Part shown: in pieces, positions 1 to 64,000 of the stretch
Numbering within the stretch: the first letter of the stretch is position 1
Layout of the letters: each line of letters opens with the position of its first letter
Source of the DNA: Candidatus Nomurabacteria bacterium
Lineage (GTDB): Bacteria > Patescibacteriota > Minisyncoccia > Phycocordibacterales > UBA9973
Length of the DNA stretch: 64,000 bases
Direction: 5' to 3'
NCBI GenBank assembly: GCA_943350875.1
Contig: CALRAL010000001.1
Span: forward strand, 68,992 to 132,991
Notes under the pieces: model-generated
Databases searched by the model: none
Seen by the model: the letters and a program-made list of their open reading frames with translations, nothing else
Told to the model about the DNA's origin: nothing
Position numbers and translations under genes: made by a program

Positions 1-2266
1 CATTGGAGGTTTGGCGCTTCATGAAGGTAAAATTGCTGAGATGAAAACAGGTGAAGGAAAGACGAATGTTGCTACTTCGCCACTTTATTTAAATGCATTG
101 ACTGGACTCGGTACACACCTTATCACTGTAAATGATTATCTTGCACGTCGTGATGCGGTGCTGATGGGGCAAGTATACAATTTTCTCGGACTTTCTATCG
201 GTGTCATAAATTCGCAAAATGTTTCTTATTTGTACGATCCATCTCATAAAGAAGAAGACAAAGAGAGAGATACAGTGGGAGAATTCAAAATTGTCTACGA
301 TTTTTTGAAACCGTGTAGCAGAAGAGAGGCATATGGCGCGGATATTACTTATGGCACGAATCATGAATATGGTTTTGATTATTTGCGAGATAACTTAGCT
401 AATTCAAAGAATGATCTAGTACAGAGGGGGCATTATTTCGCTATAGTAGATGAAGTGGACTCTATTTTAATAGATGAAGCTCGTACTCCACTTATTATTT
501 CTTCTCAAGCAGGAGATTCTGAGGATTTTTATATTAAATTTTACCAAATTGCTAAACAATTGAAACGAGATGTTGATTATGAAGTAGATGAAAAATTAAA
601 AGCCATAACTCTGACAGATATAGGTATTACCAAAGCTGAAGGTTTACTCGGGGTGGACAATATTTATACGGAAAAAGGCATAAAATACGTGCATCATTTG
701 GAGACCGCGGTGAAAGCTCAGGCTATTTTCGAACGGGACAAGGATTATGTGGTTAAAGAAGGCGAAGTCATAATTGTGGACCCTTTTACAGGGCGACTTC
801 AGCCGGGACGACGTTGGTCTGAAGGAATACATCAGGCCATTGAAGCAAAAGAAGGAGTGAAGATAGAGAAAGAAACCCGCTCTTCTGGATCTATTACTTT
901 TCAGAATTATTTTAGATTTTATAAAAAACTCTCTGGTATGACGGGCACGGCAGAAACCTCTGCAGAAGAATTTTTAAAAGTGTATGGGCTAGATGTGATA
1001 GTGGTCCCTACGAATCGCCCTGTGATCCGTGTTGATCACAATGATCTTATTTTTCAGACAGAAAAAGGTAAATTCCAAGCCATTGCTAAAAAAGTAAAAG
1101 AATTAAATTCTAGAGGTCAACCAGTTTTGATCGGTACTATCTCAATTGAGAAAAATGAATTTCTCTCTATGTATTTAAAGCAAGAAGGTGTACAGCATAT
1201 TATTTTGAATGCTAAAAATCATGAAAAAGAAGGTGAGATAATTGCTCAAGCAGGCAAGAAAGGAGCTGTGACTATCGCTACAAACATGGCAGGGCGTGGA
1301 ATCGATATCAAACTCGGAGGGAATCCTATAGTTGAAGAAGAATATCAAGCGGTGAAAAATGCAGGTGGGCTTTTTGTCCTCGGCACTGAACGTCATGAAG
1401 CTCGCAGAATAGACAATCAGCTCCGAGGGCGTTCTGGCAGACAAGGGGATCCAGGAGCGACACAGTTCTATGTGTCTCTTGAAGATGATTTGATGCGAGT
1501 GTTTGGTTCAGACAAAATGAAGACAATGATGGGCAGATTTGGTATTCCGGAGGATATGCCTATCGAGAACAGGTTTATTGGGAAGTCTCTTGAAAGTGCC
1601 CAAGCAAAGATTGAGGGATTTAACTTTGATGCCCGCAAGCATACTCTTGAGTATGATGATGTGATGAATCATCAGAGAAAAGTCACTTATGAAAGACGTC
1701 AAAAAATGATGTTGGGAGAAAAAGAAGTCATAGAGAATCTTCTAAATGAAATTTCACTTGGCAACGAGGAGTCAGAGAAAATTATTGCAGACAAGAAGGC
1801 AGAATTAGGAGAAAGTGCATTTTATGACACTGTACGTAGGATTGCTCTTTATACCAACGATACTTTGTGGATAGAACACTTGGAAGCTATGGATTATTTG
1901 CGTTCATCGGTAAATTTGCGAGCCTATGGACAACATGAGCCAATTGTGGAATATAAAAAAGAAGGTTTGAAAATGTTTAAAGAAATGGAAGAAGTATTCA
2001 AAGAACAAGTTTTTGCTCTCGTAAAAACTATCAATAAACCAGCCAAGATGGAAGATGAACCAGTTCCGAAAGAGATATTGATAACTAGTCATAATGAACC
2101 TGAAGAATTTAGTGACACTGGGAAAAAAGTGGGTCTGCCTGCGCAGGTAGGTCGTAATGACCCTTGTCCTTGCGGGGCAATTAATCCAGCCACGGGTGAA
2201 GTTTATAAGTATAAAAAATGTGGACTCATAGACGCTCCACAACATAGGAAATCTTTAGTTAACTAA
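1..2266 (+). CDS. secA: Preprotein translocase SecA, 5'-truncated by the window edge. The reading frame is already open at position 2. It has a C-terminal CPCG...C zinc-binding tail.
   Basis: Translation carries SecA motor motifs (ALHEGKIAEMKTGEGKT; TNMAGRGIDIKLGG) and the C-terminal CPCGAIN...KCG SecA zinc finger. Confidence 0.95.
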   Translation, partial: IGGLALHEGKIAEMKTGEGKTNVATSPLYLNALTGLGTHLITVNDYLARRDAVLMGQVYNFLGLSIGVINSQNVSYLYDPSHKEEDKERDTVGEFKIVYDFLKPCSRREAYGADITYGTNHEYGFDYLRDNLANSKNDLVQRGHYFAIVDEVDSILIDEARTPLIISSQAGDSEDFYIKFYQIAKQLKRDVDYEVDEKLKAITLTDIGITKAEGLLGVDNIYTEKGIKYVHHLETAVKAQAIFERDKDYVVKEGEVIIVDPFTGRLQPGRRWSEGIHQAIEAKEGVKIEKETRSSGSITFQNYFRFYKKLSGMTGTAETSAEEFLKVYGLDVIVVPTNRPVIRVDHNDLIFQTEKGKFQAIAKKVKELNSRGQPVLIGTISIEKNEFLSMYLKQEGVQHIILNAKNHEKEGEIIAQAGKKGAVTIATNMAGRGIDIKLGGNPIVEEEYQAVKNAGGLFVLGTERHEARRIDNQLRGRSGRQGDPGATQFYVSLEDDLMRVFGSDKMKTMMGRFGIPEDMPIENRFIGKSLESAQAKIEGFNFDARKHTLEYDDVMNHQRKVTYERRQKMMLGEKEVIENLLNEISLGNEESEKIIADKKAELGESAFYDTVRRIALYTNDTLWIEHLEAMDYLRSSVNLRAYGQHEPIVEYKKEGLKMFKEMEEVFKEQVFALVKTINKPAKMEDEPVPKEILITSHNEPEEFSDTGKKVGLPAQVGRNDPCPCGAINPATGEVYKYKKCGLIDAPQHRKSLVN

Positions 2267-2267
2267 T

Positions 2268-2510
2268 ATGAAAAAATTAGAAATTGGAGCAGTATATAAG
2301 CATTATAAAGGGACAAAGGTAAAGGTTTTAGGTCAGGCACTTCATAGTGAGACTTCAGAACCGATGGTTATTTATGTTCATTTAGAAGATGGAGTCCTTT
2401 GGGCTAGGCCAACAAAGATTTTCTTGGAAGATGTCGTGCTTAATGGCAAGAAAATAGAAAGATTTAAAAAAATCAAGCAAAAGATTTTAATAAAGCCGAA
2501 GAAAAACTAA
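2268..2510 (+). CDS. DUF1653-like small protein
   Basis: 80 aa with YKHYKG...HSETSEPMVIYV...WARP, as I remember for DUF1653; assignment from memory. Confidence 0.5.
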   Translation: MKKLEIGAVYKHYKGTKVKVLGQALHSETSEPMVIYVHLEDGVLWARPTKIFLEDVVLNGKKIERFKKIKQKILIKPKKN

Positions 2511-2511
2511 T

Positions 2512-2897
2512 ATGGAAAATAACTTAAAAACAAAAACTAGAATTGCTGGGATAATTATTCAAAATAGGAAACTTTTACTTTTAAAGGGTAAAGGATATGA
2601 AGAACTTTGGACTCCAGGAGGAAAATTAGAGGATGGTGAAAGTGATGAAAAATGTTTAGAGAGAGTTTCATGAGGAAATCGGGGTTCAATTAGTTGAGTC
2701 AAAGTTTTTATCATCCAGAAAAAGAAATGATTGAACGAGTATATATTTGTAAAATAGAAGGAGAATTAAAACCAGCCATGGAGATTGAAAGTGTTATCTG
2801 GTTTACAAAAGAAGATTTTAAAAATCACACATTTCCAATGATTACTCATACAGAAAAAGAACTCATTCCAGATTTAATAAAAGAGGGAATTTGGTAA
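2512..2897 (+). pseudogene. NUDIX hydrolase split over three reading frames (two frameshifts)
   Basis: Frame 1 (ATG 2512) reads MENNLKTKTRIAGIIIQNRKLLLLKGKGYEELWTPGGKLEDGESDEKCLERVS* and stops at 2671-2673. The rest of the Nudix box (REFHEEIGVQLVESKF) continues in the +1 frame across a GAGAGAG tract at 2659-2665. The C-terminal part (2694-2897) is in the third frame after an A-run at ~2722-2731. Confidence 0.55.
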
Positions 2898-2940
2898 GTA
2901 TCTCTTATTGATTATTAATTAACTGATTTGTACTATAAAA

Positions 2941-2972
2941 CTATGCGGTCGTCTTGTTTTATAGTATAATAG
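2941..2972 (+). promoter_or_regulatory. Promoter-like element with conserved TGCGnTCGTCTT box and TAGTATAAT -10
   Basis: ctatgcggtcgtcttgttttatagtataatag immediately upstream of the 2977 start; a near copy lies at 3563-3594. Confidence 0.45.
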
Positions 2973-2976
2973 AATT

Positions 2977-3522
2977 ATGCATTCTAAAATAGATTTTAAA
3001 AAAATTATTTTAATGACACTAGCAACGGCTGGAATTTTAGCTATTGCAGTTCTTGCTCCGAATGTGCTTCAGGTGTTAAAACCATTCTTAAAAAATAAGA
3101 AAAAATACAACCTTAAATATTATTTGAGTCAAAAAACACAAAAACTTATAAAAGAAGGTTTAATTAAAATAGATATAGAAAACGGTAAGCAATATATTTC
3201 ATTAACCAAGATGGGTGAGAGAAAATTACTATATTACCAAATCACAGAAAAAAAGAAAAACGTGCAATGGGATGGTAAATGGAGAGCAGTTGTTTTCGAT
3301 GTGTGGGAAAATACAAGAAACAAAAGAAATACTTTACGGAACGAAATAAAAAATTTTGGTTTTATTCAACTCCAACGTAGTGTCTGGATTTATCCTTATG
3401 AATGTGCAAGTTTTATTGAGCTTCTTAAAATTGATCTGTCTTTCGGGAAAAACATAAGATATATGATAGTAGAAAAATTGGATTACGATGAAAATTTGAG
3501 AAAGTTTTTTAAACTAAAGTAG
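2977..3522 (+). CDS. PaaX-like winged-helix transcriptional regulator (paralog of 55334-55870)
   Basis: Shares WDGxWRxVxxDxxExxRxxRxxLRxxLKxxGFxxLQxSVWIxPY with the other copy; this resembles the PaaX C-terminal domain. Confidence 0.55.
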   Translation: MHSKIDFKKIILMTLATAGILAIAVLAPNVLQVLKPFLKNKKKYNLKYYLSQKTQKLIKEGLIKIDIENGKQYISLTKMGERKLLYYQITEKKKNVQWDGKWRAVVFDVWENTRNKRNTLRNEIKNFGFIQLQRSVWIYPYECASFIELLKIDLSFGKNIRYMIVEKLDYDENLRKFFKLK

Positions 3523-3562
3523 TTTATAAAATATAAAGCATATTACATGTGCTATAAAGTAA

Positions 3563-3594
3563 TGCGTTCGTCTTATTTTGTAGTATGTGTGGTT
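3563..3594 (+). promoter_or_regulatory. Second copy of the TGCGnTCGTCTT-TTTGTAGTAT promoter/operator motif
   Basis: aatgcgttcgtcttattttgtagtatgtgtgg, upstream of the 3625 CDS. Confidence 0.4.
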
Positions 3595-3624
3595 TTGTGG
3601 TAATATATAGAGTATAAAAATGAT

Positions 3625-4149
3625 ATGGAAAATGGGGATAAAAAAATTATTCTTTTTGTATGTAAGGGCAATATTCATCGTTCTGCTATAGCAGAACAAG
3701 TTTTCAAAAAAATTTTAAAGGAGAATCAATTGGATGACAAAATCGAAGTTATTTCGAGGGGCATTCAAGGTTCTGTTTATTCAAAACCAACATTATTTAA
3801 AAATATTACACAATACGATAAAGTATGGGAAACGGTAGAACCGTCATTGAAGGAATTTAATATTGATATTACTAAACATAAAGCGAAATCTATTACTAAA
3901 GAAATTGCAGATAAAGCTAGTATTATTATTACTTTTGATAAAGTGATTTTTTCAGATCATGAAGATGCACTTATTAGGCAATTTTCACACTTACAATCTA
4001 AAATACATTTTTTGTCAGAATTTGAAGGGTCAAAAGAAGAAATTTCAGACTGTGAAGGAATGAATTTGGAGCAACACAGAAAAATTACAAAAAAGATTTT
4101 TGATATTTTAAATCAACACTGGGAAAAAATAGTTGAATATGTTACTTAA
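3625..4149 (+). CDS. Low-molecular-weight protein tyrosine phosphatase / ArsC-like (LMWPc)
   Basis: N-terminal CX5R P-loop: ILFVCKGNIHRSAIAE. Confidence 0.75.
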   Translation: MENGDKKIILFVCKGNIHRSAIAEQVFKKILKENQLDDKIEVISRGIQGSVYSKPTLFKNITQYDKVWETVEPSLKEFNIDITKHKAKSITKEIADKASIIITFDKVIFSDHEDALIRQFSHLQSKIHFLSEFEGSKEEISDCEGMNLEQHRKITKKIFDILNQHWEKIVEYVT

Positions 4150-4158
4150 AAAACTTTT

Positions 4159-5445
4159 ATGAAACTAAAAGAAATAATTAAAAAATTAAAGATAAAGAGG
4201 AGAATGATTGCGAGATTGGCAGCGATGCATTTTTATGGCAATCCTTCTTTAAAATTAAAGATTGTTGGCGTGACGGGGACAAATGGTAAAACTACAACTG
4301 CTACACTTTTGTACAAGATAGCCACAGCTTTGGGCTATAGGGCAGGGCTTATTGGCACTGTTGAGAATATAATTGCGGGAGAAAAGATATTGTCAGATGA
4401 CAATGCTCCGCAGACCACTCCCGACCCAATTTTCTTAAATAAATTACTTTCAAAGATGGTTGAGAAAGGATGTGAATATGTCTTTATGGAAGTCTCAAGT
4501 CATGCTATGGATCAAAACAGGGTGGCAGGGATAAACTTTACTGGAGGGATTTTTACAAATCTAACTCATGATCATTTGGATTATCATAAAAGTCTAGAGA
4601 ATTACTTTTTAGCAAAAAAGAAATTCTTCCAGATGTTGCCAAGTAGTGCTTTTGCTTTATCAAATGTTGATGATGAACATGGAGAGATGATGTTAGAAGG
4701 AATAAAGGCAAAGAAATTCCTTTATGGATTTAAGAAGGATGCTGATTTTAAGGGGGAAATTTTGAAACTTGATTTTAATGGGTTGGAAATGAATTTTAAT
4801 GGGGAAGTAATAAAAACTAAACTATTGGGTAAATTTAATGCCTATAATTTACTTTCAGTCTGGAGTGCTTGTAAACTACTTGGTTTTGATATGCCTGCCC
4901 GCAATGCTTTCAGTATAGCTGATGCAGGTGGGGAAAAAGTAAATAAAATTTTAGAAAATATAGAACCTCCAAGAGGCCGCTTCGACCATTTTCTTTCAAA
5001 AAGTGGAGTATTGGTAATTGTGGATTATGCTCACACTCCAGATGCGTTAGAGAAAATACTTTTGACTATAAAAGATATAAAAACAGAAAATGGATTATTG
5101 ATTTCTCTATTTGGTTGCGGAGGGGACAGAGATCCATTAAAAAGGAGGATTATGGGTAAAATTGGAGCAAATTTATCAGATATCGCTATTTTTACATCTG
5201 ACAATCCTCGTAGCGAGAACCCAGAGGACATCATTGCCGAGATGAAAACTGATTTATCTATGAATGATTCTAGAAAAGTTAAAATAATTGTGGATAGGCA
5301 TGAAGCTATAAAAGAGGCAGTAAAGGTAGCAAAACCTGGAGATATTATATTATGTGCTGGCAAAGGTCATGAGACCTATCAAGAGATAAAAGGCGCGAAG
5401 TATCATTTTAACGATATGGAAGAATTTAAGAAAGCGTATAATTAA
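4159..5445 (+). CDS. murE: UDP-MurNAc-tripeptide synthetase MurE (compact). It carries an in-frame palindromic insert.
   Basis: GVTGTNGKTTT Mur ligase P-loop, DYAHTPDAL and DNPRSENP (MurE signature). Confidence 0.85.
   Translation: MKLKEIIKKLKIKRRMIARLAAMHFYGNPSLKLKIVGVTGTNGKTTTATLLYKIATALGYRAGLIGTVENIIAGEKILSDDNAPQTTPDPIFLNKLLSKMVEKGCEYVFMEVSSHAMDQNRVAGINFTGGIFTNLTHDHLDYHKSLENYFLAKKKFFQMLPSSAFALSNVDDEHGEMMLEGIKAKKFLYGFKKDADFKGEILKLDFNGLEMNFNGEVIKTKLLGKFNAYNLLSVWSACKLLGFDMPARNAFSIADAGGEKVNKILENIEPPRGRFDHFLSKSGVLVIVDYAHTPDALEKILLTIKDIKTENGLLISLFGCGGDRDPLKRRIMGKIGANLSDIAIFTSDNPRSENPEDIIAEMKTDLSMNDSRKVKIIVDRHEAIKEAVKVAKPGDIILCAGKGHETYQEIKGAKYHFNDMEEFKKAYN
4894..4934 (+). repeat. GC-rich imperfect-palindrome element, family A, in frame inside murE. 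It encodes PARNAFSIADAGGE.
   Basis: cctgcccgcaatgctttcagtatagctgatgcaggtgggg; near-identical copies at 8477, 52615 and 63471. Confidence 0.8.
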
Positions 5446-5448
5446 ACT

Positions 5449-7122
5449 ATGCAAACAGAAACCAGGCAATGCAAAAAATGCAATCGAAGTTTTGTTCTAG
5501 AGCAAGACGATTTTTCTTTTTACGAAAAGATGAAAGTTCCTGTACCGAATATCTGCCCAGACTGTCGTTTTAAAATGAGGGCCATTTTTAGAAATGAACG
5601 TACTTTATATAATAGGACCTGTAATTTATGCAATCGCTCTATTATTACAATGTATAATCCGAATTCTCCTTACACTGTCTATTGTAATGACTGTTGGATT
5701 TCTGATAAATGGGATCCATATTCTTACGCTATGGATTATGATTCATCTAAATCTTTTTTTGAACAATTAAAAGAACTTATTATAAAAGTTCCAAAATCTG
5801 CCACTTATAGTAGTATTTCTGTTGGGGTGAATATCAACAGTGAATATGCTAATTTTGCAGGAGGTAATAAAGATGGGTATTTGATTTTTAATTGTGGACC
5901 AAATAATGAAAACATAGCTTATTCCCGCGGTGTAATAAAAAGTCGAGATGTTTTTGATGTTTATTATGCAGATGAAATAGAAAATACTTATGAAGGAGTT
6001 AGTGTTCATAAAAGTAATGGAATAGCTTGGGGTCAAAATGTATCCGATTGTATAGATTCACGTTTTATTTTGAATTGTTCAGGATGTCAGAATTGTTTTG
6101 GTTGTGTAAACTTAAGGCATAAATCTTATCATTTTTTTAATGAACCTCTTGAAAGAAATGAATGGTTAAAACGTGTATCAGAAATTTCTGGTAGTTTTAA
6201 AAAGACAGAAGAAATGAAAAAAAAGTTTACAGAATTCTCTCTTAAATTTCCATATCGAAGTAGTAATAACCTAAAAGTCACTAATTGTGAGGGAGATTAT
6301 ATTTTTGAATCAAAGAATTGTTATAAATGTTTTGAACTTTCTTTTTGTGAAGACATACGACATTCTTTTTCAGTAAAACGTGGTAAAGATTGTACTGATA
6401 TGATAGGTCATTGTCGCAGTTCAGAACTTCTATATAATGGAGTTGGAGTTGGGGCTGGCTCAAGGAATGTTATATGTTCATGGTGGGTTGAAAGTTCCCA
6501 AGATGTTCAATATTCATTTGCCACTCGTCAAAGTAATGATTGTGTAGGATGTGATGGTATAAAAAATGGTTCTTTTGTAATTCTAAATAAAAAATATACC
6601 AAAGAAGAATATCAAAAAATAAAAAATAATATTACAAAGGAGTTAAAAGATAAAAATATCTACGGTGATTTTTTCCCTACTGAACTTTCTTTCTTTGCTT
6701 ACAATGAAACAATTGGGCAAGATAATATGCCTATGACTAAAGAAGAAACAATCAAACAAGGTTTTCGTTGGGAAGATAATATTCAAAAAACAAAAAGAAA
6801 AGAAACCTTAAAGCCAGAGGAAATTCCAGATAATATAAGAGATGTATCAGATAATATTTTAAATGAAGTATTAGTTTGCATTAAATGTTCTAGAAATTAT
6901 CGGTTAATTAAACGCGAACTTGAATTTTACAAAAAAATGCTTATTCCTATCCCTAGAGAATGTTGGAATTGCCGTTTTACAAATCGCATAATTCGACGCG
7001 GGTCTTATAAATTCTTTGATCGTAAATGTTCAAATTGTAATAAGGATATACATACTAATTTGACGGAAAAGGTGGCACCAATAGTATATTGCGAGAAATG
7101 TTATCAGCAGGAAGTGATATAA
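5449..7122 (+). CDS. Large Cys-rich protein with tandem zinc-ribbon pairs at both termini (paralog 1 of 3)
   Basis: N-terminus CKKC...FYEKMKVPVPNICPDCR...LYNRTCNLC...VYCNDCW. C-terminus CIKC...FYKKMLIPIPRECWNCR...CSNC...IVYCEKCYQQEV. Central Cys-rich pseudo-repeats (NCSGCQNCFGCVNL...). Paralogs at 53207 and 59745. Confidence 0.8.
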   Translation: MQTETRQCKKCNRSFVLEQDDFSFYEKMKVPVPNICPDCRFKMRAIFRNERTLYNRTCNLCNRSIITMYNPNSPYTVYCNDCWISDKWDPYSYAMDYDSSKSFFEQLKELIIKVPKSATYSSISVGVNINSEYANFAGGNKDGYLIFNCGPNNENIAYSRGVIKSRDVFDVYYADEIENTYEGVSVHKSNGIAWGQNVSDCIDSRFILNCSGCQNCFGCVNLRHKSYHFFNEPLERNEWLKRVSEISGSFKKTEEMKKKFTEFSLKFPYRSSNNLKVTNCEGDYIFESKNCYKCFELSFCEDIRHSFSVKRGKDCTDMIGHCRSSELLYNGVGVGAGSRNVICSWWVESSQDVQYSFATRQSNDCVGCDGIKNGSFVILNKKYTKEEYQKIKNNITKELKDKNIYGDFFPTELSFFAYNETIGQDNMPMTKEETIKQGFRWEDNIQKTKRKETLKPEEIPDNIRDVSDNILNEVLVCIKCSRNYRLIKRELEFYKKMLIPIPRECWNCRFTNRIIRRGSYKFFDRKCSNCNKDIHTNLTEKVAPIVYCEKCYQQEVI

Positions 7123-7123
7123 A

Positions 7124-8521
7124 ATGAAAAATTATAAAGAATTTTTTAAGAGTAAAAAGATAACAGTTATGGGGCTAGGGATTTTAGGACGGGGGCTTGG
7201 ATATACGAGATTCTTAGCAGAATGCGGGGCTGATTTAATTGTGACGGATTTAAAAACAAAAGAACAACTCAAAACTTCAGTACAAGTATTAAAAAAATAT
7301 AAAAATATTAAATTTGTACTTGGGGAGCATCGATTAGAGGATTTTAGAGGTAGAGATATGATTATCAAATCCGCAGGGGTACCTCTTGATTCTATTTATA
7401 TCGCTGAAGCTAAAAAAAATCGAATTCCGATTAAGATGGATGTTTCTTTGTTTGTAAAATGTGCACCGAAAGTGATGTTGATAGGAGCAACAGGCACAAG
7501 GGGGAAATCAATGACAACTGCACTTATTTACGAAATTCTCAAAAAGAATGAGAAATTCTTAAAAAGAAAAATCTATATTGGAGGCAATGTTAGAGGCATA
7601 GCTACTTTGCCCTTATTAAAAAAGGTAAAAAAGAATGATATTTTGGTTTGTGAATTAGATTCTTGGCAATTACAAGGGTTTGGCGATGCGAAAATTTCTC
7701 CGCACATTTCTGTATTTACCAGTTTTATGCCGGATCATATGAATTATTATAAAGGTAGTATGAAAGATTATTTCAACGATAAAGCTAATATTTTCAAATA
7801 CCAAAATGAAAATGATTTTTTAATTGTTCGTCCAGATGTTCAGAAATTAATTCCTAAAAATATAAAGTCAAAGTTAATCGTAGTAAGCAAAAAAGAAGTT
7901 GAAAACTGGAATTTCATAGTACCCGGAGAGCATCAGAAGGAGAATCTGGCTTGTACAGTGGAAATGGCTAAAATCCTTGGTATTCCAATGCAATCTATCA
8001 AAAAAGCGATGGAGAAATTCAAAGGTTTAGAAGGGCGCTTACAACTTTTAAAAATATACAAGGGTATAAAGATTTATAATGACAACAATGCAACTACCCC
8101 AGAAGCAACAGTTGCAGGTATAGAAGCATTAATAACCGCTAGGAAGGACCTAGCGGTAGACCTAGCGGTAAAAAATATTATTTTGATTTGTGGGGGGGCA
8201 GATAAAAATCTTGATTTAGATAATTTTGTAAAAGTTGTGAATAAACGTTGTAAGGCTGTAATAATGATTCCAGGGACAGGGACAGAGAAGCTTATGAGTG
8301 AAAAGTTGAAAGTAGAAAGTTATAAAGTTGAAAGTTTAGAAGAAGCAATTAAAAAATCGTTAGGCCTTGCCTCACGACAGGATACCGTTCTTTTCTCCCC
8401 AGCGTTTGCTTCTTTTGGAATGTTTAATAATGAATATGAAAGGAATGATTTGTTTGTAAAATTAGTGAAGAAATTGCCTGCCCGCAATGCTTACAGCATA
8501 GCTGTTGCAGGCGGGAAATAA
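7124..8521 (+). CDS. murD: UDP-N-acetylmuramoylalanine--D-glutamate ligase MurD
   Basis: N-terminal GLGILGRGLGYTRFLAECGA Rossmann region, GATGTRGKS P-loop, Mur ligase C-domain. The C-terminal tail LPARNAYSIAVAGGK is encoded by a family A repeat. Confidence 0.8.
   Translation: MKNYKEFFKSKKITVMGLGILGRGLGYTRFLAECGADLIVTDLKTKEQLKTSVQVLKKYKNIKFVLGEHRLEDFRGRDMIIKSAGVPLDSIYIAEAKKNRIPIKMDVSLFVKCAPKVMLIGATGTRGKSMTTALIYEILKKNEKFLKRKIYIGGNVRGIATLPLLKKVKKNDILVCELDSWQLQGFGDAKISPHISVFTSFMPDHMNYYKGSMKDYFNDKANIFKYQNENDFLIVRPDVQKLIPKNIKSKLIVVSKKEVENWNFIVPGEHQKENLACTVEMAKILGIPMQSIKKAMEKFKGLEGRLQLLKIYKGIKIYNDNNATTPEATVAGIEALITARKDLAVDLAVKNIILICGGADKNLDLDNFVKVVNKRCKAVIMIPGTGTEKLMSEKLKVESYKVESLEEAIKKSLGLASRQDTVLFSPAFASFGMFNNEYERNDLFVKLVKKLPARNAYSIAVAGGK
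8477..8516 (+). repeat. Family A GC-rich palindromic element forming the C-terminal tail of murD
   Basis: cctgcccgcaatgcttacagcatagctgttgcaggcggga. Confidence 0.8.
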
Positions 8522-9872
8522 AATGCAAAATCTAGATTTATCAAAAATTAAAAAAATATTTTTTGTGGGAATAGGGGGGATAGGTATCTCGGCTATTGCT
8601 AGAATGATGGTATTAGAAGGTAAAGAAGTCATAGGTTCTGATATTACAGAGAATGAAATGACAGATGAACTGAGGGAACTTGGAATAAAAATATTTTTAG
8701 GTCAGAAAATTGAATTGATTCCAAAGGATGCAGATTTGATTGTTTACTCGATAGCTATTCCTAGATATGATCCGAACTTTTTTGAAAAATTGAAGAATTT
8801 AGGTGTGTCAATGTTAACGTATCCACAAATGCTTGGATTGGTGACAAAGGACAAACACACTATTGCAGTATCTGGTACTCATGGGAAGACTACAGTGACA
8901 GCGATGATAGCTAAAATTTTGATTGATACTAGAAAAGATCCATCAGTGATAGTGGGGAGTCTTTTAAAAGATTCAAAATCTAATTTAATTGTCGGTAAGA
9001 GTGAATATTTTGTCGTGGAAGCTTGTGAATATGAGAGATCATTTTTAAATGTAAAACCAAAAATTGCAGTTATTACAAATATTGAGACAGATCATTTGGA
9101 TTATTATAAAGACCTAGCAGATATACAAAATGCTTTTAGTGAATTTATTTCACAGACAAAAGATATGGTTATTTATAATAGTAAAAATATAAACATCAGC
9201 CTACTAGTAGGCGAGTTTAAGGGTAAGCTAGTGGACTATTCAAAATATTTAAACAAAGTGCCAAAGTTATCTGTGCCAGGGGAGCATAACAGGATGAATG
9301 GGGCGGCGGCTTTGGCTGTGGCAGATGTTTTAGGCATAGATGAGGATGATGCCCAAAAATCCCTGGCTGGATTTTTGGGCACTTGGCGCCGTCTGGAGAA
9401 AAAAGGAGAAACAAAAGATGGGACCATTATTTATGACGACTATGCCCATCATCCAACAGAGATAAGGGCAAGTTTACAAGCTTTATGTGAGCTTTACCCT
9501 AAAAATAGTAAAAAGATCACAGTTATCTTTCAGCCACATCTCTACAGCAGGACAAAAGCTCTATTTGATGGTTTCTCAAAAGCTTTCAAAGAGGCAGATC
9601 TTGTTATCCTTTTGCCTATATACTTTGCCAGAGAAAAACTGGATGAAACGGTTTCTAGTGGCAAATTAGCTGAGGTAATATGTAAAAATGGAGACAAAGC
9701 CATAGCTTTTACTGATTTTGAACTAGCTACGGAATACCTAAGGAGTCAGGTTTGGGGTGGAAATGATATTTTTGTGACTATGGGGGCAGGGGAAGCGTAC
9801 AAAATTGCTGATTTATTATTCAAATACAAGCTAGACAAGACAATTTCTGAAACTGCGCCCTCGGGGACATAA
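8505..9872 (+). CDS. murC: UDP-N-acetylmuramate--L-alanine ligase MurC. The start is possibly ATG 8523.
   Basis: FFVGIGGIGISAIARMM...GSD, GTHGKTT, DYAHHPTEI. Confidence 0.85.
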   Translation: MQAGNKMQNLDLSKIKKIFFVGIGGIGISAIARMMVLEGKEVIGSDITENEMTDELRELGIKIFLGQKIELIPKDADLIVYSIAIPRYDPNFFEKLKNLGVSMLTYPQMLGLVTKDKHTIAVSGTHGKTTVTAMIAKILIDTRKDPSVIVGSLLKDSKSNLIVGKSEYFVVEACEYERSFLNVKPKIAVITNIETDHLDYYKDLADIQNAFSEFISQTKDMVIYNSKNINISLLVGEFKGKLVDYSKYLNKVPKLSVPGEHNRMNGAAALAVADVLGIDEDDAQKSLAGFLGTWRRLEKKGETKDGTIIYDDYAHHPTEIRASLQALCELYPKNSKKITVIFQPHLYSRTKALFDGFSKAFKEADLVILLPIYFAREKLDETVSSGKLAEVICKNGDKAIAFTDFELATEYLRSQVWGGNDIFVTMGAGEAYKIADLLFKYKLDKTISETAPSGT

Positions 9873-10039
9873 GGACAGGGGACCCACACGTTTCTTAAAA
9901 TTGTCTTGTCTAGCTTTTCTTACCAACACTCACTAAATTGCTCATATTTATACTATTTTTGTCAATGTTCATATCTTAGAATATCCTTATTTTACAAGCT
10001 ATTTTGTATTTGACAAGGGGTAAAAATGTTGTCTAACTA

Positions 10040-10068
10040 TTGACTTTTAAATCAGAATATGCTAGTAT
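10040..10068 (+). promoter_or_regulatory. Sigma-70-like promoter (TTGACT-17-TAGTAT)
   Basis: ttgacttttaaatcagaatatgctagtat in the 270-bp intergenic region after murC. Confidence 0.45.
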
Positions 10069-10145
10069 GTACTATGACCTTGTTATAGGCGTAAAATCCT
10101 AAAAACAAGGTCGTTTCAGTAAACACTGAAATAACAGTTACGAAG

Positions 10146-10805
10146 TTGGTGGAGCTAAACCACCATAATATGCAAAACAAAAAATTAATACGGTTTGTGG
10201 AATCTTTTATCCTTTTGCCGTTTATGAGTGTATCAATGCTTGTTTCGAGCTTGCCTCAAAATAACGTTGATATTACGAACTCACCACAAGTTGTATTGTC
10301 GCAAAAATTAAATACAAAAGCCTCAAATCTATTTGCTTTTAACCAAGCAGTAGATGAAAAGGCTAAAACCGAAGTTTTGAGGGCGGAAGCCATTGATGCT
10401 TATTTCAGGGCGAAAGAAATGCCACTTCTAGGGACAGGTATGAAGATGGTCCTTGAAGCTGAGAAGAACGATCTTGATTGGAGGCTCTTGCCGGCTGTCG
10501 CTATTCGTGAGTCTACGGGTGGTAAATTTGACTGTCAGAATGTTGATAACAACCCTTTTGGTTGGGGTTCTTGTAAGATTGGTTTTAAATCCCTCGATGA
10601 GGCTATTGAGACTGTTGCTCGTAACCTAGGTGGTAACAATCCAAGCACAGCTCGACGCTATGATAATAAAACTACCAAACAAATTCTTCGTGCGTATAAT
10701 CCGCCTTCTATCGTGCCTCGTTATGCCGAGCAAGTGATGTCTATTATGAAAGATATTGGAGACGCTGATTTAGGTGTTCCACAAGTTCCAAACATTTATA
10801 GCTAA
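10146..10805 (+). CDS. Secreted/membrane-anchored protein, possibly lytic-transglycosylase-like
   Basis: N-terminal hydrophobic segment; AVAIRESTGGK...NPFGWG weakly resembles an SLT domain. The call is weak. Confidence 0.35.
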   Translation: MVELNHHNMQNKKLIRFVESFILLPFMSVSMLVSSLPQNNVDITNSPQVVLSQKLNTKASNLFAFNQAVDEKAKTEVLRAEAIDAYFRAKEMPLLGTGMKMVLEAEKNDLDWRLLPAVAIRESTGGKFDCQNVDNNPFGWGSCKIGFKSLDEAIETVARNLGGNNPSTARRYDNKTTKQILRAYNPPSIVPRYAEQVMSIMKDIGDADLGVPQVPNIYS

Positions 10806-12008
10806 ATTGATAGGTGTGCCTTCTAGAGCGAAATAATGCAGATCAATGAAGGGTAGGGAATTACATTCTATGATACCCCATTTTTGGAGGTCTGGATCTT
10901 TGGTTGGATCTTCTATAATCAAATCAAATCCGGCTACTGGTACACTTACTATCCCGCCCGCTTTTTTAAAAATCTGATGCATTTTAGGATGTACTTCAGG
11001 CAACATTTCTTTTGTATATCCGCCGTACATCCGGCCTGTTTTCCCAGTCAGGTTTATAGTTTTATCTTTAGATAAAATACTTTCTAGTGTATAGCCCTCT
11101 CTTTTTATAAAATTAATTAATTCATCATTTATTGAGATGTCGGATAGTCTTTCATTATGATTTTTATTTTTCTCTTGTATTAGTTCCTTTATATTTTTTG
11201 TCCCATCTCCTGTGACTTTTGGTGGATCACCACGAAAGAACCCTACTAATTTATTTTCTATAACCGTTGCCCTATATACAGATCCATATAAATGTTCTTG
11301 GATGACCACAGAGTTTGTAATTAATCGAGCTGAATTAAATGCATACTCCAATTCCTCCTTGGTATTTATATTGGTGGTGGTATGTCTTTGCCTTGAACCT
11401 AGTTTTGGTTTTATGATTACTGGTTTTTCTAATTCTTTAAATGCTTTTAGTGTTTCTTTGAAATTTTTAGCTTCTCTGGTTTTTGGAGCTGGTATACCTT
11501 TGTCAGTTAATGCTTTCGCTAGGATTAATTTGTCATCAAGCCAGCCATATCCTTTTTGTGAAAACCATGGGGGAATGGGCAAGCTTTGAAAATAGAAAAA
11601 TTTATCATTTATTTTTGCTCGGTAATGATCGATACATTTCCCGAATACCTTTACTTGTTGCATCAATATTCCACGCCTTTGTGCTTCTTCCCAGATCATT
11701 TTTGATCTTCCAGTGGAAGCCTTTTCTATATCGTCGTTGTATTTTACTATGCCAATAATATGCAGAAAGTTATGTAAAATTTTTTCAATTGAGCTCGCGA
11801 TATTATTCCATTTATTATTTTTTAATATTTTAGAAAATACTTCGTCTATCTTACCCATAGTATCATCTAGAATACTGGAAACAAGTAAAAAACGGTGATT
11901 GACAACACTTGTCCCGCAGGCATCGCATATTTTTTTATTTGTTTCTGCCCTGTTCATTTTTTCTGAACTTAAAAACAAAAAACCAAAGAAATCATTTAGG
12001 TTTCCCAA
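10770..12008 (-). CDS. ATP-grasp domain protein (cyanophycin-synthetase/RimK-like)
   Basis: PVIIKPKLGSRQRHTT...YRATVIENKLVGFF...GFDLIIED...IIECNSLP, an ATP-grasp fold pattern; N-terminal CxxC. Confidence 0.55.
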   Translation of the reverse strand: MGNLNDFFGFLFLSSEKMNRAETNKKICDACGTSVVNHRFLLVSSILDDTMGKIDEVFSKILKNNKWNNIASSIEKILHNFLHIIGIVKYNDDIEKASTGRSKMIWEEAQRRGILMQQVKVFGKCIDHYRAKINDKFFYFQSLPIPPWFSQKGYGWLDDKLILAKALTDKGIPAPKTREAKNFKETLKAFKELEKPVIIKPKLGSRQRHTTTNINTKEELEYAFNSARLITNSVVIQEHLYGSVYRATVIENKLVGFFRGDPPKVTGDGTKNIKELIQEKNKNHNERLSDISINDELINFIKREGYTLESILSKDKTINLTGKTGRMYGGYTKEMLPEVHPKMHQIFKKAGGIVSVPVAGFDLIIEDPTKDPDLQKWGIIECNSLPFIDLHYFALEGTPINLAINVWNLWNT

Positions 12009-12115
12009 AATAACTTCCCTGGTTTTTGTCTAAGATTAATGTCCTCCAAGCATAGTATTTTTCTGCAAAAATAACATTAATAAACCGACGTGTACATTAT
12101 ATCACCCTCTATTTT

Positions 12116-13195
12116 TTATTCCAAGTATACTAGAGTCATTTTGTGTTCTTTTGGTTCAAACAAAGTTATTTGGAAGTTGTAATTCTTACCTAATTCGAGT
12201 TTTTCGCGAAGTTTAGCTTCAGAGCCAAAGGTGGAGTTATGCACTAGTCCAGCTACTCCTTCTTTAATAGAAACTAACGCTCCATGTTTGTTGTATTTTA
12301 TAACCACACCTTTGATTATTTCTCCTTTTTTTAATTTACCCTCGTATTCTTTCCATGGATTTTCTTTGAGTGCCTTGATGGAAAGAGAAACTTTGCCATC
12401 TTTTATCTCAATAACTTTTGCTTTTACCATCTCTCCAACTTTAAACATATTACGAGGATCATCCACGAGGCCCCAATCAAGTTCAGAGATGTGTACTAGG
12501 CCTTCTAATTTGTCTTCCAATTTTAAGAATATACCGAAGTCCACTATTCCTGCGACAGCGCATTCTAGTTCATCCCCGACGTTATATTTGCTCAAAATTT
12601 CCTTTTTCTGTTCCGGATTGTTGTCTTTTTCAGAAAAGATTAGTTTGCCTTCTTTTGGCAGGGTAGAAATAATCATCACGGGAATCTTCTGACCAACAAG
12701 CTTCTTTAATTCTTTTAATATTTTATCTTTATCTGAATCAAGTACCCGAGGATAGTGTTCAGCTTTGAGTTGAGAAGCAGGTAGGAAGCCTTGGATTCCT
12801 TGCCATTCTAAAATAAGTCCGCCTTTGTTGGCATCTTTTATTTCGAGCTCCATCACAGTCTTTGCTTTGATGGCTTTTTCCGCTTCGCTCCAGGTGAGGG
12901 CTTGTTTGGCTTCTTTTAGGGAAAGTTCTATGTAGCCGTTTTCGTTTTCCTTTTCTACAACCTTTGCTTTGATGATATCACCGAGACTTATTTTCTTGAT
13001 GATGTCTTTAGCGTTGATAAATTCTTTTCCGTAAATAATGCCGATACCGATAGGTGAAAGATCCACATACACTGAGGACTTTTTTACCATGATAACTGGA
13101 CCCTCAACTAATGAATCAACTTCTGGTCTGTTTACACTTCTATCCAAGACTGATTTTAATAACAAGTTCTCTACAATTATTTCTTCTTTTTCCAT
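12116..13195 (-). CDS. S1 RNA-binding repeat protein (ribosomal protein S1-like)
   Basis: Four repeated S1-like modules (GDIIKAKVVEKE..., GDELECAVAGIVDFGIFL..., GEMVKAKVIEIKDGKVSLS...). Confidence 0.7.
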   Translation of the reverse strand: MEKEEIIVENLLLKSVLDRSVNRPEVDSLVEGPVIMVKKSSVYVDLSPIGIGIIYGKEFINAKDIIKKISLGDIIKAKVVEKENENGYIELSLKEAKQALTWSEAEKAIKAKTVMELEIKDANKGGLILEWQGIQGFLPASQLKAEHYPRVLDSDKDKILKELKKLVGQKIPVMIISTLPKEGKLIFSEKDNNPEQKKEILSKYNVGDELECAVAGIVDFGIFLKLEDKLEGLVHISELDWGLVDDPRNMFKVGEMVKAKVIEIKDGKVSLSIKALKENPWKEYEGKLKKGEIIKGVVIKYNKHGALVSIKEGVAGLVHNSTFGSEAKLREKLELGKNYNFQITLFEPKEHKMTLVYLE

Positions 13196-13475
13196 AAATG
13201 ATTTTTAAACAAAAATTCCGCCAAAATGGCGGACTATAGGTCTGGGTGTTGCTTTGACTTACGTCTCCACAGTGTTATCCCAAATCCGCTGATAAATATA
13301 AACTTATTTTTATACTACTACATATTGGTAGAGATTGCAAGGGAATTTAGAGAAGGAAAAACCAAAGGCAGCGGTGAGGATTTAAACTCTTTACTTTTTA
13401 TGTAAATAAGGTATTATTAGAACAAACAAATAAACCTACATTTTGTAGGAGTCTGTTTTTTGAAAGGATAATATT

Positions 13476-13721
13476 ATGCAAGACAAAGAATTACATAGAT
13501 TGTTCAAGAATCAAATGGAAGAAAACCGCAAGAAAAAAGAAGGCACGTATGTCGAAAAAGTAGACACAAAAAAGATTACCCAAAACAATGGAAACAAAGA
13601 AGAGCAAAAAGAAATCGAAACACCTATCACGCATATAAGAAAAGCCATTGGATCTAATACTGTTGCTAATGCGCTCGGCATTGTTGATCCCGCAAATCCA
13701 TTTGGTATTGGTACTTGGTAA
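13476..13721 (+). CDS. Hypothetical small charged protein
   Basis: ORF only; Lys/Glu-rich. Confidence 0.3.
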   Translation: MQDKELHRLFKNQMEENRKKKEGTYVEKVDTKKITQNNGNKEEQKEIETPITHIRKAIGSNTVANALGIVDPANPFGIGTW

Positions 13722-13759
13722 GCCAAAAATAGAGTTTCTTGTAAAAGATCTCTATTTTT

Positions 13760-14425
13760 TTGTTCCTTTTTTCCAAAAAATTTGCTATACTATATACAAT
13801 GATAATCACATATTTTGGCAAACAATTTTTCAAGATTGGGCAAGGGGATATGACTATCGCTTTTAACCCTGTCAGTAAAGCTTCAAAAACAGGCGTGTCA
13901 ACCCATTTCGGGGCAGATATAGCCCTCGTGACCACAAACCATCCTGACTATAACGGCGTAGAACAGCTCTCGCATGGAGACAGAGAGCCTTTTTGTGTGA
14001 CGGGCCCAGGGGATTACGAGATTAAAGAAATTTTCATTAAAGGTTTGGCGTCTGGCGGGGTGATTGATGGTAAAAAATACATCAATACGATTTACTCGCT
14101 GGCTATCGACGGGATAAATATCGTTTTTCTAGGAGCCTTGTCTGATCCTGAATTTACCAAAGAAGCAGGCGAGGCCATAGATAGCGTAGATATACTTTTT
14201 GTGCCGGTGGGTGATAAGGGCTTACTGGACGCGAAATCTTCTGCTAAACTAGTATCATCTATCGAGCCAAAAATAATTATCCCGATGGATTATGATAGCG
14301 CATCTCTCAAAGCGTTCTTGAAAGAGATGGGGGAAGAAGGGGCCGAAGTAGTGGATAAATTAACATTGAAAAGGAAAGATTTAGAAGGTAAAGAAGGGGA
14401 AATAATAGTTTTATCAGCGATTTAA
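13760..14425 (+). CDS. Putative MBL-fold (UPF0173-like) metal-dependent hydrolase; the start is probably internal (~13850)
   Basis: DIALVTTNHPDYNG resembles a degenerate HxHxDH motif; the call is weak. Confidence 0.35.
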   Translation: MFLFSKKFAILYTMIITYFGKQFFKIGQGDMTIAFNPVSKASKTGVSTHFGADIALVTTNHPDYNGVEQLSHGDREPFCVTGPGDYEIKEIFIKGLASGGVIDGKKYINTIYSLAIDGINIVFLGALSDPEFTKEAGEAIDSVDILFVPVGDKGLLDAKSSAKLVSSIEPKIIIPMDYDSASLKAFLKEMGEEGAEVVDKLTLKRKDLEGKEGEIIVLSAI

Positions 14426-14429
14426 TTAT

Positions 14430-14678
14430 ATGAAAAAAGTAATTCATTATTTAAGGAAGCAACCAGAGCAAACAAGAAAGCATATTTTGCATATTTCGAT
14501 CGGGGCTATCACGGTCATTATGGTGGTGCTTTGGGGGTACAGTTTAGCTAAGAGCTTCAGTGGTCCGGAAGTAAAAGCAAAACTACAAAATGATCTGAAG
14601 CCATTTTCTGTATTAAAAGATAATATCACAAATGGTTATAATAATATTTCTGGATCAGTCAATCGATCAACCCAATAA
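14430..14678 (+). CDS. Small membrane protein
   Basis: One TM (ISIGAITVIMVVLWGY) after a basic N-terminus. Confidence 0.4.
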   Translation: MKKVIHYLRKQPEQTRKHILHISIGAITVIMVVLWGYSLAKSFSGPEVKAKLQNDLKPFSVLKDNITNGYNNISGSVNRSTQ

Positions 14679-14681
14679 TTT

Positions 14682-17141
14682 ATGGCAAAAAAGAATGAAG
14701 ACATAATAGAAAATGTGCCTACTGGAAGCATTATTCCTGTCGATGTGATTTCTGAAATGAAAGAGTCATATTTGGCGTATGCTATGTCCGTCATCACTTC
14801 TCGTGCCTTGCCAGATGTCAGAGACGGATTAAAGCCAGTGCATAGGAGAATTTTATTTTCTATGAATGAACTTGGACTCACTGCTTCAGCGCGTTTCAGA
14901 AAGTCTGCCTTGGTAGTCGGAGATGTGCTCGGAAAATACCATCCGCATGGCGATACGGCAGTGTACGACTCGATGGTGGGTATGGCGCAGGATTTCTCAT
15001 ATCGTTACCCACTCGTTTTGGGTCAAGGGAACTTTGGTTCTATAGATGGCGACAATGCAGCAGCGATGCGTTATACCGAAGCGAAAATGTCCAAAATTTC
15101 TTCTGAACTTTTGCGTGATTTAGAAAAAGAAACAATTGATTTTCGTCCAAACTATGATCAGACTCGCCGAGAGCCGATAGTTTTCCCTTCGGCTGTGCCT
15201 TCGCTTTTATTAAATGGCACACTTGGTATCGCTGTTGGCATGGCTACAAATATTCCCTCGCACAATCTAGCCGAGGTGATAGACGCTACCAATTATTTAA
15301 TTGAAAATAGTGATGCAACGACTGAAGACCTAATGCAATTCATTAAAGGTCCTGATTTCCCGACTGGAGGAGTGGCATATGGATATAAAGACATGCTTCA
15401 TGCGTATTCTACTGGCCGTGGAGGAGTGGTGTGTCGGGGGGAAGCGGAAATAGTGGAAGAAAAAAACAGTAGTTTCCAAATTATTATTACTTCGATTCCT
15501 TTTCGGGTAAACAAAGCGAATTTGATAATGTCTATCGCAGAATTGGTACAGGAAAAAAAGCTCGAAGGTATCAAAGGTCTGCGAGATGAATCCACAAAAG
15601 ATATTCGTATAGTTATCGACTTGAAAAACGGCGCTTTTCCTGAAAAAGTTTTAAACTATATTTATAAAAATACTCAACTTGAATCCAATTTTAATTTTAA
15701 TATCGTGGCCTTGGTGGATGGGGTGCCACAGACTCTTTCTTTAAAATCCATCCTTTCAGAATTTATTTCTCACCGCAAAGAAGTGGTCCGTCGTAGGTCA
15801 GAATATGATTTAAGAAAAGCAGAGGAACGTGAACATATTTTACTTGGGCTTAAGAAAGCGCTTGATAAGATTGATCGTGTTATCACTGTCATTCGTGCTT
15901 CCAAAGATGCACAATTGGCTAAAGCTAACTTAATGAAAGAATTTAAGTTTTCAGATTTGCAGGCATCTGCTATTTTAGAGATGAAGTTACAAAAGCTCGC
16001 AGGTCTCGAAAGGAAACAAGTGGAAAATGAACTTGAAGAAAGACAAAATTTTATCAAAGAAATAAAAGAACTTTTAGCTAGTCCTAAAAAGATGCTTGGA
16101 GTTATATCTGCTGAACTAAAAGAAATTAGAGAAAAGTACAAAGACGATAGAAGGACCAAGATAGTCAAAGGTGGAGTAAAAGAAATTTCTGACGAAGATT
16201 TAATTCCAGAAAAGGAAGCGATGCTCGTATTCACCGCCGGCGGATATGTGAAGCTCACTGATCCATCAGAATATCATGCGCAAAAGCGTGGTGGGGTGGG
16301 GGTAGTGGATCTAGAAACAAAAGAAGAGGATTTTGTAACGATGCTAGTAGCTGGATCTACGCATGATGATGTGCTTTTCTTTACGAATCTGGGTAAAGCG
16401 TACCAGATAAAAATGTTTGATATACCAGAGGGTAGGCGTGCTACAAAAGGAAAATCTATTATGAACTTTTTGTCTCTGGCCGGAGACGAAAAGGTGACTT
16501 CTATTTTGCCAATACCAAAAGAATTTAAGAAAGCTCCTGTGTCGCTGATGTTGGTGACTAAAAATGGTACAGCAAAAAAGATGTCCAGTGTTAGTTTTGA
16601 AGATGTACGTAGGAGCGGAATCATCGCTATAAAGCTCGATAAAGGAGATGAGCTCATTTCAGCCCTTTTGACCGACAAAGGTGATGAGGTCATGTTAGCG
16701 ACTGCAGGGGGGCAATCCATACGCTTTAAAGAGTCAGATATTAGGGAAATGGGTAGAACAGCTGGTGGAGTGAGGGGTATAAAACTGGCTAAAAGTGATG
16801 AAGTTATCAGTGTAGATGTTGTTCGAAAAGATAAAAAAGACGGATCATTCTTAACCATGAGTGCGAATGGATTTGGTAAGAAAACACCCTTAAAAGAGTA
16901 TAAAGTGCAGAAAAGAGGTGGTTCTGGAATCAAAACTGCCAAAGTGACCCCTAAAACAGGCAAATTAATCGTGGCCAAAGTGCTTACCGGCGAGGAAGAA
17001 GAATTGATTGCTATGTCTAAAAAGGGACAAGTCATCCGCACCGCTTTGAAAGAAATATCTTCTCTCGGCCGTCAAACTCAAGGTGTGACAGTCATGCGTC
17101 TCCGTGCTGGCGACGGCATAGCATCTATCGCCTGCGCGTAG
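14682..17141 (+). CDS. gyrA: DNA gyrase subunit A
   Basis: [26 protein letters not shown], catalytic Tyr region, and C-terminal beta-pinwheel repeats. Confidence 0.93.
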
Positions 17142-17147
17142 TATAAA

Positions 17148-17170
17148 ATGTCAAAGACCGTCTTTGACAT
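17148..17170. repeat. Left terminal hairpin palindrome of the IS200-like unit
   Basis: 11-bp arms with a 1-nt centre; the tnpA stop codon lies inside it. Confidence 0.8.
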
Positions 17171-17798
17171 CAAAAATTAGTGTTTCTTTTATGAAACTTT
17201 CTTGATCTCCAAAAGTCGATAATAATAGTTCTTTATTTATTATCGATAAATTTCTGTTATTAGCGAAATCATCATAACTATTCCACAAATGATCTGATGG
17301 ATGTTTTACAATTTTATCTTTTACTGGATTCATGTGTATATAAGTCGATGTCCACATTAATTGTGGATTATTTTCTATTAATACAGATTTGAATTTATCT
17401 TGGAATATGTGCCCAACTCGTTTGTATTTTTTATTTATATATTTTACATAACTTGTGCAAAGTTTTGAAATCAATTTTGAAACGGATATATCTCCAACTT
17501 GTTCAATAAGTAGATGAAAGTGATTAGGCATGAGACAGAAAGCATGCAGTTTAAAATTGTTTTTATTTGTTTCAGTAATCCTAATTCTAGAGTAGGGCAT
17601 TGAAGTTATTTTTTCTTTATTTAGTTCTTCTTCTGTAAATCCTAGACATAATCCAAGTCTAAAGAGAAAAGCTTTGTAATCTTGCTCGTCAAGAAATATT
17701 TTTTCCTTATTATTGCCTCTATTATAAACATGAAAAATATGTCCGGAGGCAAATTTTTTGTAATCTCTGTTATTTATAGATACAGTATAGCATGTCAA
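17151..17798 (-). CDS. IS200/IS605-family Y1 (HUH) transposase TnpA / REP-associated tyrosine transposase-like
   Basis: SGHIFHVYNRGNNKEKIF N-terminal motif, HUH motif LMPNHFHLL, and C-terminal catalytic-Tyr block YIHMNPVKDKIV...W.SY. Confidence 0.8.
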   Translation of the reverse strand: MTCYTVSINNRDYKKFASGHIFHVYNRGNNKEKIFLDEQDYKAFLFRLGLCLGFTEEELNKEKITSMPYSRIRITETNKNNFKLHAFCLMPNHFHLLIEQVGDISVSKLISKLCTSYVKYINKKYKRVGHIFQDKFKSVLIENNPQLMWTSTYIHMNPVKDKIVKHPSDHLWNSYDDFANNRNLSIINKELLLSTFGDQESFIKETLIFDVKDGL

Positions 17799-17814
17799 AG
17801 ACGGTCTTTGACAT
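17792..17814. repeat. Right terminal hairpin palindrome of the IS200-like unit
   Basis: Reverse complement of the left copy; it overlaps the tnpA start codon. Confidence 0.8.
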
Positions 17815-17822
17815 GAGGTTTG

Positions 17823-17865
17823 TTGATAACTTTTATGAGGAAATACTACTTTGTAGTATAATTAC
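17823..17865 (+). promoter_or_regulatory. Promoter (TTGATA ... TTTGTAGTATAAT) for the methyltransferase gene
   Basis: ttgataacttttatgaggaaatactactttgtagtataat; the TTGTAGTATAAT -10 type also recurs at 2957 and 3580. Confidence 0.45.
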
Positions 17866-17868
17866 TGC

Positions 17869-18393
17869 ATGTTTACCGAGCCAGTAAAAAATCTAAAAGC
17901 TTTTGGTCTGCGTGACGATATGGTCGTGGCGGATTTGGGAGCAGGGACTGGATTTTATACTATTCCGGCTGGGTTTATGGTGCCTCGAGGCAAAGTCTAT
18001 GCTGTCGAAATACAGAAAGATTATTTAGTGACTCTAAAGAATAAAGTGGTGGAGGCAAATTTACATAATGTGGAGATTTTTTGGGGCAATATTGAAAAAC
18101 TCGGGGGCACAAAAATAAGGGACAAAGTAGTAGATGCAGTCATCGCTTCTAACATACTTTTTCAAGTCGTAGATAAAGAAAAATTTATCGAAGAAATAAA
18201 TAGAATTTTAAAACCAGGTGGCAGAGTTCTACTTATAGATTGGTCTTCTTGGATATCTATAGTGAGTGCTGGTTCTAAAAAAAGTGTTTCAAAAGACGAA
18301 GCTAGAAAAATGTTTGAAGAAAAGGGTTTTATTTTTGAGCGAGAAATTAACACTGGGGCGCATCACTATGGTATAATATTTAGTAAGTTGTAA
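17869..18393 (+). CDS. Class I SAM-dependent methyltransferase
   Basis: Motif I VADLGAGTGFYT; ILKPGGRVLLID. Confidence 0.75.
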   Translation: MFTEPVKNLKAFGLRDDMVVADLGAGTGFYTIPAGFMVPRGKVYAVEIQKDYLVTLKNKVVEANLHNVEIFWGNIEKLGGTKIRDKVVDAVIASNILFQVVDKEKFIEEINRILKPGGRVLLIDWSSWISIVSAGSKKSVSKDEARKMFEEKGFIFEREINTGAHHYGIIFSKL

Positions 18394-18399
18394 AGTAAA

Positions 18400-19689
18400 A
18401 TGCGAGCAAATTTTCAAATAATCGTCGTTGTAGTCTTTGTTGCTTTAGCCGGTTTTGGCTTGATGGTTTTTTCTGGGCTGATAAAGATAGGTGGTGATAG
18501 TAAGACTAGCGCTTCAGGTACTGTGGTGTTGTGGGGAACTATCAAAAATGAAGCCATTGCACCGATACTGGAAACTTTTAATCAAGTGAATCAAACTTTC
18601 GTGGTGAAATACGTGCAGAAATATCCAGAGACTTTTGACCAAGATTTATTAGAAGCTTTGGCTTCAGGAGTGGGCCCGGATATGTTTTTCTTGCCGGATA
18701 ATCTAGTATTAAAATACTCCAACAAAATATACGCTATACCATATGCTAGCTATCCGCTTGCTTCTTTTAAGAATGTATTTGCCGGAGCAGGGGAGGTGTT
18801 TCTGACTTCCAAAGGTATCTTAGCCCTTCCTATGGCTATCGATCCGTTGGTGATGTATTACAACAGGAGCATGCTTGATGCCAACAACATCATTTATCCA
18901 CCTACGACTTGGAGTGATTTTGTGTCTTTAGTGCCGACTTTGACTAAAAAGGATGAGGGAAATAAAATCATAAAAAGTGGCGCTGCTTTAGGACAATTTA
19001 CTAATGTCACTCATGCCAAAGATATTATCTCTACTTTATTTATGCAAGGAGGGAATAGCATCGTAGCTGAAAAAAGTGGCGCTTTTTATTCTACTCTAGC
19101 AGATTCTCTCACTTCTAATTTAGGCTCTATTTTGAAATTCTATACTGACTTCACTGACCCGACGAAGAACGTGTATTCCTGGAACAGGTCTTTCCCTAGT
19201 TCCACTGATGCATTTTCATCTTCTGACTTGGCGTTTTACTTTGGGTTTGCAAGTGAGCTTTCATCTCTGATAAATAAGAATCCGAATCAAAATTTCTTAG
19301 CTTCGCCTTTCCCTCAGATCAAGAACGCATCCTTCAAATTAACTGGGGCCCATGTGCTGGGGCTAGTAATCTCTGCTTTTTCCAAGAATCCTAGTACTGC
19401 TCTCACAGCGGCAGGGCTCATGTCGAATGGAGATTTTGCTTCCAAACTTACTAATGCGCTCTTTGTGCCTCCAGCTAGGCGTGATTTACTTGGAGCCAAG
19501 CTTACAGATTCATTTTTCCCTGTTTTTTATAATTCTGCCTTGTATGCCAAGAGTTGGCTTGATCCATCACCAAAAGATTCAGATGATATATTCCGTAGTA
19601 TGATCGACAAAGTATTATCAAATAGCTTTTCGCCTGATGATGCTGTCAAAGATGCCAGTTCTAAGCTTGGGCTTTTATTAATTAAATAA
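18400..19689 (+). CDS. Membrane-anchored extracellular solute-binding-protein-like (family 1 SBP-like)
   Basis: N-terminal TM, then VVLWGTIKNE...ALASGVGPDMFFLPDN, the sort of pattern seen in MalE-type SBPs. Confidence 0.4.
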   Translation: MRANFQIIVVVVFVALAGFGLMVFSGLIKIGGDSKTSASGTVVLWGTIKNEAIAPILETFNQVNQTFVVKYVQKYPETFDQDLLEALASGVGPDMFFLPDNLVLKYSNKIYAIPYASYPLASFKNVFAGAGEVFLTSKGILALPMAIDPLVMYYNRSMLDANNIIYPPTTWSDFVSLVPTLTKKDEGNKIIKSGAALGQFTNVTHAKDIISTLFMQGGNSIVAEKSGAFYSTLADSLTSNLGSILKFYTDFTDPTKNVYSWNRSFPSSTDAFSSSDLAFYFGFASELSSLINKNPNQNFLASPFPQIKNASFKLTGAHVLGLVISAFSKNPSTALTAAGLMSNGDFASKLTNALFVPPARRDLLGAKLTDSFFPVFYNSALYAKSWLDPSPKDSDDIFRSMIDKVLSNSFSPDDAVKDASSKLGLLLIK

Positions 19690-19693
19690 AATT

Positions 19694-20704
19694 ATGCAAA
19701 AAAAACTGCCAAAATTATTTATTTTTGTTCTAATATTACAAACTATTTTTTTTACCAGGGTTTTTGCGATTCAAACTGAGAATCCTGCCACTCCAGCTTT
19801 GATTGTAAATACTTTTGGCTATTCGGTATTGGGCACGAATTCTTTTAGGCTCGAAGGTACTTATGATGGCAATGTAAATAAAAGAGAGCTCACATATTAT
19901 TTTGAATATGAGACACAAAAGCAAGGATTGCGTGGAGATGGTCTGCATACATACATAGAGAATTCAAAAACGATTCCCATAGTTCAACATCTTTGTTCTA
20001 TAAGTGTGATATGTGACAAGGGACATATTACAGATCATTTTGAGACCACTATCAATCTACTTGATGGCAAGACTTATCGTTTTAGAGCAGTAGCGTATTT
20101 TAATGGTCACGGAGCAGAGCAAAAGTTCTACGGGCAGTGGCTGATATTGACCACTAACCAAGCATTTTTCGGTGGCAATGGCGTCTTATTAACTCCTCCC
20201 TATACTGTAAACAGCAATAACACAGCTGTGCCTTTTACAGGTATAAATTCAACAAATAATAATCCTACTTATAATCCCCTAAATACTGGTCGTTTAAATC
20301 CTACGATTGAATTTAATCCATATCTAGGCGGTACAGGAAATACAAATTCAGATACACCAGTCAAAGGTAATGGTTTGGTGCATTGTGGCAAATCTAATGT
20401 CGACAGTGCGGGTAATCCTGTCACTGCAGATACAGCAGAATGTGGCTTTAATGACATATTTGTGCTCATCAATAACATCTTACATTTTATACTTTTTATC
20501 ATAGCTATACCCATCTCTGCTATTATGTTTGCTTATGCAGGATTTCTGTATCTGACCTCGGGCGGAGGAGAGCAAGTCAGCAAAGCCAAGGGGATATTTA
20601 GCGGGGTGGCGACAGGGCTTGCTATAGCGGCGGGAGCTTGGCTCATAATACATAGCATATTATTACTTTTAGGATATCAAGGTGAATGGTTTGGCTTACA
20701 GTAA
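19694..20704 (+). CDS. Secreted protein with a C-terminal VirB2/TrbC-like two-helix pilin-type domain
   Basis: Signal peptide. The C-terminus (IPISAIMFAYAGFLYLTSGGGEQVSKAKGIFSGVATGLAIAAGAWLII) has the same two-TM plus charged-loop plan as the four small genes downstream. Confidence 0.45.
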   Translation: MQKKLPKLFIFVLILQTIFFTRVFAIQTENPATPALIVNTFGYSVLGTNSFRLEGTYDGNVNKRELTYYFEYETQKQGLRGDGLHTYIENSKTIPIVQHLCSISVICDKGHITDHFETTINLLDGKTYRFRAVAYFNGHGAEQKFYGQWLILTTNQAFFGGNGVLLTPPYTVNSNNTAVPFTGINSTNNNPTYNPLNTGRLNPTIEFNPYLGGTGNTNSDTPVKGNGLVHCGKSNVDSAGNPVTADTAECGFNDIFVLINNILHFILFIIAIPISAIMFAYAGFLYLTSGGGEQVSKAKGIFSGVATGLAIAAGAWLIIHSILLLLGYQGEWFGLQ

Positions 20705-20782
20705 ACCCCACCTGGCCTCCCCTTGTCAGGGGAGGAAAAATAGGTAGTCCCCCTGACAAGGGGGATTTAGGGGGTTAGATTT
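20705..20782. repeat. GC-rich nested-hairpin element, family C, intergenic
   Basis: ctccccttgtcaggggag ... tccccctgacaaggggga ... ttagggggttag; a second copy at 36786-36858 is ~85% identical. Confidence 0.8.
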
Positions 20783-20816
20783 TGCTAAAAATTTTAGTTA
20801 GTATTATAATTAAAGT

Positions 20817-21179
20817 ATGAATTTTATCAAAAATCTTTTCAAAAGAATAAACATAATCGCCCTCATCCTTTTTTTGCCGCTTTTTTCTGTTTCTGCAGAA
20901 TGTGCTGATAAAACAAAAGTTTGTAATCCAATAGGAGCTACTGATATAAATGGATTGATCAAAGACATCTTGATCGGAGTGATAAAGATCAGCATCCCTG
21001 TCATAGCGCTGGCTGTCATATATTCTGGCTTTCTCTTTGTGTCTGCCAGAGGTAGTACGGAAACTTTAGATAAAGCGAAAAAGACTTTGCTTTATACCCT
21101 CATCGGCTCGGCTTTACTACTAGGATCTTGGGCCATAGCGCAACTTATATCTAACACAGTATTAGCGTTACAAATATGA
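20817..21179 (+). CDS. VirB2/TrbC-like pilin-type small membrane protein 1
   Basis: 120 aa: signal peptide, Cys pair, TM1, charged loop (SARGSTETLDKAKK), TM2. Confidence 0.45.
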   Translation: MNFIKNLFKRINIIALILFLPLFSVSAECADKTKVCNPIGATDINGLIKDILIGVIKISIPVIALAVIYSGFLFVSARGSTETLDKAKKTLLYTLIGSALLLGSWAIAQLISNTVLALQI

Positions 21180-21610
21180 AAAAACTAATAAAAACAAAAT
21201 ATCTAGGTTTGACTGCAGGGTTACTTTTAATAATGCCAAATGTTTCCTTTGCAGCTGGTTGCACTCTTCCAGATAATAGTCAGACGAAGATAGCTGATGT
21301 TTTAGATTATGGCACTTGCTTGATCAGTAGCTCTGTTATACCGCTCATTATGTCTTTGGCTACAGCTTCATTTATCTGGGGAGTGGTGCAATTTGTTATA
21401 AATGGCGCTGAGGATACAGAAAAGCGGGAAAAGGGTAAGATGTTTATGATCTGGGGAATATTAGCCTTGACGGTGATGGTGGGCGTGTGGGGGCTGGTGT
21501 CTATCGTAGGGCATACTTTTGGGATAACAAATGTGATCCCGCAAACTGTAAATAATAGTAATTCCGGAACACCTCCACATGTATTGTATGGAGGCGATAA
21601 TGGTGCATAG
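21176..21610 (+). CDS. VirB2/TrbC-like pilin-type small membrane protein 2
   Basis: 144 aa with the same plan; shared KxxMIWGIxxLTVMVGVWGLVSIVGHTFGI block. Confidence 0.45.
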   Translation: MKKLIKTKYLGLTAGLLLIMPNVSFAAGCTLPDNSQTKIADVLDYGTCLISSSVIPLIMSLATASFIWGVVQFVINGAEDTEKREKGKMFMIWGILALTVMVGVWGLVSIVGHTFGITNVIPQTVNNSNSGTPPHVLYGGDNGA

Positions 21611-21673
21611 ATAATTAACACTGTCTATACACTTGCTTTGTTATTTGTGATATAATAGATTATTATTATAAAT

Positions 21674-21706
21674 TTCCGCCAGAGGCGGATCAGCCTTTGG
21701 CTGAAT
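21674..21706 (+). repeat. Two-hairpin GC-rich motif, family D (CCGCC-AGA-GGCGG / CAGCC-TTT-GGCTG)
   Basis: ttccgccagaggcggatcagcctttggctgaa. The copy at 51961-51992 differs only in its loop nucleotides. Confidence 0.7.
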
Positions 21707-21755
21707 TATTAAAATAAAGAGCGTAGCGATTATATTTAAATAAATTTTTTATACT

Positions 21756-21788
21756 CACTTCGTTCGTTAAAAATCAATTATGAAAAAG
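21756..21788 (+). promoter_or_regulatory. Conserved leader/translation-initiation motif TTCGTTCGTTAAAAATCAATT-ATG
   Basis: cacttcgttcgttaaaaatcaattatgaaaaag. A near-identical 24/26 copy precedes typA at 33850-33880. Confidence 0.5.
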
Positions 21789-22175
21789 AAATTAATGTTT
21801 TTGTCGGGAGCTGGTCTAGCATTGGCTCCAATGCTTGCTTTTGCTCAAGCCAATCAGCCACAATGTGGTACACCAGGTTCAGATATAGGTTATATTATTT
21901 GTAAAATTGGTGCTTTACTAAATACAGTTATTCCTATATTGATAACTCTTGGAGTAATTTATTTCATTTGGGGAGTTATTAGCTATGTGGTAGCAGGAGA
22001 TGAAGAGGCTAAAACAGCTGGTAGAGATAAAATGATTTTTGGTATCATTGGTCTAGTAGTGATCATTGGTATGTGGGGCCTTGTAGGTATAGTTTCTAGA
22101 ACTTTTGGGATAGGTCAAGGTGGTGGTAATAATATTATCATTCCTTGTGTTCCTTATGAAGGTCATTCTTGTTAA
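21780..22175 (+). CDS. VirB2/TrbC-like pilin-type small membrane protein 3
   Basis: 131 aa; same SP / Cys / TM-loop-TM plan (DEEAKTAGRDKMIFGIIGLVVIIGMWGLVGIVSRTFGI). Confidence 0.45.
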   Translation: MKKKLMFLSGAGLALAPMLAFAQANQPQCGTPGSDIGYIICKIGALLNTVIPILITLGVIYFIWGVISYVVAGDEEAKTAGRDKMIFGIIGLVVIIGMWGLVGIVSRTFGIGQGGGNNIIIPCVPYEGHSC

Positions 22176-22193
22176 TTAATTCAATCATATAGG

Positions 22194-22538
22194 ATGAATT
22201 TATTCTCTACAAATATAGCTTATGCGAGCGTGGATTCTTTTGTGGCGAATGTTGATCGACTGATCATAAATCCACTTATCATCTTTCTCTTTGCTTTGGC
22301 TTTAGCTTTCTTCCTCTACGGAGTATTTGAATTTATCTTAAATCAAGACAATGACGAGAAGAAAACGCAAGGCAAAAGCCATATGATCTGGGGGATAATA
22401 GGACTGACTATCATGTTTGGAGTGTGGACTATTCTGAATATACTTTTAAGGACTTTTAATATAACAGACATAAATCCAAAGAAAGGAGAAGTAAAATTGA
22501 ATGATTATAGTCCAACTTTAAATGAACTAAAGAATTAA
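22194..22538 (+). CDS. VirB2/TrbC-like pilin-type small membrane protein 4 (no signal peptide)
   Basis: 114 aa; TM-loop-TM with KSHMIWGIIGLTIMFGVWTILNILLRTFNI. Confidence 0.4.
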   Translation: MNLFSTNIAYASVDSFVANVDRLIINPLIIFLFALALAFFLYGVFEFILNQDNDEKKTQGKSHMIWGIIGLTIMFGVWTILNILLRTFNITDINPKKGEVKLNDYSPTLNELKN

Positions 22539-22544
22539 AAAATA

Positions 22545-22577
22545 AAAACCCGAGTATCTCGGGTTTTTATTTTTTGT
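22545..22577. terminator. Bidirectional rho-independent terminator
   Basis: aaaaacccgagtatctcgggtttttatttttt between convergent genes. Confidence 0.85.
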
Positions 22578-22587
22578 AGTATTTATT

Positions 22588-23394
22588 TTAAGCGTGTTTG
22601 AGAGGCGTATGTTTATTTTCTTCTCTTACGAGTAATTTTCTAATTAGAATTACGAACAATAGGATCAAGATAAACAATAGTAACCATTGAATCAAACTCG
22701 AAGGCATAAAGCTATTTGTACCAAATATGGCGTTCGCAGCTAAGCTCCCAAAAGTGTTTGGGGTAGTTGTTTTAGCCACAGCCTTTGTTGTAGTTGTTTT
22801 TTTGACAGAAGCAGTATATACAGGCGGAGTCTTGGTGATACTTCCATTTGCTATAACATTATGGCTAACATTGAAATAAGCTGCATTTGACAAACCATTA
22901 CTCTGATACAAATTCCCATTATAAACTGTGATGAGGTAATCTCCCGAGACAGAAAAGTCGTTTGAATTTAATTGCATAAGTAGGGTAGCAGAGTTTATGT
23001 AAGTTGTCATACGGCTAGAGCTATTCCAACGAGCAACAGATGAAGCAGTGAAATTGTTCCCGTAGATTGTGACAGTTAGCCCAGTATTGCCTGAAGCCGT
23101 AGCATTGGGAGTGATAGAATATATCACTGGAGTAGGGATATTTTGATTGTTGTAATAGCCGTTATTATAATAACCGTTATTGTAGTTATAATTACTATTA
23201 TTATATCCATCACAAGGTTCATTAGTATCTCCGAAATAATAGTGCCAAGCACCATAAGTTTGACAAGCACTAGCCTTTGCAGGCATTAAGAATAACACGG
23301 CTAAAGCCAAAATAGCTGATAATATAAGGGTATTTATGACTATATTTCTTTTTGTTTTATTGTTTATTTTACTCATATAAGGATAGTATAGCAT
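22588..23394 (-). CDS. Asn/Tyr-rich cell-surface protein with a TIG/IPT-like domain and a C-terminal TM anchor
   Basis: N-terminal signal/TM, low-complexity NYNNGYYNNGYYNN, VIYSITPNATASG...TVYNGN, and a C-terminal hydrophobic anchor with basic tail. Confidence 0.5.
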   Translation of the reverse strand: MLYYPYMSKINNKTKRNIVINTLILSAILALAVLFLMPAKASACQTYGAWHYYFGDTNEPCDGYNNSNYNYNNGYYNNGYYNNQNIPTPVIYSITPNATASGNTGLTVTIYGNNFTASSVARWNSSSRMTTYINSATLLMQLNSNDFSVSGDYLITVYNGNLYQSNGLSNAAYFNVSHNVIANGSITKTPPVYTASVKKTTTTKAVAKTTTPNTFGSLAANAIFGTNSFMPSSLIQWLLLFILILLFVILIRKLLVREENKHTPLKHA

Positions 23395-23416
23395 AATCCA
23401 ATATAAAAGTCAAGTG

Positions 23417-23498
23417 TGCCGTGGGAGGGACTCGAACCCTCAAGTCTTGCGACACTAGTTCCTAAGACTAGCGCGTGTACCAGTTTCGCCACCACGGC
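23417..23498 (-). tRNA. tRNA-Leu (anticodon TAG), long variable arm, no encoded CCA
   Basis: Reverse complement GCCGTGGTGGCGAAACTGGTA...CTAGTCTTAGGAACTAG...GGTTCGAGTCCCTCCCACGGCA; acceptor GCCGTGG/CCACGGC. Confidence 0.8.
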
Positions 23499-23599
23499 AT
23501 ATTTTTTTTGTGGTCAGGAATAGTTTTTTACTAAAAACTTCCCCGACCAAGGCTCGTGCCGTCGCACTCCGCCTCGCAAAAAGTACTTATGTACTTTTG

Positions 23600-23672
23600 T
23601 GCGCCCTGAAGGGATCGAACCTTCGACCTTATCCTTAAGAGGGATCTGCTCTACCAGCTGAGCTAAGGGCGC
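23600..23672 (-). tRNA. tRNA-Lys (anticodon CTT)
   Basis: Reverse complement GCGCCCTTAGCTCAGCTGGTAGAGCAGATCCCTCTTAAGGATAAGGTCGAAGGTTCGATCCCTTCAGGGCGCA. Confidence 0.8.
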
Positions 23673-23740
23673 ATGCTATTCAATTTATCATAAAAATTAA
23701 AATTTTGAAAGTTTTATAAAAAATGTTAGATTATAGGTTA

Positions 23741-23815
23741 TGGCCTGGTAGCCAAGTAGTAAGGCATTCCTCTGCAAAAGGAATATACGTGGGTGCGATT
23801 CCCACCCAGGCCTCC
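23741..23815 (+). tRNA. tRNA-Cys (anticodon GCA), encoded CCA
   Basis: GGCCTGGTAGCCAAGTAGTAAGGCATTCCTCTGCAAAAGGAATATACGTGGGTGCGATTCCCACCCAGGCCTCCA. Confidence 0.8.
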
Positions 23816-23830
23816 AGGTAGTAAATAATT

Positions 23831-23912
23831 GCCCGGATGGCGGAACTGGTATACGCGCACGACTTAAAATCGTGTCTCGCAAGGGATGTGGGTTCGATTC
23901 CCACTCCGGGCA
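23831..23912 (+). tRNA. tRNA-Leu (anticodon TAA), long variable arm
   Basis: GCCCGGATGGCGGAACTGGTA...CACGACTTAAAATCGTG...GGTTCGATTCCCACTCCGGGCA. Confidence 0.8.
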
Positions 23913-23917
23913 CAAAT

Positions 23918-24241
23918 TTACTTTGTACGGAGCAATTCGTCAATCTTTTGGCGGTTCTTTTCTCCGAGGTCTATTTCTATATCTATGAACGGAATAACTT
24001 TTGTTCTCAAATTCTTTTTGATAAATTCCCGTAACTCCCCACGTTTCCTTTTAGCAAAGTCCAACATATCATGTTCTTTCTCTTCTGGAAACACTGTCAT
24101 AAACACCGTGGCACGTTTTAAGTCAGGAGAAGTGGTACAAGAGGTGACAGTGACGAGAGAAGTTTTATTGTTTTCTCTACCTAAGAATTGGGCCGACAGC
24201 TCTTTGATTAGATTTTCTGCTTTTTGTTGTCTCTGATTCAT
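23918..24241 (-). CDS. rbfA: Ribosome-binding factor A
   Basis: LVTVTSCTTSPDLKRATVFMTVF (RbfA KH-like core); located immediately downstream of infB. Confidence 0.8.
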   Translation of the reverse strand: MNQRQQKAENLIKELSAQFLGRENNKTSLVTVTSCTTSPDLKRATVFMTVFPEEKEHDMLDFAKRKRGELREFIKKNLRTKVIPFIDIEIDLGEKNRQKIDELLRTK

Positions 24242-24244
24242 TTT

Positions 24245-25771
24245 TTATTTTTGAATAATAGCAAAAGATTCTAATACGTCTCCTGGCACTATCTCTATCT
24301 TTGATTCAATCATCATGCCGAATTCTGTACCTTCCTCGACGGTGCTTGTTTTAGTTTTGCCTTTCTCCAAATTCACTATTTTAGCTCTACCTATTTCAAA
24401 TTCTCTACGCATTATTTTTACTGTTTCCATAACGCTGATTTTTCCTTCAGTGACCTTCCCCCCGACTATCTGTCTTTCTTTTGTTTTACTAAAAGCTTTC
24501 AAAACTTTTGCTCTACCTGTCACCTCAGTGCTTTCTATCCTTGGCCTTCTGCCTTCCATCTCGAGAGTGAGCCACTCAGTCATTTTATATATTATGTCAA
24601 AAAGAGAAATCGGGATGTTTCTTTTTTGAGCGAGTTCAGATGCATTTTTATCTACTTTTACATTAAATCCTATAACAATGATGTTTTCACTGGAAGAAAT
24701 ATTTTTTATATCTGTTTCAGATACTGGGCCTGTGCCTTTGCTTACTATTTTAAATTCTGCACTCTCACTTTTTATTTTTTCGATTTCTTTCTCAATTGCC
24801 TCTATGGACCCAAATGCATCAGCTTTTAGAATCACTGGGATTATCTTTTTATCACTCCCAGTTTCTTCTTTATTTTTCCCTAGACTAACCCTAGGGGATT
24901 TTGCTAGCTGGTTGTTTTTAAAATCCTCGATACATTTTAATGCTTCATCTTTTTTCAAAAAAGATTGAAATTCTCCACCTATCTTTGGCATTTTATCGAA
25001 TCCAACCAATCTGACAGGGGAGGAGAAACTAGATTCTTTTATTGTTTTACCGTGAAAGTCTTCCATTATGCGAGTTCCACATATTGCATCTTCTACTATC
25101 ACCGTCATTCCATTTTTTAAAGTACCATTCTTTATTATCAATGTCGCTTCTGTCCCGCGTTTTCTATCTAGATTTGTTTCTAATACAAAACCAGATGCAT
25201 TCTCATTCTCATCTCCTGTAAAATTCTCCATTTCAGCTAAAATTAAGATTAAAGATAGCAGATTGTCTATACCTACGCCTGTTTTAGAAGAGATCTCAGC
25301 AACAGGAGTTTTACCGCCATAATTCTCAAGATATATTTCATTCTCGGCGAGTTCCATTTTTGTTTTCTCAATATTGGACCCTGGTTTATCTATTTTATTT
25401 ATTGCTACTATGACCGGAGTTTTACTTCCAATTATTGTTTTCCATGCTTCAATAGTCTGGGGTTTTACTCCATCTTCGGCAGACACTACTAATATGGCGA
25501 TATCCGCAATCTTGGCTCCGCGTTCACGCATTTTAGAAAATGCTTCGTGGCCGGGTGTGTCTAGGAAAGTTATCTTGCTGTTCTTTCCGTGTTCGTCTTT
25601 ATGAATCACTTCATAAGCAGAAATACGCTGAGTGATACCTCCTACTTCTTTTTCGGTGATGTTTGTTTTTCTTATATAATCTAAAAGCGTCGATTTACCA
25701 TGATCCACATGGCCCATCACTACGACGACCGGAGGTCTCTCTATTATTTTTTCTTTTGTATTTGTTGTCAT
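24245..25771 (-). CDS. infB: Translation initiation factor IF-2 (compact, lacks the long N-terminal region)
   Basis: [33 protein letters not shown]-domain motifs plus beta-barrel domains. Confidence 0.93.
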
Positions 25772-25775
25772 TTTA

Positions 25776-26231
25776 TTAAACCTTAGCTTTTTCCAGGATG
25801 TCTTTTTCTTCTTTAGTCAATTCATATTCTGATTTACCGTTCTTTACAGGCTTAGCGAAAACACTCATTCTATCTCTAGAATACAAACTAGATATAACCA
25901 CTCCATCTCCTTCTTCATTTAACATTCCAATAGCAAAGCTCTGATTGCTACCTTGATCAGTGAATGGATTAAAACGAATAGTTTCAACACCTCTAATACT
26001 TTTCTTCAATTTTTGATTTACAACGGTGAGTTCTTTCTCAGTTTTTTCTTTTGCATTTTTTAATTTAGAAATATCTTCTTCGAGAGTTGAAATTGTGTCT
26101 TCTAAATCTTTTGCTTTCTTACCAAGAAAGAACTTTTTTAGGCGCTTTTCTGTTTTGACAATCCAAAGAGCTTCCACTAGAATGACAATTCCGGCTAAAA
26201 TCAAAAAAAGGCTTTCGAGCTTTATATTCAT
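25776..26231 (-). CDS. Membrane-anchored coiled-coil protein (hypothetical)
   Basis: N-terminal TM followed by heptad-like KELTVVNQKLKK region. Confidence 0.45.
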   Translation of the reverse strand: MNIKLESLFLILAGIVILVEALWIVKTEKRLKKFFLGKKAKDLEDTISTLEEDISKLKNAKEKTEKELTVVNQKLKKSIRGVETIRFNPFTDQGSNQSFAIGMLNEEGDGVVISSLYSRDRMSVFAKPVKNGKSEYELTKEEKDILEKAKV

Positions 26232-26255
26232 ATCATTTCAATATATACTATTTTT

Positions 26256-27449
26256 ATGGAAAAATCAAAGAAAATATACTTAGATTATGCCTCTGGAGTA
26301 TCTCCTAATCCGAGTTCTATACATACCTTGGGTGTTAGTTCAAAAAGCAAGTTAGAGAATGCGCGCAAAATTGTGGCCAATTCTTTAGAGGCTAGACCAT
26401 TGGAAATAATCTTTACCAGCGGAGGGACTGAAAGCAACAACTTGGCCATACAAGGAATTGTCGGGGAAAGGACAGACCTTAAGAATTCAAAAAGGTCTGT
26501 CCTTAAGGAGACAATTCCACATATCATAACTACAAACATAGAACATGCTTCTGTTTTAGAAACATTTAAGATGTTAGAAAAAAGAAAATTAGCTCAAATG
26601 ACGATAGTACCAGTCGAGCAAAATGGGATAGTAGATCCAAAAAAAATCAAAAAAGCTATCAAGAAAAATACCATTTTAATTTCTGTCATGTATGCGAACA
26701 ATGAAATAGGTACAATCCAGCCAATAAAAGAAATTGCAAAAGAAATCAGGCATTTTAAAAAAATGAACAGGCAAGACCTGTTAAATTTTCCATTTTTCCA
26801 TACTGATGCAGTGCAGGCTGTAAATTATTTAGATATAAATGTAGAAAAGCTAGGAGTGGATTTGTTATCTATCTCTGGTTCAAAAATAGAAGGAGCCGCG
26901 CCAAAGGACGGGCAAGCTGGTAGAGTAGGGGTGCTTTATAAAAGAAAAAATGTGCCACTTGCACCTATTTTCTATGGAGGAGATCAAGAAAGTGGGTTAC
27001 GTCCTGGAACAGAGCATTTATCAGAGATTATTAAATTTGTTCAAGCTTTTGAATTCTCACAAAAAATAAAAGAAAAAGAAAACAAAAGATTAACAAAATT
27101 GCGAGATTATTTTATTGAAAAATTATTAAGTTTAAATTTTAAAATTAAATTAAATGGTAATTTAGGAAAAAGATTGCCAAATAACATAAATATTACAATT
27201 CCAAATATACCAAGTGATTTGTTAGTGATAGAACTTTCAGCTAGGGGTGTTATGGCTAGCGCAAAAAGTGCTTGTAAGTCTGGTGATGGGAAAGGTTCTC
27301 ATGTTATAAAAGCTATTGATAATAGTATAAAAGAAACAGACGGTTCCCTAAGGTTTTCATTTGGTAGAGCTACAAGTAAAGCCGATATTGACTACACTCT
27401 AAGGACTTTATCTAAAATTTTGACTAAACTGAAAAGGTGGTATAATTAG
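26256..27449 (+). CDS. Class V aminotransferase / cysteine-desulfurase-like (IscS/NifS family), with insertion near the PLP-lysine loop
   Basis: IYLDYASG...FTSGGTESNNLAIQGI...LLSISGSKIEG. Confidence 0.6.
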   Translation: MEKSKKIYLDYASGVSPNPSSIHTLGVSSKSKLENARKIVANSLEARPLEIIFTSGGTESNNLAIQGIVGERTDLKNSKRSVLKETIPHIITTNIEHASVLETFKMLEKRKLAQMTIVPVEQNGIVDPKKIKKAIKKNTILISVMYANNEIGTIQPIKEIAKEIRHFKKMNRQDLLNFPFFHTDAVQAVNYLDINVEKLGVDLLSISGSKIEGAAPKDGQAGRVGVLYKRKNVPLAPIFYGGDQESGLRPGTEHLSEIIKFVQAFEFSQKIKEKENKRLTKLRDYFIEKLLSLNFKIKLNGNLGKRLPNNINITIPNIPSDLLVIELSARGVMASAKSACKSGDGKGSHVIKAIDNSIKETDGSLRFSFGRATSKADIDYTLRTLSKILTKLKRWYN

Positions 27450-27452
27450 ATT

Positions 27453-28232
27453 ATGGATGTAAAAGATTTAAATAAATCACAACTTATATTATTGGCTATA
27501 CTTTTGAGCTTTGTGGTGTCTATAGCTACAGGTATCACGACTGTCACTTTGATGGAGCGCGCTCCAACCTCTATCACTGTACCATTAAACAGGATTGTCA
27601 AACAAACAGTGGAGAAAATACAACAAGTTGAGGGAAAAACTATTACTCAGACTGTCGTGGTGAAAGAAGAAGACTTGGTTGTGGATGCTATTGCGAAAAA
27701 TCAATCAGCGATGTTTGCAATAACTAAAGAATCTGTGGATGCCGACGGTAAGACAATTGAGGTAAATGCTGGGCGGGGCTTTGTAGTTTCAGATGATGGT
27801 GTGGTTGTAGCTGATGCTCTTTTAGTACCAGGGAAGGAAGTATATTATGTGAAGAATGACAGTGGTAAATTTAAAGCGGATTTTGTTTCTCTTGATGACA
27901 AGAATGGATTTTCATTTTTGAAGATAGGTGTGCCGCTAGATGAGAAAAATAAAGTTACCTTTACGGTACCGGCTTTTGGAGATTTGAGTAAAATGAAAGC
28001 CGGACAAAAGATATTAGTTTTAGGGAGTACCATTTTTTCTTTTATATTTGAGGGTAATAAAGATCTTAAAATAAATACTACAAAATCAAATACTGGAGCT
28101 CTTGTTTTGAATTTAGATGGAGAAGCACTCGGCATAGCGTTGTCTAGCGATACTAATTCTTTTGTACCTATAAATGTTATTACTGATGCATTGAAACCAG
28201 CAAGTAAACCGGTGGAAACTCCAAAAGTTTAA
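27453..28232 (+). CDS. Membrane-anchored HtrA/trypsin-fold-like protein with degenerate catalytic triad
   Basis: GRGFVVSDDGVVVADALLV (no His), GFSFLKIG (Asp position), SNTGALVLNLDGEALGIAL (Ser to Thr). Confidence 0.4.
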   Translation: MDVKDLNKSQLILLAILLSFVVSIATGITTVTLMERAPTSITVPLNRIVKQTVEKIQQVEGKTITQTVVVKEEDLVVDAIAKNQSAMFAITKESVDADGKTIEVNAGRGFVVSDDGVVVADALLVPGKEVYYVKNDSGKFKADFVSLDDKNGFSFLKIGVPLDEKNKVTFTVPAFGDLSKMKAGQKILVLGSTIFSFIFEGNKDLKINTTKSNTGALVLNLDGEALGIALSSDTNSFVPINVITDALKPASKPVETPKV

Positions 28233-28250
28233 TAAACTTTCTAAAAATAT

Positions 28251-30941
28251 ATGCCACCGCTAAACAAATTCACAACTAAATCAAAGGATGCGATAAAAAA
28301 GGCCCATGAGCTTGCTATTGAGCGTGGGGTAAATCATGTTTCATCTGTGCATTTGCTTGCAGCGTTACTGCTACAAGATGAAAGTATGGTGAATTCAATA
28401 CTAGACAAGATGGAGATAGACACAATGCTTCTAACTGATTCTGTATTAGAAGATATCGAATTACCTGAGTCTAGAAGTACTTTGTCTCCAGCGTATCAGA
28501 TATATCTTAATCCTGACCTGGCACAAGTGATAGAGCATTCTGTAAAATTGGCTGAATATATGAAAGATGATTTTGTCTCTACTGAACATCTTTTTATCGC
28601 TATTTTAGAGATAGCCAGTGAAGCACGAGATTTACTTATTCGTTTTAAAATTAATAAAGATATTGTAATTAAAATCTTAGAAGAGCTTCGTAGCCAAAAT
28701 ATTACAGATGTTTCAGAACCAAAAAAGTTCAAACTTCTTTTGAAGTATACTCGTAATCTTACAAAACTGGCTCGAGAAGATAAATTAGATCCTGTGATTG
28801 GGCGTGATATTGAGATAATGCGTATAATGCAGATACTCTCTCGTCGTACTAAAAATAATCCTATTTTGATAGGGGAAGCGGGTACTGGGAAAACTGCAGT
28901 AGTAGAAGGTTTAGCTCTGCGTATTGCTAAAAATAATGTGCCTGAATCTTTAAAAGAAAAAGAGCTTGTTTCCCTAGATTTAGGTTCTCTAATTGCTGGT
29001 ACAAAATATCGCGGAGAATTTGAAGAAAGATTGAAAGGTATAATGAAAGAGATCGAAAGAGGAGATGGAAAAATTATTTTATTTATCGATGAGATACATA
29101 CAATAGTAGGAGCTGGTGGGGCGGAAGGCACTCTCGATGCTTCAAATATGTTAAAGCCTGCACTTTCCAGAGGAGAACTTCGTGCGATAGGGGCTACAAC
29201 TTTGCGAGAATATCAAAAACATATCGAGAAAGATCCTGCTCTTGCAAGACGTTTCCAGCCAGTTTATATTGATGAACCTAATATAGATGATGCTGTAGCT
29301 ATTCTTCGCGGATTAAAAGAAAAATACGAGCTTTTCCATGGAGTACGCATTACCGATGATGCGATAGTTTCTGCGGTAAATTTATCTGCTAGATATATTA
29401 CCAATAGGTTTTTGCCGGACAAGGCTGTGGACTTAATAGATGAAGCTTCTTCGTCTTTAAAAATAATGCTAGAGAATAAACCACAAGTTTTAGAAGAGGC
29501 ACATATAAAAATAATGCGTTTGGAGATCGAGAAAGAAGCTTTAAAAAAAGAAATTTCTGTGCCAGATGTAGATAAGGAAAAAGAGAAAGAAATAAAAAAT
29601 CGTATTAAAGACATAGAAAAAGAGATAGGAAATTTGCATGAGAAAACAAAAGAATTAGAACTCAAATGGCAAAATGAAAAGACTACTGTGGCTGAAATTA
29701 GAGTTATTAAAAAAGAGTTAGAAACTATGCGTCTAGAAGCAGAAAATGCTGAGATGCGGGCGGATTTGACTAAAGCAGCAGAAATTCGTTATGGAAAAAT
29801 CCCAGAATTTAAAAAAGAACTAGAAATAAAGCTTTTACGTTTAAAGAAATTGCAAAAATCACGAAGAATCTTAAAAGAAGAAATCACCGCTGAAGATATA
29901 GCCGAAGTGGTGGCTCGTTGGACTGGTATACCGCTCGTAAAAATGCTGGAAGAAGAGCGTGCAAAATTAGAAAGGATGGAGAAAGAATTAAATAAAAGAG
30001 TCATAGGTCAAGATGAGGCCGTGAAAAGAGTCGCAGATGTAATTCGTCGTTCTCGAGCTGGTATTTCTGATCCAAACAGGCCCATCGGTTCTTTTATATT
30101 TTTGGGTCCGACTGGAGTAGGTAAGACAGAGCTCACAAAAGCCTTGGGGCAGTTCATGTTTAACGACGATAAAGCAGTTATCAGGGTAGATATGTCTGAA
30201 TATATGGAAAGACATTCTGTGTCTAAATTAATTGGTTCTCCACCGGGGTATGTGGGATATGATGAAGCAGGACAATTAACTGAGCTTGTTCGACATAGAC
30301 CATATGCGGTAGTACTTTTTGACGAGATAGAAAAAGCGCACCCAGAAATTTTCAATATGCTTCTCCAAGTGATAGATGAAGGTAGATTGACTGATGGGAA
30401 GGGTAGAGTGGTGAACTTTAAAAATACTATCATTATTTTAACTTCAAATATTGGTTCGCAATTTATTGAAAAGATGGAATCTATCGGATTCTCTAATAGT
30501 TCTGAAAAAGAAGATTATAGTAATATGAAAGCAAAAGTTTTGGATTCCTTGAAAGATCATTTTAGTCCAGAATTCTTAAATCGTTTAGATGAAACCATTG
30601 TATTTGATATTTTGTCTCCGGAAGCAATAATGGAAATAGTAAAATTAAGAATAAAAGTAGTGGAAGACAGACTCATGGCTAAAGGTATTAATTTTGAGAT
30701 TTCAAATGATGCTATTTCTTATTTGGCAAAAGAAGGATATAACCCGCATTATGGTGCAAGGCCTTTGAACAGATTAATCCAGACTAAAATCTTGAATCCT
30801 GTGGCCTCATATATTATTTCAAATGATGTAAAAAAAGGTGATAAGATTTCCGTGTCTGTAAAAAATAACGAATTGATTATTGAAAAACAAAAATTGAAAA
30901 TCAAAAGCCCTATCCACATCCGCCAACATTCTGAGGTGTAA
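28251..30941 (+). CDS. clpB: AAA+ chaperone ClpB
   Basis: Two AAA modules ([15 protein letters not shown]; [14 protein letters not shown]), long middle coiled coil, Clp N-domain. Confidence 0.93.
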
Positions 30942-30992
30942 ATTTCTGTACAAAAGTGCAAAAAAGCTATTTTTGTGGTATTTTATGCTAAT

Positions 30993-31079
30993 GCGTCGGT
31001 GGCGGAGTGGTCAATCGCAACAGACTGTAAATCTGTCGCCCTATGGGCTACGAAGGTTCGAATCCTTCCCGGCGCACCA
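30993..31079 (+). tRNA. tRNA-Tyr (anticodon GTA), long variable arm, encoded CCA
   Basis: GCGTCGGTGGCGGAGTGGTCAATCGCAACAGACTGTAAATCTGTCGCCCTATGGGCTACGAAGGTTCGAATCCTTCCCGGCGCACCA. Confidence 0.8.
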
Positions 31080-31245
31080 AATGAACAGGAAGACTTTAAT
31101 TTGGATTGGGACATTGGTTGGATCTACTATCGGTGGATTTATTCCTGGGCTTTGGGGAGCTGGGGCTTTCTCTTTTTCCTCCATTATCTTTAGTTCTCTG
31201 GGTGCAATAGCGGGTATTTATGTTGGGTTTAAAATGGGTGATTGA
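31080..31245 (+). CDS. Small glycine-zipper membrane protein
   Basis: MNRKTLIWIGTLVGSTIGGFIPGLWGAGAFSF... from ATG 31080. The longer track ORF (30973-) overlaps tRNA-Tyr and is rejected. Confidence 0.4.
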
Positions 31246-32237
31246 ATGATATATTTAAAATGAAAAATTTATTTTTGTCTTTTATTTTTTTAGGTGTAGC
31301 TGTTTTTGCCTTATTATTTTTTACTTTTCAAAATTTAAATCAATTTGTTACCACTCAAGTAGCATCTATCATTGGTATTGATATCAATCAAGTTTTGGAT
31401 TGGTCTTCCCAAAGAGGTTTAAATAAGAATTTAACTATTGGTAATTCTGGTAGAGATGTGCGTTTATTGCAATATGCGATGAACAAAGTTTCGCCAAACT
31501 TTGGCAGTAAAAATATAACTGGTTCTTTTGATGCAAAAACTGCGAAAGCTGTTTCAGATTTTCAAAAAAGTAATAATTTGAACGTAAATGGCACTTTGGA
31601 TTCTAATACTAGAACTTTACTAAATGATCTTTATTTCAAAGAATTATGTCCAGATGGACGAGGTAATATATTTCCTGACGAAATGACTATTCATCTAAAT
31701 AAAAGTAAATCTTTGCCGGAGGATTATATACCTAGTGACCTCATAGATATTTCAGATTCTGTAAAAACTTTTAAAATTATCTGTTTAAAACAAGATGTTG
31801 CTCCATTTTTAAAAAAGATGTTTGATGATGCTGAAGATGAAGGTATAAACTTTGCTGTGACTTCTGGTTTTAGACGTCCTGAAGTTCAATCTTTGCTTTA
31901 CAAAGCATTATTATTTCTTAAAGGAGAAAAAGCAAAATACAGAGTGGCTGAACCTTTACATTCAGAGCATCAGCTGGGCACTACCATTGATTTAACAGAA
32001 AAATCAATCAATTATCTTGGCGCAGATAGTAAATTTGATGGTACTGTGGGAGATTTATGGCTTAAGCAAAATGCTTATAAATACGGTTTTGTTTTAAGCT
32101 ATCCAAGAGACAAAATGTTTATCACTGGCTATGATTATGAGCCTTGGCATTATCGATTTTTAGGACTTGAAATTACTAAGGAAATTTTTGATAGAGATAT
32201 AAGCGTTGAAGAGTATTTTGGTTCTAGCGAAAATTAG
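31242..32237 (+). CDS. Peptidoglycan-binding domain protein with VanY/M15-type D-Ala-D-Ala carboxypeptidase domain
   Basis: PG_binding_1-like (GNSGRDVRLLQYAMN...DFQKSNNLNVNGTLD) and M15 motifs (VTSGFRRPEVQ, SEHQLGTTIDL, EPWHYRF). Confidence 0.75.
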   Translation: MNDIFKMKNLFLSFIFLGVAVFALLFFTFQNLNQFVTTQVASIIGIDINQVLDWSSQRGLNKNLTIGNSGRDVRLLQYAMNKVSPNFGSKNITGSFDAKTAKAVSDFQKSNNLNVNGTLDSNTRTLLNDLYFKELCPDGRGNIFPDEMTIHLNKSKSLPEDYIPSDLIDISDSVKTFKIICLKQDVAPFLKKMFDDAEDEGINFAVTSGFRRPEVQSLLYKALLFLKGEKAKYRVAEPLHSEHQLGTTIDLTEKSINYLGADSKFDGTVGDLWLKQNAYKYGFVLSYPRDKMFITGYDYEPWHYRFLGLEITKEIFDRDISVEEYFGSSEN

Positions 32238-32316
32238 TTTCTTGCGATATATATATATATGATATACTTGAAGAGTCGAGTTTTTAGATTATAAATTAAG
32301 ATTTTATTTAATAATT

Positions 32317-32979
32317 ATGAAAAAAATAGCTTTGTTTACAGTTTTGTTTCTCGTTTTGGGTTTTGGAGTTTTTGCATTAAATACTAATGCTCAAATACCA
32401 ATTGGTGATCCTGTTGGTAATGGAGAAGAAACATCTTGTCCTATGCCATCAACTATTCAAAATCTAGAACTTATTACTATTACTTGCATGATGCGAAGGA
32501 TTTCTAATTTAGAAAGACATGTACAAAAACTTGACTACCGTGTTTCATTACTTGAAAGGGGTGTTAGTCCTAGTGGGACCAATAGGAACAAAGATATAAG
32601 TGAAAATAGTACAGATAAATCTTGGGATGATAATAATACAAAAACAATAAGTCTCCCAACAACAGAAACGAAACCAGTAGTAACTGGTTCTGGGATTATT
32701 TTAGATAAATCTGATATAAAATTAATCCAGAGATTTTTGAAAGAAGAAGGTTCGTTTGCTTATCCTGTAGCGACAGGGAATTTTGGTAGATTGACTAAAG
32801 AAGCTTTGAAGAAGTATCAGGAAAAAGAAGGCTTAGAAGCTACAGGTAAAATTGATGATGATACATTAGAGAAAATGAAAGCTCAGATTCCTACAATTGC
32901 TCCATCTATGACTTCAGCTTGGATGCAAGCGATTCCTATGCCAGCACTTCCAAATACTTCAACAGGCACGAATAGGTAA
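32317..32979 (+). CDS. Secreted protein with C-terminal peptidoglycan-binding-like domain
   Basis: Signal peptide; LIQRFLKEEGSFAYPVATGNFGRLTKEALKKYQEKEGLEATGKIDDDTL. Confidence 0.5.
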   Translation: MKKIALFTVLFLVLGFGVFALNTNAQIPIGDPVGNGEETSCPMPSTIQNLELITITCMMRRISNLERHVQKLDYRVSLLERGVSPSGTNRNKDISENSTDKSWDDNNTKTISLPTTETKPVVTGSGIILDKSDIKLIQRFLKEEGSFAYPVATGNFGRLTKEALKKYQEKEGLEATGKIDDDTLEKMKAQIPTIAPSMTSAWMQAIPMPALPNTSTGTNR

Positions 32980-33000
32980 ATAATCTTTTAAAGATTTTAA

Positions 33001-33030
33001 AAAAACGGAAGCAAAGCTTCCGTTTTTTTA
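33001..33030. terminator. Bidirectional rho-independent terminator
   Basis: aaaaacggaagcaaagcttccgttttttta between convergent genes. Confidence 0.85.
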
Positions 33031-33624
33031 GTTTTGATCCTTTATTTTTTCCAAAACTTTTGGAAGCTTTTTAAAGTCTTGCATGAGAGTTTCTCGCATG
33101 GAGCCGTTATAAAGTGCCGCAGCTGGGTGATATAAGGCAAAAAAATGATTACAAGAAATATTTACAAATTTCTTGATTAATAATTTCCCATGGATTTCTG
33201 AAATTCTTTCGGTTGGGAAAAAGTCATTCATAGAGTGTCTGCCAAGGAACACTATGAGTTTTGGATTTATTAAATTCAATTCTTCATGGAGCCACTCCCT
33301 GCAATCATCTTTTTCTTTTGGTTCAGGGTCTCTGTTGTTTGGCGGTCTGTATTTTACTATGTTTGTGATATAAACATCTTCTCTTTTCATTTTTATTTCC
33401 TCTAACATTTCATTTAGGAATTTACCGGCTGCTCCGACAAATGGGATACCTTGTTCGTCTTCATTTTTCCCCGGCGCTTCGCCTATAAAGACTATCTCTG
33501 CGTCAGGATTACCATTTCCAAAGACCGCTTGCGTAGCTGTTTTCTTTAGCTCACACTTGCATCTGTCTTTCCATTTTTTGTTTATTTCTGCAATAATTTT
33601 CTCTTTATTTGTCTTGTTATTCAT
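33028..33624 (-). CDS. Family 4 uracil-DNA glycosylase
   Basis: [26 protein letters not shown]; Cys residues for a 4Fe-4S cluster; HPAAAL. Confidence 0.8.
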
Positions 33625-33791
33625 AGTTTTTATTATACTACCAAATCATTTTTATATATTTATTGTACATTATTTGTATTTTATTATTTTATATGTTATT
33701 ATGTATTGAAGCCTTTGGGATTGATAGGGCTTTTTTGTTTAGAAAATTAATGAACAAAGTGAATGTAATTTTCTTGACCCCAGTTAAATAA

Positions 33792-33880
33792 CTTTTGCTA
33801 GAGCAAAAGTTGCCCGAAGGGCATTTAACAGGGTAAAGATTTTTATTCTCATTTCATTCGTTAAAAATCATTTATGAAAA
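33792..33880 (+). promoter_or_regulatory. typA leader: two small GC hairpins (AGAG loop) plus the TTCATTCGTTAAAAATCATTT-ATG motif
   Basis: cttttgctagagcaaaag, gcccgaagggc, then atttcattcgttaaaaatcatttatg. The architecture parallels 21674-21788. Confidence 0.45.
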
Positions 33881-35682
33881 TCAGAAATATAGCCATAATA
33901 GCTCACGTGGACCACGGTAAGACTACTCTTACGGATGGGTTGATGAAGCAGAATGGTGGTCTTCAGGACGAAGGGGTGACGATGGATTCAAACGCCATAG
34001 AAAAAGAGCGAGGTATTACTATTTACTCTAAAAATACTTCCATCACATATAAGGGTACAAAGATAAACATCGTGGATACTCCTGGACACGCAGATTTCGG
34101 TTCTGAAGTAGAACGTGTTTTACGCGCTATTGACTGTGTGCTTTTGCTTGTGGATGCTGTAGAAGGTCCTATGCCTCAGACAAGGTTTGTTTTAAAGAAG
34201 TCTCTAGAGCTTGGTTTAAAGCCAATAGTTGTTATAAATAAAATAGACAAAAAGGCAGCAGATCCACATAGAGTGCATGAAGAAATTTTGGATTTATTTT
34301 TTGAATTGGGGGCGACTGAAGAACAAGCGAATTTTGAAACTGTCTATGCGATAGGACGAGAGGGTATAGCTAAAAGGCATTTAGATGATGAATCGAAGGA
34401 TTTATCTCCTTTACTTGATGTTATTTTAGAAAAAGTGCCAGAAGCAGATGTGGATGAAGATAAGAAAATGTCTGCTCAGGTTTTTAATCTGGGTTATGAT
34501 AACTTTTTAGGCCGTATGGCAGTGATCCGTATTTATTCAGGTAAGATTTCTTCTGGTAGTACTGTATTTGTGAAGGGTGAACATGGTACAAGAAGCGGTA
34601 AAATAACTAAGTTATTTTCCTTTGAAGGAATTAATAGAAAGGAAGCACAATTTGCGACTTCAGGAGATATTGCATTGGTGGCAGGAATTCCAGACATATA
34701 CATAGGTGAGACTATTTGTGAGGATGAAAGTATAGAACAATTGCCACATATCGCTATTGATGAACCGACCCTCTCGCTTAATTTTTTAGTGAACGATTCT
34801 CCCTTTGCTGGCAAGGAAGGAAAATTTGTCACTTCCAGACAAATAAAAGAAAGATTAGAAAAAGAATTAGAAATAAATGTTGGGCTCAAAGTTGATTTCT
34901 CTCCAGATCAAGGAACAATAAAATCAGGACCCAGTTTCTTCAAAGTTTATGGACGAGGGGAACTTCACATTGCGATTCTTTTAGAAAATATGCGCCGAGA
35001 AGGATTCGAAATGCAAGTTTCTCAGCCGGAAGTAATCATCAAAGAAGAGAATGGGAATAAAACAGAACCATACGAAGAATTAGTGATAGATGTGCCGACA
35101 GAATCCTCAGGTAGTGTGATAGAAAAAATAAATAAAAGACGAGGGTTAATGAAAGATATGATGGAAAAAGATGGAATAGTCAGAATCACTTTTGACATAC
35201 CGACTCGCGGATTACTTGGCTATCGTGGAGAATTTATTATAGATACAAAAGGTGAAGGTATAATGTCTTCACGCGTGACTGGATTTAAAGAATATGTGGG
35301 CGAAATAAAAAAGAGAGAATATGGTTCAATGGTGTCTATGGTCTCTGGTAAAGCTGTTGCATTCTCTATTGCAAATTTACAGGAAAGGGGTCTAATGTAT
35401 ATAGAACACGGGGCAGAAGTATACGAAGGAATGGTAGTAGGGAATGTATTGAAAGGGGACGATATGTCAGTAAATCCTACCAAAGGTAAACAGCTTACAA
35501 ATATGCGGGCGTCCGGTACAGATGAAGCAATATTCTTAAAACCCCCATTTATATTGAGTATTGAGAGGGGATTAGAGGTAATGAATAATGATGAATATCT
35601 TGAAATCACCCCAAAATCGGTCCGATTAAGGAAAAAATATTTAACTGAGATAGACAGGATAAAAGCTACCAGAGTCAGTTAA
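33874..35682 (+). CDS. typA: Translational GTPase TypA/BipA
   Basis: [30 protein letters not shown]; EF-G-like domains. Confidence 0.92.
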
Positions 35683-35756
35683 TAACACATATCATTTGAC
35701 ATAAAATCAACAATATGTATAATTAGAAGGTAATATATTAAATTTTAAAAAACGTC

Positions 35757-36785
35757 ATGTCAACAATATCATTTAAACCAAAACAAGTAACTAAAAAAAT
35801 AACGTCTCATCTGCAGGATCGCTCACGCGATGTGATCATGAGCCGTTTTGGGCTTAATGCTGATTCAGAGAAAAAAACTCTCGAAGATATCGGTAAGAAA
35901 TACAGCATCACTAGAGAGCGTGTACGTCAGATAGAGGAAGCAGCTCTGAATTCTATAAAGAAGTCCGAAGCTTATAAGTTTGAACAAATTGCTTTTAATG
36001 AATTAAAGCAATTTATAAATTCTCTTGGTTCTATTATTGCTGAACATGAATTACTACCAAACATTTCAAAAGATAAAAATACTCAGAACCATGTTCATTT
36101 CCATTTAGTATTGGGGGACTCTTTCAAAAGACATCACGAAGATGAACATTTTCATACTCGTTGGAGTGTAGATGATGAAATGGCAGAAAAAGTGCATGAA
36201 TCATTGAAGAAACTTTATGCATCTTTGAAAGATGAAGACCTTGTTCCTGAAACTGAAATGATAAAGAAATTCTTTGATCAAATGAAAGATGTTTCTGAGC
36301 AGTTTAAAAATGAAGAGATAGCTCGAAGGTGGCTCTCTATGTCGAAGACTATCTCCAAGAATCCTCTTGGAGAATGGGGTAAGGCAAGCTCTCCAAATAT
36401 AAATACTCGTGGAGTTAAAGACTATGCTTTCTTGGTAATGAGGAAACACGGTTCACCTATGCATTTCCGAGAAGTAGCGGATGCCATTTCCAAAACTTTT
36501 GGTAAGAAAACTCATTATGCTACTTGCCATAACGAGCTCATAAAAGATCCTCGTTTTGTGTTGGTTGGTAGGGGGCTTTATGCATTAGCAGAATGGGGCT
36601 ATAAAACCGGTATCGCTCGTGAAGTCATCCGTGATATTTTAAAGCGCGAAGGACCGCTTTCCAAAGAAGATGTAATAGAAAAAGTGATGAAAGAAAGATA
36701 TTTCAAGAAGAACACTATTTTGGTAAACCTTGTAAATCCTAAATTCTTCAAAAAGAACAAAAACGGACTTTATACTACTATTTAA
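35757..36785 (+). CDS. Protein with N-terminal sigma-70 region-4-like HTH; the remainder is uncharacterised
   Basis: LEDIGKKYSITRERVRQIEEAALNSIK. Confidence 0.45.
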   Translation: MSTISFKPKQVTKKITSHLQDRSRDVIMSRFGLNADSEKKTLEDIGKKYSITRERVRQIEEAALNSIKKSEAYKFEQIAFNELKQFINSLGSIIAEHELLPNISKDKNTQNHVHFHLVLGDSFKRHHEDEHFHTRWSVDDEMAEKVHESLKKLYASLKDEDLVPETEMIKKFFDQMKDVSEQFKNEEIARRWLSMSKTISKNPLGEWGKASSPNINTRGVKDYAFLVMRKHGSPMHFREVADAISKTFGKKTHYATCHNELIKDPRFVLVGRGLYALAEWGYKTGIAREVIRDILKREGPLSKEDVIEKVMKERYFKKNTILVNLVNPKFFKKNKNGLYTTI

Positions 36786-36858
36786 TAACCCCTCCAAACC
36801 TCCCCTTGTCAGGGGAGACAAAAAAGTCCCCCTGATAAGGGGGATTAGGGGGTTGGAG
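36786..36858. repeat. GC-rich nested-hairpin element, family C, second copy
   Basis: cctccccttgtcaggggag...gtccccctgataaggggga...ttagggggttggag. Confidence 0.8.
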
Positions 36859-36887
36859 TTTTGTATTTTTTGTATTAAAATGTAAGT

Positions 36888-38249
36888 ATGGGTAAAATTG
36901 TGGAGCATATTGAGAATGCTATAAAAGACTATTGGTTGTGGCTTTTTATCATTTTTCCTCTTGGATATTTTGTTTACCAATATAATCTAGAAAAAGATGT
37001 TTTATCTGTATTGGGAGTTTTCTTATTAGGATATATTACTTGGAAGCTTTGGGTGCATTATGTACAACAGAGTTTTATTGCTGGGATTGATTGGGTTTTA
37101 CTCGAAGTTGTGCCTCCGAGGGATGTTTTGCGTTCTCCAAAGGCTATGGAGCTATTTATAACAAATGCCCTTTACCACTGGAGTAACAAAGGAGGGTTGG
37201 AAGAATATTGGCAAGGAGCAGTATGGTTTTGGTTTTCTCTTGAAATAGCTTCTATTGAAGGGCAGGTGCATTTTTATATTCGCACTCCGACAAGATTACG
37301 AAGTTTGATTGAAACTCAAATGTATGCGCAATATCCACAAGCGCAAGTGAAAGTAGCAGAGGATTATACACTTGCTGTGGATGAGATAAGCCCAAAGAGT
37401 GCTTGGATGGGTTGGGGGTGTGAATTTGTATTAGAAAAACATGAGGCTTATCCCATCAAGACGTATGTTGATTATGGACTTGATAAAGATCCAAAAGAAG
37501 AAGTAAAAGTTGATCCTATTTCTCCGGTGATAGAATTTTTCGGTTCTATTAGTAAAGGAGAGCAAGCATGGTTACAGATTATTATTACACCTTCCAAAAA
37601 AGAATATCATACTCATGGGACTATGTTTGGGCATCATGATTGGGTGAAAGAAGCGCAAAATAAATTAGAAAAAATTTTATTACCTTATTCATCTACTCGT
37701 GAATGGGCAGATCAGAAAGGGAGATTTGGAACAGAAGTTCGTGTGCCAGGACCACTTGATGGAGTTGTAAAAGCTATTAGTTCAAAAATTTCTAAAATAG
37801 GTTTTGATACTGGGATTAGAGTATATTATGTCGCCAAAAAAGAAACTTGGAGTATGAACAACAGGCGTAATATCCGTCTGATTTTTAGACAGTATGCTAA
37901 TCCGCAACTAAATAGTCTTTCTCGTACCAATAGTACTCAAGGAGATGCATACAGTGGATGGTTCCCAGCTTCTCCAAAGACAGTGATGCGTTTGGCAGAT
38001 AGGATGCTCACAGAATACAAAGAACGAGCATTTTTCCATCATCCATTAAGGCAACAACTTTTTAATAAAAATAGAGTCAAATGGCCTTTTTCTGCTTTGT
38101 TTCTAGCTTATTTTCACCCACATACATTTGTATTGAATGTAGAAGAATTAGCGACGTTATGGCATTTCCCTGGCCAGATCTTGAAAGTTCCTACATTAGA
38201 ACGTATCGAATCAAAAGAAGCTTCTCCTCCTACGAATTTGCCAACATAG
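36888..38249 (+). CDS. Hypothetical membrane protein (two N-terminal TM helices)
   Basis: ORF with coding-like composition; no family recognised. Confidence 0.45.
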   Translation: MGKIVEHIENAIKDYWLWLFIIFPLGYFVYQYNLEKDVLSVLGVFLLGYITWKLWVHYVQQSFIAGIDWVLLEVVPPRDVLRSPKAMELFITNALYHWSNKGGLEEYWQGAVWFWFSLEIASIEGQVHFYIRTPTRLRSLIETQMYAQYPQAQVKVAEDYTLAVDEISPKSAWMGWGCEFVLEKHEAYPIKTYVDYGLDKDPKEEVKVDPISPVIEFFGSISKGEQAWLQIIITPSKKEYHTHGTMFGHHDWVKEAQNKLEKILLPYSSTREWADQKGRFGTEVRVPGPLDGVVKAISSKISKIGFDTGIRVYYVAKKETWSMNNRRNIRLIFRQYANPQLNSLSRTNSTQGDAYSGWFPASPKTVMRLADRMLTEYKERAFFHHPLRQQLFNKNRVKWPFSALFLAYFHPHTFVLNVEELATLWHFPGQILKVPTLERIESKEASPPTNLPT

Positions 38250-38252
38250 TTT

Positions 38253-39146
38253 ATGGAAGGATTTTTCTCATCTAAAAACAGTTTCTTGTATATACTTGGT
38301 ATTTTGTTTTTCTTGTTGATTTTTAACTCTTTATTTTTTAATGCTCCAAGATATTTCCCAATAGGGGATATTGTAAATATACAAGAAGGTTCAAGTCTCC
38401 ACCGTATTTCTAAATATCTAAAAGACGAGAAGATAATTGGTTCTAGAATGGCTTTTGAAGCTTTTGTGATTATGTTTGGGGGGGAGAAACATATAGTTCT
38501 AGGAGACTATTTATTTGAAAAGAAAATGCCTGTTTTTGATATAGCTTCGCGTCTTACACATGGATATCACAACTTAGCACCAGTCAAAGTGACTATCCCT
38601 GAGGGTTCAAATAACAAAGAAATAGCTGATATTTTTGGCACTAAATTGTTAAAATTCAATAAAATTAAATTTTTGACTGAGATAAAAGATAAAGAGGGCT
38701 ATCTTTTTCCCGATACTTACTTTTTTTCTACTACAGACACAGAAAAAGAAGTTATAAAAGTTATGAAGGATAATTTTAATAAAAAAGTTCCTCTTGTTTT
38801 TTCTACAATAAACATTAGTGATGTAAAGAAAAAAGATATCATAATAATGGCCTCGATAATAGAACGTGAAGCGGAAGGCGATAATGACAGAGCTATAATT
38901 TCTGGAATTCTTTGGAAAAGATTTAAAAAAGGGATGTTGTTACAAGTAGATGCTGTACCCGAGACATATAAAACAAAAGGATTACCAAAAAATCCTATAT
39001 CTAACCCTGGGCTCGAAGCCATAGAAGCGTCTATTCATCCAAAAGTCTCATCTTATTTTTTCTACTTACATGATAAAGCTGGTGTAGCTCATTATGCTGT
39101 CACTTTTAATGAACATGTTTCAAATAAATTAAAATACTTAAAATGA
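38253..39146 (+). CDS. mltG: Endolytic murein transglycosylase MltG (YceG-like)
   Basis: N-terminal TM; LLQVDAVPETYKTKGLPKNPISNPGLEAIEASIHP. Confidence 0.75.
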   Translation: MEGFFSSKNSFLYILGILFFLLIFNSLFFNAPRYFPIGDIVNIQEGSSLHRISKYLKDEKIIGSRMAFEAFVIMFGGEKHIVLGDYLFEKKMPVFDIASRLTHGYHNLAPVKVTIPEGSNNKEIADIFGTKLLKFNKIKFLTEIKDKEGYLFPDTYFFSTTDTEKEVIKVMKDNFNKKVPLVFSTINISDVKKKDIIIMASIIEREAEGDNDRAIISGILWKRFKKGMLLQVDAVPETYKTKGLPKNPISNPGLEAIEASIHPKVSSYFFYLHDKAGVAHYAVTFNEHVSNKLKYLK

Positions 39147-40342
39147 AAATAAAAAAAACTGTTTTTGTGGGGATGTCAGGGGGAGTAGATAGTGCTGTGT
39201 CAGCAACTTTACTTAAAGAACAAGGGTATGATGTAGTGGGTGTTTTCATCCGTACTTGGCATCCAGAATTTTTAAAATGCAATGAAGAAGAGGAGAGGCT
39301 AGATGCTATGCGTGTGGCAGCATTTTTAGATATTCCTTTTTTGACTTTTGATTTTGAGAAAGTGTACAAGAAAGAAGTGGCTGATTATATGATTTCTGAA
39401 TATAAGGCTGGTAGGACTCCGAATCCAGATGTGATGTGCAACAAAGAAGTGAAATTCGGCGCATTTCTCAAAAAAGTTGTTTCGATGGGTGCGGATTATG
39501 TGGCGACTGGGCATTATGCACAAACCAATAAATACACAGGGTTCCCCTGTGTTACACAGGGGAACCCTGTGTATTTAAACCTCGGGAAGCTCAAAATAGA
39601 AAGGGAAAACTTTGGTTTGTTAAAAGGAAATGATGTTACAAAAGATCAGAGTTATTTTCTTTGGATTTTAAAACAAGAACAATTAAAAAAGATTTTGTTT
39701 CCAGTTGGACATTTAAAGAAAACAGAAGTTCGTAAATTAGCCAAGAAATTAAATTTACCTGTGGCAGAGAAAAAGGATAGTCAAGGGATTTGTTTTTTGG
39801 GAGCTATTGATTTGAAAGAATTTTTAAAACATTACATAAAAGAAAAAAAAGGTGAGGTATCTAATACAGAAGGTGAGAAGATTGGATTTCATGACGGGGT
39901 AGTTTTTAATACTTTAGGAGAAAGACATGGTTTTACTATTACCAAGAAAAGTCCTAATGATGGGCCTTATTATGTAGTAGGTAAAGACTTAAAGAAGAAT
40001 ATTTTATACGTGAGTCAAGACAAAAACCATCTTGCAAAGAGTACGGATATTTTTTTACTAAAAAATTCCTCGTGCTCACGCCAGTCGCTCTCGCAAGTCT
40101 CTTTGCAAGATGGTTTTTGTCTTTGTTTAAGAGGCACTAATTGGATTTCAAAGATCCCAGAATTAAATAAAGATTACACTGCACAGATTCGTTATCATGG
40201 TAGTTTCTTACCTTGTAGAATAAAAGTTCTAAAAGGCGACAAAGCTGAGATTCACTTTAAAGAAAATGTGTTAGTTGCCCCTGGTCAGTCTTGTGTAGTT
40301 TATGATAAAGATGTTGTTCTTGGGGGAGGAATAGTTGTATAA
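39143..40342 (+). CDS. mnmA: tRNA 2-thiouridylase MnmA (contains an in-frame palindromic insert)
   Basis: VFVGMSGGVDSAVSA PP-loop, GHYAQ, KDQSYFL. Confidence 0.88.
   Translation: MKIKKTVFVGMSGGVDSAVSATLLKEQGYDVVGVFIRTWHPEFLKCNEEEERLDAMRVAAFLDIPFLTFDFEKVYKKEVADYMISEYKAGRTPNPDVMCNKEVKFGAFLKKVVSMGADYVATGHYAQTNKYTGFPCVTQGNPVYLNLGKLKIERENFGLLKGNDVTKDQSYFLWILKQEQLKKILFPVGHLKKTEVRKLAKKLNLPVAEKKDSQGICFLGAIDLKEFLKHYIKEKKGEVSNTEGEKIGFHDGVVFNTLGERHGFTITKKSPNDGPYYVVGKDLKKNILYVSQDKNHLAKSTDIFLLKNSSCSRQSLSQVSLQDGFCLCLRGTNWISKIPELNKDYTAQIRYHGSFLPCRIKVLKGDKAEIHFKENVLVAPGQSCVVYDKDVVLGGGIVV
39533..39575 (+). repeat. 43-nt near-perfect palindrome, family B, in frame inside mnmA. It encodes YTGFPCVTQGNPVY.
   Basis: ATACACAGGGTTCCCCTGTGT-T-ACACAGGGGAACCCTGTGTAT. 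Confidence 0.85.
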
Positions 40343-40823
40343 TATGCCCATGTCTACATTTTTTATTGAAAATAGTGAGCTTATTACTAGGTTAGCAGTA
40401 GCATTATTACTTGGTGCATTAATAGGGGCTGAAAGGCTTTTTGTGCACAAAGAAGCGGGAATGAAAACCCATGCATTAGTGTCACTTGGGGCGGCTGTTT
40501 TTGTTATCATCTCTGAACAAATGGCACAGAAATACATTGGTCTAGTCGGCTTTAATCCTACGATGATGGCCTCACAGGTGATAGTGGGTATTGGTTTTAT
40601 TGGTGCAGGAGTGATAATTTTCCGAGAGCAAGAGTCGAGACTTATGGGGCTCACTACTGCCTCAGGGCTTTGGGTAGCAGCTGGTATAGGTATGGCTTCA
40701 GGACTTGGATTTTTTAATTTGGCTGTAATCACTACTGTTTTGGTGTTGATTATTTTAGTAGCGATGAATTTATTGGAAAAGCCTATTAGGAAAATTTCTG
40801 AAAATGGAGATAAAAAATATTAA
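40335..40823 (+). CDS. MgtC/SapB-family membrane protein
   Basis: LAVALLLGALIGAERLFVHKEAGMKTHALVSLGAAVFVIIS. Confidence 0.7.
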   Translation: MYNMPMSTFFIENSELITRLAVALLLGALIGAERLFVHKEAGMKTHALVSLGAAVFVIISEQMAQKYIGLVGFNPTMMASQVIVGIGFIGAGVIIFREQESRLMGLTTASGLWVAAGIGMASGLGFFNLAVITTVLVLIILVAMNLLEKPIRKISENGDKKY

Positions 40824-40831
40824 TTCTTTTT

Positions 40832-42478
40832 ATGAAGTCAGATGAAGTCAGATCAAGATTCTTAAAATTCTTTGAAGGAAGAGGACATAAAATAATCCCT
40901 TCATCTTCACTTATCCCAGCAGGTGATCCGTCTGTGCTTTTTACTACTGCTGGGATGCAACAATTCAAACCATATTATACTGCGGGAGATAATGCGGAAA
41001 GGGATTTTGGTTCTAGAAATGTAGTCACAGTGCAGAAATGCATTCGTACTGGGGATATAGATGAAGTAGGGGATTCTACGCACCTGACATTTTTTGAAAT
41101 GCTGGGCAACTTTTCTTTTGGTGGTTATGGCAGACGTGAGGCTATAACTTATGCTTATGATTTTATAACGAAAGAATTGGGATTAAGTATTTCTTATGTG
41201 ACTATTTATAAAGGTGAGGGAATAGTTCCAAAAGACGAAGAATCAAAAAAGATCTGGAGTGAACTCGATAATAATTTGGAAATAAGAGAGGATGGCAGTG
41301 ATGTGTTTTGGGGTCCGACAGGGGACAGTGGTCCTTGTGGACCGACGACAGAGATATATTGCAAGAATGCTCTAGGTAAAGATGTAGAGATTTGGAACAT
41401 TGTTTTTAATGAATATTTTTGTGATGGTTCTCGTGAAAAATTAGATAAAGGAGAAGCAACACTTAAAAAACTTTCTATTTTGGGTATTGATACTGGGATG
41501 GGCTTGGAACGCTTGCTTGCTACTGTTCAAAACAAGAAAAATGTTTATGAGACTGATCTTTTTAACAACGAAGAAACTAGAGAAGAGCGAATAGTTGCTG
41601 ATCATGTGAAAGCTTCTCTATTTATGATTTCGGATGGAGCTAGGCCTTCAAATACCGGGGCGGGATATGTTTTGAGGAGGTTGATTAGACGAGCAGTTAA
41701 ATTTTCTAAAAATCCTTTAATTCAAGAAATTGAGAAAATAAAAGGTATATATAACAGTATTTATATTTTAGATGATAAAGGAGAAATTGAAAAAGAAGAG
41801 AAAAAATTCAGGGAAACTTTAGAGAATGGTATAAAAGAATTTGAGAAGGGGATTGATCCATTTATTTTGGCTACTACTTATGGTTTTCCCATAGAGCTCA
41901 CTTTAGAGTTAGCAAAAGAGAAGGGGATAAAAATAGATGTAGAAGATTTTAATAAAAAAATGGCAGAACATCAGAAACTCTCTCAGACTTCTTCAGCTGG
42001 GATGTTTAAAGGGGGACTCGCAAATCATAACGAGAAGACTGTTAAGCTACACACCGCGCATCATTTGTTGTTAGCAGGGCTCCAGAATGTAGTTGATAAA
42101 AATATAAAACAACGTGGAAGTAATATTACAGAAGAACGTTTGCGTATTGACTTCCTTTGTGATCATAAGTTAACAGATGAAGAAAAGAAAAAAGTTGAAG
42201 ACTGGGTAAATGATAAAATTCACCAAGGCCTAAATGTAGTGCATAAAGAAATGCCTTTAACTGAAGCAGAGAAGTTAGGGGCAGAAATGGAATTTGGAGC
42301 AAAATATCCTGAAACAGTTTCTGTTTATTTTATTGAAGACGGAAGTGGCAATGCTATATCAAAAGAATTTTGCGGTGGACCGCACGTGAAGAATACAGCG
42401 GAGCTAGGAGAATTTAAAATTCAAAAAGAAGAAGCAGTAGCACAAGGTATTAGACGCATAAAAGCTGTACTGCTCTGA
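40832..42478 (+). CDS. alaS: Alanyl-tRNA synthetase, compact form (catalytic plus editing domains, no C-Ala extension)
   Basis: FTTAGMQQFKPYY, HLTFFEMLGNFSFGGY, GMGLERL; editing motifs HTAHHLLLAGL and CGGPHV. Confidence 0.85.
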   Translation: MKSDEVRSRFLKFFEGRGHKIIPSSSLIPAGDPSVLFTTAGMQQFKPYYTAGDNAERDFGSRNVVTVQKCIRTGDIDEVGDSTHLTFFEMLGNFSFGGYGRREAITYAYDFITKELGLSISYVTIYKGEGIVPKDEESKKIWSELDNNLEIREDGSDVFWGPTGDSGPCGPTTEIYCKNALGKDVEIWNIVFNEYFCDGSREKLDKGEATLKKLSILGIDTGMGLERLLATVQNKKNVYETDLFNNEETREERIVADHVKASLFMISDGARPSNTGAGYVLRRLIRRAVKFSKNPLIQEIEKIKGIYNSIYILDDKGEIEKEEKKFRETLENGIKEFEKGIDPFILATTYGFPIELTLELAKEKGIKIDVEDFNKKMAEHQKLSQTSSAGMFKGGLANHNEKTVKLHTAHHLLLAGLQNVVDKNIKQRGSNITEERLRIDFLCDHKLTDEEKKKVEDWVNDKIHQGLNVVHKEMPLTEAEKLGAEMEFGAKYPETVSVYFIEDGSGNAISKEFCGGPHVKNTAELGEFKIQKEEAVAQGIRRIKAVLL

Positions 42479-42505
42479 TGTGTTTATGCTATAATAAATT
42501 ACAAT

Positions 42506-42847
42506 ATGCCTAAGTTTATTTATATTATTTTTGTAGTTATTTCAGCTACAGCTGTGGCTGTTGGCGATGTCCTTCTAAAAAAAGCTTCCAACTACACTAA
42601 TTTTTACATTTTTTTAAAAAGTCCATGGGTAATAATTGCAATTTTACTTTATATTCTTAGTACACTTATTTTTTCTTATCTTTTCTTTATAGGTACAAAA
42701 TTAGTGGATGTAGGAATAGTTCAAATCATTCTTTATGCGATTATAGTTGTTGGTTCTGGTGTCTTATTTTTCAATGAAACATTATCTTTAGTGAAAATTA
42801 TTGGTATTTTATTAGGGATCACTGGTGTTATTTTAATAAATTTATAA
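42506..42847 (+). CDS. Small four-TM membrane protein (SMR/EamA-like)
   Basis: 113 aa, four hydrophobic helices. Confidence 0.45.
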   Translation: MPKFIYIIFVVISATAVAVGDVLLKKASNYTNFYIFLKSPWVIIAILLYILSTLIFSYLFFIGTKLVDVGIVQIILYAIIVVGSGVLFFNETLSLVKIIGILLGITGVILINL

Positions 42848-42885
42848 TTTGCCTTCTTTTTTACTTAATAATATAATATATCGAT

Positions 42886-43269
42886 ATGAATGAAACAAAA
42901 CCACATTTAGGATACAAAGGAAATTATGGTCTAGAATTAATAATGGATCTTAAGGGGTGTGATCTTTCTGATTTAAGTCGAGAGAAACTAAAGCGTTTTT
43001 TTGTGGAATTATGTGACCTTATTAAAATGGTAAGGCATGGAGACCCTTTTTATTGGGAAGACACATCTGATATCCCTCATTTACAAGGCATCTCTGGTTT
43101 CCAGTTTATTGAAACAAGCAATGTCGTTTGTCATCCTCTTCCTATACTAAAAGCTGTGTACCTTAATATATTTTCCTGTAAAGAATTTGACACTGACGAA
43201 GCATTAAAATTTTGTAAAGACTTTTGGGGTGCAACTTCAGAGAATCATACTGTTATTACTCGTGTGTAG
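42886..43269 (+). CDS. S-adenosylmethionine decarboxylase-like (SpeH/AdoMetDC family)
   Basis: LIMDLKGCD...ISGFQFIETSNVVCHPLP...VYLNIFSCKEF parallels the ESH(I)SIHTWPE / DIFTCG pattern. Confidence 0.5.
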   Translation: MNETKPHLGYKGNYGLELIMDLKGCDLSDLSREKLKRFFVELCDLIKMVRHGDPFYWEDTSDIPHLQGISGFQFIETSNVVCHPLPILKAVYLNIFSCKEFDTDEALKFCKDFWGATSENHTVITRV

Positions 43270-43279
43270 GTAAATATTT

Positions 43280-44107
43280 ATGAAATTAGAAAAATCATCA
43301 AAAACAATCATTACACTGTATGCAATTATATGTGCATTTTGGATTTTTCTCTTTATTGTAAGTAAATATGCTCTTATAGATAGCCAGTTGTTGGAGACCA
43401 TACAACACTTTACTCAAATACCGCTAGTAATTTTACCATTAGTTGGTGGTATTATAGGTCTTAAAAACTCTCTTCTCTGGAGTGGTGTTAAAAGCGTTGT
43501 TGGACGCAGTTCTATGGCTTTGAGCCTTGGATTGATTGCATGGGCTGGAGGAATGATTATTTGGAATTACTATCTTTTCTTTACTAACAACGAAGTTCCT
43601 TATCCATCATTGGCAGATATTGTGTTCATCTTAAGTTGGCCACTTTGGACCTATGGTATTTGGAAACTATCTGAAGCTATTGGTGTTAAGTTCGCTTTTC
43701 GTAAAATAAGCAATATATTTTTTGTAGTACCGTCACTTATTATTTTTATTTCTGTTTATCTTTTAATGTATGTTGCTCGTAGTGGAATTACTTATGAAAA
43801 TCCATTTAAATTATTTTTTGATTTATTCTACCCCCTAGGAGACATTGTCATATTGACAGTTACAGCATCAGTTTATTTGCTTCTAAGGAAATTTTTAGGT
43901 GGTATATATAAGGTTCCAGTGTTGATACTATTTTTTGGATTTCTATTAAACTACTTTTCAGACTTCTTGTTCTCGTACACAACCACTCAGGGTACGTATT
44001 TCAATGGTCATATTGTGGACTTTTTGTTTACCACAACAATGTTTGTTTTATCATTAGGTTTATCAATGTTAAGTCCAAGTATTCTAGATTCTAGGATAGA
44101 AGACTAA
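43280..44107 (+). CDS. Polytopic membrane protein (hypothetical)
   Basis: At least seven hydrophobic helices. Confidence 0.5.
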   Translation: MKLEKSSKTIITLYAIICAFWIFLFIVSKYALIDSQLLETIQHFTQIPLVILPLVGGIIGLKNSLLWSGVKSVVGRSSMALSLGLIAWAGGMIIWNYYLFFTNNEVPYPSLADIVFILSWPLWTYGIWKLSEAIGVKFAFRKISNIFFVVPSLIIFISVYLLMYVARSGITYENPFKLFFDLFYPLGDIVILTVTASVYLLLRKFLGGIYKVPVLILFFGFLLNYFSDFLFSYTTTQGTYFNGHIVDFLFTTTMFVLSLGLSMLSPSILDSRIED

Positions 44108-44118
44108 ATATAAATTTT

Positions 44119-44406
44119 ATGGATACAACAATTAAATTGCCACAAATAGCTTTGAGAATAATCCAAGCACAAGCAATGATTATAGGAGTTTCAGCTTGGA
44201 AAGAAGCTGGCAGAGTAAGTGGACTTGTTGTTGATGAGGCACACACTTCAGTTTCTTTTAATGGAGACGCAAAAGACATTTTAAACAAACTGGTTCTTAG
44301 ATATGAGCAAGTTTTTGGCAAGCTTTCTGATGAAGTGTGTAAAGAAGCTGCGAGAGATTTAATTTCAGAATTACCAGCTGAAGAAATACCTTCAAGTCTT
44401 AAATAA
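44119..44406 (+). CDS. Hypothetical protein
   Basis: ORF only. Confidence 0.35.
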   Translation: MDTTIKLPQIALRIIQAQAMIIGVSAWKEAGRVSGLVVDEAHTSVSFNGDAKDILNKLVLRYEQVFGKLSDEVCKEAARDLISELPAEEIPSSLK

Positions 44407-44409
44407 TAC

Positions 44410-45810
44410 ATGCCTGATACAGACATCAAAAATACAGAGGCACAAACTCTCTATAATCAAGAAATATATAAATATGGACGAGAGCTTGCTTCTGTCAACA
44501 AGACACTTACTCTTTTACGAGAGTTGTACAAAATAACTCTGCTTTCACTTGATCCTGTTGCGGTAGCGACACAAGTTTCAATATTAATGCGCGATAGCCT
44601 ACATCTTGAAATGGTGGGACTTTTTCTTTTTACTCACAAAGAAGACACATTTTTGCCGCTTGCTTTCGCAAAATCTGATCGTTTAATTTCAGTTTTACGT
44701 AAACTTGATTTTTTGTTTAGTGATATAACAATTACAGGGGTTACAAAACGTTCTTTTTTCAACAGTCTTTTTGAAGGAGAGTTTGTGGTCACAAGAAATA
44801 TTTCTGATATTTGGGGCGGGCTTGTAAATGATAATGATTTAAAAACTATTACAGAATCAGCCAATTTAAAAACAACTATATTATATCCATTACTTACAGA
44901 AGAAAAAATTATTGGTGTGATCCTTTTGAACTATAATTCGTCTTATGATCAGATTTCCGCATCTGAAAAGGATTCTTTAAAATCCTTTTCAGATGCTATA
45001 GCTGTTTCACTTGATAAGTCATATATGTACAAAGAGCTTACGATGGCCAATAAAAATCTGATGGCTGTCAACAAAGAAATGGAATTAGCCAATAAACAAT
45101 TAAAAACAGTTGACGAAACAAAATCTAGTATTTTGTCTTTCGCTCAACATTATTTACAGAATCCAATAGAAAATATTGTTATGGCATCTTCTATGCTTGC
45201 TGATGGATCATTTGGAGATAAAATTGAAGATATAAAAAAGGCTTCGGTACGAATGTTTGAATCTGCCAGGCATTTATCTCTGACAGTAAAAATGTGGTTG
45301 AAAGCCCTTGATTTCGAAGAAAATAGAGTCGAATACAAAATAGCAGATTTAGATTTATATAACCTAATATCTCAAATAGTAAAAGATTGGACTTTAATTG
45401 CGAATGATAGAGGTATTGCTTTTTCCTTTGAGACTGATAATCATCCACCATATACTATCAAAGCAGATCAAACATGGATACATGATGTAATAATAAACTT
45501 AATAGATAATGCTTTTAAAATGACTGAAAAAGGATTTATTAAGTTAAAATTAGAGAAAATTGGTATTGAAAAAGTAAGGTTTTCAATTACTGATTCAGGA
45601 GTGGGTATCGATATGGAAACATTATCAAAACTATTCCAGAAATTTGAACGTGGACATGAGGGTTGGCGAAACAATGTTGAAGGCACAGGATTAGGATTAT
45701 ATATTTCTAAGAAGATTGTGGAAGAAGGCCATCATGGCAAAATCTGGGCAGAATCTGAGGGGCATGGCAAAGGAGCCACTTTTTATGTTGAGCTTCCAAT
45801 TGTGTTATAA
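44410..45810 (+). CDS. Cytoplasmic GAF-domain sensor histidine kinase; no response regulator adjacent
   Basis: HATPase_c: GTGLGLYISKKIVEEGHHGKIWAESEGHGKGATFYVELP. Confidence 0.8.
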   Translation: MPDTDIKNTEAQTLYNQEIYKYGRELASVNKTLTLLRELYKITLLSLDPVAVATQVSILMRDSLHLEMVGLFLFTHKEDTFLPLAFAKSDRLISVLRKLDFLFSDITITGVTKRSFFNSLFEGEFVVTRNISDIWGGLVNDNDLKTITESANLKTTILYPLLTEEKIIGVILLNYNSSYDQISASEKDSLKSFSDAIAVSLDKSYMYKELTMANKNLMAVNKEMELANKQLKTVDETKSSILSFAQHYLQNPIENIVMASSMLADGSFGDKIEDIKKASVRMFESARHLSLTVKMWLKALDFEENRVEYKIADLDLYNLISQIVKDWTLIANDRGIAFSFETDNHPPYTIKADQTWIHDVIINLIDNAFKMTEKGFIKLKLEKIGIEKVRFSITDSGVGIDMETLSKLFQKFERGHEGWRNNVEGTGLGLYISKKIVEEGHHGKIWAESEGHGKGATFYVELPIVL

Positions 45811-45817
45811 TTAAGTT

Positions 45818-46990
45818 ATGAATTTTTTTGGAAAGTCTAAAGAAAAAGATAAATTAATGGCTGTTTTTGACATAGGGTCTTTTTCTGTTGGTGGTGCTCT
45901 TTTTTATAAGACAAAATCTGGTGTACCAAGGATAGTTTTTTCAGTTCGTGAATTTATAAATCTTGAGAAGGAATTTATCCCTGATAATTTTTTTAATCTT
46001 ACTCTAAAATCGCTCAGCATTGTAGCTAGCAAATTGCACAAATCCGGGTTAGGAGCTCCAGACAAGTTCTTTTGTGTGCTTTCTTCACCTTGGTATGAGT
46101 CTGAAATTAGAACCATAAATCTAAAGAAAAATGTTCCTTTTGTTTTCAATATGAAATTAGCTAACAGTATGATAGAAAAAGGAATAACTTTATTTAAGGA
46201 AGAGTGTGCCAAAAAGAATGAAAAAGAAAACAGCAATATGATTCCAATAGAGCTAAAGAGTATGAAAACGACGCTCAATGGCTACACAGTCTCTAATTTA
46301 TTTGATCAAAAGGCAAAAGAAGTTGAAATGAGTGTTTTCGTTTCCTTAAGTCATGAGCAAATTTTAAAAAGGATAGAAGACACCCTAAAGAAACACTTTC
46401 TCTTTGAGAATCTAAAGTTTTCTTCTTTCACAATGGCTTCTTTTACTGTAGCACGTGACATGTTTATGAGTCATGAGGACTTTTTCTTGATTAATTTAGG
46501 AGGAGAGATAACTGACATTTCAATGGTTAAAAAAGATATTTTAAAAGAATCCATTTCTTTCCCTGTTGGTCATAATTTTATTATTCGTGGTGTCGCAAAG
46601 ACTTTGAATTGTAGTTTAAGCGAAGCAGAATCACTTATATCACTTTACAAAGAAGGACATATGGCGGAGTCTGCTTTAAAGGAATTTGATCCTGTTATAG
46701 ATAAATTTAAAAAAGAATGGTTGCAACATTTTCAGAATTCTCTAGCAAATATTTCAAATGATATATCTATACCAGCAACCATTTTCATAACGGCAGATTT
46801 GAATTTTTCAGAATTTTTCTGTCAAATTATAAAATCAGAAGAATTTAGTCAGCACACAATGACTGAATCAGAATTCAAGGTTGTGTTTTTAGGCACTCAA
46901 GCTCTTCATGGCATAGCCATAGAAGAAAATATTGCTCGTGATCCATTTATTACCATAGAATCTGTTTACATTAATCGTTTTCTCAACTAA
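45818..46990 (+). CDS. Actin-fold ATPase-like protein (PilM/FtsA-like), tentative
   Basis: MAVFDIGSFSVGGALF (phosphate-1-like) and INLGGEITDISMV (phosphate-2-like). Confidence 0.4.
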   Translation: MNFFGKSKEKDKLMAVFDIGSFSVGGALFYKTKSGVPRIVFSVREFINLEKEFIPDNFFNLTLKSLSIVASKLHKSGLGAPDKFFCVLSSPWYESEIRTINLKKNVPFVFNMKLANSMIEKGITLFKEECAKKNEKENSNMIPIELKSMKTTLNGYTVSNLFDQKAKEVEMSVFVSLSHEQILKRIEDTLKKHFLFENLKFSSFTMASFTVARDMFMSHEDFFLINLGGEITDISMVKKDILKESISFPVGHNFIIRGVAKTLNCSLSEAESLISLYKEGHMAESALKEFDPVIDKFKKEWLQHFQNSLANISNDISIPATIFITADLNFSEFFCQIIKSEEFSQHTMTESEFKVVFLGTQALHGIAIEENIARDPFITIESVYINRFLN

Positions 46991-47001
46991 AATATAAAGA
47001 G

Positions 47002-48246
47002 ATGTCAAAAAACTTACTTCAAGACGTTATAAAAATAAAAAGAATTACTAGAAAACCAATCAAAGAAGAAGAGATTGAAGAAATTAAAGTGGCTTACAAA
47101 GAACCCAAAAAGGGTGGCTTTAAATATAGACTTTGGATTTTAGCTTTTATTTCAACTGGAGTTTTACTTTTTGCGCTTTCTTTTTTATTTTCTCAAGCAA
47201 AAATAATTATAAACCCCAAAATACAAAATCTGCCCCTAAATCAGAATATTTCTGCTGTTAAGGATTCTACTGCTGATAATTTGTCTTTTGACTTGGTTGC
47301 AATCTCTGGAGATGAATCTAAAAATATAGAAGGTAGCAAAGAAAAAAATGTATCAGAAAAGGCAAAAGGCACCATACTTTTCTACAATGCTTTTAGTTAT
47401 ACTCCGCAAGTATTGGCTGTAGATAGCAGGATTGAAGGTTCTAATGGCAAAATTTACAAAATCGCAAAAAAAATAAGCATCCCTGGCATGACAAAAGGAG
47501 GCACTCCTGGGAAGTTCGAAGTGGGTGTGTATGCATCTCTTGCAGGTGAATCTTACAATAGCGCTCCACTTGATTTCAAAGTTTTAGGTTTTAAAGGTAC
47601 TGCAAAATATAGTAAAATCTATGCCAGATCAGAAAGCAGTATAACAGGCGGGATCAAAGGTGTTTTCCATCAGGTCTCTGATACTGACAAAATATTCGCG
47701 GTGAATGATTTGAAAAATATTTTAAAAGCAAAACTTCTGAAAAAAGTCACAGAGCAGATACCCGAAGGCTTCATTCTCTTTAAGGATGCAGTTTTTCTGG
47801 ATATAAACAATGATGATGTTAAATCTTTTTCTAAAGATACTTTGATCCCTGTATCTGTGAAAGGGACTTTGTATGGCTTTCTTTTTGATGAAAAAAAGCT
47901 TACAAAGAATATAGCTCAAGCGATTGTAGATAAATATGACGGGAGCGATGTATATGTACAAAATATAAAAGATCTAAAGTTTTCTCTTCTAGATCAAGAA
48001 AGTACTTCATTTAAAGATGTAAAGAATATAGATTTTAATTTATCGGGTACTCCTAAGATAGTTTGGAAAATAGATGAAAATAAGTTTATAAATGATATAT
48101 TAGGTAAGAGTAAAAAAGATTTTGATACGATACTCTCTTCTTATGTGAGTATAGACTCTGCGTCCTTATCTATTAGCCCTTTTTGGAAGAATTATTTTCC
48201 CGAAAAAGCACAAAGTATAAAAGTGACCATAAATTACCCACAATAA
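47002..48246 (+). CDS. Bitopic membrane protein (hypothetical)
   Basis: Cytoplasmic N-terminus, single TM, large extracytoplasmic domain. Confidence 0.45.
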   Translation: MSKNLLQDVIKIKRITRKPIKEEEIEEIKVAYKEPKKGGFKYRLWILAFISTGVLLFALSFLFSQAKIIINPKIQNLPLNQNISAVKDSTADNLSFDLVAISGDESKNIEGSKEKNVSEKAKGTILFYNAFSYTPQVLAVDSRIEGSNGKIYKIAKKISIPGMTKGGTPGKFEVGVYASLAGESYNSAPLDFKVLGFKGTAKYSKIYARSESSITGGIKGVFHQVSDTDKIFAVNDLKNILKAKLLKKVTEQIPEGFILFKDAVFLDINNDDVKSFSKDTLIPVSVKGTLYGFLFDEKKLTKNIAQAIVDKYDGSDVYVQNIKDLKFSLLDQESTSFKDVKNIDFNLSGTPKIVWKIDENKFINDILGKSKKDFDTILSSYVSIDSASLSISPFWKNYFPEKAQSIKVTINYPQ

Positions 48247-48307
48247 CTTTAAAATAGAAGGTGTATTTGACACCGATCTTTAATTTTGTTATATTTAATC
48301 TGTATAA

Positions 48308-48529
48308 ATGATAGATAAAAAGGAAGATAAAAATTTGGTAGTTAAAGGGCAGATCACTGAAGCTCTGCCTAGCACTTTGTTTAGGGTGAAGATAGACGAC
48401 GGAGATGAGATTTTAGCTTATCTCTCAGGTAAAATGAGAATGCATAGAATCAAAGTTTTGATAGGTGATACTGTCGAGGTAGTGCTTGACCAATATGGTG
48501 GAAAAGGGAGAATTTCTAAAAGGTTGTAA
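48308..48529 (+). CDS. infA: Translation initiation factor IF-1
   Basis: S1-like OB fold. Confidence 0.9.
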   Translation: MIDKKEDKNLVVKGQITEALPSTLFRVKIDDGDEILAYLSGKMRMHRIKVLIGDTVEVVLDQYGGKGRISKRL

Positions 48530-48631
48530 TTTTTTATAAAATAGTGTATTATGATTATTAAGTTTTAAAAGGAATTATATTATTATGAAATAAGGGTATT
48601 TATCCTTGTTTTTGTTTGTTTTTGCGAATTT

Positions 48632-48742
48632 ATGAAGATAAAGGCAACAGTTAAGAAAATTTGTGATAATTGTAAAATGGTAAAACGCAAAAGACATTTG
48701 CATGTTGTTTGCTCTAACCCAAAGCACAAACAGAAACAATAA
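48632..48742 (+). CDS. rpmJ: 50S ribosomal protein L36
   Basis: [36 protein letters not shown]; below the ORF-track length cutoff, found by reading. Confidence 0.85.
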
Positions 48743-48745
48743 TTT

Positions 48746-49126
48746 ATGAGAATTCTAGGAATTACAGTACCAAATGAAAAGAGATTAGAAATAGGACTCA
48801 CTTGTCTATATGGTATTGGTATTTCTTCTGCTAGGAGGATTTTGAAACAAGTTGGAATGGACAATGGTAAAAAGGCTAAAGACCTGACCCCAGATGAGGA
48901 GAACAAAATCAGAGCTATTATTGAAAGTATGAAAATAGAAGGTAATTTAAAAAGAGAAGTTTCTGCCAATATTAAAAGATTGAAAGATATAAAGACATAC
49001 AGAGGTACAAGACATATGAAGAGATTACCTTCACGTGGTCAGAGAACAAAAACGAACTCTCGCACAGTGAGGGGTAATGTCAGAAATACAATGGCATCTG
49101 GTAAGAGAAAAGAGAGTAAGACATAA
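48746..49126 (+). CDS. rpsM: 30S ribosomal protein S13
   Basis: MRILGITVPNEKRLEIGLTCLYGIG. Confidence 0.93.
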   Translation: MRILGITVPNEKRLEIGLTCLYGIGISSARRILKQVGMDNGKKAKDLTPDEENKIRAIIESMKIEGNLKREVSANIKRLKDIKTYRGTRHMKRLPSRGQRTKTNSRTVRGNVRNTMASGKRKESKT

Positions 49127-49137
49127 AAATAATTAAA

Positions 49138-49575
49138 ATGCCAAAAGCAAAAATTACAAATGAAAAAAAGGAAGTAGTTGAGGGAGAAAAGGATGTAAAA
49201 GCAACTACTACAAAAACACCAAAGAAAAAAGTGACTGCTGGTATTTTGTATATTGATGCAACCTTTAATAACACTAAAGTTCTTTTTGCGGACAAACTAG
49301 GTAATACATTATTTTGGTCTAGTGCTGGGTCTTTAGGATTCAAAGGTGCTAAAAAGGGTACACCATTTGCCGCTTCAAAAGTGGGAGATGTTATTGGAGA
49401 TAAAGCAGCCTCACTCGGGGTAAAAGAATCAGATGTTGTTGTTTGTGGTGTTGGTTCTGGCCGTGAGCCAGCAATTCGTGCATTTATGGCATATGGTATA
49501 GATATAACTTCAATCAAGGATTCTACCCCAGTACCTCACAATGGTCCAAAACCAAAGAAACCAAGGAGAGTATAA
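49138..49575 (+). CDS. rpsK: 30S ribosomal protein S11
   Basis: GILYIDATFNNTKVLFADKLGNTLFWSSAGSLGFKGAKKGTPFAA. Confidence 0.93.
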   Translation: MPKAKITNEKKEVVEGEKDVKATTTKTPKKKVTAGILYIDATFNNTKVLFADKLGNTLFWSSAGSLGFKGAKKGTPFAASKVGDVIGDKAASLGVKESDVVVCGVGSGREPAIRAFMAYGIDITSIKDSTPVPHNGPKPKKPRRV

Positions 49576-49587
49576 TTTTAAAAATAT

Positions 49588-50193
49588 ATGTTAACAAAAC
49601 CAAAATTTAAAATTTGTAGGAGATTGGGCCCTGGAGTATATGATAAATGTCAAACTCCAAAGTTTTCTGCTACTTCAGGTAAAAACGCAGGCCCTGGAGC
49701 TAGCCGCCCAAAAGCATTGTCTGAATACGGAACCCAACTTATTGAGAAACAAAAGATTCGTTTTTCTTATGGTATTACTGAACGTCAACTTTCAAATTAT
49801 GTTAAAAAAGCTTCTATTGTCAAAGGTGCTGGTACAGCAGAGAGGTTTTATGAAGAGTTAGAGTCTCGTCTTGATAATGTTGTTTACCGTATGGGTCTCG
49901 CCCCAAGTCGACGTGCATCTCGTCAGATGGTTTCTCATGGACATTTTATAGTGAACGACCATAAAATAACAGTGCCTTCTTATGAAGTAAAAGTTGGTGA
50001 TATTGTAAAAATACGTGAAGGTTCAAAGATAAAGAAAATATTTGCAGGTTTGGCAGAGCGATTAAAAGATTATAATTCTCCAGCTTTTGTTTCGTTTGAT
50101 GTGACAAAAATGGAAGGTAAAATTTTAGATAAACCAAAGAACATAGAAACTTTCCTTGATTTAAATTTAGTGCTTGAATTTTATAGTCGTTAA
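49588..50193 (+). CDS. rpsD: 30S ribosomal protein S4
   Basis: RLDNVVYRMGLAPSRRASRQMVSHGHFIVN. Confidence 0.93.
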   Translation: MLTKPKFKICRRLGPGVYDKCQTPKFSATSGKNAGPGASRPKALSEYGTQLIEKQKIRFSYGITERQLSNYVKKASIVKGAGTAERFYEELESRLDNVVYRMGLAPSRRASRQMVSHGHFIVNDHKITVPSYEVKVGDIVKIREGSKIKKIFAGLAERLKDYNSPAFVSFDVTKMEGKILDKPKNIETFLDLNLVLEFYSR

Positions 50194-50239
50194 TTTTTGA
50201 AATTTTTATTATTAAAGTTTTATTTTTATAAAAAAACAT

Positions 50240-51214
50240 ATGCTTGAATATAAAATAATTATGCCTTCAAAGCCTCGTATTGTTAGCGAAGAAGGTAATA
50301 AAGGAGTATTTGAGATAGACGGGCTATATCCTGGTTATGGACATACGTTAGGAAATAGTTTAAGGAGGATAATCCTTTCTTCTTTGCCTGGTGCCAGCAT
50401 TACCTCTGTAAAGATAGATGGTGTGTCTCATGAATTTCAGACTATGGACGGTATAAAAGAAGATGTCATAACTGTCATCTTAAATCTTAAGAGGGCTCGT
50501 TTTAAAATGATCTCAGATGAACCTCAGACTTTGACACTCTCTGTAAAAGGTCCAAAAGAAGTTTTAGCTTCTGACATCAAAACAGGTGGGCAAGTAGAGA
50601 TATTGAATCCCGAGACATACATAGCTGAAGTCACAGGTAAGGTCAATTTAAATATTGAGTTAAAAATCGAAAAGGGTTTGGGTTTTGTTCCAAAAGAAAT
50701 TATGCAGAAAGAAAAAGTTGATATTGGGACTATTGCCGTCGATGCTATATTTACACCCATTCGTCGTGTGTCTTATGAAGTAGAAAATATGCGTGTTGGT
50801 GATAATACTAACCACAATCGCCTTCGTATATCTATTGAAACCGATGGCACAATGACTGCTAAAGATGCGCTTTCTCAATCTATTGTTATAATGATAAATC
50901 AATTGAAAGCCATTGTTGATTTTAAGGAACCAGAAGAAGTAAAGATTGAAAAGAAGTCCACAAAAGGTGGAGAGAAAGAGACAGAAGAAGATAAAAAAGG
51001 AGAAGATTTTACAGATGTACTAAAGACTCGTACTGACAGTTTAGATCTCTCTACTAGAACTTTAAATGCTCTTACAGCTGCAAATATTCGTACTTTAGGA
51101 GGTTTGGCTCGCAAGAGGAGAGAGGATTTGCTTGAAATAGAAGGCATTGGAGAAAAGGGTATTACAGAGATTAAAAAAGTTTTGAGTAAATCAGGTTTAA
51201 ATTTGAAAGAATAA
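50240..51214 (+). CDS. rpoA: DNA-directed RNA polymerase alpha subunit (start possibly ATG 50258)
   Basis: GHTLGNSLRRILLSSLPGA; C-terminal domain with LDLSTRTLNAL. Confidence 0.92.
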   Translation: MLEYKIIMPSKPRIVSEEGNKGVFEIDGLYPGYGHTLGNSLRRIILSSLPGASITSVKIDGVSHEFQTMDGIKEDVITVILNLKRARFKMISDEPQTLTLSVKGPKEVLASDIKTGGQVEILNPETYIAEVTGKVNLNIELKIEKGLGFVPKEIMQKEKVDIGTIAVDAIFTPIRRVSYEVENMRVGDNTNHNRLRISIETDGTMTAKDALSQSIVIMINQLKAIVDFKEPEEVKIEKKSTKGGEKETEEDKKGEDFTDVLKTRTDSLDLSTRTLNALTAANIRTLGGLARKRREDLLEIEGIGEKGITEIKKVLSKSGLNLKE

Positions 51215-51218
51215 TTAT

Positions 51219-51572
51219 ATGAGACATCATAATTCCAAAAGAAAATTCGGTAGAGTAAAGAATCTTAGAAATGCATTGGTGAATTCACTGGCACTCAATT
51301 TGATAGTGCGTGAAAAGATAAAGACTACATTACCAAAAGCTAAAGAACTTCGTCCTTTTATTGAGAAGTTAGTGACTTATGCAAAGAAGAACACTTTAGC
51401 TAGTCGTAGAGTTTTGATTTCTAAACTTTCAAATAGAGACAAAGAAACGAAAAAGCTTATGGAAGTCATAACTCCAAAATACATGGATAAAAAGGGTGGC
51501 TATACGAGGATATTAAAATTGGGTGCTAGGAAATCAGATGGCGCAGAGATGGCAGTTATAGAATTTGTATAA
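51219..51572 (+). CDS. rplQ: 50S ribosomal protein L17
   Basis: MRHHNSKRKFGR... Confidence 0.92.
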   Translation: MRHHNSKRKFGRVKNLRNALVNSLALNLIVREKIKTTLPKAKELRPFIEKLVTYAKKNTLASRRVLISKLSNRDKETKKLMEVITPKYMDKKGGYTRILKLGARKSDGAEMAVIEFV

Positions 51573-51599
51573 TTTTTAAAAATAATTTAGTATAACAGA

Positions 51600-51956
51600 A
51601 TGAAAACAATTGAACCCAAAATAATAGACGCAAAAGGAAAAACTCTCGGTAGGGTGGCTAGTGCTACAGCTGTGTCTTTGATGGGTAAGGACAAGGCTTC
51701 ATATGAGCGTCACACTTATACTTTTTCTCCAGTTAAAGTTTTAAATGTTTCAAAGATAAGCATCACACCAAAGAAGCTAGGAAGTATTTATCACACCAGA
51801 TATTCAGGTATTCCAGGCGGACTACGTGTGACCAAAGGTGCCGAGACAGCTCTCAAAAAAGGATTAAAAGAATTGTTAAGACTTTCAGTTTACAATATGC
51901 TTCCAGGAAATAAATTACGAAGAGAGATGATGAAACACTTAATAATAAATGATTAA
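51600..51956 (+). CDS. rplM: 50S ribosomal protein L13
   Basis: L13-family pattern; positioned immediately upstream of rpsI. Confidence 0.8.
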   Translation: MKTIEPKIIDAKGKTLGRVASATAVSLMGKDKASYERHTYTFSPVKVLNVSKISITPKKLGSIYHTRYSGIPGGLRVTKGAETALKKGLKELLRLSVYNMLPGNKLRREMMKHLIIND

Positions 51957-51960
51957 AATT

Positions 51961-51992
51961 TTCCGCCCAAGGCGGATCAGCCTAGGGCTGAA
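51961..51992 (+). repeat. Two-hairpin GC-rich motif, family D, second copy (CCGCC-CAA-GGCGG / CAGCC-TAG-GGCTG)
   Basis: ttccgcccaaggcggatcagcctagggctgaa between rplM and rpsI. Confidence 0.7.
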
Positions 51993-52014
51993 AAAATAGA
52001 AGATTAAAAATACT

Positions 52015-52443
52015 ATGGATAAAGAAAAAAAGACTATAAAAGAAAAATATGTTGAGGCAATAGGTAGAAGGAAAACTTCAACTGCTCGGGTGCGACTTTT
52101 TGAATCTACGAAGGCAAATTTCGTTGTTAATGGCATAGATGCGAAAGAGTATTTCAAGACCGAAGAAGAGAAACGTCTTATCCAAGATCCTATCATAAAG
52201 GGTCTGCCCACTAGTAAAGCAGGACTCAAGTGGAGTGTAGAAGTAAAGATCTCTGGTGGGGGGATTCACTCCCAAGCAGAAGCTGTCAGACACGGACTTT
52301 CTAGGGCTTTTGTATTATATGATGCAGAACTTCGTGGAAGTATGAAATCATTAGGCTATCTAAAACGTGACCCAAGATCAAAAGAACGAAGGAAATTCGG
52401 TCTCAAGAAAGCTCGCAAAGCGCCTAAATGGAGCAAACGCTAA
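52015..52443 (+). CDS. rpsI: 30S ribosomal protein S9
   Basis: GGGIHSQAEAVRHGLSRA ... KRDPRSKERRKFGLKKARKAPKWSKR. Confidence 0.93.
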   Translation: MDKEKKTIKEKYVEAIGRRKTSTARVRLFESTKANFVVNGIDAKEYFKTEEEKRLIQDPIIKGLPTSKAGLKWSVEVKISGGGIHSQAEAVRHGLSRAFVLYDAELRGSMKSLGYLKRDPRSKERRKFGLKKARKAPKWSKR

Positions 52444-52456
52444 TTGATTAGCGTTT
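52435..52456. terminator. Perfect 22-nt palindrome overlapping the rpsI stop (terminator or operator-like hairpin)
   Basis: AAACGCTAATTGATTAGCGTTT followed by gttgcggttt. Confidence 0.45.
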
Positions 52457-52599
52457 GTTGCGGTTTCGTGCAAGAGAAAATTTCCGGTGCGAACGTTTTT
52501 TTAACGTGAGCTGGGAATAGCGGGGGATGTGGTCTGACCACATAATCAACCTTTGCAAGTCTATTTTAGAAATTTTTTGTTTTATGTTATATTACTCAT

Positions 52600-53238
52600 A
52601 TGCAACAAGATGAACCTGCCCGCAATGCTTTCAGCACAGCTGATGCAGGCGGGGAAATTAAAAAAGAGGAACAATTACCCGAAGAAAGCCCAGATTCCGA
52701 GGTTGTAGAGTTTGAATTCAATGAAGACGGGGAAGAGGATCTGAAAAAGACTTTAAAGAAGCTTCGGGCTGATTTGAAGGCTTGTAAAGCTGAAAAGGCA
52801 GAGTATTTGACCGGCTGGCAGAAAGAGCGAGCTGATTTTGTTAATTATAAAAAAGAGGAAGACGACAGGAAAACCATGTTTTCAGAATCAGTACGAGAGC
52901 GAATGCTCACTCGCTTTTTAAATGTGATGGATAGCTTCAATATGGCATTCCAAAACAAAGAAGCTTGGGAAAAAGTAGATGAGAACTGGCGTAAAGGTGT
53001 AGAATATATTCACAGCCAGTTCAACACTGTTTTTGAAGAATATGGAGTAAAAGAGATAGGTGAAGTGGGGGAGAGTTTTGATCCAAATATTCACCAGCCG
53101 GTAGAAATGATAAAAACCGACCAGAAAGATTCTGATCACAAAGTGGCTGTAGTTATCCAGAAAGGGTATAAACTTGGCGAGCGTGTTATCCGTCCGGCGA
53201 GAGTGAATGTTTATGAATATCATGAACAAAGAGAATAA
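52600..53238 (+). CDS. grpE: Nucleotide exchange factor GrpE (the N-terminus is built from a family A repeat)
   Basis: GrpE coiled-coil plus C-terminal beta domain; N-terminus MQQDEPARNAFSTADAGGEI. Confidence 0.85.
   Translation: MQQDEPARNAFSTADAGGEIKKEEQLPEESPDSEVVEFEFNEDGEEDLKKTLKKLRADLKACKAEKAEYLTGWQKERADFVNYKKEEDDRKTMFSESVRERMLTRFLNVMDSFNMAFQNKEAWEKVDENWRKGVEYIHSQFNTVFEEYGVKEIGEVGESFDPNIHQPVEMIKTDQKDSDHKVAVVIQKGYKLGERVIRPARVNVYEYHEQRE
52615..52653 (+). repeat. Family A GC-rich palindromic element at the grpE 5' end
   Basis: cctgcccgcaatgctttcagcacagctgatgcaggcgggg. Confidence 0.8.
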
Positions 53239-54922
53239 AACTTGTCAAAACTGTAAAAAAGATTTCACAATAGAACCTGATGATTTTTCATTTTATGAAA
53301 AAATAAAAGTCCCTCCACCGACTTTTTGTCCAGAATGTAGATTTCAACGTAGGTATGCTTGGAGAAATGAAATTACACTCTATCGAAGACCATGTGATTT
53401 GTGTGGAAAAAGTTCTGTTACAATTTACTCTCCAAAAAAATCTTATAAAGTATATTGTCCTAATTGTTGGTGGGGGGATGGATGGGATGCGAAGGAATCT
53501 TTTCAAGATTTTGACTTTTCACGTCCGTTTTTTGAACAATTTCAAGAACTTCAATTTAAAATTCCAAGAATAGCTCTTTTAACCAAAAATAGTGTTAATT
53601 CAGAATACACTAATCATTCAGGGGATAATAAAAATTGTTATATGTGTGTTTCTACTTTTTATTCTGAAAATATAATGTACTCAAATAATATTTGGGAAAA
53701 AGGGCAGGATTTATGTGATTGTACAATGGTGATAAAAAATGGAGTTTTGTCTTACGAATGTATAGATTCTTCTGATATTTATAATTGTCAGTTTTGTATA
53801 CTTTTAAAAAATTGTACTGATTGTTTTTATTGCTATGACTTGCATAATTGTCAAAATTGTTTTTTATCTTTTAATTTAAGAAACAAAAATTATATGATTT
53901 TAAATCAACAATATTCTAAAGAAGAATATTTTAAGAAAATTAAAAATTTTAATCTAAATTCCAATAATTCAAGACAAAATCTTTATAAGCAATTTTTAGA
54001 TTTAATGAAAAATAAAGCATTGCATAAATTTGCTATTATTGAGAAATCGGTAAATTCTTTTGGAAATATGCTTTATAATTCAAAAAACGCTAATCAGGTT
54101 TTTGACTCAGACCATGTAGAAGATACCAAATACGGCATAATACTACCTGGTGTCCAAAATTCGATGGATGTTTGCCATGTTGGTTTTAATTGTGAACTTA
54201 CCTATGAAAGTCATGCTATTGTAAGATCATCTCGTGTTTTATTTTCTCATTTATCCTATGATAATAATGATATTCAGTATTGTGATTCGTGTCATTATAG
54301 TGATAATTTGTTTGGTTGTTGTGGAATAAAGAAAGGAAGTTATATGATTTTTAATAAAAAATATTCCAAAGAAGAATATCTAAAGTTAAAAGAAAAAATA
54401 ATTGAACACATGAAAAGAACAGGAGAGTATGGAAATTTCTTTCCACCCAAACTTTCACCATTTGGCTACAATGAAAGCCAAGCTCAAGTTTATTTACCAA
54501 TGGCAAAAGAAAAAGCTTTATCTTTTGGTTTTAATTGGGAAGATGATATGCCCGGAACCCACGGAAAAGAAACTACGGATTCAAAAAATATATCGGATAA
54601 TATTTTTGAAGTTTTAGATTCCATAACTAATGAAATATTAAAATGTGAAGATTGTGGTAAAAATTACAATATAATTCTAGCAGAATTACAATTTTATAAA
54701 AATGAAAATATTCCTATTCCACATTTTTGTTACAAATGTCGTTATAAAAAAAGAATAGCATTAAGATTACCAAGAAAACTTTGGCACAGGTCTTGTATGT
54801 GTGATAAAATTGGTCATTTTCATGGAGATGATAAATGCAATGTAGAATTTGAGACGAGTTATGCTCCAGAAAGGCCAGAAATAGTGTATTGTGAAAAATG
54901 TTATCAGCAAGAGATTTATTAA
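53207..54922 (+). CDS. Large Cys-rich protein with tandem zinc-ribbon pairs at both termini (paralog 2 of 3); the start probably lies at ATG 53213-53219 and overlaps the grpE stop
   Basis: CQNCKKDFTIEPDDFSFYEKIKVPPPTFCPECRFQRR...LYRRPCDLC...VYCPNCWWGDGWD. C-terminus CEDC...FYKNENIPIPHFCYKCR...YAPERPEIVYCEKCYQQEIY. Confidence 0.8.
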   Translation: MFMNIMNKENKTCQNCKKDFTIEPDDFSFYEKIKVPPPTFCPECRFQRRYAWRNEITLYRRPCDLCGKSSVTIYSPKKSYKVYCPNCWWGDGWDAKESFQDFDFSRPFFEQFQELQFKIPRIALLTKNSVNSEYTNHSGDNKNCYMCVSTFYSENIMYSNNIWEKGQDLCDCTMVIKNGVLSYECIDSSDIYNCQFCILLKNCTDCFYCYDLHNCQNCFLSFNLRNKNYMILNQQYSKEEYFKKIKNFNLNSNNSRQNLYKQFLDLMKNKALHKFAIIEKSVNSFGNMLYNSKNANQVFDSDHVEDTKYGIILPGVQNSMDVCHVGFNCELTYESHAIVRSSRVLFSHLSYDNNDIQYCDSCHYSDNLFGCCGIKKGSYMIFNKKYSKEEYLKLKEKIIEHMKRTGEYGNFFPPKLSPFGYNESQAQVYLPMAKEKALSFGFNWEDDMPGTHGKETTDSKNISDNIFEVLDSITNEILKCEDCGKNYNIILAELQFYKNENIPIPHFCYKCRYKKRIALRLPRKLWHRSCMCDKIGHFHGDDKCNVEFETSYAPERPEIVYCEKCYQQEIY

Positions 54923-55020
54923 CAACCTTGCAGAAGCAAGGCTTCTGCACAATGTTTACCACTTTTCTGAATAAGTGGTATAATAAATTTAAAGGTCGGG
55001 GTTAGTTCTACTCTAATTTT

Positions 55021-55326
55021 ATGGTATTTGTTTATACTACTTGTGTTGATAAAAACGAAGCAGAGACTCTAGGCAAGCTCATCATAGATAAAAAGTTGGG
55101 TGCGTGTGTTGATTATTGGCCAATTAACTCTATGTATAATTGGAAGGGGGCTTTGAGGCATTTGTCCCAAGTGATGCTTTCAATAGCTACTTTTGAGAAT
55201 CATTTGGAAGATGTAAATGATCTTATTTCCAAGCATCATAGTTATTCTGTGCCAATGATCGCTGGAGTGGATGTTCGCAGAATCAATCGCGCTTATCGGG
55301 AATGGATGATGGCTGAAGTTGTCTAG
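55021..55326 (+). CDS. cutA: Divalent-cation tolerance protein CutA
   Basis: MVFVYTTCVDKNEAETLGKLIIDKKLGACV... Confidence 0.7.
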   Translation: MVFVYTTCVDKNEAETLGKLIIDKKLGACVDYWPINSMYNWKGALRHLSQVMLSIATFENHLEDVNDLISKHHSYSVPMIAGVDVRRINRAYREWMMAEVV

Positions 55327-55333
55327 ATTATTT

Positions 55334-55870
55334 TTAATTTTTTATCGCTTCTAAAAAAGCGAGTCTAGTTTCTTCGTCTAATTTATCTGTAACTATTATC
55401 ATAAGTTCTGTAGTGAACCCCAAATCTTTTTTAATATTTATAAATAGATTTTCGTAAGGGTAAGGGGAGATCCAAGCAGAATTCTTTAAACATACAAAGC
55501 CAGCTTTTTTTAATAAATAACGAAGTGATTCACGTTCACTTTTTCTACTCTCTGGAATATCCAAAAGTATAATTCTCCAGAATCCGTCCCAGACAGTGTT
55601 CACTAGAGTAGTGTCATCTTCTAATTTCAAAGTATTTATTTTCTTTTTTCCTAGAGTTGTGAGGCGGGCATAGTTATTTTGCCCGGAATATGAGTTTTCC
55701 ACAAGTCCTGCCTCCCGGAGACTTTTTAAGGAGCGGGTAATAGCGTATCTAGCCCCCTCCTTGTTGAGGAGGGGGTTGGGGGTGGTGATTAGTTTTTCTT
55801 GCAATTCTGGCACAGAAACAGCTGTCTTTTCACCTAGTATTTTCAATATCTTTTTGGAATAGTTGCTCAT
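55334..55870 (-). CDS. PaaX-like winged-helix regulator (paralog of 2977-3522) carrying an in-frame GC hairpin insert
   Basis: WDGFWRIILLDIPESRKSERESLRYLLKKAGFVCLKNSAWISPYPY. Confidence 0.55.
   Translation of the reverse strand: MSNYSKKILKILGEKTAVSVPELQEKLITTPNPLLNKEGARYAITRSLKSLREAGLVENSYSGQNNYARLTTLGKKKINTLKLEDDTTLVNTVWDGFWRIILLDIPESRKSERESLRYLLKKAGFVCLKNSAWISPYPYENLFINIKKDLGFTTELMIIVTDKLDEETRLAFLEAIKN
55751..55786. repeat. Family C-like GC-rich hairpin inside the regulator CDS. It encodes TTPNPLLNKEG.
   Basis: CCCCCTCC-TTGTTGA-GGAGGGGG perfect hairpin followed by ttgggggtggtg. Confidence 0.7.
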
Positions 55871-55882
55871 TTGATTTGCTTG

Positions 55883-55937
55883 ACCCTATCGCTCGCGAGC
55901 GATAGGGTTGACATACTTACATCCTATCATATATACT
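55883..55937 (+). promoter_or_regulatory. dnaK promoter with a perfect 26-bp palindrome overlapping the -35 box
   Basis: ACCCTATCGCTCGCGAGCGATAGGGT then TTGACA-17-TATATA. Confidence 0.5.
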
Positions 55938-56042
55938 CTATTTGACAAGTATTTCGTGTTCGCGAAAAACTTGCAAAAGATTATAAGTAAGTATATACTA
56001 TGTAAAATTTAACAAAATTATAAGTTTAATAATTAAAAACAT

Positions 56043-57932
56043 ATGAAAATAATAGGTATAGATTTGGGTACAACAAATTCAGCTGTCGCTATCATAGAAG
56101 GAGGACAGCCAAAGATTATTGAGAATATAGAAGGGAACCGCACGACTCCTTCGGTTGTGGCTATCGCGAAAAATGGGGATAGATTAGTAGGGCTCCTTGC
56201 AAAAAGGCAAGCTGTGACGAATCCAGAAAATACTGTATATGGTATCAAGCGTTTTATGGGTCATAATTTTGATGATCCCGAAGTACAGAAAGATTTAAAG
56301 AATGCATCTTTCAAAGTTCAAAAATCAACTAATGGCGGAGTGGAAGTAAAAATAGGAGATAAGTGGATGCGTCCAGAAGAAATATCTGCGATGATTTTAG
56401 CGAAAATAAAAGCGGACGTAGAAGTTAAGACGGGAGAGAAGATCACTGAAGCAGTCATCACTGTGCCAGCGTATTTCAATGATGCTCAGAGAAAGGCTAC
56501 AAAAGACGCAGGACAAATAGCAGGACTCGATGTGAAGCGTATTATCAATGAGCCGACGGCTGCAGCACTTGCTTATGGTTTTAATAAAAAGAAAAATGAA
56601 AAGATAGTGGTGTATGACTTTGGAGGAGGCACATTTGACGTATCCGTGCTTGAAATAGGGGATGATGTTATAGAAGTAAAGTCCACAGATGGGGACAGTC
56701 ACCTCGGAGGTCGTGATATCGATCACAAGATCATAAATTGGATTGCGGAAGAATTCAAAAAGACTTCAGGAGTAGATGTACGTGGAGATAAACTTGCTCT
56801 TCAACGTCTTGATGAATCTGCAGAAAAAGCAAAAATAGAGCTTTCTACTGCCGTGGAAACTGAAATAAATATTCCATTTATTACTTCCACTCCACAAGGT
56901 CCTCAACACTTACTTTTGAAAATGACTCGAGCTCAACTTGAATCTCTTACTGATGAATATGTTTCTCGTTCCATAGAGATAACAAAGCGCGCGATGAGTG
57001 CTTCCGGTTTTAAAATGGAAGAAATGAATGAAATAATCATGGTTGGAGGTCAGACTAGAATGCCAAAGATCGTAGAAGAAGTGAAAAAGCTTTTTGGCAA
57101 GACTCCAAACCTTTCTATCAATCCCGATGAAGTCGTAGCTCTCGGTGCTGCGGTGCAAGCGGGAGTATTACAAGGAGATGTGCGCGACGTGCTTCTTCTT
57201 GATGTCATACCTCTTTCACTGGGGATAGAGACATTAGGAGGAGTGGCGACAAAGTTAGTTGAAAGAAATACAACTATTCCTTCTTCAAAATCCCAAGTAT
57301 TCTCAACTGCGGCTGACAATCAAACTTTGGTAGAAATACATATCGTCCAAGGTGAACGTCCTATGGCGTCTGACAACAAATCTCTCGGTAGATTTATTTT
57401 GGATGGAGTGCCACCTGCTCCTCGCGGTATTCCGCAAGTGGAAGTTTCTTTTGATGTGGATGCAAATGGTATCTTGAATGTGACTGCAAAGGATAAAGCT
57501 TCTGGTAAGACTCAATCTATTAAAATAGAGGCAAGTTCAGGATTAAAAGATGAGGATATTAAAAAGATGCAAGCAGATGCAGAAATACATGCTGAAGAAG
57601 ATAAAAAGAAAAGAGAAAATGTCGATATAAAAAACACTGCGGAGATGATCATGTACACAGCAGAAAAAGCTTTGAAAGATAATGATGCAAAAATTCCGGA
57701 AGATTTGAAGAAGACTGTAAATGATAAAATAACTGCTCTACGTGGTTTAAAAGATGGTTCAGACATAGAGGCTATTAAAAAGGCCACCGAAGAATTGTCT
57801 TCTGAAATGTCAAAAATCGGTGAAGCTATGGCAAAAGCTGGTGCTACTCCAGATGAAGGACCAGCTACTCCTCCTGAAGAACAACCAACTGAAGTCCGTG
57901 ATGCTGATTCCAAAGAAGAAGACAAGAAATAA
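56043..57932 (+). CDS. dnaK: Molecular chaperone DnaK (Hsp70)
   Basis: [36 protein letters not shown]... Confidence 0.95.
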
Positions 57933-57963
57933 AATATTAAAATATGATAAAATGTAAAGTAAT

Positions 57964-59721
57964 ATGTATCAAGAAATATTACCTTACATTTTAATTCTAG
58001 GATCTCTGCCACTTTTTTATAAAGTATTAAAAGTTGTTTTACAAGGTAAATTTGGTGTTGACCTCATAGCCATAGTCGCCATTCTTGCATCTATTTGGGC
58101 AGGGCAATATTTTGCAGGAGTGGTTATTTTACTTATGCTCTCAGGGGGAGAAGCGTTAGAGGACTATGCAGAAAAAAGGGCAAAGAGAGAATTGACTCAA
58201 CTTTTAAATAAGGCACCAAATGTTGCACACATAAAAGACGGGAATGATAAATTAAGAAATGTAAAAGTTGAAGAAGTAAAAATTGGAGATATTTTAATTA
58301 TAAAGCCCGGAGAAGTAGTACCAGTAGATGGAGTAGTGACTAGTGGCATATCTGATTTAAATGAAGCAGTGATCACAGGGGAGAGTTTACCCGTGGAGAA
58401 AAAAGCTGGGTCATTGATTTTTAGCGGTTCGGTAAATGGAGAACATATTTTAGAAATTAGGACGATAAAAAATAGTGCTGACAGTAAATATCAAATAATT
58501 GTAAAATTGGTAAAAGAAGCACAAGAATCCAAATCCCCGGTGGTCAGGTTGGCTGATCGTTATGCTGTATTTTTTAATATTGCCACTTTTACATTAGCAA
58601 TTTTGACTTGGTTTTTATTTAAAGATCCTATTCGTGTTCTAGCCGTACTCGTTGTGGCTTCTCCTTGTCCTCTTATTCTAGCGACACCGATAGCGATGAT
58701 TTCAGGTATCAGTAAAGGAGCCAGTCGTGGAATAGTTATAAAAAATGGAAGCGCGTTAGAGAAATTAGGAGGAGTTAAAGGTTTAATATTTGATAAAACG
58801 GGTACACTAACACTTGGTATCCCAGAAGTTTCAAATATTATTTCTACTTCAGAATTAAAAGAAAATGAGATACTAAATATTTCTGCTTCAATGAATCAGC
58901 TTTCCTTACATATATTTGCTAGATCATTAGTAGAATATGCTCAAAGCAAATCCCTTGATTTGGATTATCCAGAAGGTTTTAAAGAAATCATTGGTGAAGG
59001 TGTGGAGGCTAAAATAAAAGATCGTCAATATTTTTTGGGTAAATTAAGTTTTATTTCTGAGCAGGGAATTAATTTTAAAGGTGATATAAAAGATAAATTT
59101 GAAACTTTTGAAGACGAAGGTAAAACAGCAATATATTTGAGTGACACAAAGAACTTGCTGGGCTATATAATCTTTTCAGATATTATAAGGCCAGAAACAA
59201 AGGCGATGTTTGCTTCATTAAAAGATCATGATGTATCTAGGTTAGTGATGTTGACTGGAGATAAAGAAATAGTAGCAAAAAATATTGCCCAAAGTTTGGG
59301 AATCAAAGAATATTATTCTGAACTATTACCTGAACAAAAAGTGGAATGGATAAAAAAGAATCAAGAAAGTTATGGGCCGATGGCGATGATTGGAGATGGA
59401 GTAAATGATGCTCCTGCGTTAGCTACTTCCAGTGTGGGTATAGCCATGGCGAGTCATGGTGCGACTGTGGCGTCAGAGACGGGGGATGTAGTTATCTTAG
59501 TGAATAACATAGAACGTGTACATGATGCATTGCATATTGCCCAAAGTGCTGTGCATCTTGCAAAACAAGGTATTTTTATTGGCATGGGCATCAGTATTGG
59601 TCTCATGATTTTTTCACTTTTTGGATATATTACCCCAATATTTGGGGCAATATTACAAGAGATTTTGGATGTGGGAATTATCTTAAATGCTCTCCGCCTT
59701 AATTTTGAAAAGATAAAATAA
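57964..59721 (+). CDS. Compact P-type cation-transporting ATPase (no N-terminal metal-binding domain)
   Basis: TGES actuator-like TGESLPV, phosphorylation site FDKTGTLT, hinge GDGVNDAPAL. Confidence 0.85.
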   Translation: MYQEILPYILILGSLPLFYKVLKVVLQGKFGVDLIAIVAILASIWAGQYFAGVVILLMLSGGEALEDYAEKRAKRELTQLLNKAPNVAHIKDGNDKLRNVKVEEVKIGDILIIKPGEVVPVDGVVTSGISDLNEAVITGESLPVEKKAGSLIFSGSVNGEHILEIRTIKNSADSKYQIIVKLVKEAQESKSPVVRLADRYAVFFNIATFTLAILTWFLFKDPIRVLAVLVVASPCPLILATPIAMISGISKGASRGIVIKNGSALEKLGGVKGLIFDKTGTLTLGIPEVSNIISTSELKENEILNISASMNQLSLHIFARSLVEYAQSKSLDLDYPEGFKEIIGEGVEAKIKDRQYFLGKLSFISEQGINFKGDIKDKFETFEDEGKTAIYLSDTKNLLGYIIFSDIIRPETKAMFASLKDHDVSRLVMLTGDKEIVAKNIAQSLGIKEYYSELLPEQKVEWIKKNQESYGPMAMIGDGVNDAPALATSSVGIAMASHGATVASETGDVVILVNNIERVHDALHIAQSAVHLAKQGIFIGMGISIGLMIFSLFGYITPIFGAILQEILDVGIILNALRLNFEKIK

Positions 59722-59744
59722 GGTAATTTTGTTATAATAAACTT

Positions 59745-61469
59745 ATGCAATCTGAGCCTAGAGTTTGTCAAAATTGTAAAAAAGAATTCACAATCGAATC
59801 AGACGATTTTGGATTTTATGAGAAAATAAAAGTTCCTCCACCGACTTTTTGTCCAAATTGTAGAGCTCAACGTCGAAATGCTTGGAGGAATACTTTTACT
59901 TTATATTCTCGAAAATGTGATTTGTGTGCAAAATCAGTCATTTCTCTTTATGCTCCAGATTCTGAAATAATAGTTTATTGTAATAAATGTTGGTGGAGTG
60001 ATAAGTGGGATCCAAAATCTTATGCTCAAGATTATGACTTTTCTAAACCATTTTTTGCGCAATTTATAGATTTTGTTAAAAAAGTTCCACACATTTCAGT
60101 AGTCAATGATAACGGGATTGCTAGTTTGAACTGTGAATATACCCATGATTGGTGGTTTTCAAAGAACTGCTATATGGCATTTTCTGGCTGGTATGTGGAG
60201 AATGTTATGTATAGTTATTTTATAACTGCTGGTAGAAATATTATGGATACTATGATCAATATGGCTGAATCAGAATACTTATATGAATGTATAAATTGTT
60301 CGCATGGTTATAATGTTAAATATTCACAATATGCTGGAGCTTGTATTGATTCTCAATTTCTTTATGATTGTCGAGACTGCTCAAATTGTTTTATGTCTTT
60401 TGGACTTAGAAATAAAAAATATTTTTTTAAAAATCAGCAATATACGAAAGGAGAGTATGAAAAAATATTAAATAGTTATAAACTTGAAACTTTTTCTGGT
60501 GTAAAAAAAGCGCAAGAAGAATTTGATAAACTCATTTTAAATTATCCTCGTAGGTATGCTTGGCATAAACAAAATAAAGATTGTTCTGGTGATGTGATTT
60601 CTTATAGCAAAAATACTAAAAACTGTTTCATTGCTAAAAGATGTGAGAATTGTAGATATTCAGAATATCCCACTAAGGACAAGGATTGTTATGATATAAC
60701 GATGACTGGTGAAACATCTGAATGTTATGAAGGAGTTGTTGTGGATCATTCGCAGTTAAACTTTTTTGGAATTTTCTCTGTTAAAAGTCAGGATATAAGA
60801 TATACGCAACATTGTCACTTTTCAAAACATCTTTTTGGTTGTGTTGCGCTTCGTAGTAATAGTTATTGTATTTTCAATAAGCAATATACAAAAGAAGAAT
60901 ATGATACTTTAGTAAGAAAAATTATTGAGCAAATGAATGAAATGCCTTATGTGGATAAAAATGGTTGTGAATATCGTTATGGGGAATTTTATCCAATTGA
61001 ACTTTCTTTGTTTGGATATAATGAAACTCTTGCATGTGAACAGATTCTACTTTCAAAGGAAGAAGCTCTAAATAAAGGTTATAAGTGGCAAGACAATTTA
61101 CAACGAACAACTAAGAAAGAGACATTATTACCACAAAATATTCCAGATTCAATTAAAGATATTAGTGATAATGTCATACAAGAAATACTTAGTTGTGTTG
61201 AATGTAAAAGGAATTATAAAATTGTTCAAAATGAATTAATTTTTTATAAAAAAATGCAGATTTCTATTCCAAGGAAATGTTTTTATTGTCGTCATGCAAA
61301 TAGAATAAAACACACAAATCCTTTTAAACTTTGGCATCGATCTTGCATGTGCGACAAAACAAATCATGGGCATGAAGGAAATTGTCTAAACGAATTTGAA
61401 ACAAGCTATGCTCCAGAAAGACCTGAGATAGTTTATTGTGAAAAATGTTATCAGCAAGAGATTTATTAG
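59745..61469 (+). CDS. Large Cys-rich protein with tandem zinc-ribbon pairs at both termini (paralog 3 of 3)
   Basis: CQNCKKEFTIESDDFGFYEKIKVPPPTFCPNCRAQRR...LYSRKCDLC...VYCNKCWWSDKWDP. C-terminus CVECKRNYKIVQNELIFYKKMQISIPRKCFYCR...YAPERPEIVYCEKCYQQEIY. Confidence 0.8.
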   Translation: MQSEPRVCQNCKKEFTIESDDFGFYEKIKVPPPTFCPNCRAQRRNAWRNTFTLYSRKCDLCAKSVISLYAPDSEIIVYCNKCWWSDKWDPKSYAQDYDFSKPFFAQFIDFVKKVPHISVVNDNGIASLNCEYTHDWWFSKNCYMAFSGWYVENVMYSYFITAGRNIMDTMINMAESEYLYECINCSHGYNVKYSQYAGACIDSQFLYDCRDCSNCFMSFGLRNKKYFFKNQQYTKGEYEKILNSYKLETFSGVKKAQEEFDKLILNYPRRYAWHKQNKDCSGDVISYSKNTKNCFIAKRCENCRYSEYPTKDKDCYDITMTGETSECYEGVVVDHSQLNFFGIFSVKSQDIRYTQHCHFSKHLFGCVALRSNSYCIFNKQYTKEEYDTLVRKIIEQMNEMPYVDKNGCEYRYGEFYPIELSLFGYNETLACEQILLSKEEALNKGYKWQDNLQRTTKKETLLPQNIPDSIKDISDNVIQEILSCVECKRNYKIVQNELIFYKKMQISIPRKCFYCRHANRIKHTNPFKLWHRSCMCDKTNHGHEGNCLNEFETSYAPERPEIVYCEKCYQQEIY

Positions 61470-61520
61470 CATTTGGTTAGTTTATTAGCAAAATATTGGA
61501 TTTTATTGTAAAATATAGCT

Positions 61521-63581
61521 ATGGAACTTCCAGAATTACCCCCAAATAAAGACCTTACATATATTGGCCAAACGACTTTTAGGGATAAAAATACACTTTT
61601 TGGTATAAAGCGTAAAGACAGGCGTCAGCATGTGTATATCTTGGGTAAGTCAGGTACCGGTAAATCGGCGCTGATGTTTAATATGATTATCCAAAATATC
61701 CAGAATGGCGATGGTGTTTGTATGGTGGATCCGCACGGGGAGAATGTCGAAGCTATTTTATCTGCTATTCCTCCACACAGAATGAAAGATGTAGTTTATT
61801 TTAATCCAGCGGACACTGATTTTCATATTGGTTTCAATGTGCTCGAACTCATTGATCCAAAATATAAACATTTAGTGGCGTCAGGACTGATGGGAATATT
61901 TACCAAGATTTGGGCCAATGCATGGAGTGCTCGAATGGAATACATTTTAAATAATACTATCTTGGCACTACTAGATACTCCAGGGTCCACGCTTCTAGGT
62001 ATCCCTCGTATGTTAGTGGATAAAGATTATCGTCAGAAAATAATTTCAAATTTAAAAGACCCTGTTATTAAAGCTTTTTGGGTGCATGAATATGAAGCAT
62101 GGCAGGAGAAATTCAGGAATGAAGCTATCGCACCGATTCAAAATAAAGTCGGACAATTCCTTTCTACTTCTATCATCAGAAATATTGTCGGGCAAGCAAA
62201 AAGCACGATAGATATTTTTAATATTATGAATGAAGGGAAGATTTTCTTGGTAAACGTTTCTAAAGGACGTATCGGGGAGGACAATTCTTCTCTCTTAGGA
62301 GGAATGATTATTACTAAGATTCAGCTAGCTGCTATGGAGCGCGTGCGTATTTCAGAAGAGAATAGGAAAGATTTTTATCTATATGTCGATGAATTTCAAA
62401 ACTTTGTGACTGAAGCTTTTGCTGGGATTTTGTCTGAAGCTAGAAAATACAGGTTGAATTTAACTGTAGCGCATCAATACACGGCGCAACTGGTGGTGGA
62501 TAAAAACTCAAGTGTCAGGGATGCTATTTTCGGTAACGTGGGTACAATGATTGTTTTTAGAGTGGGTGCAGATGATGCTAAATTTTTAGAAAAAGAGTTT
62601 GAGCCGGAATTTATTCCTCAAGACATAGTGAACTTGCCAAATTTCCGTATTTATTTAAAGTTGATGATAGATGGTACTACTTCTAGACCATTTTCTGCCA
62701 AGACTTTGCCTCCAATGGTGAAATCTGGTAATAAACAAGTAGAAGACGAAGTGATCAGATCTTCTAGGAATTTATATTGCAAGCCAAAGGAAGTGGTAGA
62801 GAGAGAAATAAATAATTGGAGTGGCATGTCCTTGGGTAATGAAAATGATCCAGGTAGTATGGAAAAATTCGAAGCAGTTTGTTCTATTTGCAAGAAAAAC
62901 ACAACAGTTCCATTTAAACCAGAGCCAGGTAGACCTGTGTATTGTAGAGACTGTATAGCAAAGATGAAATCAGGAGAATTACAACCAGTAAAGGGTTCAA
63001 TGAATCAGATAAAATATGATGAATCAAAATTCTTCAAACCCTTGGCAGATTTAGGAATCGAATTTGAAAATAAAGAAGTGCAAAATAATTTGCAACCACA
63101 AAAACCTCAGAAAACCGGTATATTTTCTTCTATTAAAAAAGTTTTTCAAAAGCCATCTTTACACCCCCATAGTTCTTTTAAAGAAAAAACAGCTATTTTG
63201 GCTCAAACTAATCAGATAAAAGCTTCGCCCGTAGGTCTACAGCCGAGGGAAATTCCAAAAGAAAATCTAACTTTGAAAGAAATTTTAAATAAAACTTTAG
63301 CTGAAAAAGAGAAAGTTGTTCCAACTCCTATTTCTTTGAGTGAATTAAAACCCAAAATAGAACCAATAATACCAAATCATACTTCGAACGATCGCTCTGC
63401 GAGCCCAGAAGAGATGGATAAATTAAAAAATCTTATTTCTACTACAAAAGTAGAGGAAGTAAAGAAAGAACCTGCCCGCAATGCTTCGCAAAGCGATGCA
63501 GGCGGGGAAATCAAAGAAGAATCTCAAAAACAGTTGGTTAAAGAAGTGCCAGAAGATGTCTTAAAAAAGATTTTAGAGTAA
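61521..63581 (+). CDS. FtsK/HerA/TraD(VirD4)-superfamily P-loop ATPase (soluble) with C-terminal zinc ribbon
   Basis: Walker A ILGKSGTGKSALMFNMI, Walker B FYLYVDEFQNF, then ARKYRLNLTVAHQY. C-terminal CSICKK...PEPGRPVYCRDC. Family A repeat-encoded segment EPARNASQSDAGGEI near the C-terminus. Confidence 0.65.
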   Translation: MELPELPPNKDLTYIGQTTFRDKNTLFGIKRKDRRQHVYILGKSGTGKSALMFNMIIQNIQNGDGVCMVDPHGENVEAILSAIPPHRMKDVVYFNPADTDFHIGFNVLELIDPKYKHLVASGLMGIFTKIWANAWSARMEYILNNTILALLDTPGSTLLGIPRMLVDKDYRQKIISNLKDPVIKAFWVHEYEAWQEKFRNEAIAPIQNKVGQFLSTSIIRNIVGQAKSTIDIFNIMNEGKIFLVNVSKGRIGEDNSSLLGGMIITKIQLAAMERVRISEENRKDFYLYVDEFQNFVTEAFAGILSEARKYRLNLTVAHQYTAQLVVDKNSSVRDAIFGNVGTMIVFRVGADDAKFLEKEFEPEFIPQDIVNLPNFRIYLKLMIDGTTSRPFSAKTLPPMVKSGNKQVEDEVIRSSRNLYCKPKEVVEREINNWSGMSLGNENDPGSMEKFEAVCSICKKNTTVPFKPEPGRPVYCRDCIAKMKSGELQPVKGSMNQIKYDESKFFKPLADLGIEFENKEVQNNLQPQKPQKTGIFSSIKKVFQKPSLHPHSSFKEKTAILAQTNQIKASPVGLQPREIPKENLTLKEILNKTLAEKEKVVPTPISLSELKPKIEPIIPNHTSNDRSASPEEMDKLKNLISTTKVEEVKKEPARNASQSDAGGEIKEESQKQLVKEVPEDVLKKILE
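63471..63506 (+). repeat. Family A GC-rich palindromic element (shortened variant) inside the ATPase C-terminal region
   Basis: cctgcccgcaatgcttcgcaaagcgatgcaggcggg. Confidence 0.75.
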
Positions 63582-63584
63582 CCC

Positions 63585-63614
63585 ATACGGAGGGGTTGCC
63601 TCCGTATTTAAATT
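63585..63614 (+). terminator. Rho-independent terminator
   Basis: ATACGGAGG-ggttg-CCTCCGTAT followed by ttaaatt. Confidence 0.7.
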
Positions 63615-63750
63615 ATGGAATTAAAAATAAAAAAACTTAATAAAATAACAAAAATCAATGAAATCTCAAAAAGTTTTGATTTTTTAAATAATGAGCCAGA
63701 GATTTATTCAAATAAAGATATAAAAGTTAGATATATTCAAAGTAAAAAAT

Positions 63751-64000
63751 ATGACCAATAAGTCTTCAAATTCAAATTTACACAAAGCAAACAAGGCAAA
63801 GAAAGATGAGTTTTATACTCAACTTATTGATATTGAAAAAGAGCTAAAACATTACAAGGAACAATTTAGAGGTAAGGTTGTGTATTGTAATTGTGACGAT
63901 CCTTTTGAAAGTAATTTTTTCAAATATTTTGCCTCAAATTTTAATGCCTTAAAATTGAAAAGGCTTATCGCCACAAGTTACAAACCATCACCGATTGCCA
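63751..64000 (+). CDS. Putative adenine-specific DNA methyltransferase, N-terminal fragment (runs off the window)
   Basis: KKDEFYTQLIDIEKELKHY...VVYCNCDDPFESNFFKYF resembles EcoRI-methylase-like N-termini as I remember them; from memory only. Confidence 0.4.
   Translation, partial: MTNKSSNSNLHKANKAKKDEFYTQLIDIEKELKHYKEQFRGKVVYCNCDDPFESNFFKYFASNFNALKLKRLIATSYKPSPIA

Follow-up and report, generated by a model that had tools for sequence, protein, structure and literature searches.

Does the small PaaX-like regulator encoded in this DNA act on the repeated sequence box that stands in front of its own gene and again in front of the next one? The window, i.e. the whole stretch of 64,000 nt that was analysed, belongs to Candidatus Nomurabacteria bacterium (contig CALRAL010000001.1, assembly GCA_943350875.1). 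A sequence-only reading of this window had described the box as the locus-specific part of two near-identical segments, each carrying a −10 type hexamer, and had proposed it as the binding site of the neighbouring wHTH regulator. The features that matter for the question are as follows.

2924–2973, + strand: upstream palindrome/hairpin, copy 1 (inverted repeat I21, RNA fold, covariance model R1, orthologous copies)
2965–2970, + strand: predicted TATAAT −10 hexamer of the regulator promoter (read from the sequence)
2977–3522, + strand: mini-PaaX gene, 181 aa (Pfam PF20803, AF2 model, PDB match, orthologues)
3543–3592, + strand: downstream palindrome/hairpin, copy 2 (RNA fold, R1 score, alignment to copy 1)
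3578–3606, + strand: predicted promoter of the next gene (read from the sequence)
3625–4149, + strand: LMW phosphotyrosine phosphatase / ArsC-fold gene (Pfam LMWPc, E 5.9e-19)

Palindromes and predicted promoters around the regulator gene

The box, written as the 25-nt degenerate pattern ATGCGKTCGTCTTRTTTTRTAGTAT, matches exactly at 2943–2967 and 3562–3586 on the + strand and nowhere else in the 64 kb. There is no third match in the whole window even at three mismatches, and the chance expectation is 0 matches (100 shuffles). The 12-mer TGCGNTCGTCTT is found exactly at 2944 and 3563 only; its two-mismatch variants occur at chance level (14 vs 7.8 ± 2.8 expected), and TRTAGTAT alone is unremarkable, with 6 sites in the window as compared to 4.3 expected. 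Within the box the two copies are identical at 22 of 25 positions, so the near-identity noticed earlier stands, although the intervals given for the two segments were 3 nt out of register (2941 lies 3 nt 5′ of TGCG, while 3563 lies on it).

The likeness between the copies runs further 5′ than the box. In an alignment of the intergenic regions, 2926–2966 and 3545–3585 are identical at 32 of 41 positions, and the added 5′ stretch is the reverse complement of the 3′ part of the box. From this complementarity and from the folding of the + strand it follows that the box is the centre and right arm of a palindrome or hairpin of 40–50 bp, the left arms of which (TACTATAAAAC in copy 1 and TGCTATAAAGT in copy 2) were absent from the box as first described. 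Specifically, copy 1 reads TACTATAAAAC – TATG CGGTCG TCTT – GTTTTATAGTA, with the left arm at 2930–2940, the centre CGGTCG at 2946–2951 and the right arm at 2956–2966; the arms of inverted repeat I21 are at 2928–2941 and 2956–2969. Copy 2 has a left arm ending in TGCTATAAAGTAATG, the centre CGTTCG (3565–3570) and a right arm beginning with TCTTATTTTGTAGTA. Its arms TGCTATAAAGT and ATTTTGTAGTA pair only via G–U wobbles and one compensated change; relative to copy 1 there are three G–U wobbles and one C–G to U–A compensated change. Folded as RNA, copy 1 reaches −14.2 kcal/mol on the + strand (z −3.2) and −8.9 on the − strand, and copy 2 reaches −22.1 kcal/mol (z −6.7) and −1.6 (z 0), respectively. 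What is specific to the locus is not TGCGnTCGTCTT as such, as had been proposed, but a palindrome of ~40 bp that has A4/T4 tracts and, at its centre, an invariant CG..CG.

A terminator scan listed no site at 2924–2973 or 3543–3592. Past copy 1 the sequence reads AAUAGAAUU; past copy 2 it reads UUUUGUGG, and this only beyond a long A/U-rich stem; a G+C-rich stem-loop with an immediate U-run is found in neither window copy, and is found in some distant lineages. We also considered a known RNA family and rejected it, since there is no Rfam match: with Rfam 15 the gathering score was reached by tRNAs alone in the whole window, and the best E-value in 2850–3700 was 0.88, far under gathering.

Regarding the promoters, TAGTAT had been taken for a −10 element, which turns out to apply to neither copy. 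The predicted −10 hexamer at the upstream copy is TATAAT (2965–2970); it overlaps the 3′ end of the right arm and is separated from the ATG at 2977 by 6 nt. The arm of the downstream copy supplies a predicted −35 element instead: TTGTAG (3578–3583) lies inside the right arm and is paired, across a 17-nt spacer, with an extended −10, TGgTAATAT (3598–3606), and a second −10-like hexamer, TATAAA (3613–3618), is located 6 nt before the ATG of the next gene. We infer both promoters from their consensus elements. The regulator mRNA is predicted to be leaderless and to start from a sigma-70-type promoter. Leaderless-type promoters seem to be in wide use in the source genome: at least 15 other genes in the window have TAnnnT, often as TGnTATAAT, ending 5–7 nt before the ATG, and SD-like motifs are rare in the source genome. 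Because the centre of the palindrome is near −28, the upstream hairpin would lie outside the gene's own predicted mRNA. The register of palindrome and promoter recurs in related loci: of 49 unique upstream copies, 27 have the −10 at the same distance from the centre, and of 52 unique downstream copies, 25 have TTGnnn-N16–18-TAnnnT starting 7 nt past the centre (27 if a start 5–12 nt past it is counted). Judged from the sequence only, copy 1 has an operator-like attribute, namely widely spaced inverted repeats that overlap the regulator's own predicted promoter. Note that the TAGTAT site pointed out at 17852 is real as well; it lies 6 nt upstream of a methyltransferase-domain ORF (17869–18393).

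Conservation, exclusivity and covariation of the element

About 90 loci were examined: 5 genome loci, 10 around chosen orthologues, 80 metagenome loci and 4 of the short orthologue. The 80 metagenome loci were found via a protein-alignment search, and a single-protein search of genome contigs gave the 5 loci. Palindromes lie just 5′ and just 3′ of the gene in nearly all loci with enough flanking sequence, and this conservation on both flanks reaches down to ~36–40% protein identity. The typical centre is CG[G/A][T/C]CG; among 90 unique 50-mers it reads CGGTCG in 46, CGATCG in 22, CGGCCG in 18, CGACCG in 2 and otherwise in the remaining 2. Distant lineages with other centres or bulged arms were recovered by a repeat search and not by regular expression. 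Flanking palindromes are present in L089 around the centre ACGGCCGT, and L093 has another, perfect palindrome of 36 bp (TACGCGCTAATTCAGCCATGGCTGAATTAGCGCGTA) on both flanks. In L084 and L088 the outer inverted repeats and a CGGCCG centre are kept while the inner spacers are non-complementary, and the downstream copy of L084 is inverted; this pattern is operator-like. The upstream copy is kept in L079, L083 and L086, where the upstream gene is divergent, so it is not only the terminator of a co-directional gene.

The usual upstream neighbour across lineages is SecA or Nudix, and the synteny SecA … gene … Mur ligases is stable in many lineages. The downstream neighbours vary (LMW-PTP, DUF1653, DUF2000, a weak thioredoxin-like match, RecO, an LCAT-like protein, unknowns). 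The identification of the next gene in the window as an LMW-PTP is borne out by its LMWPc match, its NCBIfam matches being weak and under cut-off; an LMW phosphatase is the downstream neighbour in the source genome only, and a different gene takes its place in other lineages. Catabolic paa genes are not among the neighbours (SecA, DUF1653, Nudix, LMW-PTP, Mur ligases).

The covariance model R1, built from the 90 copies, was applied to the whole window with its filters disabled. The two copies are all that it detects in 64 kb, copy 1 with 56.1 bits (E 5e-8) and copy 2 with 44.2 bits, both on the + strand, and it gives no match on the − strand at copy 2; the next-best match in the window reaches 25 bits and is an ordinary terminator. 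Among the significant R1 matches in 223 kb of related loci, all but two flank the gene; the two are a third copy in L067 just 5′ of MurE and a weak intragenic match in L100. When 540 kb of related loci were scanned by pattern, 100 of the 108 CGNNCG-centred palindromes turned out to lie directly beside the gene. In L072 there are two paralogues, each with its own flanking copies. The box is therefore not an element scattered over unrelated promoters, and the exact box occurring just twice, the chance-level count of relaxed variants and the lack of a third R1 copy in the window led us to reject a generic promoter element. Nor is it confined to the locus where it was noticed, as it stands on both gene flanks in orthologous loci. 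A phage or mobile origin was rejected too: viral contigs scanned with ATGCGGTCGTCTTNTTTT gave four matches, in unrelated terminator-like or coding contexts, and no PaaX_M gene. We hold with high confidence that the element is real, specific and functional.

Covariation was tested in an ungapped alignment of the 90 copies over 19 pairs. Standard pairs make up 81.2% of the cells as compared to 65.1% in shuffles, and none of the 500 shuffles reaches 81.2%. Double-change cells number 303 vs 117 expected, and pairing falls to 33–51% when the partner is slid by 1–3 columns. Invariant in sequence are the CG..CG centre and an A4 and a T4 tract 6–9 nt to either side of it; the intermediate positions and the outer arms are variable in sequence and still complementary, and perfect palindromes reach ~23 bp per arm.

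The mismatches in the arms are biased by strand, with 187 G·T as compared to 46 A·C. The bias is strongest in downstream copies (114:18), where it is partly due to the TTG of the −35 element, and upstream copies are biased too. The + strand gives the more stable fold in 67 of 90 copies and the − strand in 18, and the centre reads GGTC in 46 copies vs GACC in 2. Base composition was rejected as the cause of the G·T excess, since a GC skew of +0.23 and an AT skew of +0.10 lead to ~1.3:1 and the observed ratio is ~4:1. It is possible that a mutation bias linked to transcription or replication lies behind it. The strand-biased wobble pairs suggest that the hairpin on the + strand is of importance as well.

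Between the upstream and the downstream copy of the same genome, 32 double changes are fully compensated. Within-genome copies are on average 70% identical, whereas orthologous copies at <60% protein identity are 47–48% identical, no better than cross comparisons; in 244 of 261 such comparisons it is the pair from one genome that shows the greater likeness. Such co-evolution within a genome would be expected of two sites that follow one drifting trans-factor; gene conversion is the alternative.

The mini-PaaX protein and its short orthologues

That the gene at 2977–3522 encodes a PaaX-like protein was recognised correctly from the sequence: its product matches PaaX_M (Pfam PF20803, E 1.5e-18) over residues 96–172 with 67 bits, the cut-off being 24. 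The protein consists of a hydrophobic N-terminus, a wHTH-like recognition helix with wing and a Cas2-like (PaaX_M) domain. The AF2 model of the 181-aa protein (pLDDT 77) has its best PDB match in E. coli PaaX (8a39), over 176 columns and across both parts, the winged-helix region as well as the Cas2-like domain; next in rank are small wHTH proteins and Cas2. The Pfam search gave no match to a PaaX N-terminal model, and the recognition helix and wing have weak profile matches to Sso10a and AspA. Residues 10–28 are transmembrane-like (Kyte-Doolittle 2.36) and are modelled by AF2 as helices 1–2 of the wHTH with low confidence (pLDDT 56–73), so the DNA-binding domain may be incomplete. The PaaX_C effector (phenylacetyl-CoA) domain is missing, as the protein ends after the Cas2-like domain, and the PaaX equivalog model TIGR02277 gives 26.1 bits, far under its cut-off of 264.55. 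For these two reasons we call the protein mini-PaaX. The Cas2 model TIGR01573 gives 22 bits with a cut-off of 24.5, and the PADLOC matches to Cas2 are weak. No cas gene, cas1 included, was found beside the regulator in the loci examined, and no CRISPR repeat family reaches the Rfam gathering score in the window.

Orthologues of mini-PaaX number more than 120 at 46–85% identity in MAGs of Paceibacteria/Parcubacteria, and the family comprises 365 clusters at E ≤ 1e-30 and 2757 at E ≤ 1e-10. Within the collection of papers that was searched, none links PaaX-like proteins with Patescibacteria. Some orthologues, of 107–111 aa, are without the hydrophobic and wHTH region. Their genes stand in the same SecA … Mur synteny. 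Both palindromes are there too, in unchanged register, and their inner palindrome, AAAATTTCACGATCGTGAAATTTT, is very conserved; no full-length paralogue was found within ~8 kb. The median arm is 13 in the wHTH-less lineages vs 19, which is a trend only, as the measure is noisy in A/T-rich DNA; we therefore rejected arm length as evidence for a reading of the outer arms by the wHTH.

The proposal that the box is the operator of the wHTH regulator gains from its conservation, its exclusivity, the PaaX fold of the protein and the co-evolution of the two sites. That the wHTH is the reader of the site is the less secure part of the proposal, as the short orthologues keep both sites without it.

A proposed operator pair, possible hairpins and other readings

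The best explanation of these results is a PaaX-type operator pair for autorepression, the sites of which probably form + strand hairpins as well; we give it a probability of roughly 0.55. The protein as partner of the element, its binding to duplex DNA and repression by this binding are what we infer. A mini-PaaX dimer would bind both palindromes on duplex DNA in the manner of PaaX. The upstream site, centred ~28 bp before the predicted leaderless start, would cover the −10, and a dimer bound to it would silence the promoter of the regulator itself. The downstream site would cover the −35 that belongs to the next promoter; a dimer bound here would bring the following gene, whatever it is in a given lineage (an LMW phosphatase in the window), under the same control, and may help the two sites to act together. 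Read-through transcripts would fold as + strand hairpins, which probably double as terminator or insulator structures in the very short intergenic regions.

The site bound by E. coli PaaX is TGATTC-N27-GAATCA; the protein gets in the way of RNA polymerase and so represses the promoter of its own gene, and the Cas2-like domain of PaaX-type proteins has been described as a dimerisation motif (review, PMC9493321). PaaX of E. coli and Pseudomonas (8a39, 3l09) has a winged helix at the N-terminus and, after it, a Cas2-like dimerisation domain, an order of domains that is also predicted for the protein studied here. Moreover, its site is likewise a long, widely spaced inverted repeat (~39 bp for PaaX, ~40 bp for the element here) that overlaps the regulator's own promoter, which is a predicted one in our case. 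Unlike PaaX, mini-PaaX is without PaaX_C and without paa genes and has a strongly hydrophobic N-terminus. Its site is a near-perfect palindrome throughout, with the invariant centre and the A4/T4 tracts, a second copy is always located 3′ of the gene, and the wHTH-less orthologues retain the sites. A pair of near-perfect palindromes on both flanks is no described feature of PaaX operators. Mini-PaaX is proposed to work like PaaX, but by its effector domain, its paa context and its equivalog score it falls outside PaaX proper. There is also likeness to the looping operators gal OE/OI and lac O1/O2, which are two near-identical sites of one regulator, a few hundred bp apart, with one of them on the promoter; here, in contrast, the second site comes only after the regulator gene has ended and overlaps another predicted promoter. 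With nucleic-acid-binding ferredoxin-fold proteins of the Cas2/VapD type mini-PaaX shares the C-terminal domain, by weak sequence and fold matches to Cas2, while the Cas2 models stay under cut-off (22 vs 24.5 bits) and there is no cas gene near the regulator.

Exclusivity, conservation, covariation, concerted evolution, the promoter register, the persistence beside divergent genes, the pattern in L084 and L088 and the PaaX fold all speak for the operator pair. Speaking against it are the wHTH-less orthologues of 107–111 aa with both palindromes retained, the strand-biased arm mismatches (187:46), the transmembrane-like residues 10–28 and the unrelated downstream genes across lineages; in addition, one protein reading fixed half-sites would not need 32 compensated changes.

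Several of these points are better accommodated if the Cas2-like domain recognises or cleaves a folded single strand with a CGRYCG apex, be it RNA (a + strand hairpin) or extruded DNA; we consider this possible but unlikely. With the same small likelihood, the protein might control itself and its neighbours via termination, processing or stability at the hairpins that bracket its ORF and not as a classical operator-binding repressor, and the wHTH might, just as doubtfully, be an accessory that some lineages have lost, with binding or cleavage being structure-specific. The strand difference in the fold of copy 2 (−22.1 vs −1.6 kcal/mol), the better + strand fold in 67 of 90 copies and the G·T excess point in this direction. 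The same can be said of pairing retained at nearly every arm position and for up to ~23 bp per arm, of the 32 compensated differences between the copies of one genome, of the inner palindrome AAAATTTCACGATCGTGAAATTTT retained by the wHTH-less orthologues, and of the Cas2 fold being common to RNA- and DNA-binding proteins. However, the upstream copy precedes the predicted leaderless start and would be outside the gene's own mRNA, the element is kept in divergent intergenic regions, and in L084 and L088 the inner spacers are non-complementary, with one copy of L084 inverted. A self-complementary centre (GATC, GGCC, GGTC) is present in 86 of 90 copies, and a loop has no need of it; the concerted evolution of the arm sequences implies that sequence is read and not shape alone. 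Template-switch correction of quasi-palindromes could yield compensated changes without selection, which also counts against a hairpin as the recognised form.

The two remaining readings fit worse than the operator and the hairpin. Ordinary intrinsic (bidirectional) terminators or insulators with restart promoters, without any protein partner and with a centre maintained by descent and gene conversion, are improbable in our view, even though much of the layout is theirs: a + strand hairpin between an A-tract and a T-tract at gene ends in short intergenic regions, textbook-like in L005 (AAAAAAGTGCGGTCGCACTTTTTT) and L074 (AAAAATTCACGATCGTGAATTTTTT), a promoter-like element after each copy, and a G–U bias that is strongest in downstream copies (114:18). 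Unlike such terminators, the copies in the window were missed by the terminator scan, inner stems are weak in the window's clade, and no U-run follows copy 1. Other terminator-like hairpins of the window have unrelated apices and score at most 25 bits with R1, whereas the centre studied here is invariant in very divergent lineages, occurs only beside this gene family, including its duplicated paralogues, and keeps a fixed register with the downstream promoter hexamers. The presence of the element in divergent promoter regions is not terminator-like either. Less probable still is a small cassette, mobile or excisable, of which the elements would be the ends or the recombination sites, as direct copies of a palindromic core site on either side of one gene (Xer/dif-, attC- or REP-like). 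Copies that consist of two arms round a centre of 6 bp, point the same way on both flanks and are ~620 bp apart would suit such a cassette, as would the joint duplication of the gene and both sites in L072 and the strand-specific G·T, which is reminiscent of sites recognised as ssDNA. Yet the SecA … gene … Mur ligase synteny is stable in many lineages, no recombinase or HUH gene was found near the regulator among the called genes and ORFs of the examined loci, the symmetric centres (CGATCG, CGGCCG) are without directionality, and viral contigs give chance matches only. The core of attC sites follows the rule RYYYAAC/GTTRRRY. An attC-like site was rejected by eye, as a lead only, because the arms do not fit this rule.

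Gene regulation in Patescibacteria/CPR is almost unstudied, and few recognisable transcription factors are encoded there. The mini-PaaX family of ~190 aa is large and is found in Paceibacteria in the conserved SecA … Mur-ligase neighbourhood. The locus poses the question of whether the element is a duplex operator or a hairpin, and whether the wHTH or the Cas2-like domain is its reader. If the hairpin reading is true, it would explain the wHTH-less orthologues with both sites, the G·U bias of the + strand and the compensated arm changes, and it would mean a regulatory, non-CRISPR role for the Cas2 fold in a family of thousands in candidate-phyla bacteria. What has been gained is an exact definition, with a covariance model, of a cis element found throughout the family, together with a predicted promoter geometry and mutational targets, and with it a first candidate regulator–site pair in these bacteria that can be tested in vitro without cultivation.

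The regulator gene, its upstream neighbour and other features of the window

The N-terminus of the mini-PaaX regulator (residues 1–38, window 2977–3090) is transmembrane-like, with a Kyte-Doolittle value of 2.36 across residues 10–28. It is homologous, in distant relatives, to helices without hydrophobic character, and the AF2 model places it, at low confidence, as helices 1–2 of the wHTH domain.

Regarding the Nudix hydrolase gene upstream of the regulator (window 2512–2897), its reading frame is broken by two frameshifts. The first lies near 2665, within the Nudix box, and shifts the frame from 0 to +1; the second, near 2700, shifts it from +1 to +2. The Nudix hydrolase gene is unbroken in the related loci L006 and L100. 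The gene in the window is either a pseudogene or the product of an assembly error.

Leaderless-type promoters are common across the whole window. At least 15 genes have a TAnnnT element, often as TGnTATAAT, whose 3' end is located 5–7 nt ahead of the start codon, and Shine-Dalgarno-like motifs are scarce. Examples are the following:

Leaderless-type promoters in the window (examples)
5434–5448, leaderless-type promoter
17855–17868, leaderless-type promoter
27438–27452, leaderless-type promoter
45803–45817, leaderless-type promoter
59730–59744, leaderless-type promoter

A perfect palindrome of 49 bp, TAAATACACAGGGTTCCCCTGTGT-A-ACACAGGGGAACCCTGTGTATTTA, is present at window 39529–39577 within a long ORF (39143–40342).

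Palindrome variation in related loci

In L003 (~3880–4000) and L006 (9884–10003), two of the loci carrying regulator orthologues, the upstream one of the palindromes that flank the gene appears to be split by an insertion of ~70 bp duplicating the CGATCG centre. The distal copy's left arm, AAAACTCAA, and the proximal copy's right arm, TTGAGTTTT, are complementary to each other. Downstream of the gene, in L092 and L095, the palindrome is followed by a short tandem repeat, (GGGTAGAT)n, ~60–110 nt 3' of the gene.

L067 has a third copy of the palindrome (4369–4418, 48 bits) immediately upstream of a MurE-like gene, following an unannotated ORF of 272 aa; some genomes may have a larger regulated set. 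The RNase HII coding region of L100 contains a related palindrome, AACAAAATTTCACGATCGCAAAATTTTGTT (758–789), which may be a chance occurrence or an intragenic site.

Relatives with an identity of ~38% have a different element: in L093 a perfect palindrome of 36 bp with the centre GCCATGGC flanks the gene on both sides (2910–2945 and 3536–3571). Its upstream copy is positioned between TATAAT and the ATG and would therefore be transcribed in L093.

Duplicated short paralogues

A single contig, L072, encodes two paralogues of 107 aa that consist of the Cas2-like domain only (2977–3300 and 5511–5834). The second is flanked by CGATCG palindromes on both sides; at the first, the upstream copy is clear and the downstream copy is weak. 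Because these paralogues carry their own flanking palindromes, the gene and its sites seem to duplicate as one unit.

Follow-up and report, generated by a model that had tools for sequence, protein, structure and literature searches.

Our analysis shows that three genes in the 64-kb stretch of DNA under study (the window) encode soluble cytoplasmic proteins of a family specific to Patescibacteria. The family is very large yet uncharacterised, and it occurs only in these ultra-small bacteria (CPR). Its biochemical function is unknown, and its genes usually lie in tandem arrays beside two orphan VirD4/TrwB-like ATPases within the grpE-dnaK-dnaJ stress operon. The three proteins have a common architecture, in which a zinc-ribbon pair is followed by beta-solenoid half A, a helical insert, half B, a linker of ~65 aa and a second ribbon pair. 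A duplicated period-3 beta-solenoid that is lined with Cys and flanked by two heterotypic zinc-ribbon pairs is a new arrangement. Patescibacteria have genomes of no more than ~1 Mb, in which a large share of the lineage-specific genes has no explanation. At that genome size the largest arrays, which reach at least 12 paralogs and in one case occupy more than 20 kb, are a major investment.

Three paralogs and their family

The three genes are located as follows.

5449..7122, + strand: family paralog 1, intact ORF of 557 aa, p1-type orthogroup, between murE and murD
53207..54922, + strand: family paralog 2, intact ORF of 571 aa, its start overlapping the grpE stop
59745..61469, + strand: family paralog 3, intact ORF of 574 aa, followed after 51 nt by the long ATPase

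Three ORFs of 557-574 aa with a shared architecture had been reported in an earlier note on this DNA, and their coordinates, strand and lengths all hold; for paralog 2, the ATG at 53222 may be the true start. Pairwise identity among the three is ~37-45% (38-40% between paralog 1 and the other two, about 45% between paralogs 2 and 3), which excludes an assembly duplication and agrees with the 35-45% that the note had estimated by eye when making the same point. A tblastn search detected no fourth family copy in the window. Each protein contains 31-36 Cys (5.6-6.3%), and the AF2 model of paralog 1 reached a pLDDT of 84.9 and a pTM of 0.85. Signal peptides and TM segments are absent from the family proteins.

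Clustering at 50% identity (E ≤ 1e-30) gives no fewer than 2,105 family clusters. All named or labelled sources are Patescibacteria except one low-GC contig, that of locus L043, which is labelled Burkholderiales, has a GC content of 30.9% and is probably a misbinned CPR contig. Orthologs of paralog 1 were found at 54-79% identity across Nomura-, Lipton-, Ryan-, Jorgensen- and Brennerbacteria, and the p1-type orthogroup is the best conserved group, with one copy per array elsewhere. In these orthologs pN was 0.13-0.30 and pS 0.71-0.84; judged from such coding sequences, the family is under strong purifying selection. The saturated synonymous and low non-synonymous change, together with the finding that 93% of internal copies elsewhere are full length, bears out the earlier proposal of a real, functional multi-copy family.

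We could also show that the paralogs are ancient orthogroups, not recent copies. Pairs from the same locus have a median identity of 38.7% and never exceed 60%, and 157/166 have a closer relative in another genome, at a median identity of 58.8%. For most array members of other genomes, identity to any window paralog is only ~42%. A fixed order of orthogroups along the arrays is not conserved, and the window paralogs correspond only loosely to fixed operon positions. An origin from mobile elements was ruled out, since no relatives were found in the phage, plasmid and IMG/VR collections searched.

Every member is annotated 'hypothetical protein', and the core has no Pfam model. Pfam and NCBIfam scans returned nothing over the core and only sub-threshold matches to the ribbons, a sequence-profile search of the PDB with the paralogs gave 0 matches, and none of the three matched the PADLOC anti-phage defence models. 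The best Foldseek match in the PDB had E = 1.2, with only generic beta-solenoids in the structure searches, and Foldseek against BFVD returned only local ribbon matches. No paper describing the family was found in the literature on CPR/Parcubacteria Cys-rich or zinc-ribbon families and PF26449. The earlier view that neither family nor fold can be named is thus sustained, with zf_Tbcl and zf_Tbcl_2 reached only below threshold at the ribbons. Furthermore, none of the outcomes that would have refuted it (a match to a characterised family, frameshifts or no conservation outside this genome) was met.

Zinc-ribbon pairs around a duplicated beta-solenoid

In paralog 1 the domains are arranged as follows.

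5461..5712, + strand: N-terminal ribbon pair; sub-threshold Pfam matches to PF13451 (residues 5-45) and PF23477 (residues 51-85)
5791..6183, + strand: beta-solenoid half A and cap (residues ~115-245), with a period-3 Cys/Ser/Val ladder
6253..6639, + strand: beta-solenoid half B and cap (residues ~269-397), homologous to half A
6661..6858, + strand: linker domain (residues ~405-470), YGxFFPxxLSxFxYNET...G(F/Y)xWxD...KET...; pLDDT 88-97, entropy 1.99 bits
6868..7113, + strand: C-terminal ribbon pair; hhalign to the N-terminal module E = 3e-24, Cys 86-99% conserved

The N-terminal module consists of ribbon 1 (C8/C11...C36/C39, CxxC-x24-CxxC, zf_Tbcl type), a helix carrying R40/R44/R48, and ribbon 2 (C58/C61-x17-C79/C82, CxxC-x17-CxxC type). 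At the C-terminus we found ribbon 3 (C477/C480-x24-C505/C508), a helix carrying R509/R513/R517, and ribbon 4 (C527/C530-x17-C548/C551), within which paralogs 2 and 3 have an insertion. The two modules are homologous (BLAST E = 9e-11; hhalign probability 99.6%, E = 3e-24), confirming the idea that the C-terminus is a second copy of the N-terminal module. The CxxC-x24-CxxC + R knuckles of ribbons 1 and 3 are 86-100% conserved in 462 members. The Arg stripes at i, i+4 and i+8 on the helix after each zf_Tbcl-type ribbon are 85-100% conserved (N-terminal stripe 88-97%, R509 100%), and Cys conservation is 97-99% in ribbon 1 and 71-89% in ribbon 2. Both modules are basic (pI 8.7 and 9.3) and enclose a mildly acidic core.

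In ribbon 2 the four Cys occur together in 71% of members, compared with 32% expected under independence, and where not all four are Cys the pattern is 'C---' or '----'. Ribbon 3 behaves alike, and ribbons 2 and 3 can be dispensed with in 14-29% of members. A ribbon that is lost goes as a whole unit, as a metal site would, and this all-or-none loss of Cys supports the prediction that the four ribbons carry the signature of structural Zn sites.

By profile score the ribbons fall short of known models. PF13451 (zf_Tbcl) gave 16.6, 13.6 and 17.5 bits for paralogs 1-3 (gathering threshold 24), and for window paralogs PF23477 gave 14.2 and 14.6 bits (threshold 27) and TIGR04272 11.8 bits (threshold 36). 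About a quarter of the orthologs listed carry a precomputed PF23477 tag and a few a PF13451 tag. The motif criterion for zf_Tbcl is met, with two CxxC ~24 residues apart, a conserved aromatic/Pro and a C..CR ending, and the CxxC-x17-CxxC spacing of PF23477/TIGR04272 is met by ribbons 2 and 4 of paralog 1. As far as profiles and motifs can tell, the ribbons are divergent relatives of zf_Tbcl, not clean members. zf_Tbcl and zf_Tbcl_2 (PF23477, TIGR04272) are small stand-alone or appended 'probable treble clef' domains of unknown function; the family ribbons are of the same types, with the x24/x17 spacing and the F..FY..P..C..CR motif, but they form two heterotypic pairs that bracket a ~380-aa core (solenoid plus linker) covered by no model. 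Zn binding of a CxxC-x17-CxxC domain has been detected by ICP-MS in small proteins of Methanosarcina mazei (PMC12704099).

The earlier note had placed four predicted zinc ribbons on either side of a 'Cys-ladder' core. The CxxC spacing and the sub-threshold zf_Tbcl/zf_Tbcl_2 matches at those positions uphold the ribbons and their bracketing of a Cys-rich core, but the ladder is solenoid packing, not metal sites. The Cys-rich columns of residues 156-228 all lie in one phase with a strict 3-residue period, (C-x-x)n, instead of the irregular ~12-aa repeats that had been described. Half A ends in C210-x2-C213-x2-C216-F-G-C219...N-x-x-Y-x-K-E-E-W/Y followed by a helix, and half B in C365-F-G-C368...NKKYTKEEY, again followed by a helix; in a 50-sequence alignment (A2) C368 is 94% conserved and G367 is invariant. 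The halves (~140-248 and ~288-397) align with an hhalign probability of 99% and E = 5e-18. The core is duplicated internally, which explains its two LxNKKY(T/S)KEEY blocks.

The core Cys are lost singly and independently and are swapped for L, V or S, and because of this behaviour we regard them as packing residues, not ligands. The 'Cys ladder' is the inward-pointing packing of a very narrow beta-solenoid. A ferredoxin-like [4Fe-4S] or other intra-core metal site at the CxxCxxCxxC of residues 210-219 was excluded, as C210/213/216/219 are not lost together (all Cys in 58% of members, compared with 55% expected under independence). The Cys co-occurrence statistics, without pairwise co-variation, likewise excluded a disulfide ladder in the core. 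TmAFP is a narrow beta-solenoid antifreeze protein. The criterion for a disulfide-laddered beta-helix of the TmAFP/CfAFP type, co-varying paired Cys in a secreted protein, was not met, nor was that for LbH transferases and gamma-carbonic anhydrases, a hexapeptide-repeat signature with catalytic/metal residues. Among the closest known systems, the narrow beta-solenoids are the ice-binding/antifreeze proteins LpIBP (3ult) and CfAFP (1m8n), LbH transferases and adhesin heads. Column entropy is 1.66-1.99 bits in the ribbons, both solenoid caps and the linker, which it shows to be the constant parts, and 2.43-2.71 bits in the solenoid bodies and insert; the paralogs differ from one another in their solenoid faces and helical insert.

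The adjoining ATPases and a proposed role

The genes that recur beside the family are represented in the window by the following.

52600..53238, + strand: grpE, Pfam GrpE E = 4.5e-38; opens the stress super-operon in which the family resides
55021..55326, + strand: CutA1, Pfam CutA1 E = 5.6e-25; repeatedly within or at the end of family arrays
55334..55870, - strand: PaaX-like wHTH regulator, Pfam PaaX_M; divergent from dnaK and constant in the conserved layout
56043..57932, + strand: dnaK ORF, directly upstream of the long ATPase in related genomes
61521..63581, + strand: long orphan VirD4/TrwB/TraD-like P-loop ATPase of 686 aa; Pfam TrwB_AAD_bind, DUF87, TraG-D_C

The tandem arrays, the adjoining VirD4/TrwB-like ATPase and the grpE-dnaK-dnaJ operon are context absent from the earlier note. 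The window ATPase meets the criterion for a TrwB/TraG-type P-loop NTPase domain (TrwB_AAD_bind 37.2 bits, cutoff 20.5; TraG-D_C 26.0, cutoff 22; DUF87 33.3). Against TrwB in the PDB it reached only E = 6e-4, over the Walker A region; NCBIfam equivalog models were all far below their cutoffs, and in PADLOC only the generic HerA and mad8 ATPase models were hit. No TM anchor was found in this protein, which starts at the P-loop domain and has a maximum 19-residue Kyte-Doolittle average of 1.12; the median maxima are 1.13 for long and 1.00 for short forms. The C-terminal ribbon of the window ATPase (residues 448-483) is CxxC-x17-CxxC, like family ribbons 2 and 4, and passes the thresholds with 50.7 bits for zf_Tbcl_2 in Pfam and 52.5 bits in NCBIfam. 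This ribbon is present in 80/80 long ATPases, and the short ATPase is without it.

An ATPase was found in 31-32 of the 81 family-anchored loci, and 47 of 48 ATPase ORFs were co-oriented with the nearest family gene, 25 lying within 300 bp. Reciprocally, ATPase-anchored loci had a family gene ≤300 bp downstream in 46/66 cases and ≤3 kb in 55/66, and the long-to-short ATPase pair bracketed 1-3 family genes in 36/49 loci and none in 13/49. The ATPase-anchored loci belong to one lineage (67-75% identity to the query) and are not phylogenetically independent. Some 60% of the full-size family-anchored loci lack an ATPase within 10 kb, and paralog 1 in the window is far from any ATPase. The adjacency is frequent, not obligatory. 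Recurrent neighbours of the ATPase are chaperone genes, family genes, the second ATPase, the PaaX-like gene and TM197; as far as the neighbouring ORFs were scanned against Pfam, the recurrent clusters included no identifiable T4SS component. After the ATPase at the window end there is a methyltransferase-like ORF and not a further family gene. DUF8128 (the 'TM453' membrane protein, 36888-38249) was considered as a membrane partner; it is linked to the ATPase and the arrays in some lineages only, and its AF2 model is poor (pLDDT 58.6).

All functional inference rests on gene neighbourhood and conservation patterns; there are no interaction, expression or biochemical data. With a confidence that falls slightly short of even, we propose that the paralogs are cytoplasmic adaptor or scaffold subunits for the orphan ATPases, built from constant handles and variable bodies. 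They would be alternative or co-assembling subunits, whose constant basic ribbon 'handles' would dock onto a common partner, most likely the adjoining pair of TM-less VirD4/TrwB-like ATPases, the long form of which has the same CxxC-x17-CxxC ribbon. Binding of a polyanion, for instance nucleic acid on which the ATPases act, is perhaps a further possibility; that nucleic acid may be bound is inferred only from the basic ribbons and the Arg stripes. The variable solenoid bodies would give each paralog its own target, and joint expression of the whole set with GrpE, DnaK and DnaJ would make up a stress-linked module.

VirD4/TrwB/TraD coupling proteins and their adaptors (TraM-TraD, IcmSW-DotL) offer a parallel, in that the family genes lie co-oriented beside a TrwB_AAD_bind/TraG-D_C ATPase like adaptor or substrate genes. 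However, the family has no similarity to any known adaptor, and the neighbouring ATPases lack the N-terminal TM anchor, come as a long/short pair inside the dnaK operon and are not beside virB4/T4SS genes. Only 148 of 5,713 Patescibacteria T4CPs lie near virB4 (PMC12102498), and the linkage of the family to TM-less VirD4-like ATPases gives a testable handle on the role of the ~5,700 orphan T4CP homologues reported there. In a bolder reading, possible but on balance unlikely, the family and the long and short ATPases would form an unrecognised Patescibacteria machine. A ring ATPase pair exapted from type IV coupling proteins would there work with the ancient zinc-ribbon-capped paralogs as interchangeable substrate receptors, in the remodelling or translocation of protein or nucleic acid and under co-regulation with DnaK, DnaJ and GrpE. 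If true, this would explain the purpose of thousands of orphan T4CP genes in reduced genomes.

Other neighbours and alternative readings

The copies had been said to lie directly 3' of murE, grpE and a P-type ATPase on the same strand, and the distances agree: 3 nt separate the end of murE from paralog 1 (and 1 nt separates paralog 1 from murD), paralog 2 and the grpE stop overlap by 32 nt, and the end of a heavy-metal, P1B-type ATPase lies 23 nt upstream of paralog 3. Proximity to murE and to the P-type ATPase is accidental and lineage-specific, since in the 81 family-anchored loci Mur ligases are present in only 3-4 and a P-type ATPase in 2, adjacent in none. The conserved partners of the family are the TM-less VirD4/TrwB-like ATPase pair and the DnaK operon, not murE or the P-type ATPase.

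The recurring gene order is S9-GrpE-FAM-PaaXlike-DnaK-longATPase-FAM-shortATPase-DnaJ, with the PaaX-like gene in 49/80 and dnaK in 58/80 ATPase-anchored loci. GrpE abuts or overlaps a family gene in all six GTDB loci that contain GrpE, and in 15/20 metagenome loci one or more family genes separate GrpE from DnaK. This embedding suggests a lineage-specific extension of the stress/proteostasis module, but it could reflect no more than a site of high expression and stable synteny. DnaJ and Hsp33 are examples of proteins with Cys-rich Zn modules. The overlap of paralog 2 with the grpE stop and the recurrence of DnaK and DnaJ as neighbours would fit zinc-dependent holdases or co-chaperones whose partners are DnaK, DnaJ and GrpE instead of the ATPases, or demanding DnaK clients that are merely co-expressed. 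Like DnaJ-type Cys-rich zinc-finger co-chaperones, the family has Zn-type Cys-rich modules encoded in the grpE-dnaK-dnaJ operon; unlike them, it lacks both J-domain and CxxCxGxG repeats, and it resembles them neither in sequence nor by profile; nor is there any similarity to Hsp33. Chaperone genes are missing from loci with large arrays such as L012, L033 and L059, and one chaperone role would leave 3-12 ancient paralogs with divergent surfaces unexplained, and we consider such a role improbable.

Treble-clef and Zn-ribbon domains often bind nucleic acids. The basic modules and their conserved Arg stripes would also suit free-standing nucleoid or RNA organisers, in which ribbons at the ends of a rigid rod clamp DNA or RNA independently of the ATPases. 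We give this reading little credence, as it leaves the tight co-oriented ATPase adjacency unexplained and no match to a known nucleic-acid-binding family was found.

Export of the proteins as effectors or surface proteins for an epibiotic lifestyle seems very unlikely. On this view the basic C-terminal module would be the part that the T4CP-like ATPases recognise, and disulfides would form in the Cys ladder once it is outside the cell. The proteins have neither of the expected export features (signal peptide, TM segment), the core Cys lack the pairwise co-variation expected of disulfide partners, and four intracellular-type Zn ribbons would be unusual cargo. The paralogs are ancient, under strong purifying selection and without recent expansions, no VirB4 or channel genes are among the recurrent neighbours, and the ATPases are without the membrane anchor of true T4CPs.

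Two further readings seem remote. Storage, buffering or trafficking of Zn or another divalent cation draws on the high Cys number, the P-type ATPase directly upstream of paralog 3 and CutA1, which is embedded in arrays (8/81 loci, in 6/8 ≤130 bp from a family gene, for example in L001, L005 and L055); the independently varying core Cys with their hydrophobic replacements leave at most four sites in ~560 aa, two of the ribbons are dispensable, and the P-type ATPase is rare and never adjacent elsewhere, so that this is scarcely tenable. A bactofilin-like beta-helix polymer in the cell wall or division cytoskeleton carries no more weight with us, its case being the beta-solenoid core, the tight packing of paralog 1 between murE and murD and an MreB-like gene in at least one family locus (L059); the MreB/DnaK cluster is found in 15 loci, in most of them as DnaK.

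Three paralogs with constant ends and a variable beta-solenoid body

We found that the three cysteine-rich ORFs of the earlier note are all intact and sit exactly where it had placed them:

5449-7122, + strand, paralog 1, intact ORF of 557 aa
53207-54922, + strand, paralog 2, intact ORF of 571 aa
59745-61469, + strand, paralog 3, intact ORF of 574 aa

Paralogs 2 and 3 aligned end to end with paralog 1 at 38-40% identity and share ~45% identity with each other; tblastn detected no fourth family copy in the window. Cysteine makes up 5.6-6.3% of their residues. The neighbours named in that note were also correct: gaps of 3 and 1 nt separate paralog 1 from murE upstream and murD downstream, the end of grpE with its stop runs 32 nt into paralog 2, and a 23-nt gap separates the heavy-metal P-type ATPase from paralog 3.

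The N-terminal module is genuinely repeated at the C-terminus (BLAST E = 9e-11; hhalign probability 99.6%, E = 3e-24), and the core is itself duplicated, with residues ~140-248 matching ~288-397 (hhalign probability 99%, E = 5e-18). An AlphaFold2 model of paralog 1, computed from an alignment of 50 sequences, was confident (pLDDT 84.9, pTM 0.85) and gave this layout:

residues 1-95, N-terminal ribbon pair
residues 103-113, helix
residues ~115-232, beta-solenoid half A
residues 236-264, helices
residues ~270-380, beta-solenoid half B
residues 385-401, helix
residues 405-470, well-predicted linker domain
residues 475-557, C-terminal ribbon pair

Ribbons 1 and 3 carry CxxC-x24-CxxC and the zf_Tbcl motif. 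In paralog 1, ribbons 2 and 4 match CxxC-x17-CxxC exactly, a ribbon type for which zinc binding was demonstrated in small proteins of M. mazei (PMC12704099). With pI values of 8.7 and 9.3 the ribbon modules are basic; the core is mildly acidic. Over an alignment of 462 family members, the ribbon cysteines were conserved as follows:

ribbon 1, 97-99%
ribbon 4, 98-99%
ribbon 3, 86-99%
ribbon 2, 71-89%

Ribbons were lost only as whole units; ribbon 2 was CCCC in 71% of members compared with 32% expected under independence, the remainder being 'C---' or '----'. This all-or-none loss indicates that the ribbons behave like metal sites, and each protein has up to four that bear the signature of structural zinc sites. 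The core cysteines were mostly 20-60% conserved and exchanged with S, V, A or G. Their best-conserved cluster, C210/213/216/219, was all-cysteine in 58% of sequences (expectation 55%), and members that had lost one cysteine carried L, V or S there. The ladder repeats strictly every 3 residues, autocorrelation being positive at each multiple of 3, and the ~12-aa repeat proposed earlier was not borne out. From this conservation, exchange, co-occurrence and periodicity, we read the core cysteines as packing residues that point into a very narrow solenoid. On this reading they are neither Fe-S or zinc ligands nor disulfide pairs.

Outside the cysteines, conservation was highest in two arginine stripes (i, i+4, i+8) on the helices after ribbon 1 (R40/R44/R48, 97/95/88%) and ribbon 3 (R509/R513/R517, 100/97/85%), in the CFGC...N-x-x-Y-(T/S)-K-E-E-Y caps and in the linker domain. 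Column entropy distinguished constant parts (ribbons, caps and linker, 1.66-1.99 bits) from diversifying ones (solenoid bodies and helical insert, 2.43-2.71 bits). The family protein is soluble and contains a narrow beta-solenoid in duplicate; its ends are constant and its body is variable.

Distribution and ancestry of the family

Pfam recognized only the ribbons of the window paralogs (zf_Tbcl and zf_Tbcl_2, all sub-threshold). NCBIfam and PADLOC scans gave no meaningful match, a PDB sequence-profile search gave 0 matches, and Foldseek found no relative in PDB (best E = 1.2) or BFVD (local ribbon matches only), so the protein still belongs to no family that can be named, as first reported. 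Treble-clef/zinc ribbons and beta-solenoids are already known as fold types. Because none of the libraries and papers searched describes this family, its architecture or its gene-neighbourhood system, and no member comes with a function, we rate it as new both as a family and as a system, with function inferred only from context.

A word-index search returned more than 3,697 relatives; the best 120 were all ~555 aa, annotated 'hypothetical proteins', and came from Nomura-, Lipton-, Ryan-, Jorgensen- and Brennerbacteria or unclassified Patescibacteria. When 1.84 billion representatives were searched exhaustively with a profile, 5,108 clusters matched at E ≤ 1e-3, and 2,105 passed E ≤ 1e-30; the best 150 listed were all near full-length (523-602 aa). 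At least 562 stretches among GTDB species representatives encode relatives. The 79 retrieved GTDB loci are Patescibacteria/Paceibacterota MAGs, and the lone 'Burkholderiales' label belongs to a contig with 30.9% GC. No relatives were found in phage, plasmid or IMG/VR collections.

Among paralog 1 orthologs synonymous change was saturated (pS 0.71-0.84) and pN was only 0.13-0.30, and 333 of 359 internal family copies were full length. These data indicate that the genes are real and constrained, in line with the real function argued for earlier. Split or truncated ORFs (26/359 internal copies, ~7%; loci L021, L080, L139 and others in other genomes), such as 390+189 aa and 444+113 aa, are either occasional pseudogenes in arrays or MAG assembly errors. 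Same-locus pairs had a median identity of 38.7%, none above 60%, and a closer relative existed in another genome for 157/166 (median 58.8%). The paralogs are ancient.

Linkage to coupling-protein-like ATPases and the DnaK system

Family genes are arranged in tandem arrays: at least two copies occur within ~20 kb at 50/81 loci, and one array (L012) holds at least 12. A TrwB_AAD_bind/TraG-D_C/DUF87 ATPase, the ortholog of window ORF 61521-63581 (the long ATPase), is the commonest non-family neighbour, at 31-32 of the 81 family-anchored loci. These ATPase ORFs were co-oriented with the nearest family gene in 47/48 cases and lay within 300 bp of it in 25. A reciprocal test took the ATPase as anchor and used an independent metagenome collection: of 66 loci with room for one, 46 had a family gene within 300 bp downstream and 55 had one within 3 kb. 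DnaK was present at 58/80 ATPase-anchored loci, whose consensus order (<, reversed) is S9-GrpE-FAM(0-3)-PaaXlike(<)-DnaK-long ATPase-FAM(0-3)-short ATPase-DnaJ-TM197...CysRS(<), where FAM is a family gene.

The long and short ATPases are ~46% identical. A C-terminal CxxC-x17-CxxC ribbon is present in 80/80 long forms compared with 0/49 short forms, and no transmembrane anchor was found in either. The family is operonically linked to two coupling-protein-like ATPases without membrane anchors and to the DnaK system, and the ATPases fit the class of orphan type IV coupling proteins of Patescibacteria, which are not encoded with a type IV secretion system (PMC12102498). In related genomes (loci L085-L164, e.g. 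L136, L148, L154; also L009, L021) the short ATPase is ~500 aa and lies immediately upstream of dnaJ, which is followed by a conserved protein of ~197 aa with multiple TM segments and no Pfam match. The window contains neither the short ATPase nor dnaJ.

We propose that the paralogs would act as adaptor or scaffold subunits. The conserved basic handles (ribbon, arginine stripe and linker) would dock on a shared partner, either the ATPases, where the long form's homologous ribbon may be the contact, or a polyanion, for instance nucleic acid, and the divergent solenoid faces would give target specificity. This model as a whole, with function inferred only from context, is plausible but falls slightly short of probable; we consider it somewhat more likely that the family and the ATPases are functional partners than that the paralogs play the specific part of adaptors. 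A DnaK-linked holdase, co-chaperone or client, and an autonomous nucleic-acid binder, are each unlikely. An exported effector is more doubtful still; no transmembrane segment or signal-like N-terminus was found in family proteins. A metal buffer or a bactofilin-like cytoskeleton is hardly credible.

Window layout and minor elements

The window is a rearranged form of the consensus, S9-GrpE-paralog 2-CutA1-PaaXlike(<)-DnaK-P-type ATPase-paralog 3-long ATPase. The position of paralog 1 between murE and murD is a relocation; in a closely related locus (L009) its ortholog follows the long ATPase. As Mur ligases and P-type ATPases are neighbours at only 3-4/81 and 2/81 loci, respectively, both adjacencies are incidental. 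CutA1 recurs within family arrays (8/81 loci). Further window features are:

35757-36785, Sigma70_r4 + HARE-HTH gene, upstream of DUF8128
36888-38249, DUF8128 (PF26449), 453 aa, N-terminal hydrophobic region, predicted long helices
55334-55870, - strand, PaaX-like wHTH (PaaX_M/Cas2-like domain)
57964-59721, heavy-metal P1B-type ATPase
63780-64000, ORF running off the window end (MTNKSSNSNLHKANKAKKDEFYTQLIDIEKEL...VVYCNCDDPFESNFFKYF)

The PaaX-like gene is divergent and upstream of dnaK in 49/80 related loci. It may regulate the grpE-dnaK operon; that region of the window showed no hrcA. The P1B-type ATPase has SPC, not CPC, in its TM region and lacks an N-terminal metal-binding domain, a trait of the Co/Zn/Fe-type P1B-4 subgroup. 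The last ORF, ~200 bp past the long ATPase, looks by eye like a DNA methyltransferase; it occupies the position of family genes, short ATPase and dnaJ in related genomes, suggesting an insertion or rearrangement.

DUF8128 has ~4,900 Patescibacteria relatives and is always preceded by the Sigma70_r4 + HARE-HTH protein. The pair lies directly ahead of ATPase/family arrays in some lineages (loci L001, L005, L016, L055). In the window (35.7-38.2 kb) and close relatives it lies apart from them, followed in the window by YceG, MnmA, MgtC and AlaRS. The AlphaFold2 model of DUF8128 was poor (pLDDT 58.6).

A GC-rich 39-nt palindrome, CCTGCCCGCAATGCTTxCAGxAxAGCTGxTGCAGGxGGG, has three window copies (0 expected; genome 35% GC) and a degenerate one:

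4894-4932, inside murE, in-frame
8477-8515, 3' end of murD, in-frame
52615-52653, 5' part of grpE, in-frame
near 63.4 kb, degenerate copy (PARNASQSDAGGE), ATPase tail

The element resembles the Rickettsia palindromic elements, which insert into ORFs. Its product is PARNA(F/Y)S(I/T)A(D/V)AGG, and its hairpin has a folding energy of -17 kcal/mol (z = -1.5).

Follow-up and report, generated by a model that had tools for sequence, protein, structure and literature searches.

At positions 17148–17814 of the window, as we call the whole 64-kb stretch of DNA analyzed, a minus-strand gene for a Y1/HUH protein is enclosed between two 23-nt perfect palindromes, each the reverse complement of the other, with a difference at the central base alone (Table 1). 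With up to three mismatches allowed, the two flanks were the sole matches in the 64 kb (expectation 0.00, estimated with 100 shuffles), and looser patterns of the hairpin family gave no further match in the window. Each flank folds as single-stranded DNA into a hairpin with a 10–11 bp stem (−8.3 to −10.1 kcal/mol, z −6.3 to −7.8), and no shuffle reached equal fold stability. The two palindromes have opposite orientations in the window; both inverted and direct arrangements are seen in relatives.

Table 1. Features of the locus and its immediate neighbors (window coordinates)
Feature	Position	Strand	Basis
Downstream (3') flanking palindrome ATGTCAAAGAC-C-GTCTTTGACAT	17148..17170	n/a	Sequence, pattern search, ssDNA fold
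Upstream (5') flanking palindrome ATGTCAAAGAC-G-GTCTTTGACAT	17792..17814	n/a	Sequence, pattern search, ssDNA fold
Predicted RAYT-type Y1/HUH nuclease gene, 215 aa from TTG	17151..17798	-	ORF, profiles, structure match, alignment
Conserved box TTGTTGATAAC between upstream hairpin and methyltransferase gene	17820..17830	+	Comparison with relatives
gyrA, conserved convergent neighbor (context, outside the element)	14682..17141	+	ORF, synteny
SAM-dependent methyltransferase, conserved divergent neighbor (context)	17869..18393	+	ORF, synteny

The downstream palindrome starts 7 nt past the gyrA stop and encodes the TGA stop codon of the Y1 gene (17151–17153) together with its last five codons (VKDGL). 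The upstream palindrome ends 15 nt ahead of the canonical start codon position (17775–17777). Since this position reads ATA in the window, the only usable start here is the first available one, a TTG (17796–17798) in the stem of the second palindrome, seven codons outside the canonical position. The bracketing of the Y1 gene by hairpins was confirmed base for base, and the placement of its stop and start codons inside them and the identity of both neighbors were as given in the preliminary description, with relatives starting seven codons further in. The box TTGTTGATAAC is possibly a promoter or operator of the divergent RAYT/methyltransferase pair; its general form TTGTT(G/A)ATAAC, which occurs once in the window, comes after the hairpin at no fewer than 25 distinct related loci. 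The TTGACA of the hairpin was considered as a −35 box of the Y1 gene and rejected, with the start 10–15 nt downstream and no −10 box at the right spacing. An Rfam scan of the window found five tRNAs and no other RNA family.

The protein contains the sequence NHFHLL at residues 92–97, in which H93 and H95 form the HUH motif (window 17514–17522), and the motif YIHMNPV with the catalytic Y153 (window 17340–17342); the HUH motif and the Y-x-x-x-NPV block noticed earlier are both present and intact. The Pfam profile Y1_Tnp (PF01797) was matched with 45.1 bits against a cutoff of 23. The best NCBIfam family was the REP-associated tyrosine transposase (REP_Tyr_transpos, NF047646), at 63 bits below its 80-bit cutoff, while the IS200 equivalog model (NF033573) scored 17.3 bits against a cutoff of 55. 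The earlier assignment to RAYT-like members of IS200/IS605, for which such profile searches had been proposed, thus stands as regards the Y1 domain and the RAYT affinity but not as regards IS200. The sole sequence match in the PDB was E. coli TnpA-REP (4ER8; E 0.034 with the single sequence and 0.0066 with a profile), in an alignment spanning the HUH motif and YIxxNPVK. The AlphaFold model was of low confidence (pLDDT 61) and was used for the fold class alone; its top Foldseek matches in the PDB were all Y1 transposases of the IS200/IS605 family (IS608, ISDra2, and IS200 TnpA). Among 1,750 homologs, the best 120 were 72%–82% identical, except for one identical protein (P0001), and mostly 208 aa long; the named ones among these 120 belonged to Paceibacterota, Nomurabacteria, or other Patescibacteria. 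Several close homologs carry the JGI name "REP element-mobilizing transposase RayT". An alignment of 33 homologs had 61 invariant columns, including H93, H95, and Y153. Judged from these profile and motif matches, the window protein is best regarded as a RAYT-like Y1/HUH enzyme.

The same geometry was found in relatives. Hairpins of the form TGTCAA(A/G)G-core-C(T/C)TTGACA were present at both ends of the gene in about 75 of 79 metagenomic loci. Among 76 distinct loci, the upstream hairpin ended 10 or 15 nt ahead of the canonical start in 50, and the stop codon fell within the downstream hairpin in 58; the C-terminus of RAYT in related loci reads xVK(D/E/G)xL. The canonical start was ATG in 64 of these loci and GTG in 8, while ATA was found in the window and in one other locus, L123. 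The ATA codon suggests very low expression or incipient decay of the window RAYT. The gene could accordingly be turning into a pseudogene in the window genome, where the system would be a relic even if active in relatives, and such a fate would fit the lack of solo hairpins in the roughly 84 kb of this genome that were covered, which include about 10 kb past the 3' end of the window and about 7 kb past its 5' end. However, the 215-codon frame is intact and keeps all invariant residues, an in-frame TTG is available within the hairpin, the N-terminal extension MTCY... is common to other homologs that retain ATG, and the identical protein occurs in five assemblies. We therefore regard pseudogene formation as unlikely.

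The hairpins and the enzymes appear to be matched. Fourteen variants of the hairpin core were distinguished between lineages. In 48 of 58 loci, the two flanks had one and the same core, whichever its orientation (permutation mean 6.3, maximum 20 in 10,000 permutations), and extra copies at the locus shared the core of the flanks in 17 of 21 cases (permutation mean 3.4). Flanks and nearby extra copies thus keep one core within a genome, and the core differs between genomes. Since the core varies between lineages yet agrees between the flanks of one locus, these sequences point to concerted evolution. A single contig contained two copies of this RAYT (L182 and L184), each with a different core. 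Every RAYT-like paralog with 27%–38% identity has an unrelated hairpin of its own at both ends, and this bracket rule holds for at least six unrelated hairpin sequences around different RAYT paralogs; hairpin identity is therefore tied to the enzyme. The window genome itself has such a paralog, revealed by a locus (L193) that overlaps the window at 100% identity. This second Y1 gene is located 1.7–2.3 kb upstream of the window start, 19 kb from the RAYT gene, and encodes a protein of 222 aa (36% identical). Its flanks are ATATCAAGG-ACTAC-CCTTGATAT and an inverted copy of this hairpin, the stop codon falling within the loop, and it belongs to a different subfamily. The link between REPs and RAYTs in the literature rests on the same type of association evidence (PMC5581495, PMC3733652).

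A RAYT gene located between its own palindromic repeats is known as the "REPtron" (Di Nocera 2013, PMC3733652). Probably, the segment 17148–17814 is a REPtron, that is, a single-copy, vertically inherited RAYT-type Y1/HUH gene between its own cognate hairpins, with the layout hairpin, 10–15 nt, start, gene, and stop within the second hairpin. By analogy with the action of E. coli TnpA-REP on REPs, the enzyme would bind the hairpin in single-stranded DNA and would nick and rejoin it via Tyr153 with the HUH-bound metal; this activity may copy or re-homogenize hairpin copies in trans. Acting in cis, the upstream hairpin could occlude the translation start, the more so here with the sole start codon within the stem, and the downstream hairpin could close the RAYT transcript. 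Both hairpins together would hold RAYT expression very low. In IS200, hairpins near the tnpA start limit expression.

Several observations stand against the REPtron interpretation. The score of the window protein is below the RAYT cutoff, its structure model is of low confidence, the palindrome has no GTAG-like tag, and no flank copy was found elsewhere in the 84 kb. With the canonical start lost, expression of the RAYT may be poor in this genome, or the gene may be dying. The hairpins also bracket genes other than RAYT at the locus, namely a NUDIX gene in L077 and a GrpB gene in L055. Finally, intragenic copies in relatives replace codons without a change in length, an outcome not predicted by cut-and-paste or copy-in transposition.

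When 185,579 species genomes were scanned, the 21-mer TGTCAAAGAC-N-GTCTTTGACA turned up in 108 stretches, almost all of them from Patescibacteria. Most of the copies had no RAYT nearby. Up to eight exact copies were present per genome, with about 0 expected, and in one relative seven of the eight were located on the 164-kb contig bearing gyrA and RAYT. In the window genome, no copy besides the flanks occurs in the 84 kb, and the repetitive part of the REP definition is therefore shown in relatives only. The outer stem is identical across many genera; stem variants show compensatory changes (for example, AAGGAC/GTCCTT), and two of them occur side by side in one genome. The flanks of 122 palindrome copies revealed no conservation beyond ±1 nt and no GTAG-like tag. 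Half-sites almost never occur alone, as 132 of them were counted against 128 full palindromes in 808 kb. Long ORFs contained 67 of 125 copies, almost all of which read (M/V/L)SKTVFD. The host genes included uvrC, uvrA, ligA, a murC-like gene, and those for LeuRS, ThrRS, and ArgRS. No strand bias was found among the intragenic copies, the central base being G in 32 and C in 30.

These data bear on the possibility that the hairpins are RNA or transcription elements of gene boundaries that act independently of the enzyme, the Y1 protein being domesticated for an unrelated function and its association with the hairpins being positional. The hairpins do lie at gene ends, and at the locus they bracket not only RAYT but also NUDIX, GrpB, methyltransferase, and patatin genes. 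A consensus scan scored 17791–17815 as terminator-like, and the hairpins of IS200 block read-through and hide the ribosome-binding site. On the contrary, most copies are not followed by a T-run, their flanks are unconserved, and more than half of them lie in long ORFs; in addition, the bracket rule holds for at least six unrelated hairpins around RAYT paralogs, and the cores of one locus agree far more often than chance would have it. We consider such enzyme-independent boundary elements to be quite unlikely. A family of Rho-independent terminators, in particular, was rejected: the stem has 4 GC pairs of 11 and no T-run follows consistently. The preliminary description had seen a difficulty for its assignment if the palindrome were a common terminator found without tnpA. 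Many copies in relatives indeed have no tnpA nearby, but the palindrome is not a terminator family, since it has no T-tract and half of the copies are within genes.

Another interpretation treats the palindrome as a double-stranded site for a dimeric protein (a parS/matS-like organizer or an operator) or as a DNA-uptake signal, whose intragenic sites arose by substitution under selection or drive. It would account for the low copy number (1–8 per genome), the perfect conservation of the sequence across genera, the intragenic sites without length change, the presence of genome-maintenance and aminoacyl-tRNA synthetase genes among the hosts, and the concentration of copies on the contig with gyrA and RAYT in one genome. 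Nevertheless, it is very unlikely. The near-equal numbers of half-sites and full palindromes are unlike those of uptake sequences, and half-sites resembling uptake signals were rejected, as they have no solitary occurrence. Within a locus the unpaired core is a faithful copy, and from genome to genome it changes, although a dimeric protein would not read it; moreover, two stem variants coexist in one genome, and the tight bracket around RAYT with a stop codon in the hairpin is left unexplained.

Vertical inheritance of the gene was judged from synteny and divergence. The gene order gyrA, RAYT, methyltransferase, and solute-binding protein (SBP) was found in 84 of 90 RAYT loci; most of the others are short contigs. 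In genome and metagenome loci the fuller order is S1, metallo-hydrolase, gyrA, RAYT, methyltransferase, and SBP, and the position of RAYT beside gyrA is fixed across a large clade of Patescibacteria. Mean identity to the window was 72.7% for RAYT, 81.5% for gyrA, 61.9% for the methyltransferase, and 58.5% for the SBP, and RAYT divergence tracked that of the methyltransferase (rho 0.45, p 2e-4); its evolution is thus that of a conserved chromosomal gene. There is one copy of it in the 64-kb window. RAYT is an old, inherited resident of this Patescibacteria clade and not a jumping element, and the "simple insertion" between gyrA and the methyltransferase gene proposed earlier found no support. 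The comparison of this junction in relatives did reveal a site without the gene. Locus L105 contains gyrA, a single palindrome, and a binding-protein gene, where its relative L074 has gyrA, a palindrome, RAYT, a palindrome, and the same binding-protein gene, so that presence and absence of RAYT are bounded by the palindromes. Because almost all relatives have the gene, the state of L105 is most simply explained by loss of RAYT between two palindromes. In L077, the same slot is occupied by the NUDIX gene between variant palindromes, and in L055 it is the GrpB gene that is bracketed by hairpins at this locus. Phage or viral origin was rejected, as the 21-mer had no match in 2.9 million viral contigs.

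An autonomous insertion sequence of the IS200/IS605 type between gyrA and the methyltransferase gene, to which the Y1/HUH domain, the fold match with IS608 and ISDra2 TnpA, and the gene-free site of L105 might point, is already largely refuted and extremely improbable in view of the low score of the IS200 model, ends that are one perfect palindrome and not distinct left and right ends, the sharing of the site by 84 of 90 loci with divergence comparable to that of neighboring housekeeping genes, the single copy in the window, and the absence of matches in viral contigs.

The intragenic copies were compared with their orthologs. In ThrRS, the sequence EMSKTVFDML of a carrier aligns without gaps to DYARQLQDEL of the S. 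aureus enzyme, and 120 Patescibacteria orthologs showed zero length variation at this site, where the common state is EYAKKVFDML. The ancestral nucleotide sequence at the hairpin site is TATGCAAAAAAAGTTTTTGAT; about 11 of 24 bases differ between carrier and non-carrier. Two carriers share identical 23 nt despite diverged synonymous sites in the flanks. The eight carriers are scattered on the tree, requiring eight changes by parsimony (on a rough NJ tree). Equal-length replacements were also found in LeuRS, the MurC-like gene, a reverse-transcriptase gene, and LigA, while other intragenic sites gain 5–13 residues (for example, a loop site of LigA with +6 aa). Simple in-frame insertion was thus rejected for ThrRS and several other sites, but holds for some loop sites such as that of LigA. 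At the MurC-like site, core variants differ between genomes, and the core in L166 is that of the flanks of its own RAYT.

As the alignments and the tree have it, the ThrRS copies arose repeatedly without a change in length, which simple transposition does not explain. We hypothesize that enzyme-driven hairpin exchange or templated conversion is behind the length-neutral copies. A more specific version, which we offer tentatively and which stands some chance of being right, is that the resident RAYT rewrites hairpins in place, swapping the "head" of a master copy into pre-existing quasi-hairpins in a length-neutral hairpin conversion. The same 21–23 nt would then recur independently at the same codons of ThrRS, LeuRS, MurC, UvrA/C, and LigA, copies at orthologous sites would bear the core variant of the RAYT of their own genome, and the small accessory genes beside gyrA would be hairpin-bounded, exchangeable cassettes. 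If they are enzyme-driven, the recurrent length-neutral intragenic hairpins would represent a spread of repeats outside current transposition models.

RAYT/REP systems are known from several phyla of bacteria, chiefly Proteobacteria and Cyanobacteria; we found no paper on such systems in Patescibacteria. The REPtron itself is a known layout, and the Patescibacteria version differs from those described in its palindrome, copy number, and intragenic copies. The best-studied examples are E. coli TnpA-REP (RAYT) with its REP/BIME repeats (PDB 4ER8; Messing 2012, PMC3479197) and the RAYT/REPIN systems of Pseudomonas (Bertels and Rainey 2011, PMC3116915; Bertels 2017, PMC5581495). Like these, the system described here has a single-domain Y1/HUH enzyme with the HUH and YxxxNPV(K) motifs, present in single copy, inherited vertically, and flanked by its own palindromic repeats at both sides, with different paralogs paired with different repeats. 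Unlike the REPs of those systems, the repeat is a perfect palindrome of 21–23 nt with a 1–5 nt center and no unpaired tag of the GTAG type. Moreover, its outer stem is identical across many genera, solo copies number 0–8 instead of tens to hundreds, and about half of the copies in relatives of the window genome are intragenic. The repeat supplies the stop codon and the last five codons of the enzyme gene, and the protein is longer (208–215 aa) and below the NCBIfam RAYT cutoff.

With IS200/IS605 elements (IS200, IS608, and ISDra2), the system shares the catalytic fold and chemistry, as far as the low-confidence model allows, and end hairpins that would likewise be recognized as single-stranded DNA. 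Unlike them, the window unit is neither multi-copy nor mobile on present evidence, has identical ends where theirs differ between left and right, has a low IS200 model score, and lacks a tnpB partner.

Palindromic repeats within genes have also been described. Rickettsia palindromic elements (RPEs), which Ogata reportedly presented in 2000, are said to lie in frame within housekeeping genes. Intragenic REPs in replication and repair genes, notably uvrA, provide another precedent (PMC3733652). The copies considered here are likewise small palindromes in frame in housekeeping genes of relatives (uvrA, uvrC, ligA, murC, LeuRS, ThrRS, and ArgRS). However, intragenic REPs and RPEs are described as insertions that add residues, whereas several of the copies found in this work replace an equal number of ancestral codons, with ThrRS free of length variation in 120 orthologs and its carriers scattered on the tree, and almost all of them use one reading frame (SKTVFD).

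The surprising material is found in the relatives rather than in the window, namely the outer stem shared across genera, the enzyme-specific cores, and the length-neutral copies in essential genes. The Patescibacteria system is stripped down: the genomes are tiny, the copies few, the palindrome perfect, and the gene position fixed. It offers 14 natural variants of the hairpin core, each with its own enzyme. Specificity and co-evolution of enzyme and hairpin are therefore testable with short oligonucleotides. For annotation, "transposase" calls of this kind in Patescibacteria genomes mark a conserved resident gene and not the insertion of a mobile element.

The window contains other hairpin families, which the preliminary description (families A–D) had traced to the RAYT as their possible source and mobilizer. 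The family CCTGCCCGC...GCAGGCGGG occurs at 4894, 8477, 52615, and 63471, and the family CTCCCC...GGGGAG at 20717 and 36800; a TCCGCC/TCAGCC double hairpin is present at 21675 and 51962, and a 49-nt double palindrome at 39529–39577. These families have no similarity to the RAYT flanks and flank neither of the two Y1 genes, and no extra copy of the hairpin of either resident RAYT was found in the 84 kb of the window genome. For these reasons, and with RAYT paralogs having hairpins of their own, a mobilizing role of the RAYT for families A–D is unsupported, while cross-mobilization is conceivable. The one exception is the hairpin at 32998–33030, a member of the family found on the flanks of another RAYT paralog in relatives (L017, L114, and L146).

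The genome encodes a second Y1_Tnp protein, located on the L193 stretch, which overlaps the window at 100% identity and extends beyond its 5' end. This paralog has its own hairpin, ATATCAAGG-ACTAC-CCTTGATAT, on one side and an inverted copy on the other, and its TAG stop codon lies within the hairpin loop. The hairpin is similar to that of the window RAYT, from which it differs by compensatory changes. Among the compared loci, the single 32.9-kb contig Ga0209541_10002754 (loci L182 and L184) contained two copies of the window-type RAYT 16 kb apart, only one of which occupied the gyrA site; their hairpin cores differed (AAAGGCCACC... vs AAGGGGCATCC...). The window also carries a hairpin of the family flanking a different RAYT-like paralog in relatives; this hairpin resembles a bidirectional terminator as well.

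In relatives, small accessory genes adjoining the RAYT/gyrA locus were each flanked by the same palindromes in a cassette-like arrangement. The 21-nt palindrome was also found within essential genes of relatives, almost always in the one reading frame that gives SKTVFD. In their threonyl-tRNA synthetase (ThrRS) genes it was substituted for the ancestral codons with no change in length, and the carriers represented eight scattered lineages.

Other hairpin families were also present in this genome. Two copies of the CCTGCCCGC family were located within long ORFs and translated as PARNA..DAGGE, and near-identical copies were found in other genomes (L023, L104, and L108). No enzyme associated with the CCTGCCCGC/GCAGGCGGG hairpins was found. 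The hairpin of the 49-nt double palindrome occurred as single copies in L096, L184, and L185; judged by eye, the ORF holding it in the window resembles mnmA (ADYVATGHYAQT...) and is a putative assignment. The halves of the TCCGCC/TCAGCC double hairpin also recurred in other Patescibacteria, at 16 and 9 loci, respectively.

Past the 3' end of the window, a gene cluster adjoining DUF87/TraG-like ATPase genes could possibly represent a defence or mobile island. Among the three diverged paralogous genes in the window, those at 5458 and 53231 have a CCTGCCCGC hairpin copy about 0.6 kb upstream. Four of the five tRNA genes in the window are clustered, on both strands.

Features of the window and of compared loci (L-numbers; mostly from relatives)
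Feature	Location	Remarks
Y1_Tnp paralog	L193:4642-5364	lies 1.7-2.3 kb before the first base of the window; 222 aa, 36% identical to window RAYT
Hairpin AAACGGAAGC-AAA-GCTTCCGTTT	window 32998-33030	family flanks RAYT-like paralog in L017, L114, L146
Palindrome-bracketed accessory genes	L055:3614-4183, L049:4762-5633, L006:1498-2434, L077:4149-4699	GrpB, methyltransferase, patatin-like gene, NUDIX
Intragenic 21-nt palindrome	L003:1073, L053:5053, L004:1124, L016:6636, L024:6789, L066:3070	about 60 others
Hairpin CCTGCCCGC-(17-21 nt)-GCAGGCGGG	window 4894-4932, 8477-8515, 52615-52653, 63471-63506; L193:1916	
49-nt double palindrome: ACACAGGG-TTCC-CCTGTGT, paired with its inverse	window 39529-39577	in frame within ORF
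Double hairpin, TCCGCC-n-GGCGGA then TCAGCC-n-GGCTGA	window 21675-21704, 51962-51991; L193:3817-3847	recurrent in this genome
Three diverged paralogous genes	window 5458-7124, 53231-54924, 59754-61471	60-90% identical stretches
Two EcoRI-methylase-like genes, GmrSD/HNH gene, PemK toxin gene	L192:12231-15439	just past window 3' end
Five tRNA genes	window 23417-23912 and 30993-31076

Follow-up and report, generated by a model that had tools for sequence, protein, structure and literature searches.

A five-slot array of VirB2/TrbC-like pilin genes conserved in a housekeeping block of Nomurabacteria

A 64-kb stretch of a Candidatus Nomurabacteria genome (hereafter the window), from the tiny-genome Patescibacteria, carries a row of small genes for two-helix membrane proteins, which a sequence-only reading had taken for T4SS pilins of the VirB2/TrbC type, as found in episymbiont-like reduced genomes, and possibly for a filament or attachment locus at the cell surface. 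Are they such pilins, and what might five different ones be for? ORF translation of the window placed five paralogous pilin-like modules in neighbouring genes at 19694-22538 (+), and found the four small ORFs, the 336-aa gene and the TIG gene where that reading had put them. The features are as follows.

17869..18393, + strand: SAM-dependent methyltransferase (Pfam Methyltransf_31/11/25)
18400..19689, + strand: orphan membrane-anchored solute-binding protein (SBP), 429 aa (PF13416 E=5e-17, PF01547 E=1e-14)
19694..20704, + strand: slot 1, 336-aa secreted protein (signal peptide, PF18895, AlphaFold2, Foldseek)
20719..20763: inverted GC-rich hairpin pair in the slot 1/slot 2 gap (CCCCTTGTCAGGGG and its reverse complement)
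20782-20810: promoter-like site before slot 2 (from sequence)
20817..21179, + strand: slot 2, TrbC/VirB2-like pilin, 120 aa (PF04956, PF18895, orthogroup)
21176..21610, + strand: slot 3, 144-aa pilin at the variable middle position (PF18895, 27.1 bits)
21611..21779, + strand: slot-4 leader, 169-nt intergenic (extended -10-like TGATATAAT and two hairpins)
21638-21666: promoter-like site in the slot-4 leader
21780..22175, + strand: slot 4, 131-aa pilin (PF18895 26.3 bits, alignment, AlphaFold2)
22194..22538, + strand: slot 5, 114-aa pilin (PF18895 36.2 bits, E=6e-9)
22536..22576: bidirectional intrinsic-terminator-like hairpin between array and TIG gene (19-pair stem, T-runs on both strands)
22588..23394, - strand: TIG surface protein, 268 aa (PF01833 E=1.5e-7; NF058597 CoaZ repeat, 67 bits)
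36802-36842: second CCCCTTGTCAGGGG pair
61521..63581, + strand: T4CP-type ATPase resembling TrwB/VirD4, soluble, carrying a treble-clef zinc finger (PF10412, PF01935, PF12696, PF23477)

The array opens with the 336-aa protein, which bears the module at its C-terminus, and continues with ORFs of 120, 144, 131 and 114 aa, the 144-aa gene (from 21176) overlapping the 120-aa gene (ending at 21179) by 4 nt. In pairwise phmmer comparisons the 144-, 131- and 114-aa proteins match one another with E-values of 1e-16 to 1e-21, the 336-aa C-terminus, where the earlier reading had also seen the module, matches the 120-aa protein (E=4e-10), and the two groups match each other at 1e-5 to 1e-7. Judged from these alignments, the paralogy of the five modules is far above chance; phmmer found the module in none of the other window ORFs. 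Hydropathy gives the module proteins a hydrophobic N-terminal segment and two TM segments, in line with the two proposed for each small protein, and AlphaFold2 models of slots 4 and 1 predict a helical hairpin. The core motif 'MIWGI...WGLV...TFGI', proposed for all four small proteins, turned out to be restricted to those of 144, 131 and 114 aa, the 120-aa protein and the 336-aa C-terminus forming a second subtype ('IYSGFLFV.ARG' / 'MFAYAGFL') that differs from the first in signal peptide and Cys pair as well. Likewise, the signal peptide attributed to all four is found in the 120-, 144- and 131-aa proteins but not in that of 114 aa, whose ORF begins 18 nt past the preceding stop, so that a signal peptide cannot fit. 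The Cys pair, also claimed for all four, is conserved in the 144- and 131-aa types, present in the 120-aa protein but not as a conserved feature among its orthologues, and absent from the 114-aa protein.

All five proteins match PF18895 (T4SS_pilin), with E-values of 6e-9 to 2e-4; two of the five lie above Pfam's gathering score, slot 3 exceeding the cut-off of 26.6 bits, and the other three fall slightly under it. Slot 2, built as signal peptide, TM1, charged loop and TM2, matches PF18895 at E=2e-4 and aligns with 98/98 model positions of PF04956 (TrbC/VirB2), its 27.6 bits falling below the cut-off of 27.9. Among slot-2 orthologues PF18895 is detected in 41/41 and PF04956 in 40/41 (best 9e-9), and one of them bears the UniRef label 'TrbC/VirB2 family protein'. 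The profile matches of all five to PF18895, and that of slot 2 to PF04956, thus support the VirB2/TrbC-type reading. The four small ORFs also match NF045849 ('pilin-like conjugal transfer protein') weakly (E 6e-8 to 2e-4, every score lower than the 40-bit cut-off), and hhalign against a genuine Agrobacterium-type VirB2 gave a weak match (P=0.0075, probability 5%) with TM1-loop-TM2 in register. The array proteins had no sequence match to solved pilin structures, and Foldseek with the hairpin model returned no significant match.

In slot 1 the signal peptide precedes an fn3/Ig-like beta-sandwich (residues ~37-153), which is followed by a disordered linker rich in N/T/P (183-229), a Cys pair that orthologues keep, and the pilin module (PF18895 over residues 255-319, E=4e-5), with predicted helices at 252-288 and 292-325. 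Foldseek with its AlphaFold2 model (mean pLDDT 65) retrieved two fn3-like domains, 7cg5 and 1ujt, with E-values near 6e-4. Slot-1 orthologues range from 122 to 966 aa, with variable N-termini and a conserved C-terminal module. Some of the homologues bear domains of lytic transglycosylases (PF01464, PF06737), the activity that VirB1 has in T4SSs. Slot 3 conserves its Cys pair and varies in its C-terminal tail; relatives have a single gene or a pair of genes at this position, and often two modules are fused there into one protein of 200-285 aa. Slot 4 has an AFA|QA signal peptide, Cys29/Cys41 and a modelled hairpin at 37-71 and 75-108, and its alignment with 15 orthologues (n=16) has a mean column identity of 64% and two invariant cysteines. 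Slot 5, with its short, conserved N-terminus 'MNLFSTNIAYASVDSF', is 62-63% identical (median) to its orthologues and is the last gene in 73/73 complete arrays. In a strain variant, a 115-nt mosaic patch lies within slot 5.

The GC-rich hairpin pair between slots 1 and 2 appears REP/BIME-like and possibly acts as a terminator too; its CCCCTTGTCAGGGG element matches 4 sites in the window, where 0.07 would be expected. The gap before the slot-4 gene is kept in relatives at ~100-120 nt (median), other junctions measuring 5-20 nt.

Upstream, the methyltransferase is the first gene of a co-directional, closely packed run into the array. Its stop lies 6 nt before the SBP gene (median gap 7 nt in 75 related loci), and the SBP, which has a hydrophobic N-terminal anchor in translation, stops 4 nt before slot 1 (median gap 5 nt in 75 loci). 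SBP orthologues are 63-68% identical, and the SBP is directly upstream of slot 1 also in the more distant locus L086; no ABC permease or ATPase for it was found among the scanned window ORFs. On the other side, the opposite-strand protein is indeed TIG-like, with an N-terminal signal/anchor, an N/Y-rich stretch, an IPT/TIG domain, a T-rich linker and a C-terminal TM with basic tail (TM segments 18-36 and 238-256). It adjoins the array as described earlier, but this link is not conserved: its homologues (36% identity) lie a median of 1755 nt from the last pilin gene in relatives, and the immediate neighbourhood seen here is a peculiarity of this genome. In related loci the array always sits within one housekeeping block (gyrA-methyltransferase-orphan SBP-pilins...rbfA-IF2), and the 20-kb gyrA-to-ClpB block is collinear across relatives.

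The same layout (slot 1 of the 336-aa type, TrbC-like slot 2, variable middle, slot 4, slot 5) is found as a complete array in identical order in 73/81 related loci, all from Nomurabacteria/Paceibacterota, with the NCBI name 'pilin' on some. In 73/73 complete arrays, four of the slots hold strict orthologues at matching positions, and each slot is 51-63% identical between species, against 18-40% between slots; the neighbouring methyltransferase (64%) and NifS (61%) are close to the former values. Conservation covers the Cys pairs and the TM1-loop-TM2 core; tails and signal peptides vary. The comparison of paralogue divergence suggested earlier gave low identity and variable tails, and no sign that slots had recently arisen by duplication or exchanged sequence by gene conversion. 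By these identities the slots appear to be old, conserved paralogues, for which a heteromeric assembly fits better than recent antigenic variation. Homologues number 1974; among the matches listed, all carry PF18895 and those with a named taxon are all Patescibacteria. Fusions of 2-11 modules per polypeptide are common in the family, which would be unusual if subunits must be extracted singly and counts against a set of pilins.

Where is the secretion machine? VirB4, VirB6, VirB3 and TrsD were found neither in the 7 kb upstream of the window, nor in the 10 kb downstream of it, nor among the window ORFs scanned, which comprise all but ~20 ORFs of at least 110 aa in 42.5-56 kb, many of ribosomal-protein size. 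Within that scope the sequence-only reading was right that VirB4/VirB6 are missing and that one translocase-type ATPase, at 61521-63581, is present. This TrwB/VirD4-like protein has no TM segment and lies 39 kb from the array; a second T4CP-type copy of 526 aa lies 3.5 kb further downstream, beyond the window. The two copies match a relative's two 't4cp2' genes, four genes apart and away from virB4 (published Table S3). A lack of any secretion ATPase had been named as an argument against pilins; 6/6 relatives that carry the syntenic locus are VirB4-positive (published Table S1). In GCA_000999465.1, VirB3-TrsD-VirB4-x-VirB2 is accompanied by distant VirB2/PrgF matches at genes 126-129, probably the equivalent of the present array, and elsewhere family members adjoin virB4.

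Similar arrays are known in the phylum. VirB2-like pilins occur in 1,948 VirB4-positive Patescibacteria assemblies, with 441 arrays of 2-11 genes, and ~40% of the pilin-bearing VirB4-positive assemblies also have pilins away from virB4 (Quinonero-Coronel et al. 2025, PMC12102498). An essential pilin series lies in the T4SS cluster SEML1_0006-0019 of Southlakia epibionticum ML1 (Wang et al. 2023, PMC10633639; PMC12857230). Like ours, the published arrays match PF18895/PF04956 and comprise tandem, sequence-divergent, structurally alike two-helix pilins, chromosomal and off mobile elements, with a reported average identity of 25% (18-40% here). Unlike the published cluster, the present array lies outside a virB4 cluster, in the gyrA...IF2 block, and the available text of PMC12102498 and PMC10633639 does not mention strict five-slot orthology, a variable slot-1 ectodomain or an SBP neighbour. 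VirB2 of the Agrobacterium T-pilin and TrbC of RP4 (PF04956) share with our proteins the order signal peptide, helix, short charged loop, helix and a mature length of about 70-100 residues. They differ in their weak similarity (Agrobacterium-type VirB2), in the virB1/virB3/virB4 genes adjacent to the genuine virB2 genes compared, in having one major pilin rather than five different subunits in a monoderm host, and in the conserved extracytoplasmic Cys pairs of our array.

The data show directly that the proteins belong to the family, how their domains are arranged, that the order of the five slots is conserved and that the genes are tightly spaced; we consider it reasonably probable that the locus encodes the pilin set of a patescibacterial T4SS, five different VirB2/TrbC-superfamily subunits from which we infer pilus formation. 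Each protein would enter the cytoplasmic membrane as a hairpin of two helices, via a cleavable Sec signal peptide in slots 1-4 and without one in slot 5, with both termini outside and the short charged loop cytoplasmic. At another site the genome would encode a VirB4-TrsD-VirB3(-VirB6) machine that pulls the hairpins from the membrane and stacks them into a tube resembling a pilus or a conduit spanning the envelope, whose outer face would carry disulphide-stapled N-terminal segments and variable C-terminal tails. Since each slot is a separate conserved orthologue, the structure would most likely combine major and minor subunits in a heteromer; slot 4, preceded by a conserved leader with a promoter-like site of its own, is a candidate for the major one. 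The slot-1 module may anchor an ectodomain that varies between lineages (fn3-like in this genome) and makes contact with a host cell or the cell wall. To our knowledge, T4SS-specific methods have not yet revealed a pilus on any patescibacterium.

A pilus in Patescibacteria is presented as a possibility only (PMC12102498, PMC10633639), and Gram-positive T4SSs mostly lack pili (PMC10633639). The proteins might belong to the T4SS but, instead of building an extracellular pilus, remain membrane-bound as a ring or channel component of a monoderm translocon, as has been proposed for PrgF and for small proteins of the Mbov_0395 type in the conjugation systems of Gram-positive bacteria and mycoplasmas. 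PrgF (MPF-FATA) and the Mbov_0395 family (NF045849, mycoplasma ICEs) are likewise small two-TM monoderm T4SS proteins, and the mycoplasma ICE family gives the best NCBIfam matches; one member of a relative's probable equivalent array scores as FATA_PrgF, and fusions of up to 11 modules would be a ready-made polytopic oligomer. The PrgF and Mbov_0395 proteins differ in being single-copy parts of mobile conjugation modules. Against a membrane-bound ring or channel, which we consider rather unlikely, the full-length TrbC/VirB2 alignment ties slot 2 to true pilins, and the stapled N-termini, variable tails and large slot-1 ectodomains suggest exposed surfaces. Tandem chromosomal virB2 paralogues are also known from other host-dependent bacteria, Bartonella and Anaplasma phagocytophilum (cited in PMC12102498), where antigenic or host-range variation has been proposed, a proposal extended to Patescibacteria (PMC12102498). 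That our paralogues are interchangeable variants of one pilin would agree with their low mutual identity, the variable exposed N- and C-terminal segments, the changing copy number and fusion state of the middle slot and the mosaic patch of slot 5. Yet the slots are conserved orthologues in at least 73 species, which argues for fixed, distinct roles; they diverge between species about as much as neighbouring housekeeping genes, show no sign of recent exchange, and fall into distinct subtypes, so that we judge such variation improbable.

We think it very improbable that array and SBP form a T4SS-independent uptake or sensing system, with the two-helix proteins as membrane part. The constant, highly conserved SBP upstream, the lack of a nearby ABC permease or ATPase among the ORFs scanned and the methyltransferase-SBP-slot-1 unit kept in L086, where the remaining array is broken up, would all favour it; but the gyrA-to-ClpB collinearity makes adjacency alone weak evidence, and the family sits beside virB4 elsewhere. 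We know of no precedent for VirB2-like proteins as a transporter. Type IV pilus pilins or holin-like lysis proteins, finally, are hardly credible: the proteins are small and hydrophobic and the window has a PilM/FtsA-like gene away from the array, but they have Sec-type leaders that end in AxA cleavage sites, the array sequences show no G|F..E prepilin motif, two TM helices replace the single helix and globular head, the context is core-genome and non-phage, and the holin alternative raised earlier found no holin or phage family (PHROG) match.

As a T4SS pilin set, the locus is a good new example of the same kind of system as the arrays published in the phylum in 2023-2025, to which it adds a five-slot layout, a constant setting in a housekeeping block and old, conserved slot paralogues.

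Five genes on the forward strand (slots 1-5) encode proteins with a pilin module, a TM1-charged loop-TM2 helical hairpin, and they face a convergent gene for a TIG-domain surface protein. The ORF coordinates drawn in the sequence-only reading proved exact for all of them:

19694-20704, forward strand: slot 1, pilin-module protein, 336 aa
20817-21179, forward strand: slot 2, pilin, 120 aa
21176-21610, forward strand: slot 3, pilin, 144 aa (4-nt overlap with slot 2)
21780-22175, forward strand: slot 4, pilin, 131 aa
22194-22538, forward strand: slot 5, pilin, 114 aa
22536-22576, both strands: bidirectional terminator hairpin, 19 bp, between slot 5 and the TIG gene
22588-23394, reverse strand: convergent TIG protein, 268 aa

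The proposed paralogy of the array, including the C-terminal module of slot 1, is highly significant. Alignment shows the TM1-charged loop-TM2 core in the four small proteins and at the 336-aa C-terminus, and pairwise phmmer gave E values of 1e-16 to 1e-21 within the 144-, 131- and 114-aa proteins, 4e-10 between the 336-aa C-terminus and the 120-aa protein, and 1e-5 to 1e-7 between these two sets; no pilin module was found by phmmer in any other ORF of the window. The 120-aa protein groups with the 336-aa C-terminus as a second subtype, and the MIWGI/WGLV/TFGI motif first ascribed to all four small ORFs is present in the 144-, 131- and 114-aa proteins but not in the 120-aa one. The signal peptide and Cys pair, also ascribed to all four, are both missing from the 114-aa protein. 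As read off the translations, slots 1-4 begin with a basic N-terminus followed by a hydrophobic core and then an AxA-type site, that is, a putative cleavable Sec signal peptide (cut at VFA↓I, VSA↓E, SFA↓A and AFA↓Q, respectively), and slot 5 has no N-terminal Sec signal peptide. Hydropathy shows two hydrophobic segments joined by a short polar loop in the modules. AlphaFold2 (pLDDT ~75-85 within the hairpins of slots 1 and 4) models slot 4 as a signal-peptide helix followed by hairpin helices 37-71 and 75-108, and slot 1 as a signal peptide, a beta-sandwich (37-153) that matches fn3/Ig-like domains in Foldseek, a disordered N/T/P-rich linker (183-229) and a hairpin (252-325, helices 252-288 and 292-325).

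The five proteins match Pfam PF18895 (T4SS_pilin, gathering score 26.6 bits) with E values from 6e-9 to 2e-4; slots 5 and 3 score above the cut-off (36.2 and 27.1 bits) and slots 4, 1 and 2 just under it (26.3, 24.0 and 21.8 bits). The model matches 41 of 41 slot-2 orthologues at E<1e-3 (best 5.5e-12), and among the matches listed it is the precomputed annotation of all homologues save one, annotated PF04956. Slot 2 aligns with PF04956 (TrbC/VirB2) over 98 of 98 model positions at 27.6 bits, 0.3 under the cut-off of 27.9. The same model matches 40 of 41 of its orthologues at E<1e-3 (best 9e-9), and no match to it was found for slots 1, 3, 4 and 5. There are weak NCBIfam matches to a mycoplasma ICE 'pilin-like conjugal transfer protein', and the pilin homologues come from Nomurabacteria/Paceibacterota, some of them called 'pilin' by NCBI; the syntenic loci likewise all belong to this group. 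With PF18895 on all five and slot 2 spanning PF04956, the assignment to T4SS pilins of the VirB2/TrbC type is supported.

We aligned orthogroups with hhalign against six annotated plasmid VirB2/TrbC proteins retrieved with a VirB2 query. The slot-2 orthogroup gave a weak alignment (P=0.0075, probability 5%, 59 columns) with TM1-loop-TM2 in register, and that of slot 4 was confined to the signal peptide. PDB sequence and profile searches for solved pilins with slot 2 and the slot-2 and slot-4 orthogroups returned only chance GPCR matches. Searched against the PDB with Foldseek, the slot-4 model had no match at E<0.3 and no pilin in the top 50 of 269 matches, the two-helix hairpin (pLDDT 69) being too simple for Foldseek to discriminate. 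Since no solved pilin is detectable and the hhalign signal is weak, it is membership of PF18895 that is solid, and the basis for the proposed homology to classical VirB2 is the Pfam TrbC model; that the slot proteins form a pilus is what we infer. A tblastn search of slot 2 against 72,556 plasmids yielded a single insignificant match, and slot 2 therefore has no close plasmid-borne relatives.

Type IV pilus pilins were rejected, as the class III prepilin motif G↓F(M)xxxE is in none of the five N-termini and the models are two-helix hairpins, not a helix plus globular domain. Holins and other phage small membrane proteins, named in the sequence-only reading as the kind of match that would speak against it, were also rejected: there is no PHROG match at E<=0.01, and the housekeeping context is conserved in at least 73 species. 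Elsewhere in the window, a histidine kinase (44410-45810), an FtsA/PilM-like protein (45818-46990) and a 414-aa protein without Pfam match (47002-48246) could belong to a type IV pilus assembly cluster.

A scan with a slot-4 orthologue profile, one genome per species, returned 261 relatives, of which the 80 best were analysed together with one locus found earlier. Every analysed locus has the order gyrA-(Y1 transposase)-MTase-SBP(~430 aa)-pilins-...-TIG homologue-rbfA-IF2-DUF4446-NifS-...-ClpB, where MTase is a SAM-dependent methyltransferase and SBP an orphan solute-binding protein directly upstream of slot 1. In 73 of 73 complete arrays the first, second, penultimate and last genes are of the 336-, 120-, 131- and 114-aa types of the window, respectively. 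Each also has one or two variable middle-slot genes (the 144-aa slot 3 in the window), 45 of 94 of which encode fused two-module proteins, giving 5-7 modules per complete array. Within a slot, orthologues share 51-63% identity with the window proteins, compared with 61-64% for MTase, SBP and NifS, 84% for gyrA and 36% for the TIG protein. The five window paralogues share 18-40% identity; recent tandem amplification as their source was rejected. Conservation is strongest in TM1-loop-TM2 and the Cys pairs and weakest in signal peptides, first mature residues and C-terminal tails. Slot-1 proteins span 122-966 aa, with a conserved C-terminal module and a variable N-terminal domain, and slot-1 homologues elsewhere bear fn3, PF16656 or lytic transglycosylase domains. 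In P0143, P0146 and P0147 (also L087 502-1392) a lytic transglycosylase (PF01464 or PF06737) is fused to the pilin module, so that in effect a VirB1-like enzyme has a VirB2-like module as its anchor.

Junctions within the array measure 5-20 nt in relatives, except for a conserved gap of ~100-120 nt 5' of slot 4. In the window this slot-4 leader (21611-21779) contains an extended -10-like promoter and two hairpins, TCCGCCAGAGGCGGA and TCAGCCTTTGGCTGA, and its length is conserved at ~100-170 nt in the window and the equivalents in loci L005-L085. Most relatives have a TATAAT box followed by the motif 'ATTATTAG...AAGGTCG'; the window leader lacks AGGTCG and carries, like L012 and L040, an element 'GAGCGTAGCGA...TATACTCACTTCGTTCG'. 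The leader has no Rfam match; it may have a regulatory role or represent a small inserted element. Across the intergenic regions, Rfam found nothing except tRNAs and sub-threshold matches on the terminator.

The window is otherwise an ordinary CPR chromosome (SecA, Mur ligases, gyrA, IF2, ClpB, DnaK, RpoA, AlaRS), and mobile-element cargo was rejected because the context is core-genome and syntenic. Intergenic repeats and nearby transposase genes are present:

20719-20763 and 36802-36842, intergenic: inverted GC-rich hairpin pairs (CCCCTTGTCAGGGG and its reverse complement)
17151-17798, reverse strand: IS200-like Y1 transposase (Y1_Tnp)
L094 4684-5352: IS200-like Y1 transposase (Y1_Tnp)

The CCCCTTGTCAGGGG hairpin has 4 matches against 0.07 expected. 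Taken with the Y1 genes, the pairs resemble REP/BIME elements accompanied by a RAYT-type transposase, here in a CPR genome. In about a quarter of related loci the Y1 gene sits at this same position between gyrA and MTase. On the other side of the array, the TIG protein scores above the cut-offs of PF01833 (31.7 versus 20.9 bits) and NF058597 (67.4 versus 30), and it has an N/Y-rich stretch and, at its C-terminus, a TM anchor, as had been described. Its adjacency to the array is not a conserved feature, because the distance in relatives is typically ~1.7 kb. Four tRNA genes (Leu and Lys on the reverse strand, Cys and Leu on the forward strand) lie at 23416-23913 between the TIG gene and rbfA, and the stretch from array to tRNA cluster varies among relatives by one to three additional minus-strand genes. 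The edges of the pilin array are break points of short contigs in other assemblies. The co-occurring strain contig L002 is identical to the window in slots 2-4 and differs by 23 substitutions in a 115-nt slot-5 patch (22355-22469, the loop-proximal end and the TM2/C-terminal part) and by 5 in the TIG gene (22942-22984), a mosaic that suggests recombination with a diverged allele or a strain-chimeric assembly.

As the sequence-only reading had noted, VirB4 and VirB6 are absent among the ORFs scanned in the window (all but ~20 of those of at least 110 aa, these mostly at 42.5-56 kb), and no T4SS core genes including VirB4 were found in the flanks, read for 7 kb on the upstream side and 10 kb on the downstream side. 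The translocase-type ATPase it singled out at 61521-63581 is soluble and TrwB/VirD4-like, with a zinc finger, and there is another copy just beyond the window. In the region covered by L001 12231-17162, a small defence/toxin islet separates the two ATPases; it consists of a PemK toxin, a GmrSD/HNH protein and a split EcoRI-type methylase. Five paralogous Cys-rich proteins of ~560-575 aa were also detected:

5449-7122: Cys-rich paralogue
53207-54922: Cys-rich paralogue
59745-61469: Cys-rich paralogue
L001 17205-18899: Cys-rich paralogue
L001 18958-20679: Cys-rich paralogue

They have no Pfam match and share an N-terminal 'CxxCKKxFxIExxDFxFYEKIKVPxPTxCPxCR' and a C-terminal 'YAPERPEIVYCEKCYQQExY'; three of the five are immediate neighbours of the two soluble VirD4-like ATPases, an arrangement suggestive of a conserved module of ATPase and zinc-ribbon protein.

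The link of the array to a T4SS rests mainly on literature and relatives. Six of six genomes with a syntenic locus (L012, L017, L024, L046, L058, L082) are VirB4-positive in Table S1 of PMC12102498. Table S3 of that paper lists for the L058 genome VirB3-TrsD-VirB4-x-VirB2 at genes 634-638, three VirB2/PrgF matches at genes 126-129 'not near VirB4', and two t4cp2 genes four genes apart, resembling the two ATPases at or near the window end. The entries at genes 126-129 (KKT06807/09/10) are probably the L058 array; an exact cluster look-up of them listed other accessions. Quinonero-Coronel et al. (PMC12102498), who searched with the same two Pfam models, report VirB2-like pilins in 1,948 VirB4-positive Patescibacteria assemblies, of which 1,135 have them near virB4, as well as 441 arrays that comprise 2-11 pilin genes and average 25% identity. 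Our five consecutive PF18895 genes fall within the Patescibacteria array definition (at least two PF04956/PF18895 genes, in tandem or one gene apart, with low paralogue identity). The array is a further Paceibacteria case of this known kind, unlinked to virB4, and its conserved five-slot architecture is a modest addition to the arrays described for the phylum. A pilin series in the T4SS cluster of Southlakia is essential (Wang et al., PMC10633639), as is the T4SS in the one patescibacterial species tested (PMC11665869, PMC12857230). For a pilus in these monoderms, the wording of a 2025 review is 'intriguing possibility' (PMC12857230).

We favour, with moderate confidence, a reading in which the slot proteins are extracted by a distant VirB4 machine into a heteromeric pilus-like tube or conduit. 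The hairpins would enter the membrane in such a way that both ends lie outside, and a VirB4 machine encoded elsewhere would pull them out and build the structure; slot 1 would expose its variable ectodomain, and slot 4, with its own promoter region, would be the candidate major subunit. Antigenic variation, offered for other VirB2 arrays, is disfavoured here because the slots are strictly orthologous by position, and five conserved, distinct slots argue for a heteromeric structure over interchangeable variants. A serious rival, which we consider rather unlikely, is that the slot proteins stay in the membrane and form no filament. Multi-module fusions suit it: in a full HMMER scan the family comprises 48,232 cluster representatives, with as many as 11 modules per chain in some of them, and P0151 (820 aa) has eight clear TM1-GGNEE-loop-TM2 repeats. 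Such tandem 'polypilins', with 2-11 modules per polypeptide, are many (P0148-P0296, including P0199, 1147 aa, and P0228, 1382 aa) and bear on whether modules are extracted singly; we found no mention of them in the available portions of the literature on patescibacterial pilins.

A T4SS-independent role of the array together with the orphan SBP, for which a homologue search returned close orthologues only, is possible. The MTase-SBP-slot-1 unit persists in the more distant locus L086, but such a role is weakly supported because the entire 20-kb block is collinear. It is improbable, in our view, that in Nomurabacteria-like Paceibacteria the five slots, co-transcribed with the strongly conserved SBP, form an obligately heteromeric, T4SS-dependent host-uptake conduit in which SBP would capture a host solute and the lineage-specific slot 1 ectodomain would select the host; if true, this would be an import organelle built from conjugation parts, on which the field so far only speculates.

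The role and cargo of the T4SS and its pilins in Patescibacteria, and the existence of a pilus, are posed as questions in PMC11665869 and PMC12857230, and this locus does not answer them. It does offer a clean comparative case, a virB4-detached pilin set whose five conserved, distinct slots keep a fixed place in one core-genome block across at least 73 species. It also points proteomics, tomography and structure prediction to specific proteins, namely slot 4 (candidate major subunit), slot 1 (display subunit) and SBP (possible partner).
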